Origin: a virus
Taxonomy: Duplodnaviria; Caudoviricetes
Length of the DNA stretch: 55,173 nt
IMG/VR virus record: IMGVR_UViG_3300034095_000182
Span: 1-55,173 of that record
Strand: one strand, 5' to 3'
Below, one piece after another: positions 1 through 55,173 of this stretch (positions are counted from its first letter, which is position 1; each line of letters begins with the position of its first letter). The notes beneath the pieces were generated by a model. The model made no database searches and was not told where the DNA came from. It saw nothing but the letters and a program-made list of their open reading frames with translations. Made by a program: the position numbers and the translations under genes.

Positions 1-3
1 GGT

Positions 4-522
4 TTGACCAACACGACCTTTGCGTTTACTGCGTTGGTCAAACCTGTCGTCTCTGGAACCTACACGCTGACAACCAGCGAAGCGCAGAATGTGATCCAAG
101 AATATGTTGGATCGCTCACGGGTAATGTGGAGGTTGTGTTCCCGCAGGTTGTGACCTTGTATGTGATCTCTAATCAGACCACCGACAACGGCTATACGCT
201 CACAATCAAGACCAGCGCTTCAGGCGCATCATCCACAACGATTCCACCGGGCCAGCAAGCAACGCTGGTGTGCGACGGCGTCAACTTCTTCAACGCCAAC
301 ACTGTGCAGGCTGGTGCAACCTCGTTGAACCTGATCAACGGCACGGTCGGAACTCCTGCGATTAACTTTGCCGCTGAGACCAGTTCGGGTATGTATCGCC
401 CCGGTGTTGGTCAAGTGGCGTTTGCAATTTTGGGAAGCCAGATCATGAACATTCTGTCGACTGGCATATCTATCACTGGTGAAGGCAAGTTCAGTGGTGG
501 CGTTAAGGGCGGGACATTCTGA
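4..522 (+). CDS. Virion/tail structural protein, 3' part of the gene starting at 54324
   Basis: In frame with 54324..55173 across the overlap; ends in GGTF like tail fibre 44277..47186; stop overlaps the next ATG (TGATG). Confidence 0.8.
   Translation: MTNTTFAFTALVKPVVSGTYTLTTSEAQNVIQEYVGSLTGNVEVVFPQVVTLYVISNQTTDNGYTLTIKTSASGASSTTIPPGQQATLVCDGVNFFNANTVQAGATSLNLINGTVGTPAINFAAETSSGMYRPGVGQVAFAILGSQIMNILSTGISITGEGKFSGGVKGGTF
8..133. repeat. 126-bp direct terminal repeat, left copy (circular assembly overlap)
   Basis: Identical to 55048..55173; bases 1-7 (GGTTTGA) differ from 55041-55047 (TACGGCG). Confidence 0.95.
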
Positions 523-2513
523 TGACACAAAAAGTCTTCGCTCTCGACACCAAGCCGGGCATCCAGCGCGACGGTACGATCTTCGACAAGGAGTTCTATA
601 ACGATGGTCGATGGGTTCGTTTCCAGCGTGGCCGTCCTCGCAAAATTGCCGGGTATCGCGAGATCGTCAACGACATGGCAGGCCCATCTCGTGGCATCTA
701 TGTAATCCCAGAGAATAACTTTAACAATGTCTACAACGGCTATTCTGATGGCCTGCAACTGATCCCAATCAACAATGTGGGCATCGGCTCTGGCGTCACT
801 GATATGACGCTGTCGGACTTCACGCCCAACCAATACAACCTCTGGCAGTTTGATTCGCTCTTCGACTCTTCTGGCGGTGGTGATGAGTTGCTTGTTGTTC
901 ATCCCGGCCAGAACTTGTTGTTGATTGATAGTTCCGTCAACACCCCTGTACTTGCAGGCTCGACCTCTGGTACATCCTTTGCGGCGATTGGCGTGTTCAC
1001 TGTGGCCGCAACGCTGAACTCGACCACGACGGTAACTGTTGCAAACACCAGCCTGCTTGGCGCGGGTCAATCTATATCTGGAACTGGTATCCCTTCAGGC
1101 ACAACGATTGTGTCGGTGACCAACACTACGACCTTTGAAATCAGCGCCGCCGCAACAATCACTGGTGCCTCGACGCTGACCATTGACAACAATGTTGATG
1201 TCTCTGGTGGTGTGGTGGTCTTGCACCCCTATGTCTTTGTGTACGGCAACAACGGCTTGATCCGCAATTGCGCGGCAGGTAATCCAAACGACTGGGTCTC
1301 TGCTGACGCCAACGAGACCAATGTGGCCTCAACCAAGATCGTCAAGGGCTTGCCTGTGCGAGGCGGCTCGAATGCTCCGTCTGGCCTCTTCTGGTCTTTG
1401 GACTCACTGATCCGTGTTTCGTACAACCCGACCACCATCACCGTGGGCGGCACGCCTCAGACTTTCTACTGGCGCTACGACATCATCTCGTCTCAGTCTT
1501 CAATTCTGTCAAGCCAGTCTGTGATTGAGTATGACGGTATCTACTACTGGGCTGGTGTTGACCGCTTCCTGCTCTACAACGGTGTTGTGAAAGAGATTCC
1601 AAACACCTTCAATCAGAACTACTTCTTTGACAATCTGAACTACGATCAGCGTCAGAAGGTCTTTGCAACCAAGGTTCCTCGCTTCGGCGAAATCTGGTGG
1701 TTCTTCCCGTCCGGCAACTCGACCGAATGCAATGACTGCGTGATCTACAACATCCGCGAGAACTGCTGGTATGACCTCGGTGAAGCATTGGGCGCTCGTC
1801 GCTCGGCTGGATTCTTCTCTCAAGTGTTTCACTATCCCATCAATGCTGGATGGGAGACCAATAGTGTTGGCGGCGTGAATGCGTTTACTCTGACCTCTGG
1901 CGGTACTTTGTACACCGACGGCACCTACCTTGCGCAACCTTTAACAGGCGGCACGGGTACTGGCGCAACCGCTGACATTGTTGTTGCTGGCGGCATCGTT
2001 ACCTCTGTGACTATCGTTAACCGTGGTCAGAACTACACCGTGAGCGACATCTTGTCTGCGGCCATCCCTGCTGGTTCTGGCTTGCAGATCACTGTCAACA
2101 CATTGATGAACTTCACCAGTCTGTGGCAACACGAAATTGGCACTGACGCCGTGCAAGGCGCAACATCAAACGCCATTGAGTCTTACTTCGAGACCAATGA
2201 CCTTGGCTGGGTCTCTGGTGGCCCATCGCAACCTTCTCCCGTTGGCGAGAACCGCTGGCTTCGCATTGAGCGCGTTGAGCCTGACTTCTTGCAAACAGGG
2301 AACATGGAGTTGTACATCACAGGCCGTCCGTTTGCTCAGTCAACTGACGAGACATCCACGGCTTATGTGTTTGCGCCCAACACCAACAAGATTGACATGA
2401 AAGAACAGCGTCGCGAACTTCGTGTGAAGTTTGTCAGCAATGTGGCTGGCGGCGACTACCAACTCGGCAAGGTCTTGCTAAATGCGACCATCGGAGATGT
2501 CCGTGGCTACTAA
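522..2513 (+). CDS. Tail nozzle/stabilisation protein (P22 gp10 / T7 tail tubular B-like)
   Basis: 663 aa, beta-rich, with WVRFQRGRPRKI near the N-terminus and EIWWFFPS...VIYN...WY blade-like motifs; position between adaptor genes and ejection-like genes. Confidence 0.65.
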   Translation: MTQKVFALDTKPGIQRDGTIFDKEFYNDGRWVRFQRGRPRKIAGYREIVNDMAGPSRGIYVIPENNFNNVYNGYSDGLQLIPINNVGIGSGVTDMTLSDFTPNQYNLWQFDSLFDSSGGGDELLVVHPGQNLLLIDSSVNTPVLAGSTSGTSFAAIGVFTVAATLNSTTTVTVANTSLLGAGQSISGTGIPSGTTIVSVTNTTTFEISAAATITGASTLTIDNNVDVSGGVVVLHPYVFVYGNNGLIRNCAAGNPNDWVSADANETNVASTKIVKGLPVRGGSNAPSGLFWSLDSLIRVSYNPTTITVGGTPQTFYWRYDIISSQSSILSSQSVIEYDGIYYWAGVDRFLLYNGVVKEIPNTFNQNYFFDNLNYDQRQKVFATKVPRFGEIWWFFPSGNSTECNDCVIYNIRENCWYDLGEALGARRSAGFFSQVFHYPINAGWETNSVGGVNAFTLTSGGTLYTDGTYLAQPLTGGTGTGATADIVVAGGIVTSVTIVNRGQNYTVSDILSAAIPAGSGLQITVNTLMNFTSLWQHEIGTDAVQGATSNAIESYFETNDLGWVSGGPSQPSPVGENRWLRIERVEPDFLQTGNMELYITGRPFAQSTDETSTAYVFAPNTNKIDMKEQRRELRVKFVSNVAGGDYQLGKVLLNATIGDVRGY

Positions 2514-2748
2514 TCAGTCGCTTCTCTATGACCCCCGATACCAGACATTTGAGGATTGGGCATCCCTCATGTGTGAGCAGTACGCGGCTCAACAACTCTC
2601 TATTCCAACATCCGGCACAGACTGGAAGGTATGGGGGGCTGGGCTGTTGGCGATTGATGTCTTTACAAACGAAGCGGCTCCCGATCCTTACCTGTTCGAT
2701 AACTGGCAAGACTGGGCGGCGGCTCTTTTAGCGGCGATGAATCCATGA
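2503..2748 (+). CDS. Small Trp-rich hypothetical (probable virion) protein
   Basis: GTG at 2503 with GGAG at 2493; overlaps both neighbours. Confidence 0.7.
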   Translation: MATNQSLLYDPRYQTFEDWASLMCEQYAAQQLSIPTSGTDWKVWGAGLLAIDVFTNEAAPDPYLFDNWQDWAAALLAAMNP

Positions 2749-3032
2749 CAAACTTTATTGAACTGTTCAACATGGTGTCGCAGGTTGCGCGTCCGGCTCA
2801 CGCTAAGGAAGCACCTGCAACATCCATGGAAGACAAGTTGGCAGATATAGGTATCGACAGCCTTGATGGCTTGATCATGACAATGTACTTCTGTGAACTC
2901 TACGGAATTCCAGAAGACGACGAAACCAAAGACTGGCACCCGACCTCCGTTCAGGAGGTCTTCGACTATCTGATAAGGCGTAAAACGCAAGAGCCGGAAT
3001 CACTCGAAGCGGCCCGGGAGGCAATCAAGTGA
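2745..3032 (+). CDS. Acyl carrier protein
   Basis: DIGIDSLDGLIMTMYFCELYGIPEDD...TSVQEVFDYL aligns by eye with E. coli AcpP [21 protein letters not shown]...TTVQAAIDYI; phosphopantetheine Ser39; acidic, 95 aa. Confidence 0.9.
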   Translation: MTNFIELFNMVSQVARPAHAKEAPATSMEDKLADIGIDSLDGLIMTMYFCELYGIPEDDETKDWHPTSVQEVFDYLIRRKTQEPESLEAAREAIK

Positions 3033-4144
3033 TCTACCTCACCCACTACCGTACAGCGGCCACATCGAATGTGGAACTCTTCGAGGACATCGTGTTCCCC
3101 CAGCGGGTTCACTGGTTCCCCGAGACCTACAACCGCACGCAGACCGGGATGTTTTATGTCCCGCACAAACTGGCCGAGAAGGTGCTTGACGCCGACCTCA
3201 TCAAATATCTGCGTGAGAACCAAGTCGGCAAGACGGCGTTCATCCTCGCTGGTGGCAACGCTCACTTTGCCGGGATCGGTCAGAGGGCATACAACAGCCG
3301 CCTGACCTACACCTACAAGTTCCTGCCCTTCACGCTGACTCAGGTTTACGCTGGTCGTACCGCTCAGTCTTTTGGCGACATGGACTTGGTGACCACCGAT
3401 GCGTCTGCCTGCGCCAGCAGTCTGAAAGTCATGATGGATGTCGAGGTGTTGATGAAGCACTACGGCTTTGAGCGTGTGATTGTCCTGACGGTTGAAGACG
3501 GTGTGTCAAACGCTGTTCTTGAGTTCTTTGGCGAGTCCCGTGCTGTTTTGACGGCCAAGGAAGAGAACGAGACCGGGGTTAAGCCTTCGGCATTCGACAG
3601 CAAGAATCGCGGCTTCTATGTCGGTCAGGGCGCCGCCTTGGCGATCTTTGAAAGCGAGTGGGCTGTCAACAAACTGAACCGTGACCCTCTGGCTCGTCTT
3701 GTAGGGGCCTACAGCGCCTCTGAGGCATCTACCAATGCCATCGGTCAATGTGAGGACGGTCAGGGCTTTACGAAGGCTATAGAGGGCACCTTGCGCTACA
3801 GCGGAGCATTGCGTCAGGACATCAAGATTGTCAAAGCGCACGGCACCGGAACCGAGTCAAACAACAAAGCAGAGAAGGCCGCAATCATGAGCGCGGGCCT
3901 TACAGATTTTGTCGTGACCTCTTACAAACAAAAAATAGGTCACACAATGGGTTCCTCTGGACTGCTGGAATCATTATTATTGCTGGAGGACATGAAAAAG
4001 GGATTCGTTCCTCCAATCGAAAATCGAACCGAATCCGATTCGGTTTTCTTGTCGGAACCGACAAAGCCCCCCAAAGGGTTGGTGCTGAGTCTGGCGGCTG
4101 GGATGGGCAACATCTACAGCGCCGCAATATTTGAGGGGCTATGA
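3029..4144 (+). CDS. Beta-ketoacyl-ACP synthase (FabB/FabF-like thiolase fold), divergent
   Basis: SACASS (Cys128), KAHGTGT (His271), SYKQKIGHTMG (Lys300/His305) and AFDSKNRGFYVGQGAA (cf. PFD..RDGFV.GEGAG) give the Cys-His-His triad of elongating KAS enzymes. Confidence 0.93.
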   Translation: MIYLTHYRTAATSNVELFEDIVFPQRVHWFPETYNRTQTGMFYVPHKLAEKVLDADLIKYLRENQVGKTAFILAGGNAHFAGIGQRAYNSRLTYTYKFLPFTLTQVYAGRTAQSFGDMDLVTTDASACASSLKVMMDVEVLMKHYGFERVIVLTVEDGVSNAVLEFFGESRAVLTAKEENETGVKPSAFDSKNRGFYVGQGAALAIFESEWAVNKLNRDPLARLVGAYSASEASTNAIGQCEDGQGFTKAIEGTLRYSGALRQDIKIVKAHGTGTESNNKAEKAAIMSAGLTDFVVTSYKQKIGHTMGSSGLLESLLLLEDMKKGFVPPIENRTESDSVFLSEPTKPPKGLVLSLAAGMGNIYSAAIFEGL

Positions 4145-4145
4145 G

Positions 4146-4589
4146 ATGCTGGTAAATAGTAAAGAAAAACAACTTGGTGAGCAGGCGATCCTGATGATTG
4201 CCGCTGAAGAGACCAAGTCAAAATATTCCGCCGCGCAGGTGTACGCCGCGCTGGTTGCCGAGATGAATCTGCGTGGCACGACCACCTATCGCGCTGGCAA
4301 CACTATTTTCATGATGCATCACGCCAAGGGCCGTGTGGGGACTTTCCGCGCCCTCAATGCTGACACCGCACGCAACTATCTGGAGAACTCCTACGAGTTC
4401 ATTCAAGCCGCATACAAGATGGGTTTTGACACTCTGGTGACCGAGTTTGAAGACCCGACCATCATCAACATTTTCAAGGCCATCTCCCGCAACCCTCCCC
4501 GGGATCAAATGGGCTACAAGGCCGAGAGAACCAATAAGGGCTTCCGCGTTACTGTGAAACTCGGCCCGAAGCGGGAGGATAAAGAATGA
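4146..4589 (+). CDS. Hypothetical protein, possible GNAT-like acyltransferase
   Basis: ATG 4146 with GAGGGG RBS; 147-aa alpha/beta pattern; occupies the slot just before the ejection-like genes. The fold call is inference only. Confidence 0.45.
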   Translation: MLVNSKEKQLGEQAILMIAAEETKSKYSAAQVYAALVAEMNLRGTTTYRAGNTIFMMHHAKGRVGTFRALNADTARNYLENSYEFIQAAYKMGFDTLVTEFEDPTIINIFKAISRNPPRDQMGYKAERTNKGFRVTVKLGPKREDKE

Positions 4590-6457
4590 GTGCAGTCGTA
4601 AGTTTTGTTGCGGATGTTGTTGAGACCGTTGTCGACGCAGTCGGTGATGTCGTTGAGACTGTTGCTGATGTCGTTGAAGACGCCGTTGAGTTCGTCGGCG
4701 ACACCGTTCAGGCCATCGTTGAAGACCCGCTTCCAACGCTGTTGTCTATTGCTGGCTCGTTTGTAGGCATTCCCCCGCCCGTGACCATGGCCGCTGTGAC
4801 TGCGGCTCGTGGCGGTGACCTTGAAGACATCGTGCTGTCTGCTGGTGTTTCGTACTTTGCGCCACAAGCAAGTAATGTTCTGTCGTCCACATTGTCGTCA
4901 ACCATTGGCGGTTCAATCATCAATCAAACCGTGTCCGACATCGTCGTTGATGGCGTGAGCAAGGGCCTTGTAAGCGGCACCATTGCAGAGATTCGCGGCG
5001 GAGATTTTGAGGATGGCTTTGCTGGTGGCTTTACTGGCTCTATTGTGAACTCCTCTGTTGGTGAGTTCACCAATGAATTTATTGCGCCCGGCGTGCAAGA
5101 TATGCTGTCCGATTCTGGTTTGGATACCAGCACCATTAACACTATTGTGAAGACGGGCACGCAGGCTGTGTCTTCTGGATTGACTGCTGAGTTGACTGGC
5201 CGTGGCGACTTTGATGATGCATTCATCAACAGCGTGCAGAACTCTACGATTAACCTTGGCACGAACTACGCCGTCAACACGATTGGTGAGCAGTTCCGTT
5301 CTGTTGAGCAAGGTCTCAGCACCGTTCAAAAAGAAGAAGACAAAGAAAGTGATCTGCTGAATTTTGACGATTACTTTGCGCTCGATACAACTCGCGACTC
5401 TGACGCTACTGGCGCTGGCATCTCTGATGATATTGTTGATCAAGTTGAAGTTGCCGATCTTGGCGACAACACCGGAAATGTCACCAGCACTCTGGCAAAC
5501 ACAGACCTGTCGACATCGTTTGATACGCAACTAGATACGGAGTTGGCCTCATACGGCACAGACACTGGGTCAAGCCTTGGATCAACTTCCAATGTCGACA
5601 CATTGATGGCCGACACTGACGCAAGCGAGATCATTGATGAGTTTGGCGGCGAGGACACCGATGGCGACGGCGCAACCGTTACCGTTGAAGGATTGCCGTC
5701 TGATCTTGAAGACATCTACGAACAGTATGCGTTTGACACTACTGAGGATGATGAGGCAGTTGATACTGCGGATACCACTCCAAGGATTGAACTGGCTGAC
5801 GCAACCGCAGGACAAGACACATCTGGCGGCTTAAATGTTGTAAAGAAGGCTGTCGAGACGCCAGCCAACTTGACGGAAGAGGACATTGTGTTCTCTGGCG
5901 GCAAAGCAGACATCGATGCAGAAGATAGTCTTGTTGACACATCGCAAGTTGCAAGCGCCAAGAAGACAACCGCTGTTGATCCTTATGCTGGTCTGGATGA
6001 GAACATCACCAACCTTGCTGAAGACAGCACTGTTGACATCGCTGGTCGCTCAGGCCCAACCATCATTGATGGCGGCTTGAATGTTCTAAATGACATTGCG
6101 GGCCGTACTGGTCTGGTTGATAGCGGCGGCGGCATCTCTACCGACAAGTTAGTCACTGGTGCATTGAATCAGTTCTTGCGCCCAGCAATTAAGTCTGGCC
6201 TGACCAAAGTAATCAAGGGCAAGCCAACAAAGACTCTTGTCAAGAGGCCAGTGCAGAAGAAAGCGCCGCTTACTGCATTGCAGGCTCAACAAGCGCGTGG
6301 GGCAACTAAACAGCCGCCGAAAACGATTGACATGACCAAGGTTGCAAGCAGACCCGTCACCAAGGTTGCGCCACCTAAGAAGGTCGATGTCAAGACGCTG
6401 ACGCCGATCACCAATGTGGCAAGTCTTTCTTCGATTCTGTCTGGCGGCAAAGGATAA
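4586..6457 (+). CDS. Putative internal virion/ejection protein
   Basis: 623 aa: amphipathic V/D repeat N-terminus, Gly/Ala-rich hydrophobic segment, acidic low-complexity middle, basic C-terminus. Confidence 0.6.
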   Translation: MSAVVSFVADVVETVVDAVGDVVETVADVVEDAVEFVGDTVQAIVEDPLPTLLSIAGSFVGIPPPVTMAAVTAARGGDLEDIVLSAGVSYFAPQASNVLSSTLSSTIGGSIINQTVSDIVVDGVSKGLVSGTIAEIRGGDFEDGFAGGFTGSIVNSSVGEFTNEFIAPGVQDMLSDSGLDTSTINTIVKTGTQAVSSGLTAELTGRGDFDDAFINSVQNSTINLGTNYAVNTIGEQFRSVEQGLSTVQKEEDKESDLLNFDDYFALDTTRDSDATGAGISDDIVDQVEVADLGDNTGNVTSTLANTDLSTSFDTQLDTELASYGTDTGSSLGSTSNVDTLMADTDASEIIDEFGGEDTDGDGATVTVEGLPSDLEDIYEQYAFDTTEDDEAVDTADTTPRIELADATAGQDTSGGLNVVKKAVETPANLTEEDIVFSGGKADIDAEDSLVDTSQVASAKKTTAVDPYAGLDENITNLAEDSTVDIAGRSGPTIIDGGLNVLNDIAGRTGLVDSGGGISTDKLVTGALNQFLRPAIKSGLTKVIKGKPTKTLVKRPVQKKAPLTALQAQQARGATKQPPKTIDMTKVASRPVTKVAPPKKVDVKTLTPITNVASLSSILSGGKG

Positions 6458-9745
<3,288 letters not shown>

Positions 9746-9746
9746 G

Positions 9747-10760
9747 ATGGCCGGACTTTTTCAAGGTGATCCGTTACCAGCACTAACCAAAACCACGGAA
9801 CAACAACAGGTTGCTCCGGAGTTTTATACCAATTATCTTCAGGACATTGCGAACCTAGGTCAGAACGCTGTCACGCAAGGCGGTGTTGCTGGCTTCTCGC
9901 CGTTGCAACAGCAGGCCCTACAGATGGCGCCGAATGTGGCGTTCTCTGGTGCGGGTTCGTTGGGCGCGGCGTCTCAATTGCTTGGTGAGGCTGGCGCCAC
10001 TACGATGCCTGATGTGGTGGCCGACTACATGAACCCATACACCCAAGCGGTGGTGGGCGAGATGGGTCGTCTGCAACAGCGCAACATTCGCGAGAATGTG
10101 TTGCCCAACCTTGCTGGCGCCGCTGTCGGCACTGGTCAGTTTGGATCGCGCCGTCAGGCTCAGGTTACCGGGCAGGCTTTGCGTGACCTCCAGTCTGACT
10201 TGATTGGCAAGCAGATGGGCGCTCTACAGCAGGGCTACACCGAAGCGGGTAAGTTTGCTCAGACTGATCTTGAGCGTGCGCTCAATGCTGGTCGCTCGTT
10301 TACTTCGCTGGGCCAAGAGCAACAGCAACTTGGCGTTGGTGGTCTCAAGACTCTGTTTGACTACGGCGGTCAAGAGCAGGCCCTCGGCCAGAAGATGCTC
10401 GATTACCCGATGGCTCAGACACAAGCCTTTGCAAAACTCTTGCAGGGCTATCAGGTGCCCACTGGTACTGTTCAGCAGACCACTGGCTCCGAAGGCTACA
10501 GCAACGCACCGCTGGCGCAGATTGCTGGCTTGTTGCAAGGTTTGGGTGCATTCTTGCGCTCAGAACCCGGCAAGGCTCATGGCGGCGTAATGCGCAAAGC
10601 AAAGGGTGGCGCACTGCGCAAACAACCCATGGCGGCGACAATGGCAGGCAAAGGTCGTCGGATGAAGATGGGTGGTTATGCAGAAGGTGGCGCTACGCCA
10701 ATTGCCTACACCGATGGCGAAGGCAACATTTATGACACCGATGGAAACCTAGTGGGGTAA
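9747..10760 (+). CDS. Putative ejection/pilot protein
   Basis: 337 aa, Gln/Ala/Gly-rich helical, YMNPY and GQFGSRRQ motifs, amphipathic LAQIAGLLQGLGAF segment. Confidence 0.6.
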   Translation: MAGLFQGDPLPALTKTTEQQQVAPEFYTNYLQDIANLGQNAVTQGGVAGFSPLQQQALQMAPNVAFSGAGSLGAASQLLGEAGATTMPDVVADYMNPYTQAVVGEMGRLQQRNIRENVLPNLAGAAVGTGQFGSRRQAQVTGQALRDLQSDLIGKQMGALQQGYTEAGKFAQTDLERALNAGRSFTSLGQEQQQLGVGGLKTLFDYGGQEQALGQKMLDYPMAQTQAFAKLLQGYQVPTGTVQQTTGSEGYSNAPLAQIAGLLQGLGAFLRSEPGKAHGGVMRKAKGGALRKQPMAATMAGKGRRMKMGGYAEGGATPIAYTDGEGNIYDTDGNLVG

Positions 10761-10763
10761 GAC

Positions 10764-12668
10764 ATGGCAATACAACAACAACCGCCAACCGGAGGTCTTA
10801 ACCAAGTCGCTCGTCCTGCGGCGCCTCCTGCGGCACCTCCTCAGCAACCTCCTAAGCAGGAGAACCTCGCCGCTCGTGCCGCTGGCATGGAGCAAGAAGG
10901 TGACGAGTCTCCGCAGGATTACTTCACCAAGACTCTTGCAGAGCGTCGCGCACAGTCTGAAGCCCTGATGGCTCAGATTGAAAAACTGAAGTCGTCTTTG
11001 GACAGCCGCAAGGGGTTGCCGTTTGACCCGGTCATGATGGCTGGTGCCGCTGGCTTCTTAAAGCCAACCAAAACCGGATCGTTCGGCGAATCGCTTGGTT
11101 ATGCCGCTGAAGGTATGTCGAGCGAAGCAGAAAAAGAATTTGCTCGTCGTCAGGCCATGCAGAAACTCGAACTTGAGTTGGCCGAAAAAGGATTGTCTGC
11201 AACGACCAAGAATCTGGAAATGGAAGACCTGTTGCGCTTGTCTGGCATGGGTGGCAAAGCAATGCCTGCACCGAGAGTTGGCCCCGCTGGCGCTCCTGCG
11301 GCTGGTGGTGCCCCTGCCGCGCCCGCTGGCGGCGCTCCTGCCGGAGGCCCCGCACCTGCACCCGCTCCCGGCTCTGTCGGTCAGACTGGCGCACCGAATC
11401 AATTGCGTCTTATCACCGACTCGGACATCACTCGCGCTTATGCCATCTCCAAAGAGCATGGCGACAAGATCGCGAATATCGCAAAGATGCAACGCGAGGA
11501 CATCATCTCTACGCCGGATGGCCCGTTCTCTCGTTCACAGCAAAAGTATCTCGAAGTCGAACCGCATCAAACCAAAATCATCGAGCGCGACTTCGGTCGC
11601 TTCATCGGCCCGAAGAAGGTGCCAGAGCGTCTGTCCCGCGAGTACGACAAAATTCGTGCAGAGGCAGTCGAGAAGAACGATCCAGACATCGAGTTTAACT
11701 GGTTCAAGCGTCAAGGCTGGCTCGAAGGCCCAATCAAGCCCACGAAAGAAGAGATTGCCGCAGGCAAGGCCCCGGTACAAACCAAGCCCGGCGACGAGCC
11801 GCTCTCAGAGTCCGAGCGCAAGATTCGTGATGAGTTGCGCAAGAAGCGTGGCGAGACAGAAATTGAGGAAGAGAAGACTCAGATCAGCACCGTCCGCCAG
11901 AACATGGAGAAGGCTCGTGGCCTGACCAATATCGCCAAGGACATGACGACTTATGCGTCGTCCAATCCTCGTGCGTTCCAGTTGTTGCAGGACACCACCA
12001 TCAAGGACGCCATCTTCCGTGCGGCTGAGAAAGGTATCACCACACCGGGCGGAACAATTGCGTTCCCTGCTCGTGAGTTGGAGACCTACAAACTCAGCCC
12101 GCAGGATCGTGAAGCGCTCCAGATGTTCATGCAGAAGTATGCTGAGTTGACGGTCAACTTCCGTAAGGTGGCTCGTGCCCCGGGCGAAGGCGCAACGACC
12201 GAGAGCGAAGGTTTGCTGTTCTCGCAGTTGGGCGCATTGCCGTCCGACACTGCGCGAGTCATCATTCTCAAGTCGCACGCACTCGAACTCAAAGCCGAGT
12301 ACGACAAGCAACTGTTCCGCGCATGGACAAAATTCAAGGGCGCAAACAAAGACGCATCCTACGGCGAATTCCTTGCTTCCGATGTCAAGGATACGCTCGA
12401 CAATCAGTACGACGCGACCTTGCAGAAAGTTCGTGAGCGCAACGCTGATCTGTTTGGTGGCAAAAAACCAGCAGAGACTAAACCAGCCGCACCTGCGGCC
12501 CCTGCGGCTCCAGCCAATCGTCCGCCTGCGGCGTCTGCTCCTGCGGCGCCTGCCGCTGGCCCAGTGCGTATCAGAAGCAAGGCGGATGAGGCGTTCAAGA
12601 AACTACCTGTTGGCGGCGTCTACATCGATGTCGACGGTACAGTGAAAAGAAAGAGGGATGGTGAATAA
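10764..12668 (+). CDS. Putative ejection protein
   Basis: 634 aa of helical/coiled segments with Pro-Ala linkers; in the ejection gene cluster. Confidence 0.55.
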   Translation: MAIQQQPPTGGLNQVARPAAPPAAPPQQPPKQENLAARAAGMEQEGDESPQDYFTKTLAERRAQSEALMAQIEKLKSSLDSRKGLPFDPVMMAGAAGFLKPTKTGSFGESLGYAAEGMSSEAEKEFARRQAMQKLELELAEKGLSATTKNLEMEDLLRLSGMGGKAMPAPRVGPAGAPAAGGAPAAPAGGAPAGGPAPAPAPGSVGQTGAPNQLRLITDSDITRAYAISKEHGDKIANIAKMQREDIISTPDGPFSRSQQKYLEVEPHQTKIIERDFGRFIGPKKVPERLSREYDKIRAEAVEKNDPDIEFNWFKRQGWLEGPIKPTKEEIAAGKAPVQTKPGDEPLSESERKIRDELRKKRGETEIEEEKTQISTVRQNMEKARGLTNIAKDMTTYASSNPRAFQLLQDTTIKDAIFRAAEKGITTPGGTIAFPARELETYKLSPQDREALQMFMQKYAELTVNFRKVARAPGEGATTESEGLLFSQLGALPSDTARVIILKSHALELKAEYDKQLFRAWTKFKGANKDASYGEFLASDVKDTLDNQYDATLQKVRERNADLFGGKKPAETKPAAPAAPAAPANRPPAASAPAAPAAGPVRIRSKADEAFKKLPVGGVYIDVDGTVKRKRDGE

Positions 12669-14368
12669 TGGCTGAACAAAAAGCGCCACCTAAGCAAAGC
12701 GAAAGCGTCTCTGCGTTCGTCCAACAATACGGCCCCATCGCCGAGCGCGTAGGTGCAGACATTGGCGTCGACCCAAAGATCATTCTTGGTCAGTGGGGTC
12801 ATGAGACTGGCTGGGGTACAAAGATCATCCCGGGTACCTATAACCTTGGCAACATCAAAGACCCAAGCAACAAAGGCCAAAAAGCATACGACAAGCGCGA
12901 GAAGTCCAACGATGCATATCTGCGGTTTGAAGACCCAGAAGTGTTCGGCGACTACTACTCTGACTTCATCAAGCGGATGTACCCAAAAGCCGTCGGTGCT
13001 GGCTCTGATGTCACCAAGTTCTCGCAGGGCTTGAATCAAGGCGTGCGCGGTGCATATGCAAGCGACGAGAACTACCCACTCGCTTTGCGATCCGCTTACA
13101 CAACGGTTTCTAACATCCGTCCGGCGGGCGAAGAGACTAACCCGTTTGATCGCGTTCAACCGCCGTCAGACGAGACCTTAGAGTCTTCAACCCAAGGTGG
13201 CGGGCCAATGCCCGAGCGTTCTCGCCCAACCGAAGACGCCGCCACGATTGGTACGGCAATTGGTCTTGGCAAAGGCGTTTTGGAGCGTGGTGCTGAAGTC
13301 TACAAGCCGCCATCAACCGCCGCCGCAGAGGAAGGTCTTGCAAGGGCGCAGGATCGCTTCAGAATCGCTCAAGAGCGTCTGGCGAACCCTCCGCCTTCCG
13401 GAGTCAATGTCGCCGACCTAGAGGCCGAATTTCAGCGTTCCCAGAGCGTTCTACAGCAAGCAGAGCGAGAGTTGGGCGAGGCCCGCTCCAGAGCCGCGTC
13501 TATGCGCCCCGGTGCCGCCCCGGCACCTGCCGCCCCGGGTGGGGGTGGTGGCATCCCAACCGATGCCCAGAACCAGCGCGTTCAGTTGGGCACCGTGGAT
13601 GAGTCCGGAACCACTGGCCGTCAGCGTATGGGCTTCAACGAGCGCACAGCCGCAGAAGCCGCACGCCGTGAGGAGGTTGCAAAGGTTCAGGAAGAACTGC
13701 GCCGCAAGGGCGTTCTAACCGACAAGAATGTGCTGGCCGAAGCGCCCGGCATGACCACGACCAAAGGCGGCATTCAGGTGCCAGCCAGCGCGGTCTATGA
13801 GGATGAGTTGGCCCAGCGTCAAGCCGATGCTCGTACAGCGTCTCAAAGAGCCGCCGCAGACACCGAAGTCGAGCGTCTGAAGGCAGAGCAAAAGCGGGCC
13901 AGTATTGAGGCCAGCCAGAGGCGTCGAGCCGTTGAACAAGCCAAACGCGCAGAACAGCAAACGACACAGCGTGCTACTCAAAGCGCGGCCAAAGCAGAAG
14001 ATGCGTTGGCTGTGGCTCAGGCGGCGGCAGATCGCGCCCAGAAGTCTGGTCTCTCAAACTTCCAGAAGGCTGGCAAGTATGTTGCCAAGGCGCCTGTACT
14101 GGCGAATGTGGCCGGAGGTCTTGGGGCTGGATTGTCTGTTGATGAGGCTGTCAAGCGGTATCAGGCTGGTGACTATTCTGGCAGTGTGCTGGCGACTATT
14201 GAGGCCGCACTGGCGACTGCATCGATGGCTCCCCCAGTAGGCCCTGCTGGGCTTGCGGCCAAAGGCGTTGGTACGGTAGGTGGCCTTGCTATGATCCCAG
14301 TCATGATTGCTCACGACTACTTCCGCAAGCGTGGGGCGTGGGCAGAGCCTGAGAAGGCCCCGCAGTAA
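12668..14368 (+). CDS. Virion-associated peptidoglycan hydrolase (GH73/FlgJ-like N-terminal domain) with coiled coil and hydrophobic C-terminus
   Basis: IILGQWGHETGWG, YNLGNIK and AYASDENY match the glucosaminidase motifs (AQxxLETGWG, NLFGIK, YATDPxY). Confidence 0.8.
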   Translation: MAEQKAPPKQSESVSAFVQQYGPIAERVGADIGVDPKIILGQWGHETGWGTKIIPGTYNLGNIKDPSNKGQKAYDKREKSNDAYLRFEDPEVFGDYYSDFIKRMYPKAVGAGSDVTKFSQGLNQGVRGAYASDENYPLALRSAYTTVSNIRPAGEETNPFDRVQPPSDETLESSTQGGGPMPERSRPTEDAATIGTAIGLGKGVLERGAEVYKPPSTAAAEEGLARAQDRFRIAQERLANPPPSGVNVADLEAEFQRSQSVLQQAERELGEARSRAASMRPGAAPAPAAPGGGGGIPTDAQNQRVQLGTVDESGTTGRQRMGFNERTAAEAARREEVAKVQEELRRKGVLTDKNVLAEAPGMTTTKGGIQVPASAVYEDELAQRQADARTASQRAAADTEVERLKAEQKRASIEASQRRRAVEQAKRAEQQTTQRATQSAAKAEDALAVAQAAADRAQKSGLSNFQKAGKYVAKAPVLANVAGGLGAGLSVDEAVKRYQAGDYSGSVLATIEAALATASMAPPVGPAGLAAKGVGTVGGLAMIPVMIAHDYFRKRGAWAEPEKAPQ

Positions 14369-14408
14369 AGAGTTTCTTTGCAAGGAGCAGTTGCCGCTCT
14401 CCTTCTTG

Positions 14409-14433
14409 GCCCCTCTTCGGAGGGGCTTTTTTT
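14409..14433 (+). terminator. Rho-independent terminator ending the late operon
   Basis: GCCCCTC-TTCG-GAGGGGC followed by T7; lies at the convergence of + and - transcription. Confidence 0.9.
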
Positions 14434-14668
14434 ATGCGTTGCCAGCGGTGCAAAGCATCAGAAGAGCGGTTTGCTTGTGCCGCTCCTCTGATTCGTGTAC
14501 CCCTTGATCAAAGCCAGTCTCATAAGCCGCGACGATGAATTTGGCGATGATGCACTCTTCATTGTGTACACCCTCGTCGAATGCTGTCGCCATCTGCCTG
14601 ATGATGTGCATATCAATCTCGAAGTTGCCTTCGGATGTCGTTTTCATGGCTTGATGAAGGACTGACAT
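14432..14668 (-). CDS. Hypothetical protein
   Basis: 78 aa with GAGGTG RBS; last gene of the leftward block. Confidence 0.7.
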   Translation of the reverse strand: MSVLHQAMKTTSEGNFEIDMHIIRQMATAFDEGVHNEECIIAKFIVAAYETGFDQGVHESEERHKQTALLMLCTAGNA

Positions 14669-14671
14669 AGT

Positions 14672-14893
14672 TCACCTCGGTGCGTATTTTTCCAGTGTCT
14701 CGCCTACCACGCGGTTCATATCTTTCACCATTGCAACACATCGAGCGTGTTCTTGCTTGGCAATTTCAATGCGGGCCACGGCAATTACATTCTCGGCAAA
14801 CTGGACAATGTCCACCTCGTCTGCCAAGAGGGCGTCCTTGCGGGGCTTGTCGCTTTGGAAAAAGATTTGCTTGATAAATTCTTCACTCAGCAT
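14672..14893 (-). CDS. Hypothetical protein
   Basis: 73 aa, tightly packed between neighbours. Confidence 0.7.
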   Translation of the reverse strand: MLSEEFIKQIFFQSDKPRKDALLADEVDIVQFAENVIAVARIEIAKQEHARCVAMVKDMNRVVGETLEKYAPR

Positions 14894-15098
14894 TTTTGAC
14901 TTTCCATAGTTCCCAGTTGATGATTGTGTTTCGAGCGATAACGCGCTGTGGCCCGGTGTAAGGGTTCAGATCGCTATCAAGAAACTCTTCGACGATCATG
15001 TCCTTTTTCAAGAACAACTCGTGGCGCTCGGCCTTGAGTTTGTCGTCAAAGAGAGACCCGTCGCTCGTCTTAAAGGCTTCGATTTTTTCCATGATCAT
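14883..15098 (-). CDS. Hypothetical protein
   Basis: Start at 15098 overlaps the nuclease stop (ATGA); AFKTSDGSLF motif. Confidence 0.7.
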   Translation of the reverse strand: MIMEKIEAFKTSDGSLFDDKLKAERHELFLKKDMIVEEFLDSDLNPYTGPQRVIARNTIINWELWKVKNAE

Positions 15099-15850
15099 TT
15101 GTGTTGATTTTTGGTTTGCCAGAAAGTCAACAGTGCATGGAACATCTGCCAGCCACGAGCAAGGTCTGCCTGATCCCATTCAATGATCTTGACGAGGCCC
15201 GGCACATTGCGTGACACGAAGATGTTCGCGCATCGGGCGTCTGGCATACCCAGCCCGACACGGTAAGCAGACAACTGCATCATGTGTTCATCATAGGCGT
15301 CCACCTTGTCCGGATCAGTGAAGTCCTTGGTCTTGATGTCCACCACGAGGTTTTGAGCGTGCAGGTCGCACTTGCCGCCAAAGCCAATCTCATGGCCGAA
15401 GGAGCGCTCTGCAACCCACGCCTGATGCCCAAAATAAGCCTGTAGGGCCTCCACACAGCCCTTGACATGGTCTTGGTGCTTGTCGGCCTGTACGCCCTCG
15501 TAGAACGACTGTATCGAGGCGTGGATGTCGGTGCCAAGGTCAGCGGCGGCGCGGCCCTGCTCCTTGGAGTCATCCATGATGCGTGCGATCCACTCATCCT
15601 CTGGCTCGTCAGGGCGACGGGGAAGGGTCAATGCGGCCAACAGTACCTGCCGCTGGAGCCACTGGTTCAGAGCGGGCTTTGCGGCCACATTCAGCACCGT
15701 GGTCACTGAGGGGATCAGACCCTCTTTGCGGGCGTCACGCAAGGTTGTGTTGCGCTCCTTGCCGTTGGCCCCCACCACGGTATACCGAGGCACGCCGTCG
15801 CGGGTGTACCAGTGATTCGATTCGCTGGCGCGTGGTTCTTTTGCAATCAT
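15095..15850 (-). CDS. PD-(D/E)XK exonuclease (Cas4/RecB-like, recombination)
   Basis: PSVTTVL, GTDIH, E...GGKCDL...VVDIKT and QLSAY motifs. Confidence 0.85.
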   Translation of the reverse strand: MIAKEPRASESNHWYTRDGVPRYTVVGANGKERNTTLRDARKEGLIPSVTTVLNVAAKPALNQWLQRQVLLAALTLPRRPDEPEDEWIARIMDDSKEQGRAAADLGTDIHASIQSFYEGVQADKHQDHVKGCVEALQAYFGHQAWVAERSFGHEIGFGGKCDLHAQNLVVDIKTKDFTDPDKVDAYDEHMMQLSAYRVGLGMPDARCANIFVSRNVPGLVKIIEWDQADLARGWQMFHALLTFWQTKNQHK

Positions 15851-16017
15851 TGTTGTGTGTCCTTGTCTTTGTTGAATGCGATGAACGCATCAGCGAGTTC
15901 GTAGGCCCGCTCAATGGCCTTGTCATCCCACTTCTCGGCGCCTTCGACCAGAACGAACTTCCAGTCAGCGCCGATGATGGCCTTGAGAATTTCCAGAGCG
16001 ATGAGGTTGCGATCCAT
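15847..16017 (-). CDS. Small hypothetical protein (AYxLADA type)
   Basis: 56 aa from ATG 16017 (TAATG coupling); resembles 20910..21065. Confidence 0.7.
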   Translation of the reverse strand: MDRNLIALEILKAIIGADWKFVLVEGAEKWDDKAIERAYELADAFIAFNKDKDTQQ

Positions 16018-16181
16018 TACCAGACCCCCAGCCATACCCCGGTGCCGTGAATCCACGCAACCGGGAAGAAGAGGGCGCCAGCGATGAGAAAGCCCCATGA
16101 GGCGGTTTTAAGGCACACCACAATGTGTGTGATCCATGCGGCAATGATCCAGCCGACGAAGATGAGTGCGCCTAAGTTCAT
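16017..16181 (-). CDS. Small membrane protein (not in ORF track)
   Basis: MNLGALIFVGWIIAAWITHIVVCLKTASWGFLIAGALFFPVAWIHGTGVWLGVW, 54 aa, overlaps both neighbours. Confidence 0.75.
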   Translation of the reverse strand: MNLGALIFVGWIIAAWITHIVVCLKTASWGFLIAGALFFPVAWIHGTGVWLGVW

Positions 16182-16390
16182 TTTGCGGGCCTCCCGGGGC
16201 GCTTTTTGGGCGTCCCATCTTTCTTCAAGCCGTACTTGGTGCGAGGGGCTGGCTGAGGTGCCGCCTGCGGTTGCAGTTGCGCCTCCACTTGCATGGATAG
16301 GCCCTCAAGGATTGCTGTGGTGCGCAGTTTGATTGCCGCCACGATGAACGGGTAATCGTCTGCTTGTATTTTTAGATGTAGGTAGTTCAT
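16178..16390 (-). CDS. Small protein with a C-terminal AT-hook-like basic tail
   Basis: YGLKKDGTPKKRPGRPAK C-terminus; AAGGAG RBS. Confidence 0.75.
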   Translation of the reverse strand: MNYLHLKIQADDYPFIVAAIKLRTTAILEGLSMQVEAQLQPQAAPQPAPRTKYGLKKDGTPKKRPGRPAK

Positions 16391-16408
16391 TGCCGCTCTC
16401 CTTCTGCC

Positions 16409-16561
16409 TTAGAAGCAGGTTGTGTTGCAGTTCCCGCGACTATCACAGCAAGTCGTGCAGGTCACGAACTTGTTGCCGTAAGACACGGTGCTGGTGGTAC
16501 AGGTCGCGTAGGCCACTGATGCAAGACCTGCAAACACTAAGCCGATAAATGCTTTTTTCAT
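16409..16561 (-). CDS. Secreted six-cysteine miniprotein (not in ORF track)
   Basis: GAGGAG RBS; MKKAFIGLVFAGLASVAYA|TCTTSTVSYGNKFVTCTTCCDSRGNCNTTCF, 50 aa; fills the gap between two genes. Confidence 0.8.
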   Translation of the reverse strand: MKKAFIGLVFAGLASVAYATCTTSTVSYGNKFVTCTTCCDSRGNCNTTCF

Positions 16562-16570
16562 GTTCTCTCC

Positions 16571-17221
16571 TCAAAATGGGATGTCGTCGTCCATATCGTC
16601 AAAGCCGGAAGACTTCGACGCGCTCTCGTTTTTGGCGTACTGCTGACCCTCACGGGCTTGCCATTCAGGTGAACCCTGAATCTTTTGCTTCAAGCCATCG
16701 CTGAAGGTGTCGAACATGGTCATGTCCGGTTCGTCGATGGAGAAAATGCCGGGCTTGTTGTGCCCCTCGGGGAGGCCAGCCTTTTTGACCTGCGGTGGTA
16801 CCTGCATGATCGCGGCAATGTTGGTGTACTCCTTGCCGTTGTTGCCAGTGGACTTGATGACCGAGATCATTGCCCATGCACCCAGCACATTCTTGAGTTC
16901 AAAGCCACGGAGTTCTTCCGCAGTGAACTCACGGCCACGCCAAGTCTGCAAGTCTTTGCGCAGGGTGGCTTTCTCGGCCAACGACAGCGTGAAGTTCTTG
17001 CTGATAGTCATGGGTTCGCCTTTGGCGGTGAGGATCGGTTTGCCGTTGTCGTCTTCGCCATGCACCTCGAACTGCAACATCACCTTGGGCAGGTGTTTGA
17101 TGGTTCCAAGGTACTCGGACTTTTGAGTTCCGAGGTCGACGACGCGGTAGCAACGCGCCAGATGCATACCGGGTGGTACGGGGGTGAAGGTGCCTTCGCC
17201 TTCTTTCGCTATCAAAGCCAT
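16571..17221 (-). CDS. Putative single-stranded DNA-binding/recombination protein
   Basis: 216 aa, VPPGMHLARCYRVVDLGTQ N-terminus and SSB-type acidic tail DDMDDDIPF; near the exonuclease. Confidence 0.7.
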   Translation of the reverse strand: MALIAKEGEGTFTPVPPGMHLARCYRVVDLGTQKSEYLGTIKHLPKVMLQFEVHGEDDNGKPILTAKGEPMTISKNFTLSLAEKATLRKDLQTWRGREFTAEELRGFELKNVLGAWAMISVIKSTGNNGKEYTNIAAIMQVPPQVKKAGLPEGHNKPGIFSIDEPDMTMFDTFSDGLKQKIQGSPEWQAREGQQYAKNESASKSSGFDDMDDDIPF

Positions 17222-17397
17222 TATTCGCTCCTAGAGGTTTCAAGTTGAGATTGACGACGAGGTACGCCGCATTCGTAGCGGATCGTTGCCCAGTCGTCGG
17301 GGGTAGCAACGCCAGCCTCAGCCCGGTCAAGGGCCTCCTCTAGCATTTGCATTCTTTCAAGCATCGCTTGATGAAATTCTGCTTCTCTGTCGTCCAT
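17221..17397 (-). CDS. Small hypothetical protein, first gene of the leftward operon (not in ORF track)
   Basis: MDDREAEFHQAMLERMQMLEEALDRAEAG..., 58 aa, TAATG-coupled to the next gene. Confidence 0.7.
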   Translation of the reverse strand: MDDREAEFHQAMLERMQMLEEALDRAEAGVATPDDWATIRYECGVPRRQSQLETSRSE

Positions 17398-17425
17398 AGT
17401 TCGCTTTCAGGTTAAACACAGGCTG

Positions 17426-17454
17426 ACTGTACCATGTTTAACTTTAAGATACAA
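17426..17454 (-). promoter_or_regulatory. Leftward sigma70-type promoter
   Basis: On the minus strand TTGTAT-N17-TACAGT, with TGG before the -10. Confidence 0.55.
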
Positions 17455-17459
17455 CCCCC

Positions 17460-17487
17460 TTGACAAGGGAGTTTTGTAGTGTATGAT
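17460..17487 (+). promoter_or_regulatory. Rightward sigma70-type promoter
   Basis: TTGACA-N16-TATGAT upstream of the Cro-like gene. Confidence 0.7.
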
Positions 17488-17514
17488 CACCTTAAACCAA
17501 CCCAAGGAGAGTGT

Positions 17515-17724
17515 ATGACCCTAGAAGAGTACTTTGCAGACAAACCGAGAGGCGCCAAGATCGCTCTCGCCAACAAGTTGGGGGTGTCCAAGACTTGGAT
17601 GTCTCTGCTTGTCAGCGGGCGCGAACAGCCTAGTGCTGGCCTTGCCCTCATGATCGAAAAATTCACCAAAGGAGCCGTCACGCGCAAGACACTGCGGCCC
17701 GATTTATTCGGAGAAATCAAGTGA
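17515..17724 (+). CDS. Cro/YdaS-like HTH regulator
   Basis: AAGGAG RBS; ALANKLGVSKTWMSLLVSG helix-turn-helix; IEKFTKGAVTRKTLRPD tail typical of the YdaS/Cro family. Confidence 0.85.
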   Translation: MTLEEYFADKPRGAKIALANKLGVSKTWMSLLVSGREQPSAGLALMIEKFTKGAVTRKTLRPDLFGEIK

Positions 17725-18362
17725 TCTGGTACAAATTTCACCTCGGTGATTACATCACCCACACACTGCATCTATCGGACGCGGAAGACCTTGCGTACCG
17801 TCGACTGCTCGACCTGTACTACATGAGCGAGAAAGCGATCCCGCTCAATACAGAGGAGGTGGCACGAAAAATCCGTTTGGATTTGGACATAACCGAATCG
17901 GTTTTGGGGGAGTTTTTTGAGAAGACCCCAGAAGGGTATCGAAACAGTCGTTGTGATGAAGAAATTGCGAAATATCAACATCAAGTTGCGACAAACCGAT
18001 CCCTCGGAAAGCGAGGCGGGAGGCCGAAGAAAACCGAATCGGTAACCGAATCGGAACCGAAAGCAAACCCTAAGAAGATACAGATACAGAAGAAGAATAT
18101 AAATACATCGTCGAGATTCGACGAGTTTTGGGCGGCATGGCCTTCATCAAAACGCAAGGTTGGCAAAGCCGCTGTGTTGGCGAAGTGGGAGAAGCATGGC
18201 CTTGACGAAGTGGCTGACATCATCATCGCCAATGTCGACGAACTCAAGAACTCCGAGCAGTGGACGAGTGGGTTCGAGCCAGCGCCAATGACCTACATCA
18301 ACCAACGCCGCTGGGAGGATGAGTTGATGTCTGACATCCCACCAAGCCGGAGGGCTATATGA
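17721..18362 (+). CDS. Replication initiator, YdaU/DUF1376 family
   Basis: WYKFHLGDY..T.HLS..EDLAYRRLLDLYY N-terminus, GKRGGRPKK, FDEFWAAWP...K.GK and TYINQRRWED C-terminal domain. Confidence 0.85.
   Translation: MIWYKFHLGDYITHTLHLSDAEDLAYRRLLDLYYMSEKAIPLNTEEVARKIRLDLDITESVLGEFFEKTPEGYRNSRCDEEIAKYQHQVATNRSLGKRGGRPKKTESVTESEPKANPKKIQIQKKNINTSSRFDEFWAAWPSSKRKVGKAAVLAKWEKHGLDEVADIIIANVDELKNSEQWTSGFEPAPMTYINQRRWEDELMSDIPPSRRAI
17891..18106. promoter_or_regulatory. Candidate replication origin (iterons inside the initiator gene)
   Basis: AACCGAATCGG at 17891, 18032 and 18044, half sites at 17994 and 18055, followed by an A-rich tract at 18072-18106. Confidence 0.6.
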
Positions 18363-18793
18363 CCCCTGTTGAGGGCATCCTGTCCCGGCTCCAGAAGGTC
18401 AAGGGCAAGAATGGCTCTTGGACTGCCTGCTGTCCTGCACACAACGACAAAGGGCCATCACTCGCCATTCGCGAGGCTGATGATGGTCGGGTGCTGTTGC
18501 ACTGCTTTGCCGGGTGCGAGGTCAACAGCGTGGTGACCGCCTTGGGCATGGATATGACAGACCTGTTCCCGCCAGACAACAAGCGGCGCGACTACCCCGT
18601 CGAAGGCAAGCCCCGTCTCAAGCCAGCGTTCTACGCAAGTGACCTGATCCGCATCCTCGCGTTTGAGGCTTTGGTGGTCAGCATTTGCGCACACGACCTG
18701 CGTAAGGGTAAGGCTCTCCCAGACGAGGACTATGAGCGATTGAAAGTGGCACAACAGCGAATTGAAGAGGTAATGCACTATGCAAACATCTAA
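18359..18793 (+). CDS. Primase-type zinc-finger (CHC2-like) protein
   Basis: CCPAHNDKGPSL...LLHCFAGC; no TOPRIM domain visible. Confidence 0.8.
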   Translation: MTPVEGILSRLQKVKGKNGSWTACCPAHNDKGPSLAIREADDGRVLLHCFAGCEVNSVVTALGMDMTDLFPPDNKRRDYPVEGKPRLKPAFYASDLIRILAFEALVVSICAHDLRKGKALPDEDYERLKVAQQRIEEVMHYANI

Positions 18794-19784
18794 TGTGGCC
18801 GAGCGTGCAAAGGCGCTCGATGAGGCCCGCAGGGTCAGGCTCTTGAAGCCAGAAGATGTCGATGTCGACAAGTACTTGCACGCGACCGACATTACCAACA
18901 AGGTTCGTGAGGTAACTGGCCTGCTTGACGAGTTGCGCGACGAGATTGCCAACCCGACCAAAGAGGTCACGCACACCATGCCATGGCCGAAGACAGAACA
19001 CAGTTTTCGTTTTCGTCCGGGTGAAGTAACGCTGTACGCCGGGTCAAACGGTGGTGGCAAGTCTTTGATCACGGGTCAGATCGCACTGGGCCTGATCAAG
19101 CAAAAGCAAAAGATTTGCATCCAGTCGTTTGAGATGAAGCCCAAGCGTACGCTGTATCGGATGCTTCGACAGTTCGCTGGCGAGAACATCGAGTTCCCAA
19201 AGTTCATGTCGAAGGAAAAGTACATCGGCAGGTTACTGGATCGCTTTCACGACTTTGCTGGCAACAAGATGTGGCTCTACGATCAGCAAGGCACGGTGAC
19301 GACACAGCAGGTCATTGCTGTTACTCGCTACTGCGCGATGGAGTTGGGTATTGGTCATGTGTTTATCGACTCATTGATGAAGTGTGTGCCCGGCGAGGAT
19401 GACTACAACGCGCAGAAGATGTTCGTTGATGAGATCACTGCTGTGGCCCGCGATCACAACATCCACATTCATTTGATCCATCACATTCGCAAGTTGCAGA
19501 ACGAAGAGTTGCAACCCAACAAGAATGACATTAAGGGTACGGGCGCGATTGCTGACCAAGTCGACAATGTTTTGCTGGTCTGGCGCAACAAGAAAAAGGA
19601 ACACGACAAACAGAAGAAGGGCGTGGCTGATGAGAAGTTGCCCGACACCATGCTGATGTGCGAGAAGCAACGCAACGGCGAAAGCGAGGACTGGTTCAAT
19701 CTCTGGTACGACAAAGAGAGCCAGCAGTTCGTTGAGATGCCCGGTGCAGTTGCTATGCAATTCGACGCCGGAGGTTCGTTCTGA
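18780..19784 (+). CDS. DnaB/T7 gp4-like SF4 replicative helicase
   Basis: Walker A AGSNGGGKS, SFEM, Walker B VFIDSL, HHIRK, IKGTGAI.D..DNV and EKQRNGE. Confidence 0.9.
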   Translation: MQTSNVAERAKALDEARRVRLLKPEDVDVDKYLHATDITNKVREVTGLLDELRDEIANPTKEVTHTMPWPKTEHSFRFRPGEVTLYAGSNGGGKSLITGQIALGLIKQKQKICIQSFEMKPKRTLYRMLRQFAGENIEFPKFMSKEKYIGRLLDRFHDFAGNKMWLYDQQGTVTTQQVIAVTRYCAMELGIGHVFIDSLMKCVPGEDDYNAQKMFVDEITAVARDHNIHIHLIHHIRKLQNEELQPNKNDIKGTGAIADQVDNVLLVWRNKKKEHDKQKKGVADEKLPDTMLMCEKQRNGESEDWFNLWYDKESQQFVEMPGAVAMQFDAGGSF

Positions 19785-20059
19785 TGCCGATCATCAAAGG
19801 GGATGTCCGTGAGTACTACAGAAATTGGAAAGAGGGAGAGGGCGACGACGAACATCGTCACCGTTGTCTCGTTCGATGGGTCATTCAAAAAAGAATTGAA
19901 GATCGCGATGGAGCGTATCGATGGCTCAATGGTTACATTGACGACACTGGCCGTCATCACAAAGGATGGAATGACTTACATAAGGGATCACGGCTTGAAC
20001 AAGATGTTCGAGATCAGTGGAGCAAAGGCAATCGTGGAACAGAAGGAGAATGGAAATGA
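19784..20059 (+). CDS. Hypothetical protein
   Basis: 91 aa, HRHRCLVR and QWSKGNRG motifs; coupled to neighbours. Confidence 0.7.
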   Translation: MPIIKGDVREYYRNWKEGEGDDEHRHRCLVRWVIQKRIEDRDGAYRWLNGYIDDTGRHHKGWNDLHKGSRLEQDVRDQWSKGNRGTEGEWK

Positions 20060-20340
20060 GTAAGGTTGATTTGAGTGATTTTCAAAAGCGCTTTCTGCTT
20101 GGTCAGGGCGCGGGGCAAACGCTGTACACAGCAAAAGAGTTTGAAGAGGCGCTGGCGCAGGCTAAAGCCGAGATCATGGCGGTAGCGATACAGACCAGCA
20201 AGCAGGCCATCATGATCGAGCGTGAGGAGTGTGCCCGTATTCTTGATGACGAGATGGCCGAGCAAGATACCGCAGTGCGTGGTGTGCTTGAGATTCTTGC
20301 CGAGAAAATTCGCAACCGTATACCTTCGCAGAGGCAATGA
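20056..20340 (+). CDS. Hypothetical protein (EREECA motif)
   Basis: ATG 20056 with AAGGAG upstream; ATGA coupling. Confidence 0.7.
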   Translation: MSKVDLSDFQKRFLLGQGAGQTLYTAKEFEEALAQAKAEIMAVAIQTSKQAIMIEREECARILDDEMAEQDTAVRGVLEILAEKIRNRIPSQRQ

Positions 20341-20570
20341 TGCAAAAACATAAACGCATACTTGAGCAGATCACTCAAAACGATTTGGTGGCCTCGTTTG
20401 GTCAAGAGGTGGAGGTCACATACCCAACGAGCGACGAGTTCCCTCCCATGAGGGGCCGACTGTTTGTTTTTTCGCCAGCGCAATTTGAGGCGATGCTCGA
20501 TCAGGTTGTTGAGTTCTCGTATCACGAGACTTTCAGTTTGATTAAGCGTCAAGTGAACCGGAATGATTGA
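20337..20570 (+). CDS. Hypothetical protein
   Basis: 77 aa, coupled to neighbours. Confidence 0.65.
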   Translation: MMQKHKRILEQITQNDLVASFGQEVEVTYPTSDEFPPMRGRLFVFSPAQFEAMLDQVVEFSYHETFSLIKRQVNRND

Positions 20571-20913
20571 TCTGACACTGCCATGGCCCCCAAGCGTAAA
20601 CAGATACTGGCGGACATTCCAAGGCCGGATGATCATCAGCGCGGAGGGCCGCTCTTATCGCAAGGCTGTCGCGGATCAAGTGCTGATCCAGCGAGGGGCA
20701 AAGCACTACGAAAAGAAGTTGCGCGTGGTGATCGAGGCATGGAGACCAGACAACCGTCGCCGGGATTTGGACAACCTGCTCAAAGCAGTGCTGGACTCAT
20801 TGACCCACGCTGGGGTTTGGTCGGACGACGGAAACATAGTCGACCTGCGCATCTATTGGGCGCCGGGGATTGCAGGGATGTTGAAAATTCACATACAGGA
20901 GGTGCCGCAATGA
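20563..20913 (+). CDS. rusA: Holliday junction resolvase RusA
   Basis: LPWPPSVN.YWR, PDNRRRDLDNLLKAVLDSL and DD.NI motifs. Confidence 0.92.
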   Translation: MIDLTLPWPPSVNRYWRTFQGRMIISAEGRSYRKAVADQVLIQRGAKHYEKKLRVVIEAWRPDNRRRDLDNLLKAVLDSLTHAGVWSDDGNIVDLRIYWAPGIAGMLKIHIQEVPQ

Positions 20914-21065
20914 AAGAACCAACCATGAAACAAGTTTGGGCTGGCCTCGCCATGTTGGCGTTGTTGACTCGCAGAGATTACGAAGGCGACTTCGCAGACA
21001 TCGCGGCTGATGCATGGCGCATGGCTGACAAGATGGAAGAGGAGGAGCAAGATCGTGACGAGTGA
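20910..21065 (+). CDS. Small hypothetical protein (AWxMADxM type)
   Basis: MKEPTMKQVWAGLAMLALL...AWRMADKM; GGAGG RBS. Confidence 0.65.
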   Translation: MKEPTMKQVWAGLAMLALLTRRDYEGDFADIAADAWRMADKMEEEEQDRDE

Positions 21066-21291
21066 AGAAGCGTTCGAGTTCATCTTCGGCAAGTACGGCA
21101 TCCATGATGCTGGCTTCAAGATTTGGGAGGCCGCAGTGAGATGGGAGCGCGGCGAGTGTGAGGATGTGGCAAAGCGTTATGCACAGCGTAACGACGGCAT
21201 CAAAAGGTTTGCTGGCAAGTCAATCGCCAGTTCGATTAAGCGTAGGTCGTTGAAGAAGAAAACTGTTGAAAAAGGAGAAGGCAATGTTTGA
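21055..21291 (+). CDS. Hypothetical protein
   Basis: GTG start after GAGGAG; 78 aa. Confidence 0.6.
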   Translation: MTSEEAFEFIFGKYGIHDAGFKIWEAAVRWERGECEDVAKRYAQRNDGIKRFAGKSIASSIKRRSLKKKTVEKGEGNV

Positions 21292-21424
21292 TTCGTTTGG
21301 AGATTTTTTCTGGTCATTCATGGCGCTGTCCGGTGTCATGTTCTGGGTTTGCTTTGCGGTTTTTGTGTTGATGGTGATCCGTCGCAATCGTCGCAAGTTT
21401 GGCTTTCGCAAAGACATCTACTAG
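21284..21424 (+). CDS. Small single-pass membrane protein (not in ORF track)
   Basis: AAGGAG RBS; MFDSFGDFFWSFMALSGVMFWVCFAVFVLMVIRRNRRKFGFRKDIY. Confidence 0.7.
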   Translation: MFDSFGDFFWSFMALSGVMFWVCFAVFVLMVIRRNRRKFGFRKDIY

Positions 21425-21432
21425 GAGCGCCC

Positions 21433-21552
21433 ATGGAAATATTTGTCGACATCGTTAGAACGATATTGATTTTGACTGGCGCCGTGGTTTGGTTTTTGGG
21501 CGCGTTTGTTGTTGCCTTTTTGTGGCTGTCACAGCGCCCACCTAAAGATTGA
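21433..21552 (+). CDS. Small membrane protein
   Basis: AGGAG RBS; MEIFVDIVRTILILTGAVVWFLGAFVVAFLWLSQRPPKD. Confidence 0.65.
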   Translation: MEIFVDIVRTILILTGAVVWFLGAFVVAFLWLSQRPPKD

Positions 21553-21563
21553 AAGGAGAAGCA

Positions 21564-21899
21564 ATGTCTACAGAAGATCGAGACCCGCACAAGGCGGTTG
21601 ACTACATCATCAAGAACGCAAAGCACTTTGCAAAAGCGAAGGCAGAGCGCGTGTACCTTGAGGAGTACCGCAAGTCCCTCAAGGCCATTCTCATGAAGCG
21701 TTCGATGGAGGCCGCTATCGGTGCGCAGGAGCGCGAGGCGTATGCCCATGAGGAGTATGTCCAGTTGCTTCAGGGTCTGCGTGAGGCCGTCGAGGCGGAG
21801 GAGAAGTTGCGCTGGGACTTGATTGGTGCGCAGGCCCGTGTTGAGATATGGCGTACAGAGCAGGCGAACAATCGCGCTGAAGGAAAGGCGACGATATGA
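21564..21899 (+). CDS. Helical hypothetical phage protein
   Basis: AAGGAG RBS; AKAERVYLEEYRKS...AQEREAYA...WRTEQANNR. Confidence 0.75.
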   Translation: MSTEDRDPHKAVDYIIKNAKHFAKAKAERVYLEEYRKSLKAILMKRSMEAAIGAQEREAYAHEEYVQLLQGLREAVEAEEKLRWDLIGAQARVEIWRTEQANNRAEGKATI

Positions 21900-22045
21900 A
21901 CGGCTTCCAGTTGATGGTGATCCACGCCCTCGGCTGGGTTGCTGTTCTTTTCGACGGCTGGGTTTTGCACAGTCACTGGTTGGCTGGCGCAGGGTTCATC
22001 ATGATGGTTGTTTCAATTTATCTAATCGTTAAAAAAGGATATTGA
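21896..22045 (+). CDS. Small membrane protein (not in ORF track)
   Basis: MNGFQLMVIHALGWVAVLFDGWVLHSHWLAGAGFIMMVVSIYLIVKKGY; ATGA coupling. Confidence 0.65.
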   Translation: MNGFQLMVIHALGWVAVLFDGWVLHSHWLAGAGFIMMVVSIYLIVKKGY

Positions 22046-22047
22046 AA

Positions 22048-22290
22048 ATGGTTGCAAGAGTTGGAAAAAAGAAATTGATGCTGGTGGCCGACATGAGTGT
22101 GGCCCCGCAGGAAAGTGAGACCTACGAGACCCCGTGGGGCAAGGTCTGGGTGCATGGCGCTGATGTGATGAAGACTTGGAAGAATGTCGTCATCGACAAG
22201 AAGACTGGCGAGAAGTGGATGCCGCCAAGCGAATACCGTAACGACTACCTGTTCAAGATCAACCGCGATGCTGGATACAAGAATGACTGA
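22048..22290 (+). CDS. Hypothetical protein
   Basis: ORF with AAGGA RBS; ADVMKTW...WMPPSE motif. Confidence 0.65.
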   Translation: MVARVGKKKLMLVADMSVAPQESETYETPWGKVWVHGADVMKTWKNVVIDKKTGEKWMPPSEYRNDYLFKINRDAGYKND

Positions 22291-22528
22291 GAAGACGCCA
22301 GAGGATGAGGCGTTCGAAGAGATCGAGCGCAAACAGAGGGAGGCTCAGGCCGAAGGCTGGCGCAAGCGGCAGGTGATGAAGGTCAAAAGTTTTGAGGACG
22401 CATTCAGCGACTACCTCGACAACATGGGCGCACCGCGCACCGCAGGCAACGAAGAGGTGCGTCGTCATTTCAACGCTGGATGGGTCGCGGGTATCCGTAA
22501 CGAATGGGCGAAAGAGAGGAACGATTGA
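22283..22528 (+). CDS. Hypothetical protein
   Basis: MTEKTPEDEAFEEIERKQ...; coupled to neighbours. Confidence 0.65.
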   Translation: MTEKTPEDEAFEEIERKQREAQAEGWRKRQVMKVKSFEDAFSDYLDNMGAPRTAGNEEVRRHFNAGWVAGIRNEWAKERND

Positions 22529-22821
22529 CCACGCTGGCCGAAAAGAAACACATGAGCCGGGTGGCCGAACTGGGGTGCGCCGTCTGCCGACGGATGGGCT
22601 ACCCGGGCACCCCGGCTGAGTTGCACCACCCAAGGGCCGGAACCGGGGCTGGAAGACGCGCAAGCCACATGGATGTCATCCCACTATGCCCGGAGCATCA
22701 TCGCGGCTCTACGGGCCTCCATGGCCTCGGGACGAAGGGGTTCCCCAAGAAGTGGGGGTTTGACGAGGCTGATCTGCTGGCTGACACCCGGCTTTTGCTC
22801 AATCAGGACATCCTAGGGTAA
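22525..22821 (+). CDS. Ref-like (recombination enhancement) HNH nuclease
   Basis: RVAELGCAVC...AELHH...RASH..VIPLCPEHH.G..GLH. Confidence 0.8.
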   Translation: MTTLAEKKHMSRVAELGCAVCRRMGYPGTPAELHHPRAGTGAGRRASHMDVIPLCPEHHRGSTGLHGLGTKGFPKKWGFDEADLLADTRLLLNQDILG

Positions 22822-22932
22822 GTCCCTAGAAAAATATTTGAAAAAAGGTGTTGACAAGGTTTAAGTCTGGGTTATACTAACACCACTGACCAAGCAATCC
22901 CGCCGTCAGGTAACAACGAAAGCGAGTTAAAC
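22814..22932 (+). promoter_or_regulatory. Promoter cassette copy 1
   Basis: TAGGG-N5-CCCTA, A-tracts, TTGACA(22851)-N16-TATACT, CTGAC...GTCAG leader hairpin, GAAAGCGAGTTAAAC-ATG. Confidence 0.85.
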
Positions 22933-23220
22933 ATGAATGCAATCACCACCAGCCAAGTCGACACCCTCGGTCAACTCCTCGCTCAGATCGCTGATCTGAC
23001 CAAGCAGGCTGACGCCATCAAAGACCAGTTCAAGGACAGCGCCTCCGCAGGCGGTGCCAAGGCTATCGAGGGCGACCTGTTCAAAGCCACCTACATCGAG
23101 TCCAACCGCTCTGTGGTTGACTACAAAGCCCTCTGCGCCGCTCTTGGCATCACTGCCGAGCAGATCGCCGAGTACACCAAGACCACCGCTGTGTTCAGCG
23201 TCAAGGTCACCAGCCGTTAA
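22933..23220 (+). CDS. Hypothetical early protein
   Basis: 95 aa with strong C-ending codon bias, directly after the promoter cassette. Confidence 0.8.
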   Translation: MNAITTSQVDTLGQLLAQIADLTKQADAIKDQFKDSASAGGAKAIEGDLFKATYIESNRSVVDYKALCAALGITAEQIAEYTKTTAVFSVKVTSR

Positions 23221-23233
23221 TCAGGGGGCCGAC

Positions 23234-23449
23234 ATGAAAACTCTGTACGACAAAGCCTACGACGAGTATTCCGGCCTGCCAGAGGTTCGAGTCGACCCGC
23301 TGGATATGCCCGAAGACATCAGCCACATGGTCTTCCGCGCACAGCACGAGATTGACTTGGTGGAGGAGGGTGAGCGCGATGACGATATGCCATCGAAGGC
23401 TGATCTAGCCAAGATCAAGCGGTTCATCAAGAAGTGGACTGGCAAGTAA
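23234..23449 (+). CDS. Hypothetical early protein
   Basis: ATG 23234 after AGGGGG; 71 aa. Confidence 0.7.
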   Translation: MKTLYDKAYDEYSGLPEVRVDPLDMPEDISHMVFRAQHEIDLVEEGERDDDMPSKADLAKIKRFIKKWTGK

Positions 23450-23498
23450 ACCAACCGGGGGCCTCGGCCCCTATTCAAAAGCGAAAGGAAAGCGAATC

Positions 23499-23804
23499 AT
23501 GCTCACACTGAACGACATCAACACCATCGAGTCCGACGAGGACGCAACTGAAGAGGAGTACTTCCTCTCGATCCAGCGGGCCATCAACTCTGGCGCGTGG
23601 AGCCTGCAAGGTTCCTACGGTCGCACGATGATGGACGCCATCAACGCAGGCCGCTGTGTACTTGGCCGCAACCGTGCCCGCGACTACTGGGGCAACACCA
23701 TTCCCTCGCGTGACGATGTCAAGCAGGGCACCAAAGGCTCGTATGACTTCGTGGCTGATGCCATGGGCGCCGAGTGGGCCGACATGATGTCGGAGGTCGC
23801 ATGA
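23499..23804 (+). CDS. Hypothetical early protein
   Basis: Q..INSG.AW.LQGSYGRT.MDAI.AG.C motif; 101 aa. Confidence 0.8.
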   Translation: MLTLNDINTIESDEDATEEEYFLSIQRAINSGAWSLQGSYGRTMMDAINAGRCVLGRNRARDYWGNTIPSRDDVKQGTKGSYDFVADAMGAEWADMMSEVA

Positions 23805-23953
23805 TCAAGTACGGCATCCTCGACTACATGGGCAAGGTCGTGCGCTGGGTGTGGGAGCGCCCCGCCGATCACTACAAGTTCGTCACGGTGAAGATCAAGC
23901 GCCAGCGTAAGCCGCGCTTCGACCTGAGCCAATTACCGGAGGCACCATTCTGA
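23801..23953 (+). CDS. Small hypothetical protein (not in ORF track)
   Basis: GGAGG RBS; MIKYGILDYMGKVVRWVWERP...LPEAPF, 50 aa, coupled on both sides. Confidence 0.7.
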   Translation: MIKYGILDYMGKVVRWVWERPADHYKFVTVKIKRQRKPRFDLSQLPEAPF

Positions 23954-24393
23954 TGAGCAAGAAAATTTTGCGCCGCGTGCGTGACGAGTTGCAGTCCATC
24001 CGCACCAACGACATCTTCGTCGCCGACGCCATCAAGACCTGCATCGCGCTGTGTGAGTCGGGCCTGACCCCGGGGCTTCTGCCCCCTCACCAGCACCACA
24101 GTGACACCAGCCGGGAAGCCGCCGCCGCCATCGCGCCGAAGTTCGGTCGCATGACCAGCGCGGTGCTGACCCTGATCGCCCGTTACGCCGACGGCCTGAC
24201 TGACGAGGAGGGTCAGAAACTCATGGCCCTTGAGGGCAATTCTTACCGCCCCTGCCGGGTCACGCTGGCCGACAAGGGGTTCGTGACTGACACCGGGGTG
24301 AGACGCCTTACCGCGCACTGCAAGAAGGCCGCTGTGTGGGCCATCACGCCCGCTGGTACCGAGTACCTAATCAACCAAGGAGGATCGCTATGA
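23953..24393 (+). CDS. Putative winged-helix DNA-binding protein
   Basis: TSREAA...VLTLI...GLTDEE...SYRPCRVTL.DKG.V.DTG.RR. Confidence 0.65.
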   Translation: MSKKILRRVRDELQSIRTNDIFVADAIKTCIALCESGLTPGLLPPHQHHSDTSREAAAAIAPKFGRMTSAVLTLIARYADGLTDEEGQKLMALEGNSYRPCRVTLADKGFVTDTGVRRLTAHCKKAAVWAITPAGTEYLINQGGSL

Positions 24394-24557
24394 CCAAGCC
24401 ATACAGCCCGGAGGACATCCAGTACATCAAAGGCTTCGAGGCCGGGTGCGACTACATCGTGGCCGAGATCGAGCGGTACATCGAGGTGTACCCCAGCAAG
24501 GAGTTCGTTCTGCATGAGTTGCTGGCCCACCTGAAGATGGAAGACAGGCCCAAGTGA
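24390..24557 (+). CDS. Small hypothetical protein
   Basis: GGAGG RBS; 55 aa. Confidence 0.65.
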   Translation: MTKPYSPEDIQYIKGFEAGCDYIVAEIERYIEVYPSKEFVLHELLAHLKMEDRPK

Positions 24558-24617
24558 CCCCGATCAAGTCTCCCTTCTGGCACATCCTCCAGCGAGTTAT
24601 CGCCGAGCGGAAGGCAT

Positions 24618-24735
24618 TAGGGAAACTCCCTACAAAAAATTCTCAAAAACCTGTTGACAAGGTTTAAGACAGTGTTAAACTATCTTCACTGACCGCATGG
24701 TGTGGTCAGGCAAACAAATGAAAGCGAGTTAAACC
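24618..24735 (+). promoter_or_regulatory. Promoter cassette copy 2
   Basis: TAGGG-N5-CCCTA, A-tracts, TTGACA(24654)-N16-TAAACT, CTGACC...GGTCAG hairpin, GAAAGCGAGTTAAACC-ATG. Confidence 0.85.
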
Positions 24736-25593
24736 ATGTACCAATATGCCCGTTCTGCAAACCAGACTTCCTTCCGCTCCAACGCTCCTTTGAGCAACGA
24801 GCAAATTGCCCAGTACGCACCCAGCGTGTTGGCTGAGACCGCCCACGAATCCCGTGGTGAGCGCTACACCTTCATCCCCACCATCCAAGTTCTGGACGGC
24901 CTGCGCAATGAAGGCTTCCAGCCCTTCGAGGTTCGTCAGACCCGCGTCAAGGATCAGTCCCGCCGCGAGTTCACCAAGCACATGGTGCGCCTGCGTCACG
25001 CCACCAGCATCGAGGCCGCTGTCGGTGAAGAAGTGCCCGAGATCGTGCTGATCAACAGCCACGACGGCTCCTCGTCCTACCAGTTGCTGGCCGGGTTCTT
25101 TCGCATGGTCTGCTCCAACGGCCTGATCGCTGGCGACATCTGCAACGACATCCGCGTGCGCCACTCCGGAAATGTGATCGACGATGTGATCGAGGGTTCG
25201 TTCCGCGTTCTCGACAATGTCGAGGAGATCGGCTCCCGCATCGAGACCTACAAGGCCATCGAACTCAAGCCCGAAGAGCAGTCGCTGTTCGCCAACGCCG
25301 CCCTGCAATTGCGTTGGGACGACAAGGCCCCCGTCGAGGCTGACCGCATCCTGCGTGCCCGCCGCTGGCAGGACAACAAGACCGACCTCTGGACGACCTT
25401 CAACCGCGTGCAGGAGAACATGATCAAAGGTGGTGTGGCTGGCCGCTCCGCTACTGGTCGCCGTATGTCCACCCGCGCTGTCGGTGGCGTCAATGAGAAT
25501 GTCAAGTTGAACCGCGCCCTCTGGACGCTGGCTGACGGCTTGGCCCAACTCAAGCAGGGCGTCGTGGACATCGAGGAACTGGTGGCCGCTTAA
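24736..25593 (+). CDS. DUF932 (DUF945) family protein
   Basis: APSV.A...HESR.ERY.FIPT, FTKHMVRLR, PEI.LINSHDGSSSYQ...G.FR.VC.NGLI and DLW.TFNRVQEN. Confidence 0.88.
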   Translation: MYQYARSANQTSFRSNAPLSNEQIAQYAPSVLAETAHESRGERYTFIPTIQVLDGLRNEGFQPFEVRQTRVKDQSRREFTKHMVRLRHATSIEAAVGEEVPEIVLINSHDGSSSYQLLAGFFRMVCSNGLIAGDICNDIRVRHSGNVIDDVIEGSFRVLDNVEEIGSRIETYKAIELKPEEQSLFANAALQLRWDDKAPVEADRILRARRWQDNKTDLWTTFNRVQENMIKGGVAGRSATGRRMSTRAVGGVNENVKLNRALWTLADGLAQLKQGVVDIEELVAA

Positions 25594-25631
25594 TCAACCC
25601 GGGGGCTACGGCCCCCATCAAGGAGACCAAC

Positions 25632-25907
25632 ATGAATCACTTCGACACCATGGACACCATCGTCAAGCAGTTCTTTGACCATCCCGTGTTCAACCGCCCC
25701 AACAGCCTGCTGGCCTACTGCGACTACATCGCCACGGTCATCAGCAAGGAACTCAAGGCCAACGACACCGAGCGCCTGCTGGCAAGCGTGAGCCGCCCCA
25801 AGTACGACCTGAGCGAGAGCGGCTCGTTCCAGTCCACCAAGAAGACCATCGAGGTCGAAGACCGCTTCGGCAAGAAGTACCGCGTGACGGTCGAGGAGGT
25901 CAAATGA
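25632..25907 (+). CDS. Hypothetical protein
   Basis: AAGGAG RBS; 91 aa. Confidence 0.75.
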   Translation: MNHFDTMDTIVKQFFDHPVFNRPNSLLAYCDYIATVISKELKANDTERLLASVSRPKYDLSESGSFQSTKKTIEVEDRFGKKYRVTVEEVK

Positions 25908-26041
25908 GCCACACCACACAAGCCTTCGGGGTTGTGCTGGCGCTGACAGTCTTCTGGGGCGCGGTGGTGGTGATCTGCGCTCAGGAGCCTGCCCCGGTGA
26001 TCGAGCGCCCGGTCAAGCAAGAGCGGGTGATCTGGGTATGA
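25904..26041 (+). CDS. Small membrane/exported protein (not in ORF track)
   Basis: GGAGG RBS; MSHTTQAFGVVLALTVFWGAVVVICAQEP..., coupled on both sides. Confidence 0.6.
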   Translation: MSHTTQAFGVVLALTVFWGAVVVICAQEPAPVIERPVKQERVIWV

Positions 26042-26463
26042 CGATCCCGATCATCCCCGAGCGCTCCTGCGGTGAGTGCGCCGAGTGTTGCAAGGGCTGG
26101 CTGACGGGTGAGGCCCACGGCCACATCTTCCACCCCGGCAAGCCCTGCTTCTTCCTGAACGGCACCTGCGGCATCTATCAGGCGCGGCCAGAGAACCCCT
26201 GCAAGGGCTATCGATGCGTCTGGCTGGGCGCGAATGACCTGCCCCTGTGGATGCGCCCGGATCAGTCCAAGGCCATCGTCACCGAGCGCGAGGTCAACGG
26301 TATCAAGTTCTGGGATGTGGTCGAGTGCGGCCAGACCCTGAGTTCTGAGGTTTTGTCTTGGCTGATCGTCTGGACGCTTGAGAACAACGGCAACCTGCAA
26401 TACCGGATCAAGGGCGGTGCCCACAAGATCGGCACCCCGGAGTTCTTGGAGGCCGAGACATGA
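26038..26463 (+). CDS. Cys-rich Zn/Fe-chelating protein (YkgJ/CxxCxxCC-like)
   Basis: CGECAECC...C.FL...CGIYQARP..PC..YRC.WL. Confidence 0.75.
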   Translation: MTIPIIPERSCGECAECCKGWLTGEAHGHIFHPGKPCFFLNGTCGIYQARPENPCKGYRCVWLGANDLPLWMRPDQSKAIVTEREVNGIKFWDVVECGQTLSSEVLSWLIVWTLENNGNLQYRIKGGAHKIGTPEFLEAET

Positions 26464-26555
26464 GAGGCGAGTCGGTCTGGCAGTTGTATTTCGTGTGGGG
26501 CGTCTTCGTTGTGCTGGCGCTCTGTGTTCTGGTTTTACTCAATTGGAGATGGTGA
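26460..26555 (+). CDS. Very small membrane peptide
   Basis: MRGESVWQLYFVWGVFVVLALCVLVLLNWRW; ATGA/TGATG coupling, GGAGG RBS. Confidence 0.5.
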   Translation: MRGESVWQLYFVWGVFVVLALCVLVLLNWRW

Positions 26556-26689
26556 TGACTAAGCAAGAGATTGACGACATGATGAAAGACCTGCCCAGTC
26601 AGCGGGGCTGGCAGGAGGAGTCACTGTTGGAAAAAATCCTCGGGGGGTTGGCATTTACCCTGTTCATGCTTATGATCTGCTTTATGTAA
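26555..26689 (+). CDS. Small C-terminally anchored membrane protein
   Basis: MTKQEIDDMMKDLPSQ...ILGGLAFTLFMLMICFM. Confidence 0.6.
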   Translation: MTKQEIDDMMKDLPSQRGWQEESLLEKILGGLAFTLFMLMICFM

Positions 26690-26766
26690 AAAGCGAATGT
26701 ATAGCGAACAGGTAGCGAACTCAAACCGAGTCGGTTACTCAAGGGGTGGTGCCCTCTACCAACACC

Positions 26767-26799
26767 GGAGGCCCGCACACGATGCGGGTCTTCCTTTTT
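26767..26799 (+). terminator. Rho-independent terminator between the early and late blocks
   Basis: GGAGGCCCGCA-CACGA-TGCGGGTCTTC then CTTTTT. Confidence 0.65.
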
Positions 26800-26856
26800 C
26801 TGGCGGTTCTGTTAAAATTTGAGTTACAATAACCCTAATAAAAGATTGGAGCGGCA

Positions 26857-27087
26857 ATGGCCCAGCAACGCATTTATTTGGTCGGCACGCCCGACAACAA
26901 AGTTCGCCTGATCAAGGCATCTTTGCGCCAGCAGGCGGTGAGTCATGTGGCAAACACCATGTTGACTGTCCGCGTGGCGTCGCAAGATGATCTGGTGAAG
27001 GCACTGACCAGCGGAATCGAAATTGAGCAGTACAACGCGCCCGAACAGCAAGACCTGATCGAACACAGCGAATCACCCGCGAACTAA
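26857..27087 (+). CDS. Hypothetical protein
   Basis: GGAG RBS; RLIKA....QAVSHVA...VASQDDLV. Confidence 0.75.
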   Translation: MAQQRIYLVGTPDNKVRLIKASLRQQAVSHVANTMLTVRVASQDDLVKALTSGIEIEQYNAPEQQDLIEHSESPAN

Positions 27088-27193
27088 ACCCTCGCACGGT
27101 TACCCGGCGCCGTAAGCCCGGGACAAAACACTGGCGAAGTGAAAGCGAATCGATTACACTGAACCGCATTCACTTTCAAGGGGATTAGGGGTA

Positions 27194-27778
27194 ATGCCTG
27201 AAACTGCCAGCAAACCGCGCAAAGCGCCTCAGAAGGCCGTGAAGCCCACCAAAGCAGGTGGAAGTACCAGCGCACCCCAAAAACCCGCCAAAGCCCCGAA
27301 AAAGACCCTCATCGGTCGTCCTACCAAGTACGACACCAACATCGCTTCCGAGATATGCGTAAGGCTCAGTAATGGAGAGCCATTGAGACAGATATGCATG
27401 GAAGACGATATGCCAGCGCAGTCGACGGTTTATCTCTGGTTGACGCGCCACCCTGACTTTTCGGAGATGTACGCACGCGCACGCGACGAGCAGGCCGACA
27501 CGCTGGCTGACCAGATCATCGCCATCGCCGACGAGATGCCGATGGAGACGACTGACAAGGACGGGAATACCAAATTCGACTCTGCCTACATTCAATGGCA
27601 GAGAAGCCGGGTTGACGCCCGCAAGTGGGTAGCGGCCAAACTCAAGCCCCGCAAGTACGGTGACCGCGTGGCGGTTGAGGGTACAGAGGATGGCGCCCCG
27701 ATCAAGACCGAGGACACCGGGTCAAGCCGCCTCTTCGAGTTGATCAAGAACATGGAGATGGCAAAGCGTGCTGGTTGA
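27194..27778 (+). CDS. terS: Terminase small subunit (Sf6/P22-like)
   Basis: GRPTKY...IC.RL.NGE.LR.IC...MP..STV..WL...F..MY.RAR...AD...R.RVDARKW.A.KL.PRKYGD. Confidence 0.9.
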   Translation: MPETASKPRKAPQKAVKPTKAGGSTSAPQKPAKAPKKTLIGRPTKYDTNIASEICVRLSNGEPLRQICMEDDMPAQSTVYLWLTRHPDFSEMYARARDEQADTLADQIIAIADEMPMETTDKDGNTKFDSAYIQWQRSRVDARKWVAAKLKPRKYGDRVAVEGTEDGAPIKTEDTGSSRLFELIKNMEMAKRAG

Positions 27779-29174
27779 ACACCTCGACGAAGAACTGGCC
27801 CGGGAGTTCGATGCCGAATCGCCCGAGAACCAGATCGCCGTCTTGGCTCACGCTGAATGGGTGGCTGGCGCCCACCGCTACCAGATACCGCCCCCGCTGG
27901 AGATCGATTACACCGTCTGGATGATGCTGGCTGGCCGGGGTGCAGGTAAGACCCGGAGCGCCGCTGAGGCCCTGTGGTGGTGGGCATGGATCACGCCCGG
28001 CTCTCGCTGTCTCGTGCTGGCCCCTACATCGAACGATGTGAAGTTCACTTGCTTCGAGGGTCAGTCTGGCCTGCTGTCAGTGATCCCGCAGGAACTGATC
28101 GTCGACTACAACAAGCAAGACCATCAGATCAAACTGATCAACGGCTCCATCATCCGGGGTATCTCAGCCGACTCATACGAGCGTCTGCGCGGCCCGCAGT
28201 GGCACTTCGCATGGTGTGACGAGTTGGCCGCATTCACCTACCTGCAAGAGGCGTGGGACATGATGATGTTCGGTCTGCGTCTGGGTGATCAGCCCCGCGT
28301 GATCGTGACCACGACACCGCGCCCGAAGGACTTGATCCTCGACCTCGTTGGCCGGGAAGGTGACGATGTCATCATTGACCGCGCCAGCACATACGAGAAC
28401 GCCGCCAACCTCGCTGAGAACTTCTCCAAGCAGTTGGAGCAGTACAAGGGTTCGAAGTTGTACCAGCAAGAGGTGCTGGGCGAGATCGTCGACCTCGAAG
28501 ACGGCAAGGTCGTGGGGCGCGATATGTTCAAACTGTGGCCCGCCAACAAGGCGTTCCCCAAGTTCGAGTTCATCATCCAGTCGTATGACTGCGCCTTCTC
28601 TGAGAAGACCTACAACGACCCGACGGCTATGACCACATGGGGCGTGTTCAAGCCCATGGACGGCCCAATGTCTGTCCTGCTGATCGACTGCTGGGCCGAG
28701 CATCTCGACTTCCCCCGGCTGAAGCCCCGCGTGCTGGATGAGTGGCGCGTCTCTTACGGTGAAGGCAAGGACGCCAAGCGACCCGACCTGATCATCGTGG
28801 AGGACAAGGCCGCAGGCATCTCGCTCATTCAGGAGTTGCGTCACGCCCACCTGCCTGTGATCCCATGGAACCCGGGCAAGGCCGACAAGATGCAACGCCT
28901 CCAGATCACCGCATCCATCTTTGCGACTGGCCGTGTCTGGTTGCCTGAGAGCGGTGTACGCAAGGGATATGTGAAGGACTGGGCCGAAGGGTTCCTGAGT
29001 CAGTTGTGTTCGTTCCCCGACTCATCGCATGACGACTATGTCGATAGCGCTACGCAAGCGATTCGATACCTCAAAGACGCGGGATGGCTAGATATAAATC
29101 CCGAGCCTCGTTATGATGATGATGATGATTACTTTGACGCCATGCCGAAGCGCGTCAATCCATACGCGGCGTGA
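27768..29174 (+). CDS. terL: Terminase large subunit
   Basis: AGRGAGKT Walker A, LRGPQ, WCDE Walker B, TTTP coupling motif, nuclease SYDCA, VEDKAAG and FP...HDDYVD. Confidence 0.95.
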   Translation: MLVEHLDEELAREFDAESPENQIAVLAHAEWVAGAHRYQIPPPLEIDYTVWMMLAGRGAGKTRSAAEALWWWAWITPGSRCLVLAPTSNDVKFTCFEGQSGLLSVIPQELIVDYNKQDHQIKLINGSIIRGISADSYERLRGPQWHFAWCDELAAFTYLQEAWDMMMFGLRLGDQPRVIVTTTPRPKDLILDLVGREGDDVIIDRASTYENAANLAENFSKQLEQYKGSKLYQQEVLGEIVDLEDGKVVGRDMFKLWPANKAFPKFEFIIQSYDCAFSEKTYNDPTAMTTWGVFKPMDGPMSVLLIDCWAEHLDFPRLKPRVLDEWRVSYGEGKDAKRPDLIIVEDKAAGISLIQELRHAHLPVIPWNPGKADKMQRLQITASIFATGRVWLPESGVRKGYVKDWAEGFLSQLCSFPDSSHDDYVDSATQAIRYLKDAGWLDINPEPRYDDDDDYFDAMPKRVNPYAA

Positions 29175-29185
29175 AGGGATAAAAC

Positions 29186-32100
29186 ATGGCGGACTACAAA
29201 AAGGCAGGAGCAAAATTCGCTGAGGCATTTGCCAAGGCGGGGAAAGAGGCCGAGGCCGCAATGGCCGCACAGAAGGCCGCTGAAGAGTCTGCCAAGATGG
29301 AGGCGATCCTCAAGTCAAAGCAGGCGCCCATGACCACGCCTCAAGGCACTGGCCTGCCGCTGATGCCTCGCTCTCAAGGGATGTACACACCCGGTGTGGA
29401 GCAGAAAGACCTGCCCCGGATGCCGATGGTTGACAAGGCCCGCGCAGAAGGCAAGACGCCCAAGTACACGCCCCGAATGCAAGACCTGCTGGACAGCCCG
29501 ACTGCCCGCAAGAAGGTCAACACGCTGATCGAGAAGGGGCGCGACCTCGGTATGACCGAGTGGTACGGCACCGAGCCTCTGCGTCAGGTCGCCATGGACA
29601 TCGGCATGAGCCAGAAGGACTTCGACACCTTCCTCGCCCAAATGGCCTCAGCGTCACAGCGCAACCCGGTCGACCAACAGAACAAGATGGGCAGTTACCT
29701 CTGGCACCTGAGTCAGACGGGCCAACTACCTGACGACGCATTCCTGCTGACCAACAAGATCAAGCGTGGCAAGGAAGCCGCGCCCAAAGGGACGGCCATC
29801 GAGTTGCCGCCCGGCTATGGATCGCTGGCGCAGGGTGACATCTTCTCCCGTGGCAAGCAGATCGCCGCCGGAGACATCGAGGGCGCCCTGCCTCCTGACA
29901 AGAAGTTGGGCACCTTCTACCGAAACTATCAAGGCAACCTCAAGCCCGTGACCGTCGATGTGAACGCGGTGCGTGGCCCCATCATCGAGCGTGGTGATCC
30001 GCGCTGGCTGGCTTCCAAGTTGGTCGAGAAGGATGAAGAGGGCAATGTGATCGCGACGCACTTTCCCCGGAAGGATGTCGAGTCGGGCAAGATGAGCATC
30101 AAGCAGGCGAAAGAACGCCCCGGCTTTTGGGAGGCCGCCCCCTCTGGTTCAGAGTATGCTGGTTTCGAAGACCTCTGGCAACGCGCCGCCAAGCGGTATG
30201 GCATCAGCCCCGCAGAAGCGCAGGCGCTGGGCTGGTACGGCTCTGCTGATGTGACCGCACTGAAGACCAAGCCGGAACTCTACATCGACAACCTCGAACG
30301 CATGATCCGCCGCACCGCCGAGCAGACGGGGCAGAATCCCCGGCAGGTGATGGAGGATGTCCTGCGTGGCAAGCAGTACCTCAAGAAGGATGGCGGCAAG
30401 GTGAGCGAGTCTGACTATCAGGCCCGCCTCGATGCAATGCTGGAGAAGGCTGTAGGCATGGCTAAGGGTGGCGCAGTGAGCGACTACCAGTCTCGTCTGG
30501 ACAGCATGATCGCCAAGCACATGGGCATGGCCGACGGTGGCGTGATCGACAACATGACGCCTGACATGACCGACAGCGGCGACATGAACTACGGCGGTGA
30601 GTACGCCGAAGGTGGTGCCGCATTCAAGACCCTGCAATTCAAGGCAGGCGGTGGCTGGGCCAAGGCAGGCAAAGCGATTGCCAAGGCCGCACAAGAGGCT
30701 GGCGCAATGAAGGCGCCCCAGACCGCAGAGAAAGACCTGACGACCCTGCAAGACTTCCACACCTCACTGGGTGATTCTGTGCGTGCTAGAGCCATGGAAG
30801 CCCAAAAGATGATGGAAGGGTTTGACTACAAGTACGACAAGGGCCAGCGCGTGTTCACCAAGGACAGCGCCGCCAAGAACAAGCCGCCCTACACAATCCT
30901 GCATCGCACTCGTGTGGGTAACGCACCCATGCGTGAAGACATGAGTGACTTGCGAAGCAAGAAGATCATCGATCCAGAGACTGGCAAGACTAAGCGCACG
31001 CCCTACGAACCCGGCTACCGTGTCCGCTATGAGAACGGTGACCAGTGGAGCGAGTTCGACATTCCGGCCTCAGCCATCATCGGCGATGTTGAGATGGCGA
31101 AGGGTGGCGAGATCAAGAGCCTGCCATGGAAAGCCAAGCAAGGCGGTGTCGCAAAGTTCGACGGTGGCGGTATCGCCAGCCCCGAAGAGAGCCTCACACC
31201 TCCCTCTGACAGCCCGAGCAAGTTACGCCTGACGGCAGAGATTCTGGCCCGCATGGCAAAGGAACAGGGCAAGGAAGAGATCGCATCCCTAAAAAAGCCC
31301 CGCGCCCTTACTGACCTAGTGAACCGGGGAATGATTGCCCCGCTGGTTGGTGCCCCTGTTGACATCATCAACATGGGGTTGGAGGGCGTCGACGCTCTGC
31401 GTGATTTAGCGAGTGGTAAGCGAGTCGAAAACCGATTGGCTTCTGAGAAACCTGTGGGCGGATCAGAGCAGATCAAAGACCTGATGAACCGCTTCAACAT
31501 GACAAGCGGTGAAGACCGTCCCATGATGGAAACGGGCCTGTCGTTGGTGTCTCCTGCTGGTGTAGTGAAGGGCACAGCCAAGACCGGGCAGAAAGCCACT
31601 GGCGCCCTGAGTAAAGTCAACACAGAGTTAAACAATTCTGGTAAACTAACCGTCCCCCTCACTGAGGCAAAGACGGCTACGACCGGGACACCACAAGGAG
31701 CAAAGTATGCAACCAAACAAGAAGGGCCTTACTTCAGAGTCAGGCCAACCGCCGCTGATACGAGCAAGGCAAAAGGTAGCGGAACTAGAGAAGCGACTGG
31801 GCTACCAGTCGAAAGGTCTGTCGGACAAGGATCGGGAGAAACTGGACTCGGACTTCCGCAACGCTATTCGCCGGAGGAAGTGGATCGAATAATCGCCGAT
31901 CCGAACCTCAACGAACCGCTACAGATCGCACAGCGATACACCAAAGAGAATCTGGGCACTGACTTCGTCGCGCCCGACATTCCCCCTAGCAGTCTCGCCA
32001 AGCAGAGCGCGATTGCCCGCACGCATGAACTCGCGCTGACTGACAGCCCCGAGTACAAGGATGCCGTGTTCTCGGCCTATGCCCGCACCATGCCCGATGT

Positions 32101-33241
32101 GCTGGAGCAGGCTGGCGCCAAGGACTACGACGACCTCATGGAGAAGGCATACCGCCAACTCGCCAAAGAGACCGACGCCCAGTTCCAAGCCCTGCCGTTC
32201 AACTTCTCGTACCACCGTGGTGGCGAGGGCAACTACAGCGGAACCCGCGAACTCCTCGAAGACATCCATGGCAACAAGCATATGTATGTCTACCAAGGCG
32301 GCGACAAGCATGACTTCCTGAACAAGGTCGACGATGTCACGGGCCTGAACGAGAACGAGAAGTTCCGCGCAGTGCATGACGCCATGGGCCACGCCATCTA
32401 CGGCAACGAGTTTGGCCCGCTGGGTGAAGAGAAGGCATGGGCCATCCACCAGCAGATGTACAGCCCGCTGGCCCGTCTGGCAATGACCGCAGAGACCCGG
32501 GGCCAGAACTCACTGGTCAACTACAGCCCGCTCAATGTCAACATCAAGGAGGAGGTCGCCAAACTGCGCGAGATGCAGATTGAGGCCCGCCGCCGTGGTG
32601 ACCGTGAGGGTGAGCGCATTGCCACTGAGGCCATCCGCGACGCCTTCAGCGGCTTCCAGTTCGCGCCCCAGAAGTCGATCCTTCTGCCGCCCGAGTTTGT
32701 CGATCCCAAATACCGTGGCGGGATGCCTGAGTACATCCAGCCGCTGATCACCCCAGCCGCAGGCACGACAACGCAGTCGGCCCTGACGCACTTCTCGCAC
32801 AACCCCAACCTAACGGTGACCGATCCGGCCAAGTACGGCTCTGGCATCAAGGGCGCGGAGAAGGCCCGTCTGGAGGGCACAGACAATCCGCTGGTGCCCC
32901 GCACTTACTTCTACGCTGGCGAACCCGGCGCAGTAGCACCGGAACCCGGCCTCGGAGTGAATCGTTACCGAACCGAATCCGAATCGCTTTACGACATCAC
33001 CAAAGACCCGCTGAGATTCCGTCCGCTGGCCCGTGAGTCGAATCGCACCCCTTTCACCTCGAAGTACAACGCAGGCATGAGGTCGCCCGATCAGGAATTG
33101 ACTGACATGGAGCGCATGATCCGCGAGTACGGCTACGAGGGCTACATCAACCCACAAGCAAGCAAACCTGCCGCAGTGGTCTACACACCCAAGCAGGTGG
33201 AGCGCCGCCGTAAAGGTGGACTTGCTCTGGCAAAAGCATAA
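29186..33241 (+). CDS. Large multi-domain (polyvalent-type) protein
   Basis: 1351 aa with distinct globular blocks (glycosylase-like, small beta domain, HDxxGH block, ART-like C-terminus) separated by xAxGG/xKxGG linkers. Confidence 0.75.
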   Translation: MADYKKAGAKFAEAFAKAGKEAEAAMAAQKAAEESAKMEAILKSKQAPMTTPQGTGLPLMPRSQGMYTPGVEQKDLPRMPMVDKARAEGKTPKYTPRMQDLLDSPTARKKVNTLIEKGRDLGMTEWYGTEPLRQVAMDIGMSQKDFDTFLAQMASASQRNPVDQQNKMGSYLWHLSQTGQLPDDAFLLTNKIKRGKEAAPKGTAIELPPGYGSLAQGDIFSRGKQIAAGDIEGALPPDKKLGTFYRNYQGNLKPVTVDVNAVRGPIIERGDPRWLASKLVEKDEEGNVIATHFPRKDVESGKMSIKQAKERPGFWEAAPSGSEYAGFEDLWQRAAKRYGISPAEAQALGWYGSADVTALKTKPELYIDNLERMIRRTAEQTGQNPRQVMEDVLRGKQYLKKDGGKVSESDYQARLDAMLEKAVGMAKGGAVSDYQSRLDSMIAKHMGMADGGVIDNMTPDMTDSGDMNYGGEYAEGGAAFKTLQFKAGGGWAKAGKAIAKAAQEAGAMKAPQTAEKDLTTLQDFHTSLGDSVRARAMEAQKMMEGFDYKYDKGQRVFTKDSAAKNKPPYTILHRTRVGNAPMREDMSDLRSKKIIDPETGKTKRTPYEPGYRVRYENGDQWSEFDIPASAIIGDVEMAKGGEIKSLPWKAKQGGVAKFDGGGIASPEESLTPPSDSPSKLRLTAEILARMAKEQGKEEIASLKKPRALTDLVNRGMIAPLVGAPVDIINMGLEGVDALRDLASGKRVENRLASEKPVGGSEQIKDLMNRFNMTSGEDRPMMETGLSLVSPAGVVKGTAKTGQKATGALSKVNTELNNSGKLTVPLTEAKTATTGTPQGAKYATKQEGPYFRVRPTAADTSKAKGSGTREATGLPVERSVGQGSGETGLGLPQRYSPEEVDRIIADPNLNEPLQIAQRYTKENLGTDFVAPDIPPSSLAKQSAIARTHELALTDSPEYKDAVFSAYARTMPDVLEQAGAKDYDDLMEKAYRQLAKETDAQFQALPFNFSYHRGGEGNYSGTRELLEDIHGNKHMYVYQGGDKHDFLNKVDDVTGLNENEKFRAVHDAMGHAIYGNEFGPLGEEKAWAIHQQMYSPLARLAMTAETRGQNSLVNYSPLNVNIKEEVAKLREMQIEARRRGDREGERIATEAIRDAFSGFQFAPQKSILLPPEFVDPKYRGGMPEYIQPLITPAAGTTTQSALTHFSHNPNLTVTDPAKYGSGIKGAEKARLEGTDNPLVPRTYFYAGEPGAVAPEPGLGVNRYRTESESLYDITKDPLRFRPLARESNRTPFTSKYNAGMRSPDQELTDMERMIREYGYEGYINPQASKPAAVVYTPKQVERRRKGGLALAKA

Positions 33242-33250
33242 GGAGAAAAC

Positions 33251-35758
33251 ATGGCAACACAGATGCCTATCGACCCAGAATTTAACCGCTTCATTGAGGG
33301 CCTGAAAGACTCGCCTGAAGGAGGTCTTGAGGTCGAACTGCCGCCTGAAGACGCTGATGTTGAGGAGATGCCTGACGGCTCTGCTGTGGTGACCATGGAA
33401 GAGTTCAATGGCCCCAGCGAGAACGAAGACTTCTACGGCAACATGGCCGAGAACTATGACTTCTTCGAACTTGACAAGATTGCCCTGCGCTACATCGAGT
33501 TGGTGGGCAAGGACAAAGAGGCCCGCAAGGAGCGTGACAAGCAGTACGAAGAGGGCTTGAAGCGCACTGGCTTGGGCAACGACGCGCCCGGCGGCGCTCA
33601 GTTCCAAGGCGCCAGCAAGGTCGTGCATCCGATCATGGCCGAGGCGTGCGTGGACTTTGCTTCTCGCGCCATGAAGGAGATGTTCCCGCCTGATGGCCCG
33701 ACCCGCACCAAGATTCTGGGCGAGGTCACTGAAGAGAAGACCGAGATCGCCGAGCGCAAGCGCGACTACATGAACTGGCAGTTGACCGAGCAGATTGAGG
33801 AGTTCCGAGACGAGCAAGAGCAGTTGCTGACTCAGTTGCCTTTGGGTGGATCACAGTTCCTGAAACTCTGGTACGACGAGCAGAAGAAGCGCCCATGCGC
33901 TGAGTTCGTGCCTATCGACAACATCCTCCTGCCGTTTGCCGCGACCAACTTCTACACGGCACAGCGTGCAACCGAAAAGCAAGAGATCACTGACTGGGAA
34001 TTCAAGACTCGGATCAGCCGTGGCCTGTACCGCGATGTCTCGTTCATCCGGGCCACCGCAGAACCCGAGCAAAGCGCCGCAGAGAAGGCCAACGAGAAGA
34101 TCGAAGGCAAGCAGTACCAAGACGGTTCTGACGGCCTGCGCACGGTCTATCACATCTACACATGGTTGACCCTTGACGACGACCAGTACAGCAAAGGCGA
34201 GAACGCCCCCTACATCCTGATGATCGATGAACTCGACAATAAGGTTCTGGGCCTGTACCGGAACTGGGAAGAGGGCGACGAGACGATGACCAAACTGGAC
34301 TGGATCATCGAGTACAAGTTCATCCCGTGGCGCGGCGCTTATGCTATCGGCCTACCCCACCTGATCGGTGGTCTGTCTGCCGCGCTGACGGGTGCCTTAC
34401 GCGCCCTGCTGGACACCGCGCATATCAACAACAGCGCGACTATGCTCAAGATCAAGGGCGCGAAGATCAGCGGCCAGTCACAGAATGTGGAGGTCACGCA
34501 GGTCACTGAGATCGAGGGCGCCCCGGGCGTGGACGATGTCCGCAAAATCGCCATGCCGATGCCGTTCAATCCGCCTTCGCCTGTCCTCATGGAGTTGCTG
34601 GGCTGGATCACAACCGCCGCCAAGGGCGTGGTTACCACCGCCGAGGAAAAGATTGCCGATGTGAAGTCTGGCACCCCTGTGGGCACAACGCAGGCTCTGA
34701 TCGAGCAAGGCGCCGCAGTGTTCTCCAGCATCCACGCCCGCCTGCATGACAGCCAAGGCCGTCTGCTCAAGGTGCTGGGCCGCATCAACCGCTGGTATCT
34801 GGACGAGCAACGCAAGGGCGATGTGGTCGCCGAGTTGCCAATCCGCCGCGATGACTTCAAGCGCAACAGCGATGTGGTGCCTGTCAGCGACCCGCACATC
34901 TTCAGCGAGACCCAGCGTATCGCCCAGATGCAGGCCGTGATGCAGATGGCGCAAGCCTACCCGCAGATTTTCGACCAGCGTGCCGTTGTGGGCCGGATGC
35001 TCAAGCAGTTGAAGGTGCCCAATGTCAACGAACTGATCCCGAACGCTACCAAACCTGCCGAGATGAATGCCGCAGACGAGAACAGCGCCATGGCTCTGGG
35101 TCGTCCTGCCTTCGCATACCCTCGCCAAGACCAATTGGCGCACCTACAGTCGCATTTGAACTTCGCCCTAGACCCTACCCTAGGCTCGAACCCTTTGATC
35201 GCTCCAAAGTACATCCCGCAGGTTTTGGAGCATATCAAGCAACACATGATGCTCTGGTACACAAGCCAGATGTCTGGCTATGTGCAAGGTGGCACCAAGG
35301 TCAACTTCGACAAGTACGAGGACAGCAAACTGGTCAAAGAGATCGACAAGGCCATCGCGCTGGCGTCCGACCATGTCAAGATGGACACGCAAGAAGTCTT
35401 CCAAGGCGTCATGCCAGCCCTACAGCAACTCCAGCAGATCATGCAACAGTTCAAACCGCCTGCACCGCCTATGGATGGCGAGGCACAAGCCGTGTTGCAA
35501 GCCTCTTTGGCAGAGACTCAGCGTCGCGCCGCACGCGATCAAGCCGACATCCAACTCGACAGCGCACGCCTACAGGCCGATGCGGCAGAGAAAGAAAAGG
35601 ATCGTCAGGTCAAGATCGCCATGAACGCCGAGAACAACCTTACGCAGGAGCGCATCAAGACCGCCGAATTGACGGTTGACGAGGCGAAACTGCAAAAAGA
35701 GCAGTCGGAAACTGCAATCAAACTCAACGAAGCAACTCAACGCAACCTAGGAGGTTAA
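33251..35758 (+). CDS. Portal protein (P22-like with C-terminal helical barrel)
   Basis: 835 aa; GAS.V.HP..AEACVDF..RA..E.FP.DGP..TKI.G, YMNWQLT, LPLGGS.F.K and a Gln-rich helical tail; position near terminase. Confidence 0.88.
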   Translation: MATQMPIDPEFNRFIEGLKDSPEGGLEVELPPEDADVEEMPDGSAVVTMEEFNGPSENEDFYGNMAENYDFFELDKIALRYIELVGKDKEARKERDKQYEEGLKRTGLGNDAPGGAQFQGASKVVHPIMAEACVDFASRAMKEMFPPDGPTRTKILGEVTEEKTEIAERKRDYMNWQLTEQIEEFRDEQEQLLTQLPLGGSQFLKLWYDEQKKRPCAEFVPIDNILLPFAATNFYTAQRATEKQEITDWEFKTRISRGLYRDVSFIRATAEPEQSAAEKANEKIEGKQYQDGSDGLRTVYHIYTWLTLDDDQYSKGENAPYILMIDELDNKVLGLYRNWEEGDETMTKLDWIIEYKFIPWRGAYAIGLPHLIGGLSAALTGALRALLDTAHINNSATMLKIKGAKISGQSQNVEVTQVTEIEGAPGVDDVRKIAMPMPFNPPSPVLMELLGWITTAAKGVVTTAEEKIADVKSGTPVGTTQALIEQGAAVFSSIHARLHDSQGRLLKVLGRINRWYLDEQRKGDVVAELPIRRDDFKRNSDVVPVSDPHIFSETQRIAQMQAVMQMAQAYPQIFDQRAVVGRMLKQLKVPNVNELIPNATKPAEMNAADENSAMALGRPAFAYPRQDQLAHLQSHLNFALDPTLGSNPLIAPKYIPQVLEHIKQHMMLWYTSQMSGYVQGGTKVNFDKYEDSKLVKEIDKAIALASDHVKMDTQEVFQGVMPALQQLQQIMQQFKPPAPPMDGEAQAVLQASLAETQRRAARDQADIQLDSARLQADAAEKEKDRQVKIAMNAENNLTQERIKTAELTVDEAKLQKEQSETAIKLNEATQRNLGG

Positions 35759-35760
35759 TC

Positions 35761-35940
35761 ATGTCAGTAACTTTGAAAGATGAGCAGTCTGAAGCCGTTC
35801 GCCAACAGCACCGCAATGCCACTGGCGCATGGATCAATGGACAACAATTGAAAGAGGAATCAAAAGCGACCCAGCCAAAAGCCAATAGCGATCATGGGAA
35901 TTTCTCCCAGAACAAGGGCGTGGACAAGAAAAACGCATGA
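35761..35940 (+). CDS. Small hypothetical protein (not in ORF track)
   Basis: GGAGG RBS; MSVTLKDEQSEAVRQQHR..., 59 aa. Confidence 0.65.
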   Translation: MSVTLKDEQSEAVRQQHRNATGAWINGQQLKEESKATQPKANSDHGNFSQNKGVDKKNA

Positions 35941-36122
35941 GGTATGTATCCGACTTCATTGGCGCTGTAAAAGCGCGTAGAGCCGAGATCGCCGAGTCGA
36001 TTGCCGCAGGCAACTGCGTCAACTTCGAGTCGTATCAGAGGCTGGTCGGTCAACTTCAGGGCCTTGAAGAAGCCCTTGTAATCCTTAACAACCTATTGAA
36101 GGAAGAAGAAGATGACAACTAA
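35937..36122 (+). CDS. Small head-module protein
   Basis: 61 aa; G...NFESYQRLVGQLQGL. Confidence 0.7.
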   Translation: MRYVSDFIGAVKARRAEIAESIAAGNCVNFESYQRLVGQLQGLEEALVILNNLLKEEEDDN

Positions 36123-36537
36123 ACCGGAAGCGGGTAATGCCGCTGACATCGCTTGGGCATTTCCGAGCGTCGACCCCGGTGCCAAGCCCCTTGGTGGGCG
36201 AGTTTTGGTGCAACTGCGCCGCACAAAGAAAACTGTGACGAGTGCCGGGATTATTTTGGTCGAAGAGACCAAGGAAACCGAGAAGTGGAACAACATGGTC
36301 GCCAAAGTGATCGAGAACGGGCCTCTTGCTTTCAAGAAGCGCGACTCGATGGAGCCGTGGCCCGAGGGTTCATGGTGTGAGCCGGGCGACTACATCCGCG
36401 TCCCCAAGTGGGGCGGAGACCGTTGGGAGGTCGAGGTGGGTGACGAGGAAGAAAAAGCCTTGTTCATGATCCTCAATGACCACGAAATCATCGCCAAAGT
36501 CACTGGCGATCCACTTCAAATGAGGGCATTCGTATGA
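36112..36537 (+). CDS. GroES-like co-chaperonin
   Basis: KPLGGRVLV...T.AGIIL...AKVI..GP...GD.I...KWGG...ILNDHEIIA matches the Cpn10 signature. Confidence 0.85.
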   Translation: MTTKPEAGNAADIAWAFPSVDPGAKPLGGRVLVQLRRTKKTVTSAGIILVEETKETEKWNNMVAKVIENGPLAFKKRDSMEPWPEGSWCEPGDYIRVPKWGGDRWEVEVGDEEEKALFMILNDHEIIAKVTGDPLQMRAFV

Positions 36538-37541
36538 GTACAGACACGCAAGACAAAGAGCAGGTCGAAGTCATTGGAATTCAAGAGGAAAAAGACGGTT
36601 CCGCGACTATCGAACTACCTGCAAGCATCCCTTCTCCCGAGGCTGGCGCCGATTCTGGTGCTGAAGACCACGATGTTGGGTCTGATGAGGACGATGAGGC
36701 CGCAAGACAGCGCGAAATGGCTGTTGGCGGTGAGGTCGACCCCGATGCAGAGCGTCTAAGGGAGCAAAAGCGTCAAAAACGCCGCGCCCGCAAGGACTAT
36801 CACAAGCAAGTTGCCGCCGAAAAGGATGTCAAATTGACCCTTTTGGAGCGTCAGAACCAAGAATTGCTTGAGAGACTGTCTGTTTTGGAGAAAAAGTCGC
36901 ACGGAAGCGATATTGCACGCCTAAATAAGGCGCTGGAAGATCAGCACGCACGCATTTTGTTCGCAAAACAGAAAATTGCCGAAGCAACCTCGACCGGAAA
37001 CGGCGAATTGCTCACTTCTGCGCAGGAAATGTGGTTCGAAGCCCGCCGTCAGTTCGAGGCGCTTGAGTCAATCAAGAAAAAGGCTGTCGCACCGCAAAAA
37101 CAGCGCACCATTCAAGCCCCCGATCCGCAACTTCAGCGCTTTGCCAGCGCATGGATGAGCAACAACGGTTGGTACGATCCTCAAGGCAAAGACCCCGACT
37201 CAAAAGTCGCTCTTGCCATCGATCAAGCCATGGGTGAAGAAGGCTGGAATCCCAAGACAGCAGAGTATTGGGAAGAACTTGACAATCGCTTGCAAAAATA
37301 TTTACCACACCGTTATACTGGTGAAACCGATGAGAAACCGATTCGGAACTCTAGACCAAGGAGCGCTGTGACTGGATCAGGCCGCGAGAATGCGTCAAGT
37401 AGTGGAGGTCGAAACACCTTCACGCTTTCACCCGAACAGGTGAGGGCAATGAAAGACGCAGGAATGTGGGATGACCCAGATAAACGGGCAAAGATGATTC
37501 GTCGTTATGCCCTCGAAGCACGCAACAGCAACCAACGGTAA
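36534..37541 (+). CDS. Putative head scaffolding protein
   Basis: Acidic N-terminus, coiled coil, W...N.WY and LSPEQV..MK..G C-terminus; upstream of capsid genes. Confidence 0.7.
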   Translation: MSTDTQDKEQVEVIGIQEEKDGSATIELPASIPSPEAGADSGAEDHDVGSDEDDEAARQREMAVGGEVDPDAERLREQKRQKRRARKDYHKQVAAEKDVKLTLLERQNQELLERLSVLEKKSHGSDIARLNKALEDQHARILFAKQKIAEATSTGNGELLTSAQEMWFEARRQFEALESIKKKAVAPQKQRTIQAPDPQLQRFASAWMSNNGWYDPQGKDPDSKVALAIDQAMGEEGWNPKTAEYWEELDNRLQKYLPHRYTGETDEKPIRNSRPRSAVTGSGRENASSSGGRNTFTLSPEQVRAMKDAGMWDDPDKRAKMIRRYALEARNSNQR

Positions 37542-37553
37542 AGGAGTAGGAAA

Positions 37554-38093
37554 ATGGATTCTCGTTTGAAAAAATCATTGTCAGCAGGTGGACGCGAAAG
37601 TCGCGCGAGTCTTGATAAAAGTCGAGAGGCACCTGAAGACAGTTTCGTGTCAGCCGATGAGCGTCGCAAGGCGTGGAAGGATGAATGGACACAAAGAGCA
37701 TTGCCAGAAGTTCCGGAGATTCCCGGTTGGCATTTGTGCTGGTTGTCGACAACCAATAGTTACGACAGCATTGATAAGCGTATTCGGTTGGGGTATGTGC
37801 CCGTGAAAGCGGATGAAGTACCCGGATTCGAAAGCAATCGCGTAAAGGCTGGCGAACACACTGGTTTTGTGGCGTGTAATGAAATGCTTCTGTACAAGAT
37901 TCCTATGGATGTGTACCAAGAAGTCATGGCTCATTTCCACCACGAGGCACCGCTTGAGGAGGCGAACAAGATTCGTGTCCAAGCAGAGCAGGTTGCTGGT
38001 CGAGACAGTAAAGGCCGACAGTTGGGACAAATCGAAGGTGACGGTCTGGACAACATTGACAAACCGATCCCTGCACCCGCATTCCAAGGGTAA
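37554..38093 (+). CDS. Head-module hypothetical protein
   Basis: 179 aa; PGWHLCWL...R.RLGY.PV...MLL.KIP. Confidence 0.7.
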   Translation: MDSRLKKSLSAGGRESRASLDKSREAPEDSFVSADERRKAWKDEWTQRALPEVPEIPGWHLCWLSTTNSYDSIDKRIRLGYVPVKADEVPGFESNRVKAGEHTGFVACNEMLLYKIPMDVYQEVMAHFHHEAPLEEANKIRVQAEQVAGRDSKGRQLGQIEGDGLDNIDKPIPAPAFQG

Positions 38094-38123
38094 TGGGAGT
38101 TTTAACAAACAAGGAGTAAGACT

Positions 38124-38696
38124 ATGTCTGCAACTAATGCTCCGTTCGGTATGCGCCCTGCGTTCCATCCTTCTGGTCTGGATCGCGCACAAGCGCTTGC
38201 CAACGGTATCGTGTCGGCGTATTCGTCCGACATTCTGAAGGGTCAACCCGTCAAGTATGTCACTGGTGGAACTATCGAACCAGCGGCGGCTGGCGACCGT
38301 TTTGCTGGCGCATTCGCTGGCGTTGAATGGACTGACACCACTGGTCGTCGTCGCGTATCGAACTACTGGCCCGCAAACACTGCGTACCAAACTGGTTCGT
38401 GCGTTGCGTATTTCTACAACGATCCTTTGATCGTGTATGAAATTCAGGCTGATGGTTCTTTGACCCAAGCCTCGGTTGGCGATCAAGCCGATCTGAGCAA
38501 TACCACTGCTGGTTCTTCGACTACTGGTCTGTCGCAAGCAACTCTGTCCACCACTTTGGCTGGTGCAGGTGCAAGCGCTCAGATGCGTATTGTTGATCTG
38601 GCTCCGTACCCCGACAACGCTTGGGGCGATGCGTACACGATTGTTCGCGCAACCATTAACGAGGCGCAGTTCCAAGCGTCCGTTAACGCCATTTAA
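38124..38696 (+). CDS. Putative capsid decoration/cement protein
   Basis: 190 aa, NAPFG.RP N-terminus, small-residue beta sequence, directly before the major capsid gene. Confidence 0.65.
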   Translation: MSATNAPFGMRPAFHPSGLDRAQALANGIVSAYSSDILKGQPVKYVTGGTIEPAAAGDRFAGAFAGVEWTDTTGRRRVSNYWPANTAYQTGSCVAYFYNDPLIVYEIQADGSLTQASVGDQADLSNTTAGSSTTGLSQATLSTTLAGAGASAQMRIVDLAPYPDNAWGDAYTIVRATINEAQFQASVNAI

Positions 38697-38710
38697 GAAG
38701 GGGGTAGATC

Positions 38711-39625
38711 ATGGCCGCTCCGATGCGAAGTACCGACTTTCGGTCGATTGTTGAACCCATTCTGAATGAGTGCTTTGATGGTGTGTACGATCAGCGCACT
38801 GATGAATGGTCTCGGGTTTTCACCGAGCAAGAAGGCATTCCTCGTAATTACCACGAGGAACCTGTTCTGTATGGCTTTGGTGCCGCACCTCAACTTCCTG
38901 ATGGCACTCCTGTGTCCTATCAGCAAGGTGGCGTGTTGTTCCTCAAGCGCTATGTCTACAATGTGTATGGCCTCGCCTTCGCATTGACCAAAGTGCTGGT
39001 GGAAGACGGTGACCATATCCGTATTGGTCAGGTGTATGCCCGTCACTTGGCTCAGTCTTTGATTGAGACCAAAGAAACTCTTAGCGCCAATGTGCTGAAC
39101 CGTGCGTTCAACGCCGCTTATCCCGGTGGTGACGGCGTTCAGTTGAACAGCGCAAGCCATCCTATCGTCAACGGTACCTTCAGCAACTTGCTGTCGACCG
39201 CCGCGAACCTCAGCCAAACCTCTCTTGAGCAGATGCTGATCCAGATTCGTCAGGCTGTGGACAACAACGGCAAGAAGATTCGTCTGGTTCCACGCCAATT
39301 GGTCGTGGCTCCCGGCAATGTCTTCCAAGCCGAAGTGTTGCTCAAGTCCGTTCTGCGTGCTGGCAATGCCAACAACGACATCAACCCGATCAAGTCTATC
39401 GGCTTGCTCGACGAGGGTGCCGCTGTTCTGTCGCGTCTGACTTCAGCCACCGCATGGTGGGTGCAGACTGATGCCCCAGAAGGCATGAAGTTGCTCATGC
39501 GCCGCAAACTTGAGAAGACCATGGAAGGTGACTTCGAAACTGACTCTATGCGCTACAAAGCGACAGAGCGTTACGATGTTGGTTTCACTGACCCTCGTGC
39601 CATGTATGGCACGCCGGGCGTATAA
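38711..39625 (+). CDS. Major capsid protein
   Basis: 304 aa; GFGAAP, LAQS..ETKE...ANVLN.AF, GGDGV.L.S..HP, D.NG.KI...P..LVV and YKATERY..G.TDPR..YG.PG (HK97-fold MCP pattern). Confidence 0.9.
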   Translation: MAAPMRSTDFRSIVEPILNECFDGVYDQRTDEWSRVFTEQEGIPRNYHEEPVLYGFGAAPQLPDGTPVSYQQGGVLFLKRYVYNVYGLAFALTKVLVEDGDHIRIGQVYARHLAQSLIETKETLSANVLNRAFNAAYPGGDGVQLNSASHPIVNGTFSNLLSTAANLSQTSLEQMLIQIRQAVDNNGKKIRLVPRQLVVAPGNVFQAEVLLKSVLRAGNANNDINPIKSIGLLDEGAAVLSRLTSATAWWVQTDAPEGMKLLMRRKLEKTMEGDFETDSMRYKATERYDVGFTDPRAMYGTPGV

Positions 39626-39670
39626 ACATGGGACGGGGGGCTTCGGCTCCCCTCTTCACAGGAGAACGAC

Positions 39671-40120
39671 ATGGCACAAACCTACTTTGGTTCAACCCTG
39701 CGCTCCGGTTCTGGCACATTGACTGACACTACTGACGGCGGATTCGTCGTTTTGAGTCAGACCACTACTGTCACTACCGCGTCCGCAGGTACTGCAACAA
39801 GTGCATCACTGACGCTCCCTGCCAATTCCCAAATCATCGACTTCAATGTCGACATGGTTCAGGATGAGGTAGTTGGCGGAGGTACTGCAACACAAATCGC
39901 GATGACTATCGGAACTGCGGCGGCAGGCACTCAATATGTGTCTTCCACCAACATTTTCGCTGGTGGCCGCGCCGCTTTGACCTTTACCGCCGCTCAATTG
40001 GCCGCGATGGCTGACATTGGCTCCAACCAGTCTGTCTTCATCACTGTCGATCCCAACGGCACGATCAGCACGACTCAAGCGATTGTTCGCCTGACCGTTG
40101 TGTATGCTCAGAAAGTTTGA
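39671..40120 (+). CDS. Virion structural protein
   Basis: 149 aa, Thr-rich beta sandwich-like (LPANSQI.D). Confidence 0.65.
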   Translation: MAQTYFGSTLRSGSGTLTDTTDGGFVVLSQTTTVTTASAGTATSASLTLPANSQIIDFNVDMVQDEVVGGGTATQIAMTIGTAAAGTQYVSSTNIFAGGRAALTFTAAQLAAMADIGSNQSVFITVDPNGTISTTQAIVRLTVVYAQKV

Positions 40121-40131
40121 GGAGGCACACT

Positions 40132-41274
40132 ATGGGCCAATTCAAACCTATGGTCAAGATGATGACCACCGAGCCTTCAGTTGAATTGAAACTGAAGAAG
40201 GGTGGCTCCGTCAAATCGATGACCAAAATGAAGTCCGGTGGCAGTGGCTCCGGTCACAAGAAGATGGCTGACGGTGGTGGTGCGATGAGCGCCATCATGG
40301 GCACGCCTGCTCTTGTTGGTCGTCCTGCTGTCAATGCGCCTGTACGCACCCCCGGCAAGCCTCCGATGGCTCAACGCCGCAAGGCAATGGCCCCGAAGGC
40401 TAAGATGCCCGCAACCCCGATGATGAAGAAGGGTGGCGAGACTGAGAAGGAACACAAGGCTGAGATGTCGAAGATGAAGGGTCTTGAAAAAGAACTGAAG
40501 TCTCACGAGTCCAAGCCTGCCAGCAAAGGCCATAAAGGTCTGAAGACTGGTGGTGTTGCCAACGGTCAGGGTGGCTACAAAAAAGGTGGCGCAACCAAGA
40601 AGTACGCCAAAGGCGGAATCATCAACACCGAGAATCAAGGTGGCGCTTATCGCAACACCAAGATGCACACCGCTGAATACACTGGCAAGACCAGTGGAAC
40701 TACTGGCGGCGTGAAAGAAGGCAACGCAGGCGGTTATAAGACTGGCGGCGTAGCACTCGGCAATGGCGGTGGTTACAAGATGGGCGGTAAGGCAAAAAAA
40801 GCCTTCGCGGCGGGGGGAACTGTTGATAGCGGCCACCCCGTCGCAATGCCCCAAGGCCGCAAAAAACCGTCGACGCCCGTAAGCATCAATCAACTCGCTG
40901 GTACCTTCAAAAAGGGTGGCTCTGTTACCCCGGCGCAAGGTGGCTTGCAGAAGATGTTCGCAAAGGAAAACGCCCCGGCCATGAAAGCGGCCAAAGCGCA
41001 ATCCAACGAGGTCTACAGCAAGTACGGCAAGATGAAGATGGCGAAAGGTGGCGAAGTTGAGGATATGTCCAAAGGTGCATATGACCGTCATTACGCTCTT
41101 GAGAAAGAGGAGAATGAGGCCATGAGAAATGCAGTGATGGGCATTCCTAAGCGCATGATGGAAGGAGTCAAGGGTCTATTCGGGCCTAAGAATCCAAAAG
41201 GCGCCGAGAGTGTGACCAAGACCGAAAAGTCTGTAACAGTCACACCTGCTAAAAAGCGCGGTGGTCGTTGTTGA
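40132..41274 (+). CDS. Basic low-complexity protein with 13 xxxGG motifs
   Basis: GAGGAGG RBS, ATG 40132; Lys/Met/Gly-rich, 380 aa. Confidence 0.8.
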   Translation: MGQFKPMVKMMTTEPSVELKLKKGGSVKSMTKMKSGGSGSGHKKMADGGGAMSAIMGTPALVGRPAVNAPVRTPGKPPMAQRRKAMAPKAKMPATPMMKKGGETEKEHKAEMSKMKGLEKELKSHESKPASKGHKGLKTGGVANGQGGYKKGGATKKYAKGGIINTENQGGAYRNTKMHTAEYTGKTSGTTGGVKEGNAGGYKTGGVALGNGGGYKMGGKAKKAFAAGGTVDSGHPVAMPQGRKKPSTPVSINQLAGTFKKGGSVTPAQGGLQKMFAKENAPAMKAAKAQSNEVYSKYGKMKMAKGGEVEDMSKGAYDRHYALEKEENEAMRNAVMGIPKRMMEGVKGLFGPKNPKGAESVTKTEKSVTVTPAKKRGGRC

Positions 41275-41319
41275 AAACGAGTGGGGGCTTCGGCCCCCGC
41301 TTCTAATTGGGGATAGGAC

Positions 41320-41622
41320 ATGAAGGTACAGACCGTATCAAAGACTGGCGTTGGTTCCAGCGATGCTTTGGTGATGAATACCAACATCAGCCCGTTTAAT
41401 GTCGGGTTTGGTGTTCTTGTGACTGGCACGGTTGACTACACCGTTCAGCACACTTTTGATGACCCGGCAGTGGGTTTTACGACTTGGTTCTCGCATCCCA
41501 GCGTGGCTGGTGAGACAACCAATCAGGACGGCAACTATGCCTTCCCGGTGACTGGCGTCAAGGTTCTGGTGAACTCTGGCACTGGCACTGCAACCATGAA
41601 ACTGGTTCAGGCGGGCATCTAA
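41320..41622 (+). CDS. Small virion structural protein
   Basis: 100 aa, beta-rich. Confidence 0.7.
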   Translation: MKVQTVSKTGVGSSDALVMNTNISPFNVGFGVLVTGTVDYTVQHTFDDPAVGFTTWFSHPSVAGETTNQDGNYAFPVTGVKVLVNSGTGTATMKLVQAGI

Positions 41623-41861
41623 TGGGAAAAGTAGGCTACGGCGGGGTCGCTGACCAAGCGAACACCAGCGATGGTTTTGCCTCCGATATTGGGGCGCAGA
41701 ACATTGTTGGCGGAACCGACTTTGGCCTAGATGTGGGTGACGGCGGTGTTGTCGATATGTACGGCGGGACGCCTGTGGCAACCTTTTATATCGCTGACGA
41801 AACTTCTCCCGGATATGTGCTTCAAGAGGACAACAGCAAAATTATTCTGGAGGCTTCGTAA
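41622..41861 (+). CDS. Small virion structural protein
   Basis: 79 aa ending YVLQEDNSKIILE; TAATG-coupled. Confidence 0.65.
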   Translation: MGKVGYGGVADQANTSDGFASDIGAQNIVGGTDFGLDVGDGGVVDMYGGTPVATFYIADETSPGYVLQEDNSKIILEAS

Positions 41862-42445
41862 TGGCTGATCAAAAAATCTCGGCAATGCCCTCAGCGGCAA
41901 CGCTGACTGGCGCAGAACTTATCCCGCTCGTTCAGAGCGGCGCTAATGTCAAAGTAACGCTCGATGTTCTGCGTTCTTATGACAACGCATACGGCGGCTT
42001 CAGTGATAGCACAGATCAAACTGGCAGTGTTTCTGCCGGGACTGTGATGACATTCAACACCGTTGATGTTGCAGATGGCATCACGCTGGTAAGTAGCAGT
42101 CAGATCACCGTACCAAACACAGGCAAATACAGCCTGCAATTCAGTTCGCAGTTTAAGAACACAAACAATGCCCAAGAAGATGTGACCGTGTGGTTGCGCA
42201 TCAACGGCGTTGATCTTGCAAACTCTGCAACTCAATACACGATCCCAGCCCGCAAAAGCGCTGGAATTTTTGGATATGGCGTGGCGTCGCTGACATTCTT
42301 GTTGGACTTGACCGCAAACGACTATGTTGAAATTTTGTGGATTCCAACCAATACGACCGTGACGATGGAGCATCTGCCTGCCAGCGTGACGCCCGCATAC
42401 CCGGCCATTCCTTCTGTCATTGCAACAGTGTCGCAGGTGGCCTAA
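41861..42445 (+). CDS. Fibre/decoration protein with a C1q/BclA-like C-terminal domain
   Basis: N-terminus similar to tail fibre 44277; ITVPNTGKY.L.FS.Q...WLRING.D...L.ANDYVEI.W. Confidence 0.65.
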   Translation: MADQKISAMPSAATLTGAELIPLVQSGANVKVTLDVLRSYDNAYGGFSDSTDQTGSVSAGTVMTFNTVDVADGITLVSSSQITVPNTGKYSLQFSSQFKNTNNAQEDVTVWLRINGVDLANSATQYTIPARKSAGIFGYGVASLTFLLDLTANDYVEILWIPTNTTVTMEHLPASVTPAYPAIPSVIATVSQVA

Positions 42446-42853
42446 ATGCCAGCAAAGAGCAAGTCCCAGTTTCGCTTGATGAAGGCCGCAGAGAACAATC
42501 CTGCGTTTGCCAAAAAAGTCGGTATCAGCAAGTCGACTGCGGCTGAGTTTACTTCGTCAAATACTGGCAAGAAGGCTTACGCAAAACTCCCGGAGAACAA
42601 GGCCAAGGGCGGTGTGTCTTTGGCTGTTGGTCGTGGTGAGAAACTTCCGACCGATAAAGGTGCTGGTCTTACAGCGAAGGGTCGGGCAAAATATAACCGT
42701 GAGACTGGGAGCAATTTGAAGGCTCCGCAACCTCAAGGTGGGTCGCGCAAGGATTCGTTTTGTGCGCGAATGTCAGGTGTAGTAGAACATTCAAAAGGGG
42801 ACGCGGAACGCGCCAAAGCATCGCTAAAGCGTTGGAAGTGCCCCGGATGGTAA
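42446..42853 (+). CDS. Basic two-module protein
   Basis: MPAKSKSQFRLM...FAKKVGI module + KAKGG + GLTAKGRA...NLKAP...SFCARM module. Confidence 0.7.
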   Translation: MPAKSKSQFRLMKAAENNPAFAKKVGISKSTAAEFTSSNTGKKAYAKLPENKAKGGVSLAVGRGEKLPTDKGAGLTAKGRAKYNRETGSNLKAPQPQGGSRKDSFCARMSGVVEHSKGDAERAKASLKRWKCPGW

Positions 42854-42862
42854 AGGACAGTT

Positions 42863-43936
42863 ATGGCTTATTCGGGAACCATCGGCGAGACCGTCATCAA
42901 TGTTCAGACATTGATTGATCACGGTGCGCGTCGTTGCGGAAAACTCGCTGAAGAATTAACCTCAGAACAGCAACTGTCTGCTCGGCAGTCGTTGTTTTTT
43001 CTGCTTTCCCATCTAGGCAACAAAGGCATCAATTACTGGGCCATCAACAAAAAGGTCTTCGGTCTGAAGGCTGATCAGTACATCTACACGATGCCATTGG
43101 GTTGCATCGATGTGCTGAATGTGCTGTATCGCACAATGAACCGCCCATCGGGTGATTACACCTCGTCCGCAGGCGGCGTTGTCGCAAATGTGTACGACAG
43201 TGACATTGACACTTGGTGCCAGCAGTCTTCTGCCAACGGCAACATCTCTGTGTTCTACGGCACCAACAATCCCATCTACGCTGGCTCTATCGGCATCCTG
43301 CCTTACATCTCTGGTGGTGGCTCGGCTTTGTGGTCGATCATCTTTGAATACAGCGTTGACGGCATCACATGGAACACGCTCGATGACTTGGGCGAGATCG
43401 CTGTGTCTGACAACCAATGGGTGTGGACAGACATCGATCCGGGCCAGAGCGTGATGTATTACCGCGTCCGTGCCTACAACGGCACCACGCTGGCTTTGCG
43501 CGAACTTTTCATCGGCAACAACAGCCGCGAGATTCAGATGTCACGCTTGAACCGCGATGACTACACCAACCTGCCAAACAAGAACTTCACGGCCAATCAG
43601 CCCTATCAGTTCTGGTTTGACCGCACCATCCCTCAGCCAACTGTCTATCTGTGGCCTACGCCTTCTGATCCGTTCATTCAAATGACCGTGTGGTATCAGC
43701 GGCAGATCATGGATGTTGGCGCACTGACTGACGAACTTGAGATTCCTCAGCGCTGGTATGAGGCCATCCAATTCATGCTTGCGCACCGCATGGCTTTAGA
43801 GTTGCCGCAAGTGGCGGCTGATCGCATTGGCTATCTTGAGAAGATGGCCGACAAGTACCTCTTTGAGGCCGAGCAAGAAGAGCGCGACAAGTCACCAATC
43901 TACTGGGCGCCGAACATCTCGGTGTACACACGATAA
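42863..43936 (+). CDS. Head-tail adaptor-like protein with an inserted beta-sandwich domain
   Basis: ARQSL..L...GN.GINYW, SR...DY..LPNK...P.Q.WFDR...YLWP.P and IPQRWYEA..LA...A; central EYS.DG.TW insert resembles a discoidin-like domain. Confidence 0.65.
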   Translation: MAYSGTIGETVINVQTLIDHGARRCGKLAEELTSEQQLSARQSLFFLLSHLGNKGINYWAINKKVFGLKADQYIYTMPLGCIDVLNVLYRTMNRPSGDYTSSAGGVVANVYDSDIDTWCQQSSANGNISVFYGTNNPIYAGSIGILPYISGGGSALWSIIFEYSVDGITWNTLDDLGEIAVSDNQWVWTDIDPGQSVMYYRVRAYNGTTLALRELFIGNNSREIQMSRLNRDDYTNLPNKNFTANQPYQFWFDRTIPQPTVYLWPTPSDPFIQMTVWYQRQIMDVGALTDELEIPQRWYEAIQFMLAHRMALELPQVAADRIGYLEKMADKYLFEAEQEERDKSPIYWAPNISVYTR

Positions 43937-44277
43937 TGCCAATTTTCCTCGACACTCGCGGCTTATCTTCTGTCGCCATCGCTGTGTGCGATAGGTGCAA
44001 GATGAAGCGCACCTTTGTGTCGTTGCAGGCCGACCCGAACTTCCCGGGTCTTCGTGTTTGCGATCAGGGTTGCAAGGATGAGTTTGACCCATATCGCTTG
44101 CCCGCACGCAAAACCGAGCGCATCAACCTGCGCTTTCCACGCCCCGATGAGAGTGTTGCCGTCGATCCGGATGCACTGCTCACGAATGGCCCGAATAACT
44201 TTGAGATTACGACCGAAGGGAATACGGACACTCCGGAAAACAACGGCAATCTCGACAACATCGCACCGAGTCCCTAA
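43936..44277 (+). CDS. Small CxxC zinc-finger-like virion protein
   Basis: AVCDRC...LRVCDQGCKD...PRPD. Confidence 0.7.
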   Translation: MPIFLDTRGLSSVAIAVCDRCKMKRTFVSLQADPNFPGLRVCDQGCKDEFDPYRLPARKTERINLRFPRPDESVAVDPDALLTNGPNNFEITTEGNTDTPENNGNLDNIAPSP

Positions 44278-47186
44278 TGGCACAAGTACAGATTACTCAA
44301 TTACCAGCCGCCGGGGCCATTACTGGCTCTGAGTTGGTGCCTATTGTCCAGAATGGCGTTACCGTCCGCACCACGACGGGCGCGATTGCCGCGTCTCCGT
44401 CGCAGACTCAGACCTTCTTGACCCTAAATCAGGAGCCTTCGCTTCCAAATTCGCGTCGTTTGTCTGGTGGGACTGGCATTGGTTTGGTCGACAACGGCGC
44501 CCAAAGCACGCTCCAGATTACTTTGAACGGCACTTCTGGCTCGTTGGAGACCGCTGGCACCGGGATCATTGCAAAAAACTCGGCCAGCACGGTTGTAAAC
44601 CGCACCTTGACAGCCACTGGGGCTGGTTTTGGCATCACCAACGGCGATGGCGTCTCTGGAAACCCTACTTTTGGCCTGACCGGACTACCTCTGGCCCTTG
44701 CCAACACCTCCGGCACCGGAATGCTGGCGGTTGTGGGCGGAACAGTCATTGCTGGCCGTCAAATTTACGGCACAGCCAACCAAATTACGGTCGCTAACGG
44801 CAACGGATCAAATGATCCGACCATTTCGATCACAGACAACCCGAACATCCCCGGTACTGGGGCCATGCGGGTGCCTATTGGCACATCTGCCGAGCAACCA
44901 GTGGGCACAAACGGCCAAGTGCGTTATGACACCACCTTGGGCGGCTTCTACGGCTACTCAGCAGGCTCTTGGCGCCAGTTTTCTCTGGCTGGTGGGGTTA
45001 CCCTCATCAACACCGGAACGGGTCTCACAGGTGGCCCTATCACGGCCACAGGCACCATTTCGATTGCCAATACGGCTGTCACTGCTGGAACCTACGGTTC
45101 CTCGACTCAGGTGGGTCAATTCATCGTCAATGCGCAAGGCCAACTGACCTCCGCAACCAATGTGACCATCACACCGTCGTCGATTGGCGCCATTTCGGCT
45201 GTCAACGGCACAACGGCTGAAATTGACTCGTTGCAGGTCGGAACTGTCGTCACTTTGAGTCTGCCGACCAACATGACCTTCACGGGCAAGACTGTGACGG
45301 GCGGCACCTTTGTTACGCCCAACATTGCCACGATTGTCAACACCGGAACGCTGACGCTCCCGACCAGCACCGACACCTTGGTGGGTCGCGCTACGGCTGA
45401 CACGCTCACCAACAAGACAATGAGCGGCGCCAGCAACACTTTCACAAACTTGCCAAACAGTGCGCTGACCAACAACTCAGTGACCTACAACGGCGTAAAT
45501 GTGGCGCTTGGTGCCTCTGGAACCATTGCGGCCAACACCACGAACACCCTGACCATTGGTACAGGCTTGAGCGGCGGCTCGTTCAACGGCTCTTCGCCGA
45601 TCACGATTGCCATCGATTCGACCGTGGTGACTTTGACTGGCACCCAGACTTTGTCCAACAAGACGCTTACAGCGCCCGTCATTGCAACGATTGTCAACAC
45701 TGGCACCCTTACCCTGCCCACAAGCACTGACACGCTTGTAGGCCGCGCTACGACCGATACGCTGACCAATAAGACCATCGACGGCGCCACAAACACGCTT
45801 CAGAACATTCCGAACGCGGCTTTGTCCAACTCGTCGATCACTATTGGTACGACCAATATTGCGTTGGGCGCGACCAGCCTTACTCTGGCTGGCGTCACAT
45901 CGATTGACCTCACGCAGAACCCGACGACGGCTTTGCAGGCCGCAACCAAACAGTATGTGGATACGCTGGTGTCTTCTGGCATCACCTATCACTCCCCGGT
46001 CAAGTACGAGGTGCCAAACAGCACTGGCAACCTGAACGCGACCTACAACAATGGAACCGCAGGTGTTGGCGCAACTTTGACCAATGCAGGCACTTTGGCC
46101 GCTTTTGCGCCGGACGGCCCAACTGCATCGCCGGGTGATCGCATCCTTATTTACAACCAGACCAATGCGTTTGAAAACGGCGTCTACACCGTCACAGTGG
46201 TTGGCGATGGCTCTACCGCTTGGGTGTTGACCCGCGCAACTGATGCAGACACCTACTCTCTCAAGAGTCCAAACGGCTTGGGTGAGGGCGACGCATTCTT
46301 CATTCAAAGCGGTAACACTGGCGCTGGCGAGACTTATGTCTGCAACACGCAGGGCGTGATCACCTTTGGTACGACCGCGATCAACTTTGTTCAAGTTTCT
46401 GCTTCGCAGGTTTACTCTGCTGGCACTGGCCTAAGCCTGACCGGAACACAGTTCTCGATTGCAAACACTGCTGTGACCGCAAGCACTTATGGCTCTGCAT
46501 CGCAGGTGCCTGTGTTTGCCGTGAACGCTCAAGGTCAGTTGACCAGCGTCACCAACACATTAATTTCGATTAACGGCAACCAGATCACTTCTGGCACCGT
46601 TGGCTCTTCGTACATCAGCGGCTCCTACACTGGCATCACTGGTGTTGGAACCCTGACTGCTGGTACTTGGAACGCCACAACGATTGATCCTGCCTACGGC
46701 GGAACCGGGGTGACCAGTTACGCCAATGGCGACCTGCTTTATGCCACTGGCCCAGCCACGCTGTCTAAATTGACGATTGGCACGGCTACCCAAATTCTGA
46801 CATCAACCGGGTCTGCTCCTCAGTGGAGTGCGCCTTCTTCTTTGATTGTTGGAACCGCTACCGCTCTTGCTGGTGGTGTTGCTGGTGATCTGCCATATCA
46901 AACCGCATCCGGGGTGACAGGCTTCTTGACTCTTGGAACCGCTGGCTATGTGCTGGTGGCCGGAGCAAGCGCACCAACTTATGTGGCTCAATCAACCTTG
47001 TCTGTTGGGTCGGCTACAACCGCAACAACTTCAACAAATCTTGCTGGCGGTGCGGCAAGCCAAATACCGTATCAAACAGGAGCCGGGACGACTGCTTTCC
47101 TTGCCAACGGCACGGCTGGTCAAGTGCTTGTCTCTCAAGGCGCAAGCGCACCACAATGGCAAGGAATATCTGGAGGAACTTTCTAA
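44277..47186 (+). CDS. Tail fibre protein
   Basis: 969 aa, T/G/S/A-rich, TLTNKT repeats, AATKQYVD, RIL..NQT...NG.Y...RA.DAD, ends GGTF. Confidence 0.85.
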   Translation: MAQVQITQLPAAGAITGSELVPIVQNGVTVRTTTGAIAASPSQTQTFLTLNQEPSLPNSRRLSGGTGIGLVDNGAQSTLQITLNGTSGSLETAGTGIIAKNSASTVVNRTLTATGAGFGITNGDGVSGNPTFGLTGLPLALANTSGTGMLAVVGGTVIAGRQIYGTANQITVANGNGSNDPTISITDNPNIPGTGAMRVPIGTSAEQPVGTNGQVRYDTTLGGFYGYSAGSWRQFSLAGGVTLINTGTGLTGGPITATGTISIANTAVTAGTYGSSTQVGQFIVNAQGQLTSATNVTITPSSIGAISAVNGTTAEIDSLQVGTVVTLSLPTNMTFTGKTVTGGTFVTPNIATIVNTGTLTLPTSTDTLVGRATADTLTNKTMSGASNTFTNLPNSALTNNSVTYNGVNVALGASGTIAANTTNTLTIGTGLSGGSFNGSSPITIAIDSTVVTLTGTQTLSNKTLTAPVIATIVNTGTLTLPTSTDTLVGRATTDTLTNKTIDGATNTLQNIPNAALSNSSITIGTTNIALGATSLTLAGVTSIDLTQNPTTALQAATKQYVDTLVSSGITYHSPVKYEVPNSTGNLNATYNNGTAGVGATLTNAGTLAAFAPDGPTASPGDRILIYNQTNAFENGVYTVTVVGDGSTAWVLTRATDADTYSLKSPNGLGEGDAFFIQSGNTGAGETYVCNTQGVITFGTTAINFVQVSASQVYSAGTGLSLTGTQFSIANTAVTASTYGSASQVPVFAVNAQGQLTSVTNTLISINGNQITSGTVGSSYISGSYTGITGVGTLTAGTWNATTIDPAYGGTGVTSYANGDLLYATGPATLSKLTIGTATQILTSTGSAPQWSAPSSLIVGTATALAGGVAGDLPYQTASGVTGFLTLGTAGYVLVAGASAPTYVAQSTLSVGSATTATTSTNLAGGAASQIPYQTGAGTTAFLANGTAGQVLVSQGASAPQWQGISGGTF

Positions 47187-48227
47187 ATGGCACAAAGCGG
47201 CTACACCCCAATTCAGTTGTACTTCAGTACGACTCCAAGTGCGGTTCCGACTGCTGGCAACCTTGCTGACGGCGAACTTGCAATCAACATCGTCGATGGC
47301 AAGTTGTACTACAAGGACAATACCGGAACGGTTCGTCTTCTGGCTTCTCAGAGTGACCTGACGACGATCAGTTTTGGCACTACTGGCCTGACTCCATCGA
47401 CCGCTACTGGCGGCGCTGTAACCGTGGCCGGAACTCTGGTGGCTGGTAACGGCGGTACGGGAATCAACTCGTACAACGGCGGTGACATCCTTTACGCGAC
47501 TGGCTCGACAACTCTTGCTCGTCTTGGTATCGGCACAAACGGCCAGATCATCACATCCAACGGCACTGTGCCTCAGTGGACTTCTGGCTCGTCAATCTCT
47601 GTTGGCACGGCCACAAACCTTGCTGGTGGTTCTGCCGGGTCTCTGCCTTATCAATCCGGAGCAGGTGCAACAACCTTCTTGTCGATTGGTTCTGCAAACC
47701 GTGTTTTGACCTCGACTGGCTCTGCCCCTCAGTGGTCGACCGATCTGTCGATTGGCGCCCTGACTGCATCGAGCGACTCCGCTTTTACATCGACCGGGGC
47801 TTTGACAATCAGCAAGGGTACGACAGCACAGCGGCCCGGATCGGCTGTCAGCGGTATGTTCCGCTTCAATACATCAGACAGCGCTTTTGAGGGCTACAAC
47901 GGTTCTGCTTGGACTTCTGTCGGCGGCATCACGCTTGCAAACGATACGACCACTGCATCCAACCTGTATATGCTCTTTAGCGCGTCTACAAGCGGTGCGG
48001 TTTCAACGCAGTATGTGTCTTCGACCAAACTGCTTTATCGTCCTTCTGACGGTCAATTGACTGCGCCGGAGATGTACGCAAGCAATGGTGTATTGACTCA
48101 TGCTAATCAGGTGACTTCAAATTACACTGTTCCAACAAATGCAAATGTGATTACTGTTGGCCCGTGGACTGTTGCATCCGGCGCATCGTTCACGCTTCCA
48201 TCTGGAAGCCGTCAGGTATTGCTATAA
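47187..48227 (+). CDS. Tail fibre protein
   Basis: L..GELAIN..DGKLYYK N-terminus, GTTAQRP...RFNT...FEGY.G..W module. Confidence 0.8.
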   Translation: MAQSGYTPIQLYFSTTPSAVPTAGNLADGELAINIVDGKLYYKDNTGTVRLLASQSDLTTISFGTTGLTPSTATGGAVTVAGTLVAGNGGTGINSYNGGDILYATGSTTLARLGIGTNGQIITSNGTVPQWTSGSSISVGTATNLAGGSAGSLPYQSGAGATTFLSIGSANRVLTSTGSAPQWSTDLSIGALTASSDSAFTSTGALTISKGTTAQRPGSAVSGMFRFNTSDSAFEGYNGSAWTSVGGITLANDTTTASNLYMLFSASTSGAVSTQYVSSTKLLYRPSDGQLTAPEMYASNGVLTHANQVTSNYTVPTNANVITVGPWTVASGASFTLPSGSRQVLL

Positions 48228-48239
48228 GAGGAAAAGAAC

Positions 48240-49331
48240 ATGAGTGAAATTCGAGCAGGCACTACGACCACAACGGCGCTGACTTCAACTGGCGACACGA
48301 CGGGTAATCTCGTTCTGACGCCAGATTCCGGTATTGCAACAATTAACGGAACTGGTGCGCTTACGATTGCAAAAGGCACAACCGCGCAACGCCCCGGCTC
48401 TCCGGTTACTGGTATGCAACGATTCAACACTACACTTGGTTATCCGGAGTGGTATGACGGCGCAACTTGGCAAGCAATTCAGCAGTCAGTATATGCTATT
48501 GATTATCTGGTGGTTGCGGGTGGCGGCGGCGGTGGTGGAGCAGGGCCAGCAAACGCCGGAGGCGGCGGCGGCGGAGCAGGAGGCTATATTGCCTCGTCAT
48601 ACTCATCAGTTCTACAGGGCACTTCTTACTCAATCACAATTGGGGCTGGCGGCGCTGGCGGAAACTCATCAAACGACAATAAAACATCTGTTTCTGGGTC
48701 AAATTCTTCTTTGATAGGAACAGGAATTAGCCAAACTGCGATTGGCGGAGGTTCTGCTCCAAACAGTAACAACACTTATAACGGCGCCGACAGAAATGGT
48801 GGTTCTGGCGCCGGAGGCTCTGGTAACCCAAATTCATCGACAGGTTTCCCGGGTTCAGGAACTTCGGGCCAAGGCAACTCTGGAGGAACATCTGACTACG
48901 CCACAAATTATGGTGGCGGCGGGGGAGGTGGTGCTGGCGCCGTCGGGGGAAATGCAACTTCTACAACAGCGGGAAATGGCGGAAATGGCCTAGATTGGCA
49001 ATCTCTTGGAACCTTTTACGCTGGTGGTGGCGGCGGTGGTTTATACAATTCTTCGTCATATTCTTCCGGAGGGTCGGGTGGCGGCGGTGCTGGTAGCGGA
49101 AATAACACTGGTTCTGCCGCTCCTTCAGGCACAGCGAACAGAGGTGGTGGCGGAGGAGGTAATGCAGGAGCGGCTGGCGGCGGTGGTGGCGGAAACGCCG
49201 GGGGCGCGGGCGGCTCCGGTATCGTAATCATTCGCTACGCAGGTTCTCAGCGTGGCACGGGAGGCACAGTGACCTCTGTTGGCGGCTACACCTACCACAC
49301 CTTCACAACCAGTGGCACCTACACGGCATAA
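48240..49331 (+). CDS. Glycine-rich tail fibre/spike protein, paralog 1
   Basis: YLVVAGGGGGG...GGSGIVIIRY...HTFTTSGTYTA. Confidence 0.8.
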   Translation: MSEIRAGTTTTTALTSTGDTTGNLVLTPDSGIATINGTGALTIAKGTTAQRPGSPVTGMQRFNTTLGYPEWYDGATWQAIQQSVYAIDYLVVAGGGGGGGAGPANAGGGGGGAGGYIASSYSSVLQGTSYSITIGAGGAGGNSSNDNKTSVSGSNSSLIGTGISQTAIGGGSAPNSNNTYNGADRNGGSGAGGSGNPNSSTGFPGSGTSGQGNSGGTSDYATNYGGGGGGGAGAVGGNATSTTAGNGGNGLDWQSLGTFYAGGGGGGLYNSSSYSSGGSGGGGAGSGNNTGSAAPSGTANRGGGGGGNAGAAGGGGGGNAGGAGGSGIVIIRYAGSQRGTGGTVTSVGGYTYHTFTTSGTYTA

Positions 49332-49345
49332 GAGGGAAAAAGAAT

Positions 49346-50419
49346 ATGACATCAATCATCAAAGCAGACGACGGAGTTGTATCCGGCGTCACTGGTATAA
49401 CCAGCAACGCTGACAACACTGGCACGCTTGAGTTGCAAGCGACGAGTGGTCTAGTCAACATGAACAATGTGACGGGCGCACTGGCTTTGCCAGCAGGAAC
49501 AACTGCACAGCGCCCTGCAAGCCCGATAAATGGACAACAGCGCTACAACACCTCAACAAATGTTGTTGAGGTTTATGTAAATGGTTCTTGGGTAACTGTT
49601 ACGACATCAACTCCTACCTACACTGCTAATTACCTTGTTGTTGCTGGCGGTGGTTCTGGTGGTGGCATTAACTCTGGTGGCGGTGGTGGCGCGGGCGGAT
49701 TGTTGACAGGAACAGCAACTTTTACCCCTTCTACAGCATACTCAGTAGTAGTTGGAGCAGGAGCGTCTGGAACATCGAGTGCGGTGCAAGGCTCAAACGG
49801 CTCCAATTCAACTCTAGGAACATTGGTTAACGGCTCAACTGGCGCAGTTGGTGGAGGCGGGGGCGGTAGCAACGAGTTGTCTAGCAGTTCTGCTAATAGA
49901 AATGGCTTGTCTGGCGGTTCTGGCGGAGGCGGTTCTTATAACGCAGGTAATGGCGGATCAGGGACTGCTGGTCAGGGAAATGCTGGTGGCGCAGGAAGCG
50001 GTAGTGTCGGTGCCGGGGGCGGTGGCGGAGGCGCAGGCGCAATAGGCTCAACTCCCGGAGGAGTTCCGGGTGGCGATGGCGGCGCAGGAACTGCATCAAG
50101 CATATCTGGCTCTTCTGTTACATACGCTGGTGGCGGAGGCGGAGGCGCTAATGGTGGCAGTGGAGGAACTGGCGGCGCTGGCGGTGGTGGCAATGGAGGT
50201 TTTTCGACAACTACATCCGCAACCAGCGGAACAGCAAACACTGGCGGAGGTGGTGGCGGAGCGGGCGCTTCTGGCACAACGCCGTTATCTGGAAATGGTG
50301 GCTCTGGGATTGTGATTATTTCTTACGCTGGTGCCCAACGGGGCACGGGCGGAACGGTCACTTCCGCTGGCGGAAACACAATCCACACCTTCACCACTTC
50401 TGGAACATACACCGCATAA
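49346..50419 (+). CDS. Glycine-rich tail fibre/spike protein, paralog 2
   Basis: Same architecture and C-terminus as paralog 1. Confidence 0.8.
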   Translation: MTSIIKADDGVVSGVTGITSNADNTGTLELQATSGLVNMNNVTGALALPAGTTAQRPASPINGQQRYNTSTNVVEVYVNGSWVTVTTSTPTYTANYLVVAGGGSGGGINSGGGGGAGGLLTGTATFTPSTAYSVVVGAGASGTSSAVQGSNGSNSTLGTLVNGSTGAVGGGGGGSNELSSSSANRNGLSGGSGGGGSYNAGNGGSGTAGQGNAGGAGSGSVGAGGGGGGAGAIGSTPGGVPGGDGGAGTASSISGSSVTYAGGGGGGANGGSGGTGGAGGGGNGGFSTTTSATSGTANTGGGGGGAGASGTTPLSGNGGSGIVIISYAGAQRGTGGTVTSAGGNTIHTFTTSGTYTA

Positions 50420-50431
50420 GGAGAAAAGAAT

Positions 50432-51514
50432 ATGGCACAAATTTTCAGCGGCACAGACGGAACGACTCCATCGTCATGGACGACGGCGGGGCGTCCAACT
50501 TCGCCTGCAAACGGCCAGTTTGGTCTGAACACCACCCTCAATCAGATGGAGTGGTACAGCACCACATCTGGGTCATGGATTCCATTTAGTGACCCAACTC
50601 AATATTCCGTTCAATACATAGTTGTTGCTGGCGGTGGCGCCGGAGGCATGGGGCAAACTGCTGGTGCCGCTGGCGGCGGAGCGGGTGGTTATCGCTCTTC
50701 AGTGACTGGAGAATCATCCGGGGGAGGTGGCTCTGCCGAATCCGCTTTAACCCTAACTCCCGGAACTACTTATACGGTAACTGTTGGTGCTGGCGGTTCT
50801 GGTTCTGCCAGTGCGGGTCAAAACGGAGCAAACGGAAGTAATTCTGTTTTTTCAACCATTACATCGATTGGCGGTGGTGGTGGACAGGGTTATGTATCCA
50901 CATCTGGCGGCACAGCCCCTTCTGGCGGTTGCGGCGGAGGTGGTGGCGCTCAAAACGGTTTAGGCGGGGCAGGAACTACTAATCAGGGATACGCTGGAGG
51001 AAATGGTAATGGAGGCGCCGACAATTACCCCGGTGGTGGCGGGGGTGGTGCCGGAGCAATCGGTCAAACATCTCCAGCGGCAAATAACGGCAAGGCTGGT
51101 GCGGGCGGGGTTGGTGTGCAGTCCAACATTGATGGAAACAATTACTACTATTCTGGTGGTGGTGGTGGTGGTGGTTACCAATCTGGAAACGGCGGTGGAA
51201 ACGGCGGTCTTGGCGGCGGCGGTGGTGGATCAACCGAGATTGGCGCAGGGGGAACTGGAGGTGGCTCTGCAAGGAACAGTGGTCAAGCAGGTGGCACCCT
51301 TAGTGGTGGTGCCAACCTATCCGCCGGAGGCGCAAACACTGGCGGTGGCGGTGGCGCTGGATATGTCACTCTTTCTGGAACCGCTGGCAACGGCGGCTCT
51401 GGCATTGTGATTATTCGCTACGCTGGCACGCAACGCGGCACTGGTGGAACCGTTACATCTTCCGGTGGATATACCGTCCACACATTCACTTCATCTAGCA
51501 CTTACACTGCTTAA
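50432..51514 (+). CDS. Glycine-rich tail fibre/spike protein, paralog 3
   Basis: Same architecture and C-terminus as paralog 1. Confidence 0.8.
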   Translation: MAQIFSGTDGTTPSSWTTAGRPTSPANGQFGLNTTLNQMEWYSTTSGSWIPFSDPTQYSVQYIVVAGGGAGGMGQTAGAAGGGAGGYRSSVTGESSGGGGSAESALTLTPGTTYTVTVGAGGSGSASAGQNGANGSNSVFSTITSIGGGGGQGYVSTSGGTAPSGGCGGGGGAQNGLGGAGTTNQGYAGGNGNGGADNYPGGGGGGAGAIGQTSPAANNGKAGAGGVGVQSNIDGNNYYYSGGGGGGGYQSGNGGGNGGLGGGGGGSTEIGAGGTGGGSARNSGQAGGTLSGGANLSAGGANTGGGGGAGYVTLSGTAGNGGSGIVIIRYAGTQRGTGGTVTSSGGYTVHTFTSSSTYTA

Positions 51515-51532
51515 TTCAAAGGAGAAACAGCA

Positions 51533-51919
51533 ATGGCACATTTCGCAAAAGTAGTCGACGGCAAAGTGACGCAAGTCATCGTCGCAGAACCTGAATTCTT
51601 CAACACCTTCGTCGATTCGTCGCCGGGTGAGTGGATTCAAACCTCGTACAACACTCGTGGTGGCGTTCATTACGATCCCGCTACCAGCAATCCTTCTGTA
51701 GACCAAACCAAGGCTCTGCGCAAGAACTACGCTGGCATCGGCTATTCGTATGACCGCACTCGTGATGCATTCATTCCCCCACAGCCTTTTGCTTCGTGGA
51801 ACCTGAATGAGACTTCTTGCTTGTGGGAGGCGCCTGTTGCTTATCCTACCGATGGCAACCGCTATTCATGGGATGAGGCAACGACTTCTTGGAAGGCTGT
51901 TGCAGGGGTGGCGGCATGA
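51533..51919 (+). CDS. Tail-associated protein (MAHFA-type, possible fibre chaperone)
   Basis: MAHFAK...WIQTSYN...RKNYAGIGY.YD...DAFI.PQP..SW.L.E..C.W.AP..YP.D...Y.WDE. Confidence 0.75.
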   Translation: MAHFAKVVDGKVTQVIVAEPEFFNTFVDSSPGEWIQTSYNTRGGVHYDPATSNPSVDQTKALRKNYAGIGYSYDRTRDAFIPPQPFASWNLNETSCLWEAPVAYPTDGNRYSWDEATTSWKAVAGVAA

Positions 51920-52071
51920 AAAAACTGCTGATTACCGAGCAACTGCTCAACGCAATCATTGGTTATCTTGGAACTCGCCCGTACCAAGAAGTGTTTCAAC
52001 TGGTAGAAGCCTTGCAGGCTGAGGCCAAAGATCAGCCCAAGGCAGATGATGGACAACCAAACGCTAATTAA
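51916..52071 (+). CDS. Small hypothetical protein
   Basis: MKKLLITEQLLNAIIGYLGTRPYQEVFQLV...; ATGA coupling. Confidence 0.65.
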   Translation: MKKLLITEQLLNAIIGYLGTRPYQEVFQLVEALQAEAKDQPKADDGQPNAN

Positions 52072-52270
52072 CTTGGCGTTTGGTGTAGCGGGAGCGTTTG
52101 GTGGGTGGATTCTCAACTCGCTCTCTCGCTCAATCATTCGCATAGAAGATCGTATTTCAGAGATGCCTCTGCAATATGTGACTCGGGACGACTATCGCAA
52201 CGACATCAGTGAAATCAAGGGGATGCTTGGCAAGATTTTCGACAAACTCGACAACAAGGTGGATAAGTAA
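52046..52270 (+). CDS. Small membrane protein with coiled coil (lysis region)
   Basis: N-terminal hydrophobic helix; YVTRDDY...IFDKLDNKVDK. Confidence 0.7.
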   Translation: MMDNQTLINLAFGVAGAFGGWILNSLSRSIIRIEDRISEMPLQYVTRDDYRNDISEIKGMLGKIFDKLDNKVDK

Positions 52271-52539
52271 TGGCTTGGTCAGATGTCCTCAAGGCAGTAA
52301 TTCCAATCGTGGTTGCCGCCCTTGCGTGGCTTCTAGGCCAAGTCGCATCCTTCTCTGAGCGGTTGACGAAGATCGAAGGTCAGATGCCTGCTCTCATCAC
52401 CAAAGAGGGTATTCCGACCGACAGCCCCATCTCCGCCGAGCGTCGCGCCATACAGAAAGAACAGTTGATGCAACACATCAATGAGTTGCAGGTCAAGGTT
52501 CGTTTGCTTGAAGAGCGCGAGAAACTGGGGAAAAAATAA
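52270..52539 (+). CDS. Small membrane protein with coiled coil (lysis region)
   Basis: VIPIVVAALAWLL transmembrane segment followed by heptads. Confidence 0.7.
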   Translation: MAWSDVLKAVIPIVVAALAWLLGQVASFSERLTKIEGQMPALITKEGIPTDSPISAERRAIQKEQLMQHINELQVKVRLLEEREKLGKK

Positions 52540-53036
52540 TGTTTGATCTACTCGGCGGCGGAATTATTGGTTCTCTACTTGGCGGTGTGTTCCGCCTTGT
52601 GCCGGAGGTCATCAAGTACTTCGACAAAAAGAACGAGCGCCAGCACGAGTTGGCGATGTTCGACAAGCAGTGCGACCTTGAGAAGGTGCGCGGTCAGATC
52701 AGGCTTGAAGAGATTGGCGCCCAGCGTGACATGGCTGTCGATGTTGGGGTCATGGATGCCTTCAAAGCCGCTATCGACCAGCAGACCGAGATGGTCAAGG
52801 CCGCAGGGGGCTGGGTGGCCTCTCTGAGCGCTTCTGTGCGCCCGGTGATGACCTACTACCTCCTGCTCCTCTACGGCGTCGCTAAGACCGCCGCAATCAT
52901 TTTGGCGTACTACGCAGGCCAGCCGATGCTGGAGGTGCTGAAGAACGCTTGGGGTGTTGATGACATGGCCCTGCTTTCAGGCGTCGTCAACTATTGGATT
53001 CTTGACAGGACACTGGCGAAGCGTGGACTTGCATGA
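52539..53036 (+). CDS. Putative holin-like membrane protein
   Basis: Hydrophobic N-terminus, SVRPV.TY transmembrane segment, YW..DR C-terminus; directly upstream of the lysozyme. Confidence 0.55.
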   Translation: MFDLLGGGIIGSLLGGVFRLVPEVIKYFDKKNERQHELAMFDKQCDLEKVRGQIRLEEIGAQRDMAVDVGVMDAFKAAIDQQTEMVKAAGGWVASLSASVRPVMTYYLLLLYGVAKTAAIILAYYAGQPMLEVLKNAWGVDDMALLSGVVNYWILDRTLAKRGLA

Positions 53037-53491
53037 ACTTAGACATTGCGACCGAACTTTGCCGGAGGTTCGAGGGCTATAAGGCTAAACCCTACCTCTG
53101 CCCCGCTGGCGTGCCCACGATTGGGTACGGCTCGACCTTCTACGGTGACGGTCGCAAAGTCACGCTACAAGACCCGCCCATGGACGAACCCACGGCGCGG
53201 GCTTTGCTCGTTTCTGAACTGATGCATCGGTATGCGCCCGGGACGATTCGGCAGTGCCCGATCCTCCTGACGCTTGCTATGACGGCAAATGACTGGGGCA
53301 AACTGAATGCGATTGTGGATTTTGCGTACAACCTTGGGGTAGGCAGGTTACAGACCAGCACGCTCAAGCGCAAGATCAATGAGCAGGACTGGGAGGGCGC
53401 CAAAGAGCAGTTGATGCTTTGGACTAGGGGAGGTGGCAAGGTTTTGCCGGGCCTCGTTAAACGCCGTCAGGCGGAGTGCGCTGTTATGTAA
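53033..53491 (+). CDS. Endolysin, GH24 phage lysozyme
   Basis: FEG....PYLCPAGVPTIGYG, DFAYNLG.G....STL.RK.N, W.RGGGKVLPGLV.RR..E. Confidence 0.93.
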   Translation: MNLDIATELCRRFEGYKAKPYLCPAGVPTIGYGSTFYGDGRKVTLQDPPMDEPTARALLVSELMHRYAPGTIRQCPILLTLAMTANDWGKLNAIVDFAYNLGVGRLQTSTLKRKINEQDWEGAKEQLMLWTRGGGKVLPGLVKRRQAECAVM

Positions 53492-53524
53492 ACAGCGTTG
53501 TCAATATGAAAGCCGAGGTTTACA

Positions 53525-53698
53525 ATGAAAGATAAGCCCGTATGGGAAAAGAAGCGCCCAAAATCGCTGGGGAAGCCGAAGGAGTTGAGTCCTAATCAAA
53601 AAAGAGCCGCGAAGGCTTTTGCCCAGAAAACAGGAACAAAATACCCATCGCTCGTCGCGAACATGGCAGGCGCTAAAGCCAAGAAAGGTGGTTGGTGA
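53525..53698 (+). CDS. Small basic protein ending KKGGW (not in ORF track)
   Basis: GAGG RBS; MKDKPVWEKKRPK...YPSLVANMAGAKAKKGGW, 57 aa, TGATG-coupled to the next gene. Confidence 0.7.
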   Translation: MKDKPVWEKKRPKSLGKPKELSPNQKRAAKAFAQKTGTKYPSLVANMAGAKAKKGGW

Positions 53699-54327
53699 TG
53701 GCCGTCGTGATGACATACAACTCGCTCGTTACAGACATCCAGCAATATCTGGAGCGTACCGACGCCGAGACGATTGCCAAGATACCCACCTTCATCATGC
53801 TGGCGGAGCAGGTAATCGCCGCAGAGATCAAGTTTCTCGGCAACCTGACTGTCAACACCAGCAACATGGTACAGGGCAACCCTGTCATCGAAAAGCCTGC
53901 TCGGTGGCATAAAACCGTGTCCATGAATGTGACTGTAGGCGGCGTTCGACAGCCCGTCCTTCTCAGAAAATACGAGTACCTTCGCGAGTATTGGCCGAAT
54001 CAAACCCTTGAGGATGTTCCGGCCTACTACTGTGACTACGACTACACCCATTGGCTGGTAGCCCCCACCCCGGCATCGGCCTACGCCTTTGAGGTGTTGT
54101 ACTACGAGCGCGTCCAGCCTCTGGATGTGTCCAATCAAACCAACTGGTTCACCCAGTACGCCCCCCAAGCACTGCTCTACGGCTCCCTGTTGCAGGCCAT
54201 GCCGTACCTCAAGAACGACGAGCGCATTGCTATGTGGCAAGCCCAGTACGACGGCATCATGAAGGTGCTGAAGACTGAAGACATCCAGCGTATCGGTGAC
54301 CGACAAGCGGCGGTACTTGACACATGA
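53698..54327 (+). CDS. Head-tail adaptor/gatekeeper-like protein (T7 gp11 / P22 gp4-like)
   Basis: MTY..L..DI..YLER...IP.FI.LAE, P.YY, APTP...Y..E..YY, TNW....AP..LLYGSL.QA.PYLKNDER...W. Confidence 0.7.
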   Translation: MAVVMTYNSLVTDIQQYLERTDAETIAKIPTFIMLAEQVIAAEIKFLGNLTVNTSNMVQGNPVIEKPARWHKTVSMNVTVGGVRQPVLLRKYEYLREYWPNQTLEDVPAYYCDYDYTHWLVAPTPASAYAFEVLYYERVQPLDVSNQTNWFTQYAPQALLYGSLLQAMPYLKNDERIAMWQAQYDGIMKVLKTEDIQRIGDRQAAVLDT

Positions 54328-55173
54328 GTTATGTTTCCCCATTCACGGGCGATGTCATACAGCCCACCGATGTCTCGTACCGGACGGTAGCACTGTCGGC
54401 CAACACTCAACTGAATTGGCCCTCGAACAGCACCACCGCGACTGACTTCATCGCTCGAATCATGCAGGTCAACGCCTCATCGGCTGGCCTGCAATTGCGC
54501 GTTCCTGCGGCCAATGAAGCGTCTGTCGGCGAAGACTCGCTGATTCGAAATGTCGGCTCAAACTCGTTTACCGTTACGACTTACGGCGGCGCGTCCACGA
54601 TCATCACTGTGGCCCCGGGTGAGGCAAAGTACATCTACATCACCGACAACAGCACTGTTGCTGGTACATGGGGCAATATTGCATTCGGCGCAGGCTCTTC
54701 GTCTGCTGATGCGGCAACACTTGCCGGGTATGGCTTGCTTGCAATCAGCACCACACTGAACCAAAGCCATCCAACTTCTGCGCTGACCAACGGGTACACC
54801 TACCTTGCCGCAGATCGCGCTCAAACCAAAATTTGGTCAAGCGGCTCTGGCACATCGACACTGCCTCTTGCCTCTTCACTGGGCGACAACTGGTTCACGC
54901 TGTTCAAGAACAACGGCACCGGAACAATGACCATCGGGACGACATCGTCCGAATTGATTGATGGCCTGACCACAAAGACATTCCAGCCCGGTGACGCCGC
55001 GTTCATCATTTGTACTGGGTCTGCCTATGTGACGGTGGGCTACGGCGCCAACACGACCTTTGCGTTTACTGCGTTGGTCAAACCTGTCGTCTCTGGAACC
55101 TACACGCTGACAACCAGCGAAGCGCAGAATGTGATCCAAGAATATGTTGGATCGCTCACGGGTAATGTGGAGG
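54324..55173 (+). CDS. Virion/tail structural protein, 5' part (continues across the circular junction into 10..522; ~412 aa in total)
   Basis: ATG at 54324 overlaps the upstream stop (ATGA). The frame is open to the window end, and codon 55050 corresponds to codon 10 of the 4..522 ORF through the terminal overlap. Thr/Ser/Gly-rich beta-type sequence. Absent from the ORF track because it lacks a stop in the window. Confidence 0.8.
   Translation, partial: MSYVSPFTGDVIQPTDVSYRTVALSANTQLNWPSNSTTATDFIARIMQVNASSAGLQLRVPAANEASVGEDSLIRNVGSNSFTVTTYGGASTIITVAPGEAKYIYITDNSTVAGTWGNIAFGAGSSSADAATLAGYGLLAISTTLNQSHPTSALTNGYTYLAADRAQTKIWSSGSGTSTLPLASSLGDNWFTLFKNNGTGTMTIGTTSSELIDGLTTKTFQPGDAAFIICTGSAYVTVGYGANTTFAFTALVKPVVSGTYTLTTSEAQNVIQEYVGSLTGNVE
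55048..55173. repeat. 126-bp direct terminal repeat, right copy
   Basis: Identical to 8..133; implies a circular unit of 55040 bp. Confidence 0.95.

What the first reader, a model, noticed from the sequence alone, without database searches (positions are those of the whole stretch)
29186..33241. Polyvalent effector-like protein between terminase and portal, segmented by GG linkers
Seen: block 1 (about aa 120-400) has WYG...ASASQRNPV...KLGTFYRNYQG...VTVDVNA.R...Y...AAKRYGISPAEAQALGW. A linker with five GG motifs follows (aa 400-489), then a small beta block (KGQRVF...PGYRVRY) and three more GG motifs (from aa 637). A block with FRAVHDAMGH...GEEKAW..H..MYS..AR.AMT.ETRGQNS lies near aa 1060, and the last block is LTHFS...PRTYFY...LYD...IREYGYEGY (aa 1200 on). 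Inference from remembered motifs: HhH-type DNA glycosylase-like, SH3-like, metal-binding zincin-like and ADP-ribosyltransferase-like domains. Such domains are typical of polyvalent proteins of phages and conjugative elements. The protein could be packaged, cut into single effectors and injected for host takeover or anti-defence.
Basis: partly seen in the sequence, partly recalled or inferred. Interest (0 to 1): 0.75.

Follow-up and report, generated by a model that had tools for sequence, protein, structure and literature searches.

The report
Phage polyvalent protein with GG joints
This 1351-residue phage gene between the DNA-packaging enzyme and the portal encodes a chain of separate enzyme-like modules, each ending in a glycine-glycine tail, and related phages swap, add or drop modules exactly at those tails.

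Summary

It belongs to the known "polyvalent protein" class. Homologs carry the same blocks beside ART-PolyVal, GDSL lipase, LPD23, LPD37, InPase, PcfJ and lysozyme domains.

- **Supported at fold level:** aa 60-400 has the HhH DNA-glycosylase fold with an invariant Asp258. Aa 547-640 is an SH3-like barrel. Aa 1189-1346 has an ADP-ribosyltransferase fold.
- **Not supported:** the "zincin" call. There is no HExxH motif, and the fold of aa 836-1115 stays unresolved. That block has strictly conserved His/Asp/Glu residues.

The new result is the grammar of the GG motifs.

- GG lies just outside the C-terminal end of modules (130/143, 44/44, 65/75) and rarely outside the N-terminal end (7/123, 0/44, 10/146). 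Background is 0.16.
- The same basic-GG-Leu motif caps many protein N- and C-termini.
- Module insertions between close relatives are flanked by repeated GG cassettes (10/10 junction windows).
- All 65 relatives examined fill the terminase-portal slot, with 1.4-8.2 kb of differing cargo.

Packaging, cleavage and injection are untested. No protease was found.

The parts
29186..33241 (+). Whole gene: 1351-aa polyvalent cargo protein (P0001), with no cysteine
   Evidence: ORF and translation. 400 homologs at E<=1e-3 among 7996 candidates scored. Cysteine count 0.
29195..29314 (+). N-terminal Ala/Lys-rich helix (aa 4-43), followed by a low-confidence stretch to about aa 60
   Evidence: AlphaFold helix 4-43, pLDDT 50-64. 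Related slot proteins start MAD.KK..GGL....
29363..30385 (+). Block B (aa 60-400): module with the HhH-GPD DNA-glycosylase fold (DUF7178-like), LPPGYGS hairpin at 207 and invariant Asp258 in VTVDVNA
30386..30730 (+). GG linker 1 (aa 401-515): six GG runs, two tandem 23-aa helical repeats (SDYQ.RLD.M..K..GMA.GG), the AFKTLQFK cassette and an Ala/Lys helix
   Evidence: GG positions. pLDDT under 50 at 403-406 and 444-491. Homology breakpoints at 406-410 and about 490. The AFKTLQF cassette flanks insertions in relatives.
30731..31102 (+). Block D (aa 516-639): long helix plus an SH3-like small beta barrel (aa 547-640)
31103..31207 (+). GG linker 2 (aa 640-674): MAKGG, KQGG, FDGGG. This is the site where relatives carry inserted ART-PolyVal, GDSL or other modules.
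   Evidence: pLDDT about 42. Insertions lie between query residues 648 and 657 in P0004, P0008, P0018 and P0038.
31208..31510 (+). Segment F (aa 675-775): conserved but poorly structured segment, the module most often shared among near relatives apart from ART
   Evidence: Found in 20 of 65 slot loci. pLDDT 30-66. GG lies within 20 aa upstream in 123 of 124 homologs.
31511..31690 (+). Ser/Thr/Gly-rich disordered spacer (aa 776-835). It holds the one homology breakpoint (about aa 845) that has no GG.
   Evidence: pLDDT under 50. HSPs end at query residue 845 or 790-796.
31691..32530 (+). Block G (aa 836-1115): mostly helical domain with strictly conserved H1010, D1026, H1042, D1049, H1064, D1065, H1069, E1081, E1082, H1088, E1103, R1105. 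Fold not assigned; probably a metal-dependent enzyme.
   Evidence: pLDDT above 90. Conservation over 90 sequences. phrog_3170 E 1.2e-12. No Pfam, NCBIfam or PDB match.
32531..32749 (+). Helical hairpin and connector (aa 1116-1188) joining G to I
   Evidence: Helices at model residues 459-498. This hairpin filled most of the VIA hit list.
32750..33214 (+). Block I (aa 1189-1343): ADP-ribosyltransferase-fold domain. H1202 and S1204 (LTHFS) and R1239, Y1241, Y1243 (RTYFY) are conserved. No conserved Glu sits at the ART-PolyVal Glu column.
33215..33238 (+). C-terminal GG tail (KGG-LALAKA)
   Evidence: Homologs end ...R..[KRH]GG-L.L.K. Exactly 5 residues follow the last GG in 88 of the 159 proteins that have GG in their last 14 aa.
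27768..29174 (+). Large terminase, upstream border of the slot
   Evidence: Terminase_6N E 1.7e-24; phrog_38 and phrog_2.
33251..35758 (+). Portal, downstream border of the slot
   Evidence: phrog_1216 E 2.5e-23. 600 relatives in viral contigs.

Best explanation
The gene encodes a polyvalent cargo protein: several independently folding enzyme-like modules strung on flexible, conserved GG cassettes.

The order along the chain is:
1. an N-terminal Ala/Lys helix;
2. a module with the HhH-GPD glycosylase fold;
3. a GG cassette;
4. a helix plus an SH3-like barrel;
5. a GG cassette;
6. a conserved, poorly structured segment (F);
7. a 'supermodule' made of a His/Asp/Glu-rich helical domain and an ADP-ribosyltransferase-fold domain;
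8. a GG tail.

**Shown here.** The modules are units of evolutionary exchange. Each carries its GG tail on its C-terminal side. The gene sits in a slot between terL and portal that is always filled in the relatives examined but differs from phage to phage. Gains and losses of modules lie between repeated GG cassettes.

**Inferred.** The GG cassettes serve as flexible, in-frame joints. Short shared coding stretches (basic-GG-Leu/Val, AFKTLQFK, GG.V.ISDNPDTM.LEL) would let recombination fuse or swap modules without breaking the reading frame. The protein is probably made late, packed into the head next to the portal and delivered with the DNA, where the modules act on host DNA (glycosylase-like) and on host proteins, nucleic acids or NAD+ (ART-like with its partner domain), for takeover or counter-defence.
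For: **Context**
- The gene order is TerS-TerL-gene-portal in a complete phage record.

**Class**
- Homologs combine the same blocks with ART-PolyVal and GDSL lipase.
- They also combine them with LPD23, LPD37, InPase, PcfJ, Phage_lysozyme2 and Amidase_2.
- BFVD structural neighbours are named 'Large polyvalent protein associated domain-containing', 'ART-PolyVal-like', 'Phage head morphogenesis' and 'Structural protein'.

**Folds**.

**Exchange at GG**
- Breakpoints lie at aa 406-410, about 490 and 641-657, and block order is permuted in P0055, P0093 and P0117.
- Inserted modules are bracketed by ..MAKGG..RMAEGG..YKRGG and ..KFDGGG.
- GG lies within 20 aa outside the C-end of B in 130/143, D in 44/44 and GI in 65/75 proteins. 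Outside the N-end the counts are 7/123, 0/44 and 10/146. Background is 0.158.
- With only hits under 60% identity the trend holds for GI (61/71 against 7/45) and is weaker for B (18/30 against 4/27).
- In pairs of slot proteins with flanks at least 75% identical that differ by a module, 10 of 10 junction windows (5 pairs) hold GG.
- The cassette GG.AFK(T/K)(L/I)(Q/A)F stands on both sides of the ART or GDSL insert in L014 and L009, and in tandem with nothing between in L007.

**Slot**
- All 65 of 65 relatives that have TerL and portal on one contig carry 1-2 large ORFs (443-1717 aa) in a gap of 1387-8155 bp. TerL identity is 36-90% and portal identity 63-97%.
- Module content per locus: ART 31, F 20, B 9, X4 8, GI 7, D 3, GDSL 1, none of these 22.

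**Packaging (indirect only)**
- Block G lies inside a 4012-aa 'lysin' next to a lysozyme protein in Microcystis phage Mel-JY33, and inside a 2772-aa 'large polyvalent protein' in phage Pag-Yong1.
- Rhodococcus phage E3 gp205, which shares block G, is annotated 'structural protein'.
- A 2811-aa polyvalent protein of podophage phi24B was found in virions by mass spectrometry (preprint 10.64898/2026.04.10.717836, passages read).
- Iyer et al. 2017 place about 35% of polyvalent proteins in phages that use portal-terminase packaging (PMC5512222, passages read).
Against: - Nothing here shows that the protein is in the virion. There is no proteomic or structural datum for this phage, and the single complex prediction gave no verdict.
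- No MuF, portal-fusion or other known head-targeting domain was found.
- The catalytic competence of the modules is unproven. Block B misses the Pfam cut-off for DUF7178 and gives no HhH-GPD hit. That Asp258 corresponds to the catalytic Asp rests on a recalled motif, not on a residue-level superposition.
- Block I has no conserved Glu where ART-PolyVal has its Glu.
- The polarity counts include many closely related sequences.
- One main breakpoint (about aa 845) has no GG.
- DNA identity between cassette copies is only about 80% over about 40 nt, by my reading of the L007 copies printed. Homology-driven recombination there is therefore plausible, not shown.
- The same GG motifs occur in other predicted head-interior proteins of this phage. 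That hints at a function beyond a recombination joint.
Confidence: 0.65

Rival explanations
1. Polyprotein reading. The GG tails are proteolytic processing sites. The chain would be cut after each GG, by an unidentified phage or host protease during head maturation or after ejection, releasing single effectors, much as polyubiquitin or some viral polyproteins are cut after Gly-Gly.
For: - Each module carries GG on its C-terminal side only.
- Even the last module keeps a GG followed by a short conserved cap of mostly 5 residues (88 of the 159 proteins with a C-terminal GG; tails listed). A mere linker would not need this.
- The same MA.GG and K(K/R)GGL motifs occur in other likely head-interior proteins of this phage: ORF 6461-9745, and ORF 40117-41274 with 19 GG runs in 385 aa. 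This is the pattern expected of a maturation-protease site.
- Processing of a polyvalent protein has a precedent in phage P1 DdrB (PMC5512222, passage read).
Against: - No protease family was found in 33 ORFs of this phage, in P0001, or in 38 slot proteins of relatives.
- Residues before GG are not uniform (K, D, E, A, Q, Y, R), so no clear P4-P1 signature emerges.
- Residues after GG are not Ser/Thr/Cys, so self-cleavage by acyl shift is unlikely.
- Phage N4 virion RNA polymerase, another polyvalent protein, is packaged uncut (PMC5512222, passage read).
Confidence: 0.2
2. Signal reading. The basic-GG-hydrophobic cassettes are short docking or DNA-contact motifs that take proteins into the head interior or hold them on the packaged DNA. 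Their position at module borders would then be secondary.
For: - The motif stands at N-termini (MADPKKIIGGLGKASKRL; GG in the first 16 aa in 14 of 65 first slot ORFs).
- It also stands at C-termini (..KKRRGGLAAMSR, ..RKRGGLTQLKAR; GG in the last 12 aa in 20 of 65).
- The last slot ORF ends with K or R in its last 3 residues in 56 of 65 loci.
- An unrelated 890-aa protein in the same slot of MW202545.1 also carries MAKGG motifs.
- A very basic 385-aa protein next to the capsid gene is built largely of KKGG.V units.
Against: - No partner is known.
- The strict cassette model (GG.V.ISDNPDTM.LEL) is found in 40 of 85 slot proteins but not in P0001 itself.
- One chain would need only one targeting signal, not nine.
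Confidence: 0.25
3. The protein is a structural part of the ejection apparatus (an internal core or ejectosome protein) and not a carrier of effectors. The enzyme-like folds would be relics or wall- and membrane-breaching aids.
For: - Block G occurs in giant proteins that lie next to lysozyme-bearing internal proteins in cyanophages.
- The phi24B authors propose an ejection-conduit role for gp47.
Against: - This phage has a separate run of large internal-protein-like genes (4586-14368), including a glucosaminidase/SLT protein.
- The slot content is replaced wholesale between close relatives, and Caulobacter phage RW has no gene there at all. That is unlike an essential structural part.
- The His/Asp/Glu residues of block G and Asp258 of block B are invariant, as in working enzymes.
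Confidence: 0.1
4. The protein is not packaged. It acts in the infected cell late in infection, for example on phage DNA. Block B would then be a base-modifying enzyme of the glycosylase-derived kind rather than a weapon.
For: Foldseek listed the phage 5-PmdU glycinyltransferase gp46/PUGT (8z2n) beside the AGOG glycosylase for block B (probability 0.51 and 0.28, E about 0.13).
Against: - Those Foldseek rows are far above the significance mark.
- VIA ranks true DNA glycosylases first.
- The PHROG and Pfam scans of 38 and 33 ORFs showed no partner enzymes of a thymidine hypermodification pathway, though not every small ORF was scanned.
- The gene sits inside the head-assembly block.
Confidence: 0.08

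Closest known systems
Polyvalent proteins of phages and conjugative elements (Iyer, Burroughs, Anand, de Souza, Aravind 2017, PMC5512222; passages read)
   Same: It is a long multi-domain chain in a phage with portal-terminase packaging. The gene lies among virion genes. Relatives carry ART-PolyVal, LPD23, LPD37, InPase, PcfJ and lysozyme domains. Domain shuffling is extreme.
   Different: - P0001 has none of the Pfam polyvalent domains.
- Its modules (the DUF7178-like HhH fold and the G-I supermodule) have no curated family.
- The main text of that paper has 0 occurrences of 'linker', 'glycine' or 'glycosylase', so the GG grammar and the glycosylase-fold module are not described there. Its supplementary files were not seen.
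- No peptidase domain is present, unlike many members.
Phage T4 Alt and internal proteins; phage P1 DdrB/Dar proteins; phage N4 virion RNA polymerase (as summarised in PMC5512222, passages read)
   Same: They are enzymes packed in the head and delivered with the DNA to alter the host or block restriction. Alt is an ADP-ribosyltransferase.
   Different: Packaging is proven for those proteins and unproven here. T4 uses an N-terminal capsid-targeting peptide removed by the head protease (recalled); no such signal or protease was identified here.
phi24B gp47 (2811 aa; LPD5, LPD1, LPD38, MuF-C peptidase), preprint 10.64898/2026.04.10.717836 (passages read)
   Same: It is a very large polyvalent protein of a podophage, present in virions by proteomics and not seen in the ordered density.
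   Different: It shares no domains with P0001, and it carries a metallopeptidase.
HhH-GPD DNA glycosylases (Tm1821/Ogg, AGOG, EndoIII, MagIII, Mag1, MutY) and the queuine-salvage enzyme DUF2419
   Different: There is no Pfam HhH-GPD hit. About 46 residues lie between the hairpin and the Asp, against about 20 in EndoIII (recalled). It has no Fe-S cysteines. Activity is unknown.
ART-PolyVal (PF18760) and small ART-fold proteins: 6kyf anti-CRISPR (an ADP-ribosylating AcrIF11, recalled) and the RES/MbcT/NatT NAD+-degrading toxins (recalled)
   Different: It falls below every family threshold. The Glu column of ART-PolyVal is not conserved in block I. Block I is always joined to block G in the 150 best relatives.
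Glycine-rich motifs between hypervariable segments of T-even gp38 adhesins
   Same: Short conserved Gly-rich stretches delimit swappable segments and are thought to guide recombination.
   Different: There the segments are loops of one domain that set host range. Here whole enzyme domains are exchanged, and the motif also caps the protein ends.

Membership tests
Polyvalent proteins (Iyer et al. 2017) | Many unrelated domains in one chain, encoded by a phage or conjugative element | tested here: met
   At least four separately folding blocks in a complete phage record.
Polyvalent proteins (Iyer et al. 2017) | Domains drawn from the shared polyvalent domain network (ART, LPD domains, InPase, PcfJ, lysozyme and others) | tested here: met
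   P0001 itself has none at Pfam thresholds. Its blocks are fused to ART-PolyVal, GDSL, LPD23, LPD37, InPase, PcfJ and Phage_lysozyme2 in homologs.
Polyvalent proteins (Iyer et al. 2017) | Delivered into the recipient cell with the DNA (packaged in the head) | not testable with these tools
   Only gene position and annotations of relatives are available.
HhH-GPD DNA glycosylase superfamily | Two-lobed helical fold with a helix-hairpin-helix | tested here: met
HhH-GPD DNA glycosylase superfamily | Gly/Pro-rich loop and catalytic Asp after the hairpin | tested here: inconclusive
   D258 is invariant in 73 sequences and precedes helix 259-269. Its equivalence to the catalytic Asp is by recalled motif only.
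HhH-GPD DNA glycosylase superfamily | Match to the Pfam family model | tested here: not met
   The only Pfam hit is DUF7178 at 26.2 bits, below the cut-off of 27. The PDB profile search found nothing.
ADP-ribosyltransferase fold / ART-PolyVal PF18760 | ART split beta-sheet fold | tested here: met
ADP-ribosyltransferase fold / ART-PolyVal PF18760 | Match to the family model | tested here: not met
   No Pfam hit at E<=1. hhalign against 11 ART-PolyVal regions: probability 37.7%, E 3.4e-4. One of 18 relatives hits PARP at E 0.1.
ADP-ribosyltransferase fold / ART-PolyVal PF18760 | Catalytic triad (His-Tyr-Glu or Arg-Ser-Glu) | tested here: inconclusive
   H1202, S1204, R1239, Y1241 and Y1243 are conserved. 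The Glu column of ART-PolyVal aligns to a non-conserved Ala. E1225, E1253 and E1309 are conserved, but their place in the fold could not be read.
Zincin-like metallopeptidase | HExxH (or HxxEH) zinc-binding motif | tested here: not met
   Neither motif occurs in P0001. The only His pair at that kind of spacing is HDAMGH at 1064.
Zincin-like metallopeptidase | Zincin fold | tested here: inconclusive
   Block G was folded only as part of a 695-residue model. A helical hairpin filled the VIA lists, so no fold was assigned.
SH3-like small barrels | Five-stranded small beta barrel | tested here: met

The most novel reading that the evidence does not exclude
The GG cassettes are more than hinges. 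They may be a shared code read by the phage, either as cut sites or as head-interior docking tags.

- **Cut sites.** These would turn the chain into a polyubiquitin-like string of separately released effectors. Every module, even the last, ends in GG plus a short cap.
- **Docking tags.** The same motif caps protein ends and fills other basic head-interior proteins of this phage.

On either reading, any enzyme flanked by cassettes would become deliverable cargo. That would explain why the terminase-portal slot can take up almost any domain.
Probability: 0.2. Interest if true: 0.8.

Novelty: new variant of a known kind. Interest (0 to 1): 0.55.

Why it matters
Polyvalent proteins are thought to be the first phage weapons to reach the cell, yet how they are assembled in evolution and delivered is little known. 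This locus offers three things.

1. **A defined, always-filled but hypervariable cargo slot.** It lies between terL and portal in a widespread group of ~55-kb aquatic phages: 600 or more portal relatives in IMG/VR, and 65 of 65 examined relatives filled. It is a natural library of candidate anti-defence or takeover enzymes.

2. **A simple sequence grammar that marks module borders.** The mark is a C-terminal GG tail and repeated cassettes at insertions. It could be used to cut uncharacterised giant phage proteins into testable domains. It also gives a direct hypothesis for in-frame domain shuffling.

3. **Two large uncurated domain families.** The G-I supermodule has 4611 cluster representatives at E<=1e-3 and a strictly conserved His/Asp/Glu site. 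The DUF7178-like module has an HhH-glycosylase fold. The word 'glycosylase' does not occur in the main text of the founding paper.

Tried and rejected
- **Zincin reading of block G.** There is no HExxH motif.
- **Aromatic amino-acid hydroxylase reading of block G.** Foldseek listed TPH, PAH and TH chains (E 0.03-1, rmsd about 18, TM at most 0.14), and HDAMGH resembles their recalled His-x4-His iron motif. The VIA second look gave them no meaningful alignment; only 7vgm appeared, matched on the helical hairpin. The PDB profile search found nothing. The reading is dropped as unsupported.
- **HD, PAP2 or phospholipase ideas for block G.** The only trace is an NCBIfam PAP2 row at E 0.084, and no Pfam family recurs in 18 relatives.
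- **Sequence searches that gave nothing.**
  - PDB with P0001, A1, A2 and block G.
  - NCBIfam.
  - ESM Atlas: no named hit and only an unnamed viral cluster.
- **LPD23 as the linker cassette.** Its sequences are a different small domain.
- **Strict cassette HMM (GG.V.ISDNPDTM.LEL).** It is found in 40 of 85 slot proteins and 9 of 384 fetched proteins, but not in P0001 or any other window ORF. The window carries only diverged forms.
- **Tandem Repeats Finder on the linker.** It found only an 18-bp, 1.9-copy repeat at 30563-30597. The 23-aa helical repeat is visible only at protein level.
- **Protease search.** It gave nothing.
- **Complex prediction of the portal with segment F (aa 657-816).** The verdict was 'no answer', score 0.00. 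This is evidence neither for nor against binding.
- **MW202545.1.** The protein in the same slot is unrelated to P0001 (best BLASTP E 0.67), so it could not be used for breakpoint mapping.
- **Earlier-findings look-ups by place and by sequence.** They returned nothing.
- **Literature.** 'DUF7178' returned 0 papers. 'Large polyvalent protein' returned 12 papers, seen as a listing only apart from the two read.

Full report
**What is there.** The window is a complete 55,173-bp virus record. ORF 29186-33241 (+) encodes 1351 residues. Upstream lie the small terminase (27194-27778; phrog_1482 E 1.7e-44) and the large terminase (27768-29174; Terminase_6N E 1.7e-24). Ten bases downstream begins the portal (33251-35758; phrog_1216 E 2.5e-23). 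The first linker has six GG runs, not five, and the second has three. The number of GG in the protein is ordinary (16 against 12.1 +/- 3.1 in shuffles; 269 of 2000 shuffles reach it). Their clustering is not: six runs fall in a 90-residue window, which 15 of 5000 shuffles reach.

**Family and modularity.** Pfam gives only a sub-threshold DUF7178 hit at aa 217-263 (26.2 bits, cut-off 27). PHROGs gives phrog_3170 at aa 934-1113. The PDB sequence search gives nothing.
- Against isolated phages the protein matches in pieces: aa 70-404, aa 874-1116 and aa 1177-1351 each hit different phages.
- A word-indexed search found 400 homologs.
- A BLAST map of the best 120 shows full-length collinear relatives (56-84% identity), and many proteins that share only aa 1-406/410, only aa 411/416-641/649, or only aa 643/657-1350.
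- That map also shows insertions between query residues 648 and 657, and permuted block orders in P0055, P0093 and P0117.
- The insertions are ART-PolyVal (P0008 aa 655-793, E 4.5e-14), GDSL lipase (P0038 aa 601-739, E 8.8e-14) or unknown domains.

**The C-terminal unit.** A full HMMER search with aa 870-1351 found 4611 cluster representatives at E<=1e-3 and 2868 at E<=1e-10. In most of the best 150 the match covers nearly the whole query, and it lies at any position in proteins of 222-3277 residues. Twenty-five of the longer ones were scanned. They also hold ART-PolyVal, LPD23, LPD37, InPase, PcfJ, Phage_lysozyme2 and Amidase_2. This is the domain network of the polyvalent proteins of Iyer et al. 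2017 (PMC5512222; passages read).

**Folds.** The N-terminal half (aa 1-656, alignment of 73 rows) folded with mean pLDDT 78.7. Values exceed 90 over most of aa 60-400 and aa 540-640 (aa 520-539 is at 71-75). They fall below 50 at 403-406, 444-491 and 641-656, which are the GG stretches.
- Foldseek against the PDB gave no row at E<=1e-3.
- For aa 547-640 it gave small barrels: PWWP 7.4, and SH3, Tudor and KOW at about 6.
- Asp258 (VTVDVNA) is invariant in the 73 rows and sits just before helix 259-269. From memory, it resembles the catalytic Asp of EndoIII-type enzymes after the hairpin, here LPPGYGS at 207.
- The C-terminal half (aa 657-1351, 90 rows) folded with mean pLDDT 79.7 and pTM 0.75. 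Values are above 90 in most 10-residue blocks from aa 846 to about 1336 (about 88 just before, and lower around aa 866-895). They are low for aa 657-833.
- A local profile comparison of this block with 11 ART-PolyVal regions aligned 123 columns end to end (E 3.4e-4, probability 37.7%). LTHFS lies over the His strand. The ART-PolyVal Glu lies over a non-conserved Ala.
- Block G (aa 836-1115) has the most conserved residues of the protein: H1010, D1026, H1042, D1049, FRAVHD..GH at 1060-1069, GEE at 1080, H1088 and ETRGQNS at 1103. It has no HExxH and no family or PDB match. A helical hairpin filled the hit lists, so its fold could not be assigned.
The zincin guess does not.

**The GG grammar.** Inserted modules in homologs are bracketed by ..MAKGG..KARGGLTRMAEGG..YKRGGAV and ..KFDGGG. 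The G-I unit nearly always ends TPV.R...GG.V, often followed by VHMA.GG(G).
- Counted over all fetched proteins, a GG lies within 20 residues outside the C-terminal end of block B in 130 of 143, of D in 44 of 44 and of G-I in 65 of 75. Outside the N-terminal end the counts are 7 of 123, 0 of 44 and 10 of 146.
- A random 20-residue window holds GG with frequency 0.158.
- With only hits under 60% identity, G-I keeps the asymmetry (61 of 71 against 7 of 45). B keeps it more weakly (18 of 30 against 4 of 27).
- These sets contain many related sequences, so the counts are not independent events.
- When G-I is last in the chain, the protein ends ..R..[KRH]GG-L.L.K.
- Of 381 proteins, 159 have GG in the last 14 residues (background 0.119), and 88 of those have exactly five residues after it.

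**The slot in relatives.** A portal-based scan of IMG/VR returned at least 600 relatives, of which 80 loci were kept. In the 65 loci with terL and portal on the same contig, the gap is 1387-8155 bp and always holds one or two large ORFs of 443-1717 aa.
- Using blocks of P0001, two inserts and a local ART model, the loci hold: ART 31, F 20, B 9, X4 8, G-I 7, D 3, GDSL 1 and none of these 22, in many orders.
- Pfam on 38 of the slot proteins found only ART-PolyVal, PcfJ and LPD23.
- Caulobacter phage RW (portal 49% identical) has only a tRNA in the slot.
- MW202545.1 (portal 64%) has an unrelated 890-aa protein there that nevertheless contains MAKGG motifs.
- Among slot proteins with flanks at least 75% identical that differ by a module, all 10 junction windows (5 pairs) contain GG.
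- The cassette GG.AFK(T/K)(L/I)(Q/A)F lies on both sides of the ART insert in L014 and of the GDSL insert in L009. In L007 it lies in tandem with nothing between. One copy is in P0001 at aa 476-486.
- A longer cassette, GG.V.ISDNPDTM.LEL, gave 21 regex matches in 85 slot proteins against 1.3 in shuffles. By HMM it occurs in 40 of 85 slot proteins, but not in P0001.
- Slot proteins often start MADPKKIIGGLGKASKRL.. (GG in the first 16 residues in 14 of 65) and end ..KKRRGGLAAMSR or ..RKRGGLTQLKAR (GG in the last 12 in 20 of 65). Fifty-six of 65 end with K or R in the last three residues.
- The junction sequence therefore looks like a C-terminal tail fused to an N-terminal head. That fits in-frame fusion by recombination between the shared motif at gene or module ends.

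**What it most likely does.** The evolutionary pattern is shown: modules with C-terminal GG tails are exchanged at cassettes in a dedicated slot. That the cassettes act as flexible in-frame joints is an inference. Packaging and delivery are also inferred, from four things:
- the position inside the head-assembly block;
- the class (Iyer et al. 2017, passages);
- relatives of block G inside giant proteins next to lysozyme-bearing internal proteins (a 4012-aa protein in Mel-JY33 and a 2772-aa 'large polyvalent protein' in Pag-Yong1), and a 'structural protein' annotation in Rhodococcus phage E3;
- the finding of a 2811-aa polyvalent protein in phi24B virions (preprint, passages).

I did not test it.

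**Against, and rivals.** No virion datum exists for this phage. No protease was found in it or in relatives' slot proteins. The same MA.GG and K(K/R)GGL motifs occur in ORF 6461-9745 and densely in ORF 40117-41274 (19 GG runs in 385 aa, very basic). The cassettes may therefore also be a head-interior signal or a maturation site. One complex prediction (portal with aa 657-816) gave no verdict and is not used as evidence.

**Novelty.** The protein is a member of a known class. I did not find three things described:
- the polar GG-tail and cassette grammar;
- the always-filled terL-portal slot of this phage group;
- the HhH-glycosylase-fold and G-I modules as polyvalent cargo.

The checks behind this are limited. 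In the main text of Iyer et al. 2017, 'linker', 'glycine' and 'glycosylase' occur 0 times. 'DUF7178' returned 0 papers. 'Large polyvalent protein' returned 12 papers, seen as a listing. A four-term search returned 118 papers, seen as a listing. The supplements of the 2017 paper were not seen and may bear on this. I rate it a new variant of a known kind, with interest 0.55.

Noticed in passing
window 40117-41274 (+): A 385-aa, very basic, Met/Lys/Gly-rich protein lies two genes after the major capsid gene. It has 19 GG runs, many as KKGG.V, MADGGG or MAKGGE, and ends ..KKRGGRC. It has no Pfam or PHROG family. Its only phage-database match is to MW202545.1 (36% over half its length). It may be a head-interior, DNA-contacting or scaffold-like protein built of the same cassettes.
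   Followed up: partly
window 6461-9745 (+): A 1094-aa internal-protein-like ORF (weak tape-measure PHROG hits at its C-end) carries KKGGL (581), MADGG (918) and KRGGL (993). These are the same motifs as the linkers of the finding.
   Followed up: partly
window 42446-42853 (+): A 135-aa protein with DUF6321 (E 5.4e-17) lies just before the SU10-type adaptor gene. The same domain is fused to block B in the shorter homologs P0216, P0220 and P0224.
   Followed up: no
window 3029-4144 (+): A 371-aa protein with beta-ketoacyl synthase N- and C-terminal domains (E 2.1e-6 and 6.4e-16; phrog_35856) lies among tail and internal-protein genes. This is an unusual gene for that position.
   Followed up: no
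window 36112-36537 (+): A GroES/Cpn10-like gene (E 3.5e-7) lies between the portal and capsid genes. It is conserved in that place in MW202545.1 and Caulobacter phage RW.
   Followed up: no
window 48240-51514 (+): Three tandem paralogous genes (363, 357 and 360 aa) hit phrog_2295. The one scanned against Pfam (48240-49331) has the Gly_rich_2 domain. They have 21-28 GG runs each and are probably tail fibre or spike variants.
   Followed up: no
window 29186-33241 (+): The 1351-residue protein has no cysteine at all.
   Followed up: no
L050, L052, L054, L058-L060, L062 and others (slot loci): In a more distant clade the slot holds two ORFs whose stop and start overlap by 4 bases. The first ends ..DDLILEERPL and the second ends ..FMELSNKKLKRK. 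L024 looks like a split version of the single ORF of L027.
   Followed up: partly
window 24736-25593 (+): A DUF932 protein (E 1.4e-49) lies in the early or middle region.
   Followed up: no
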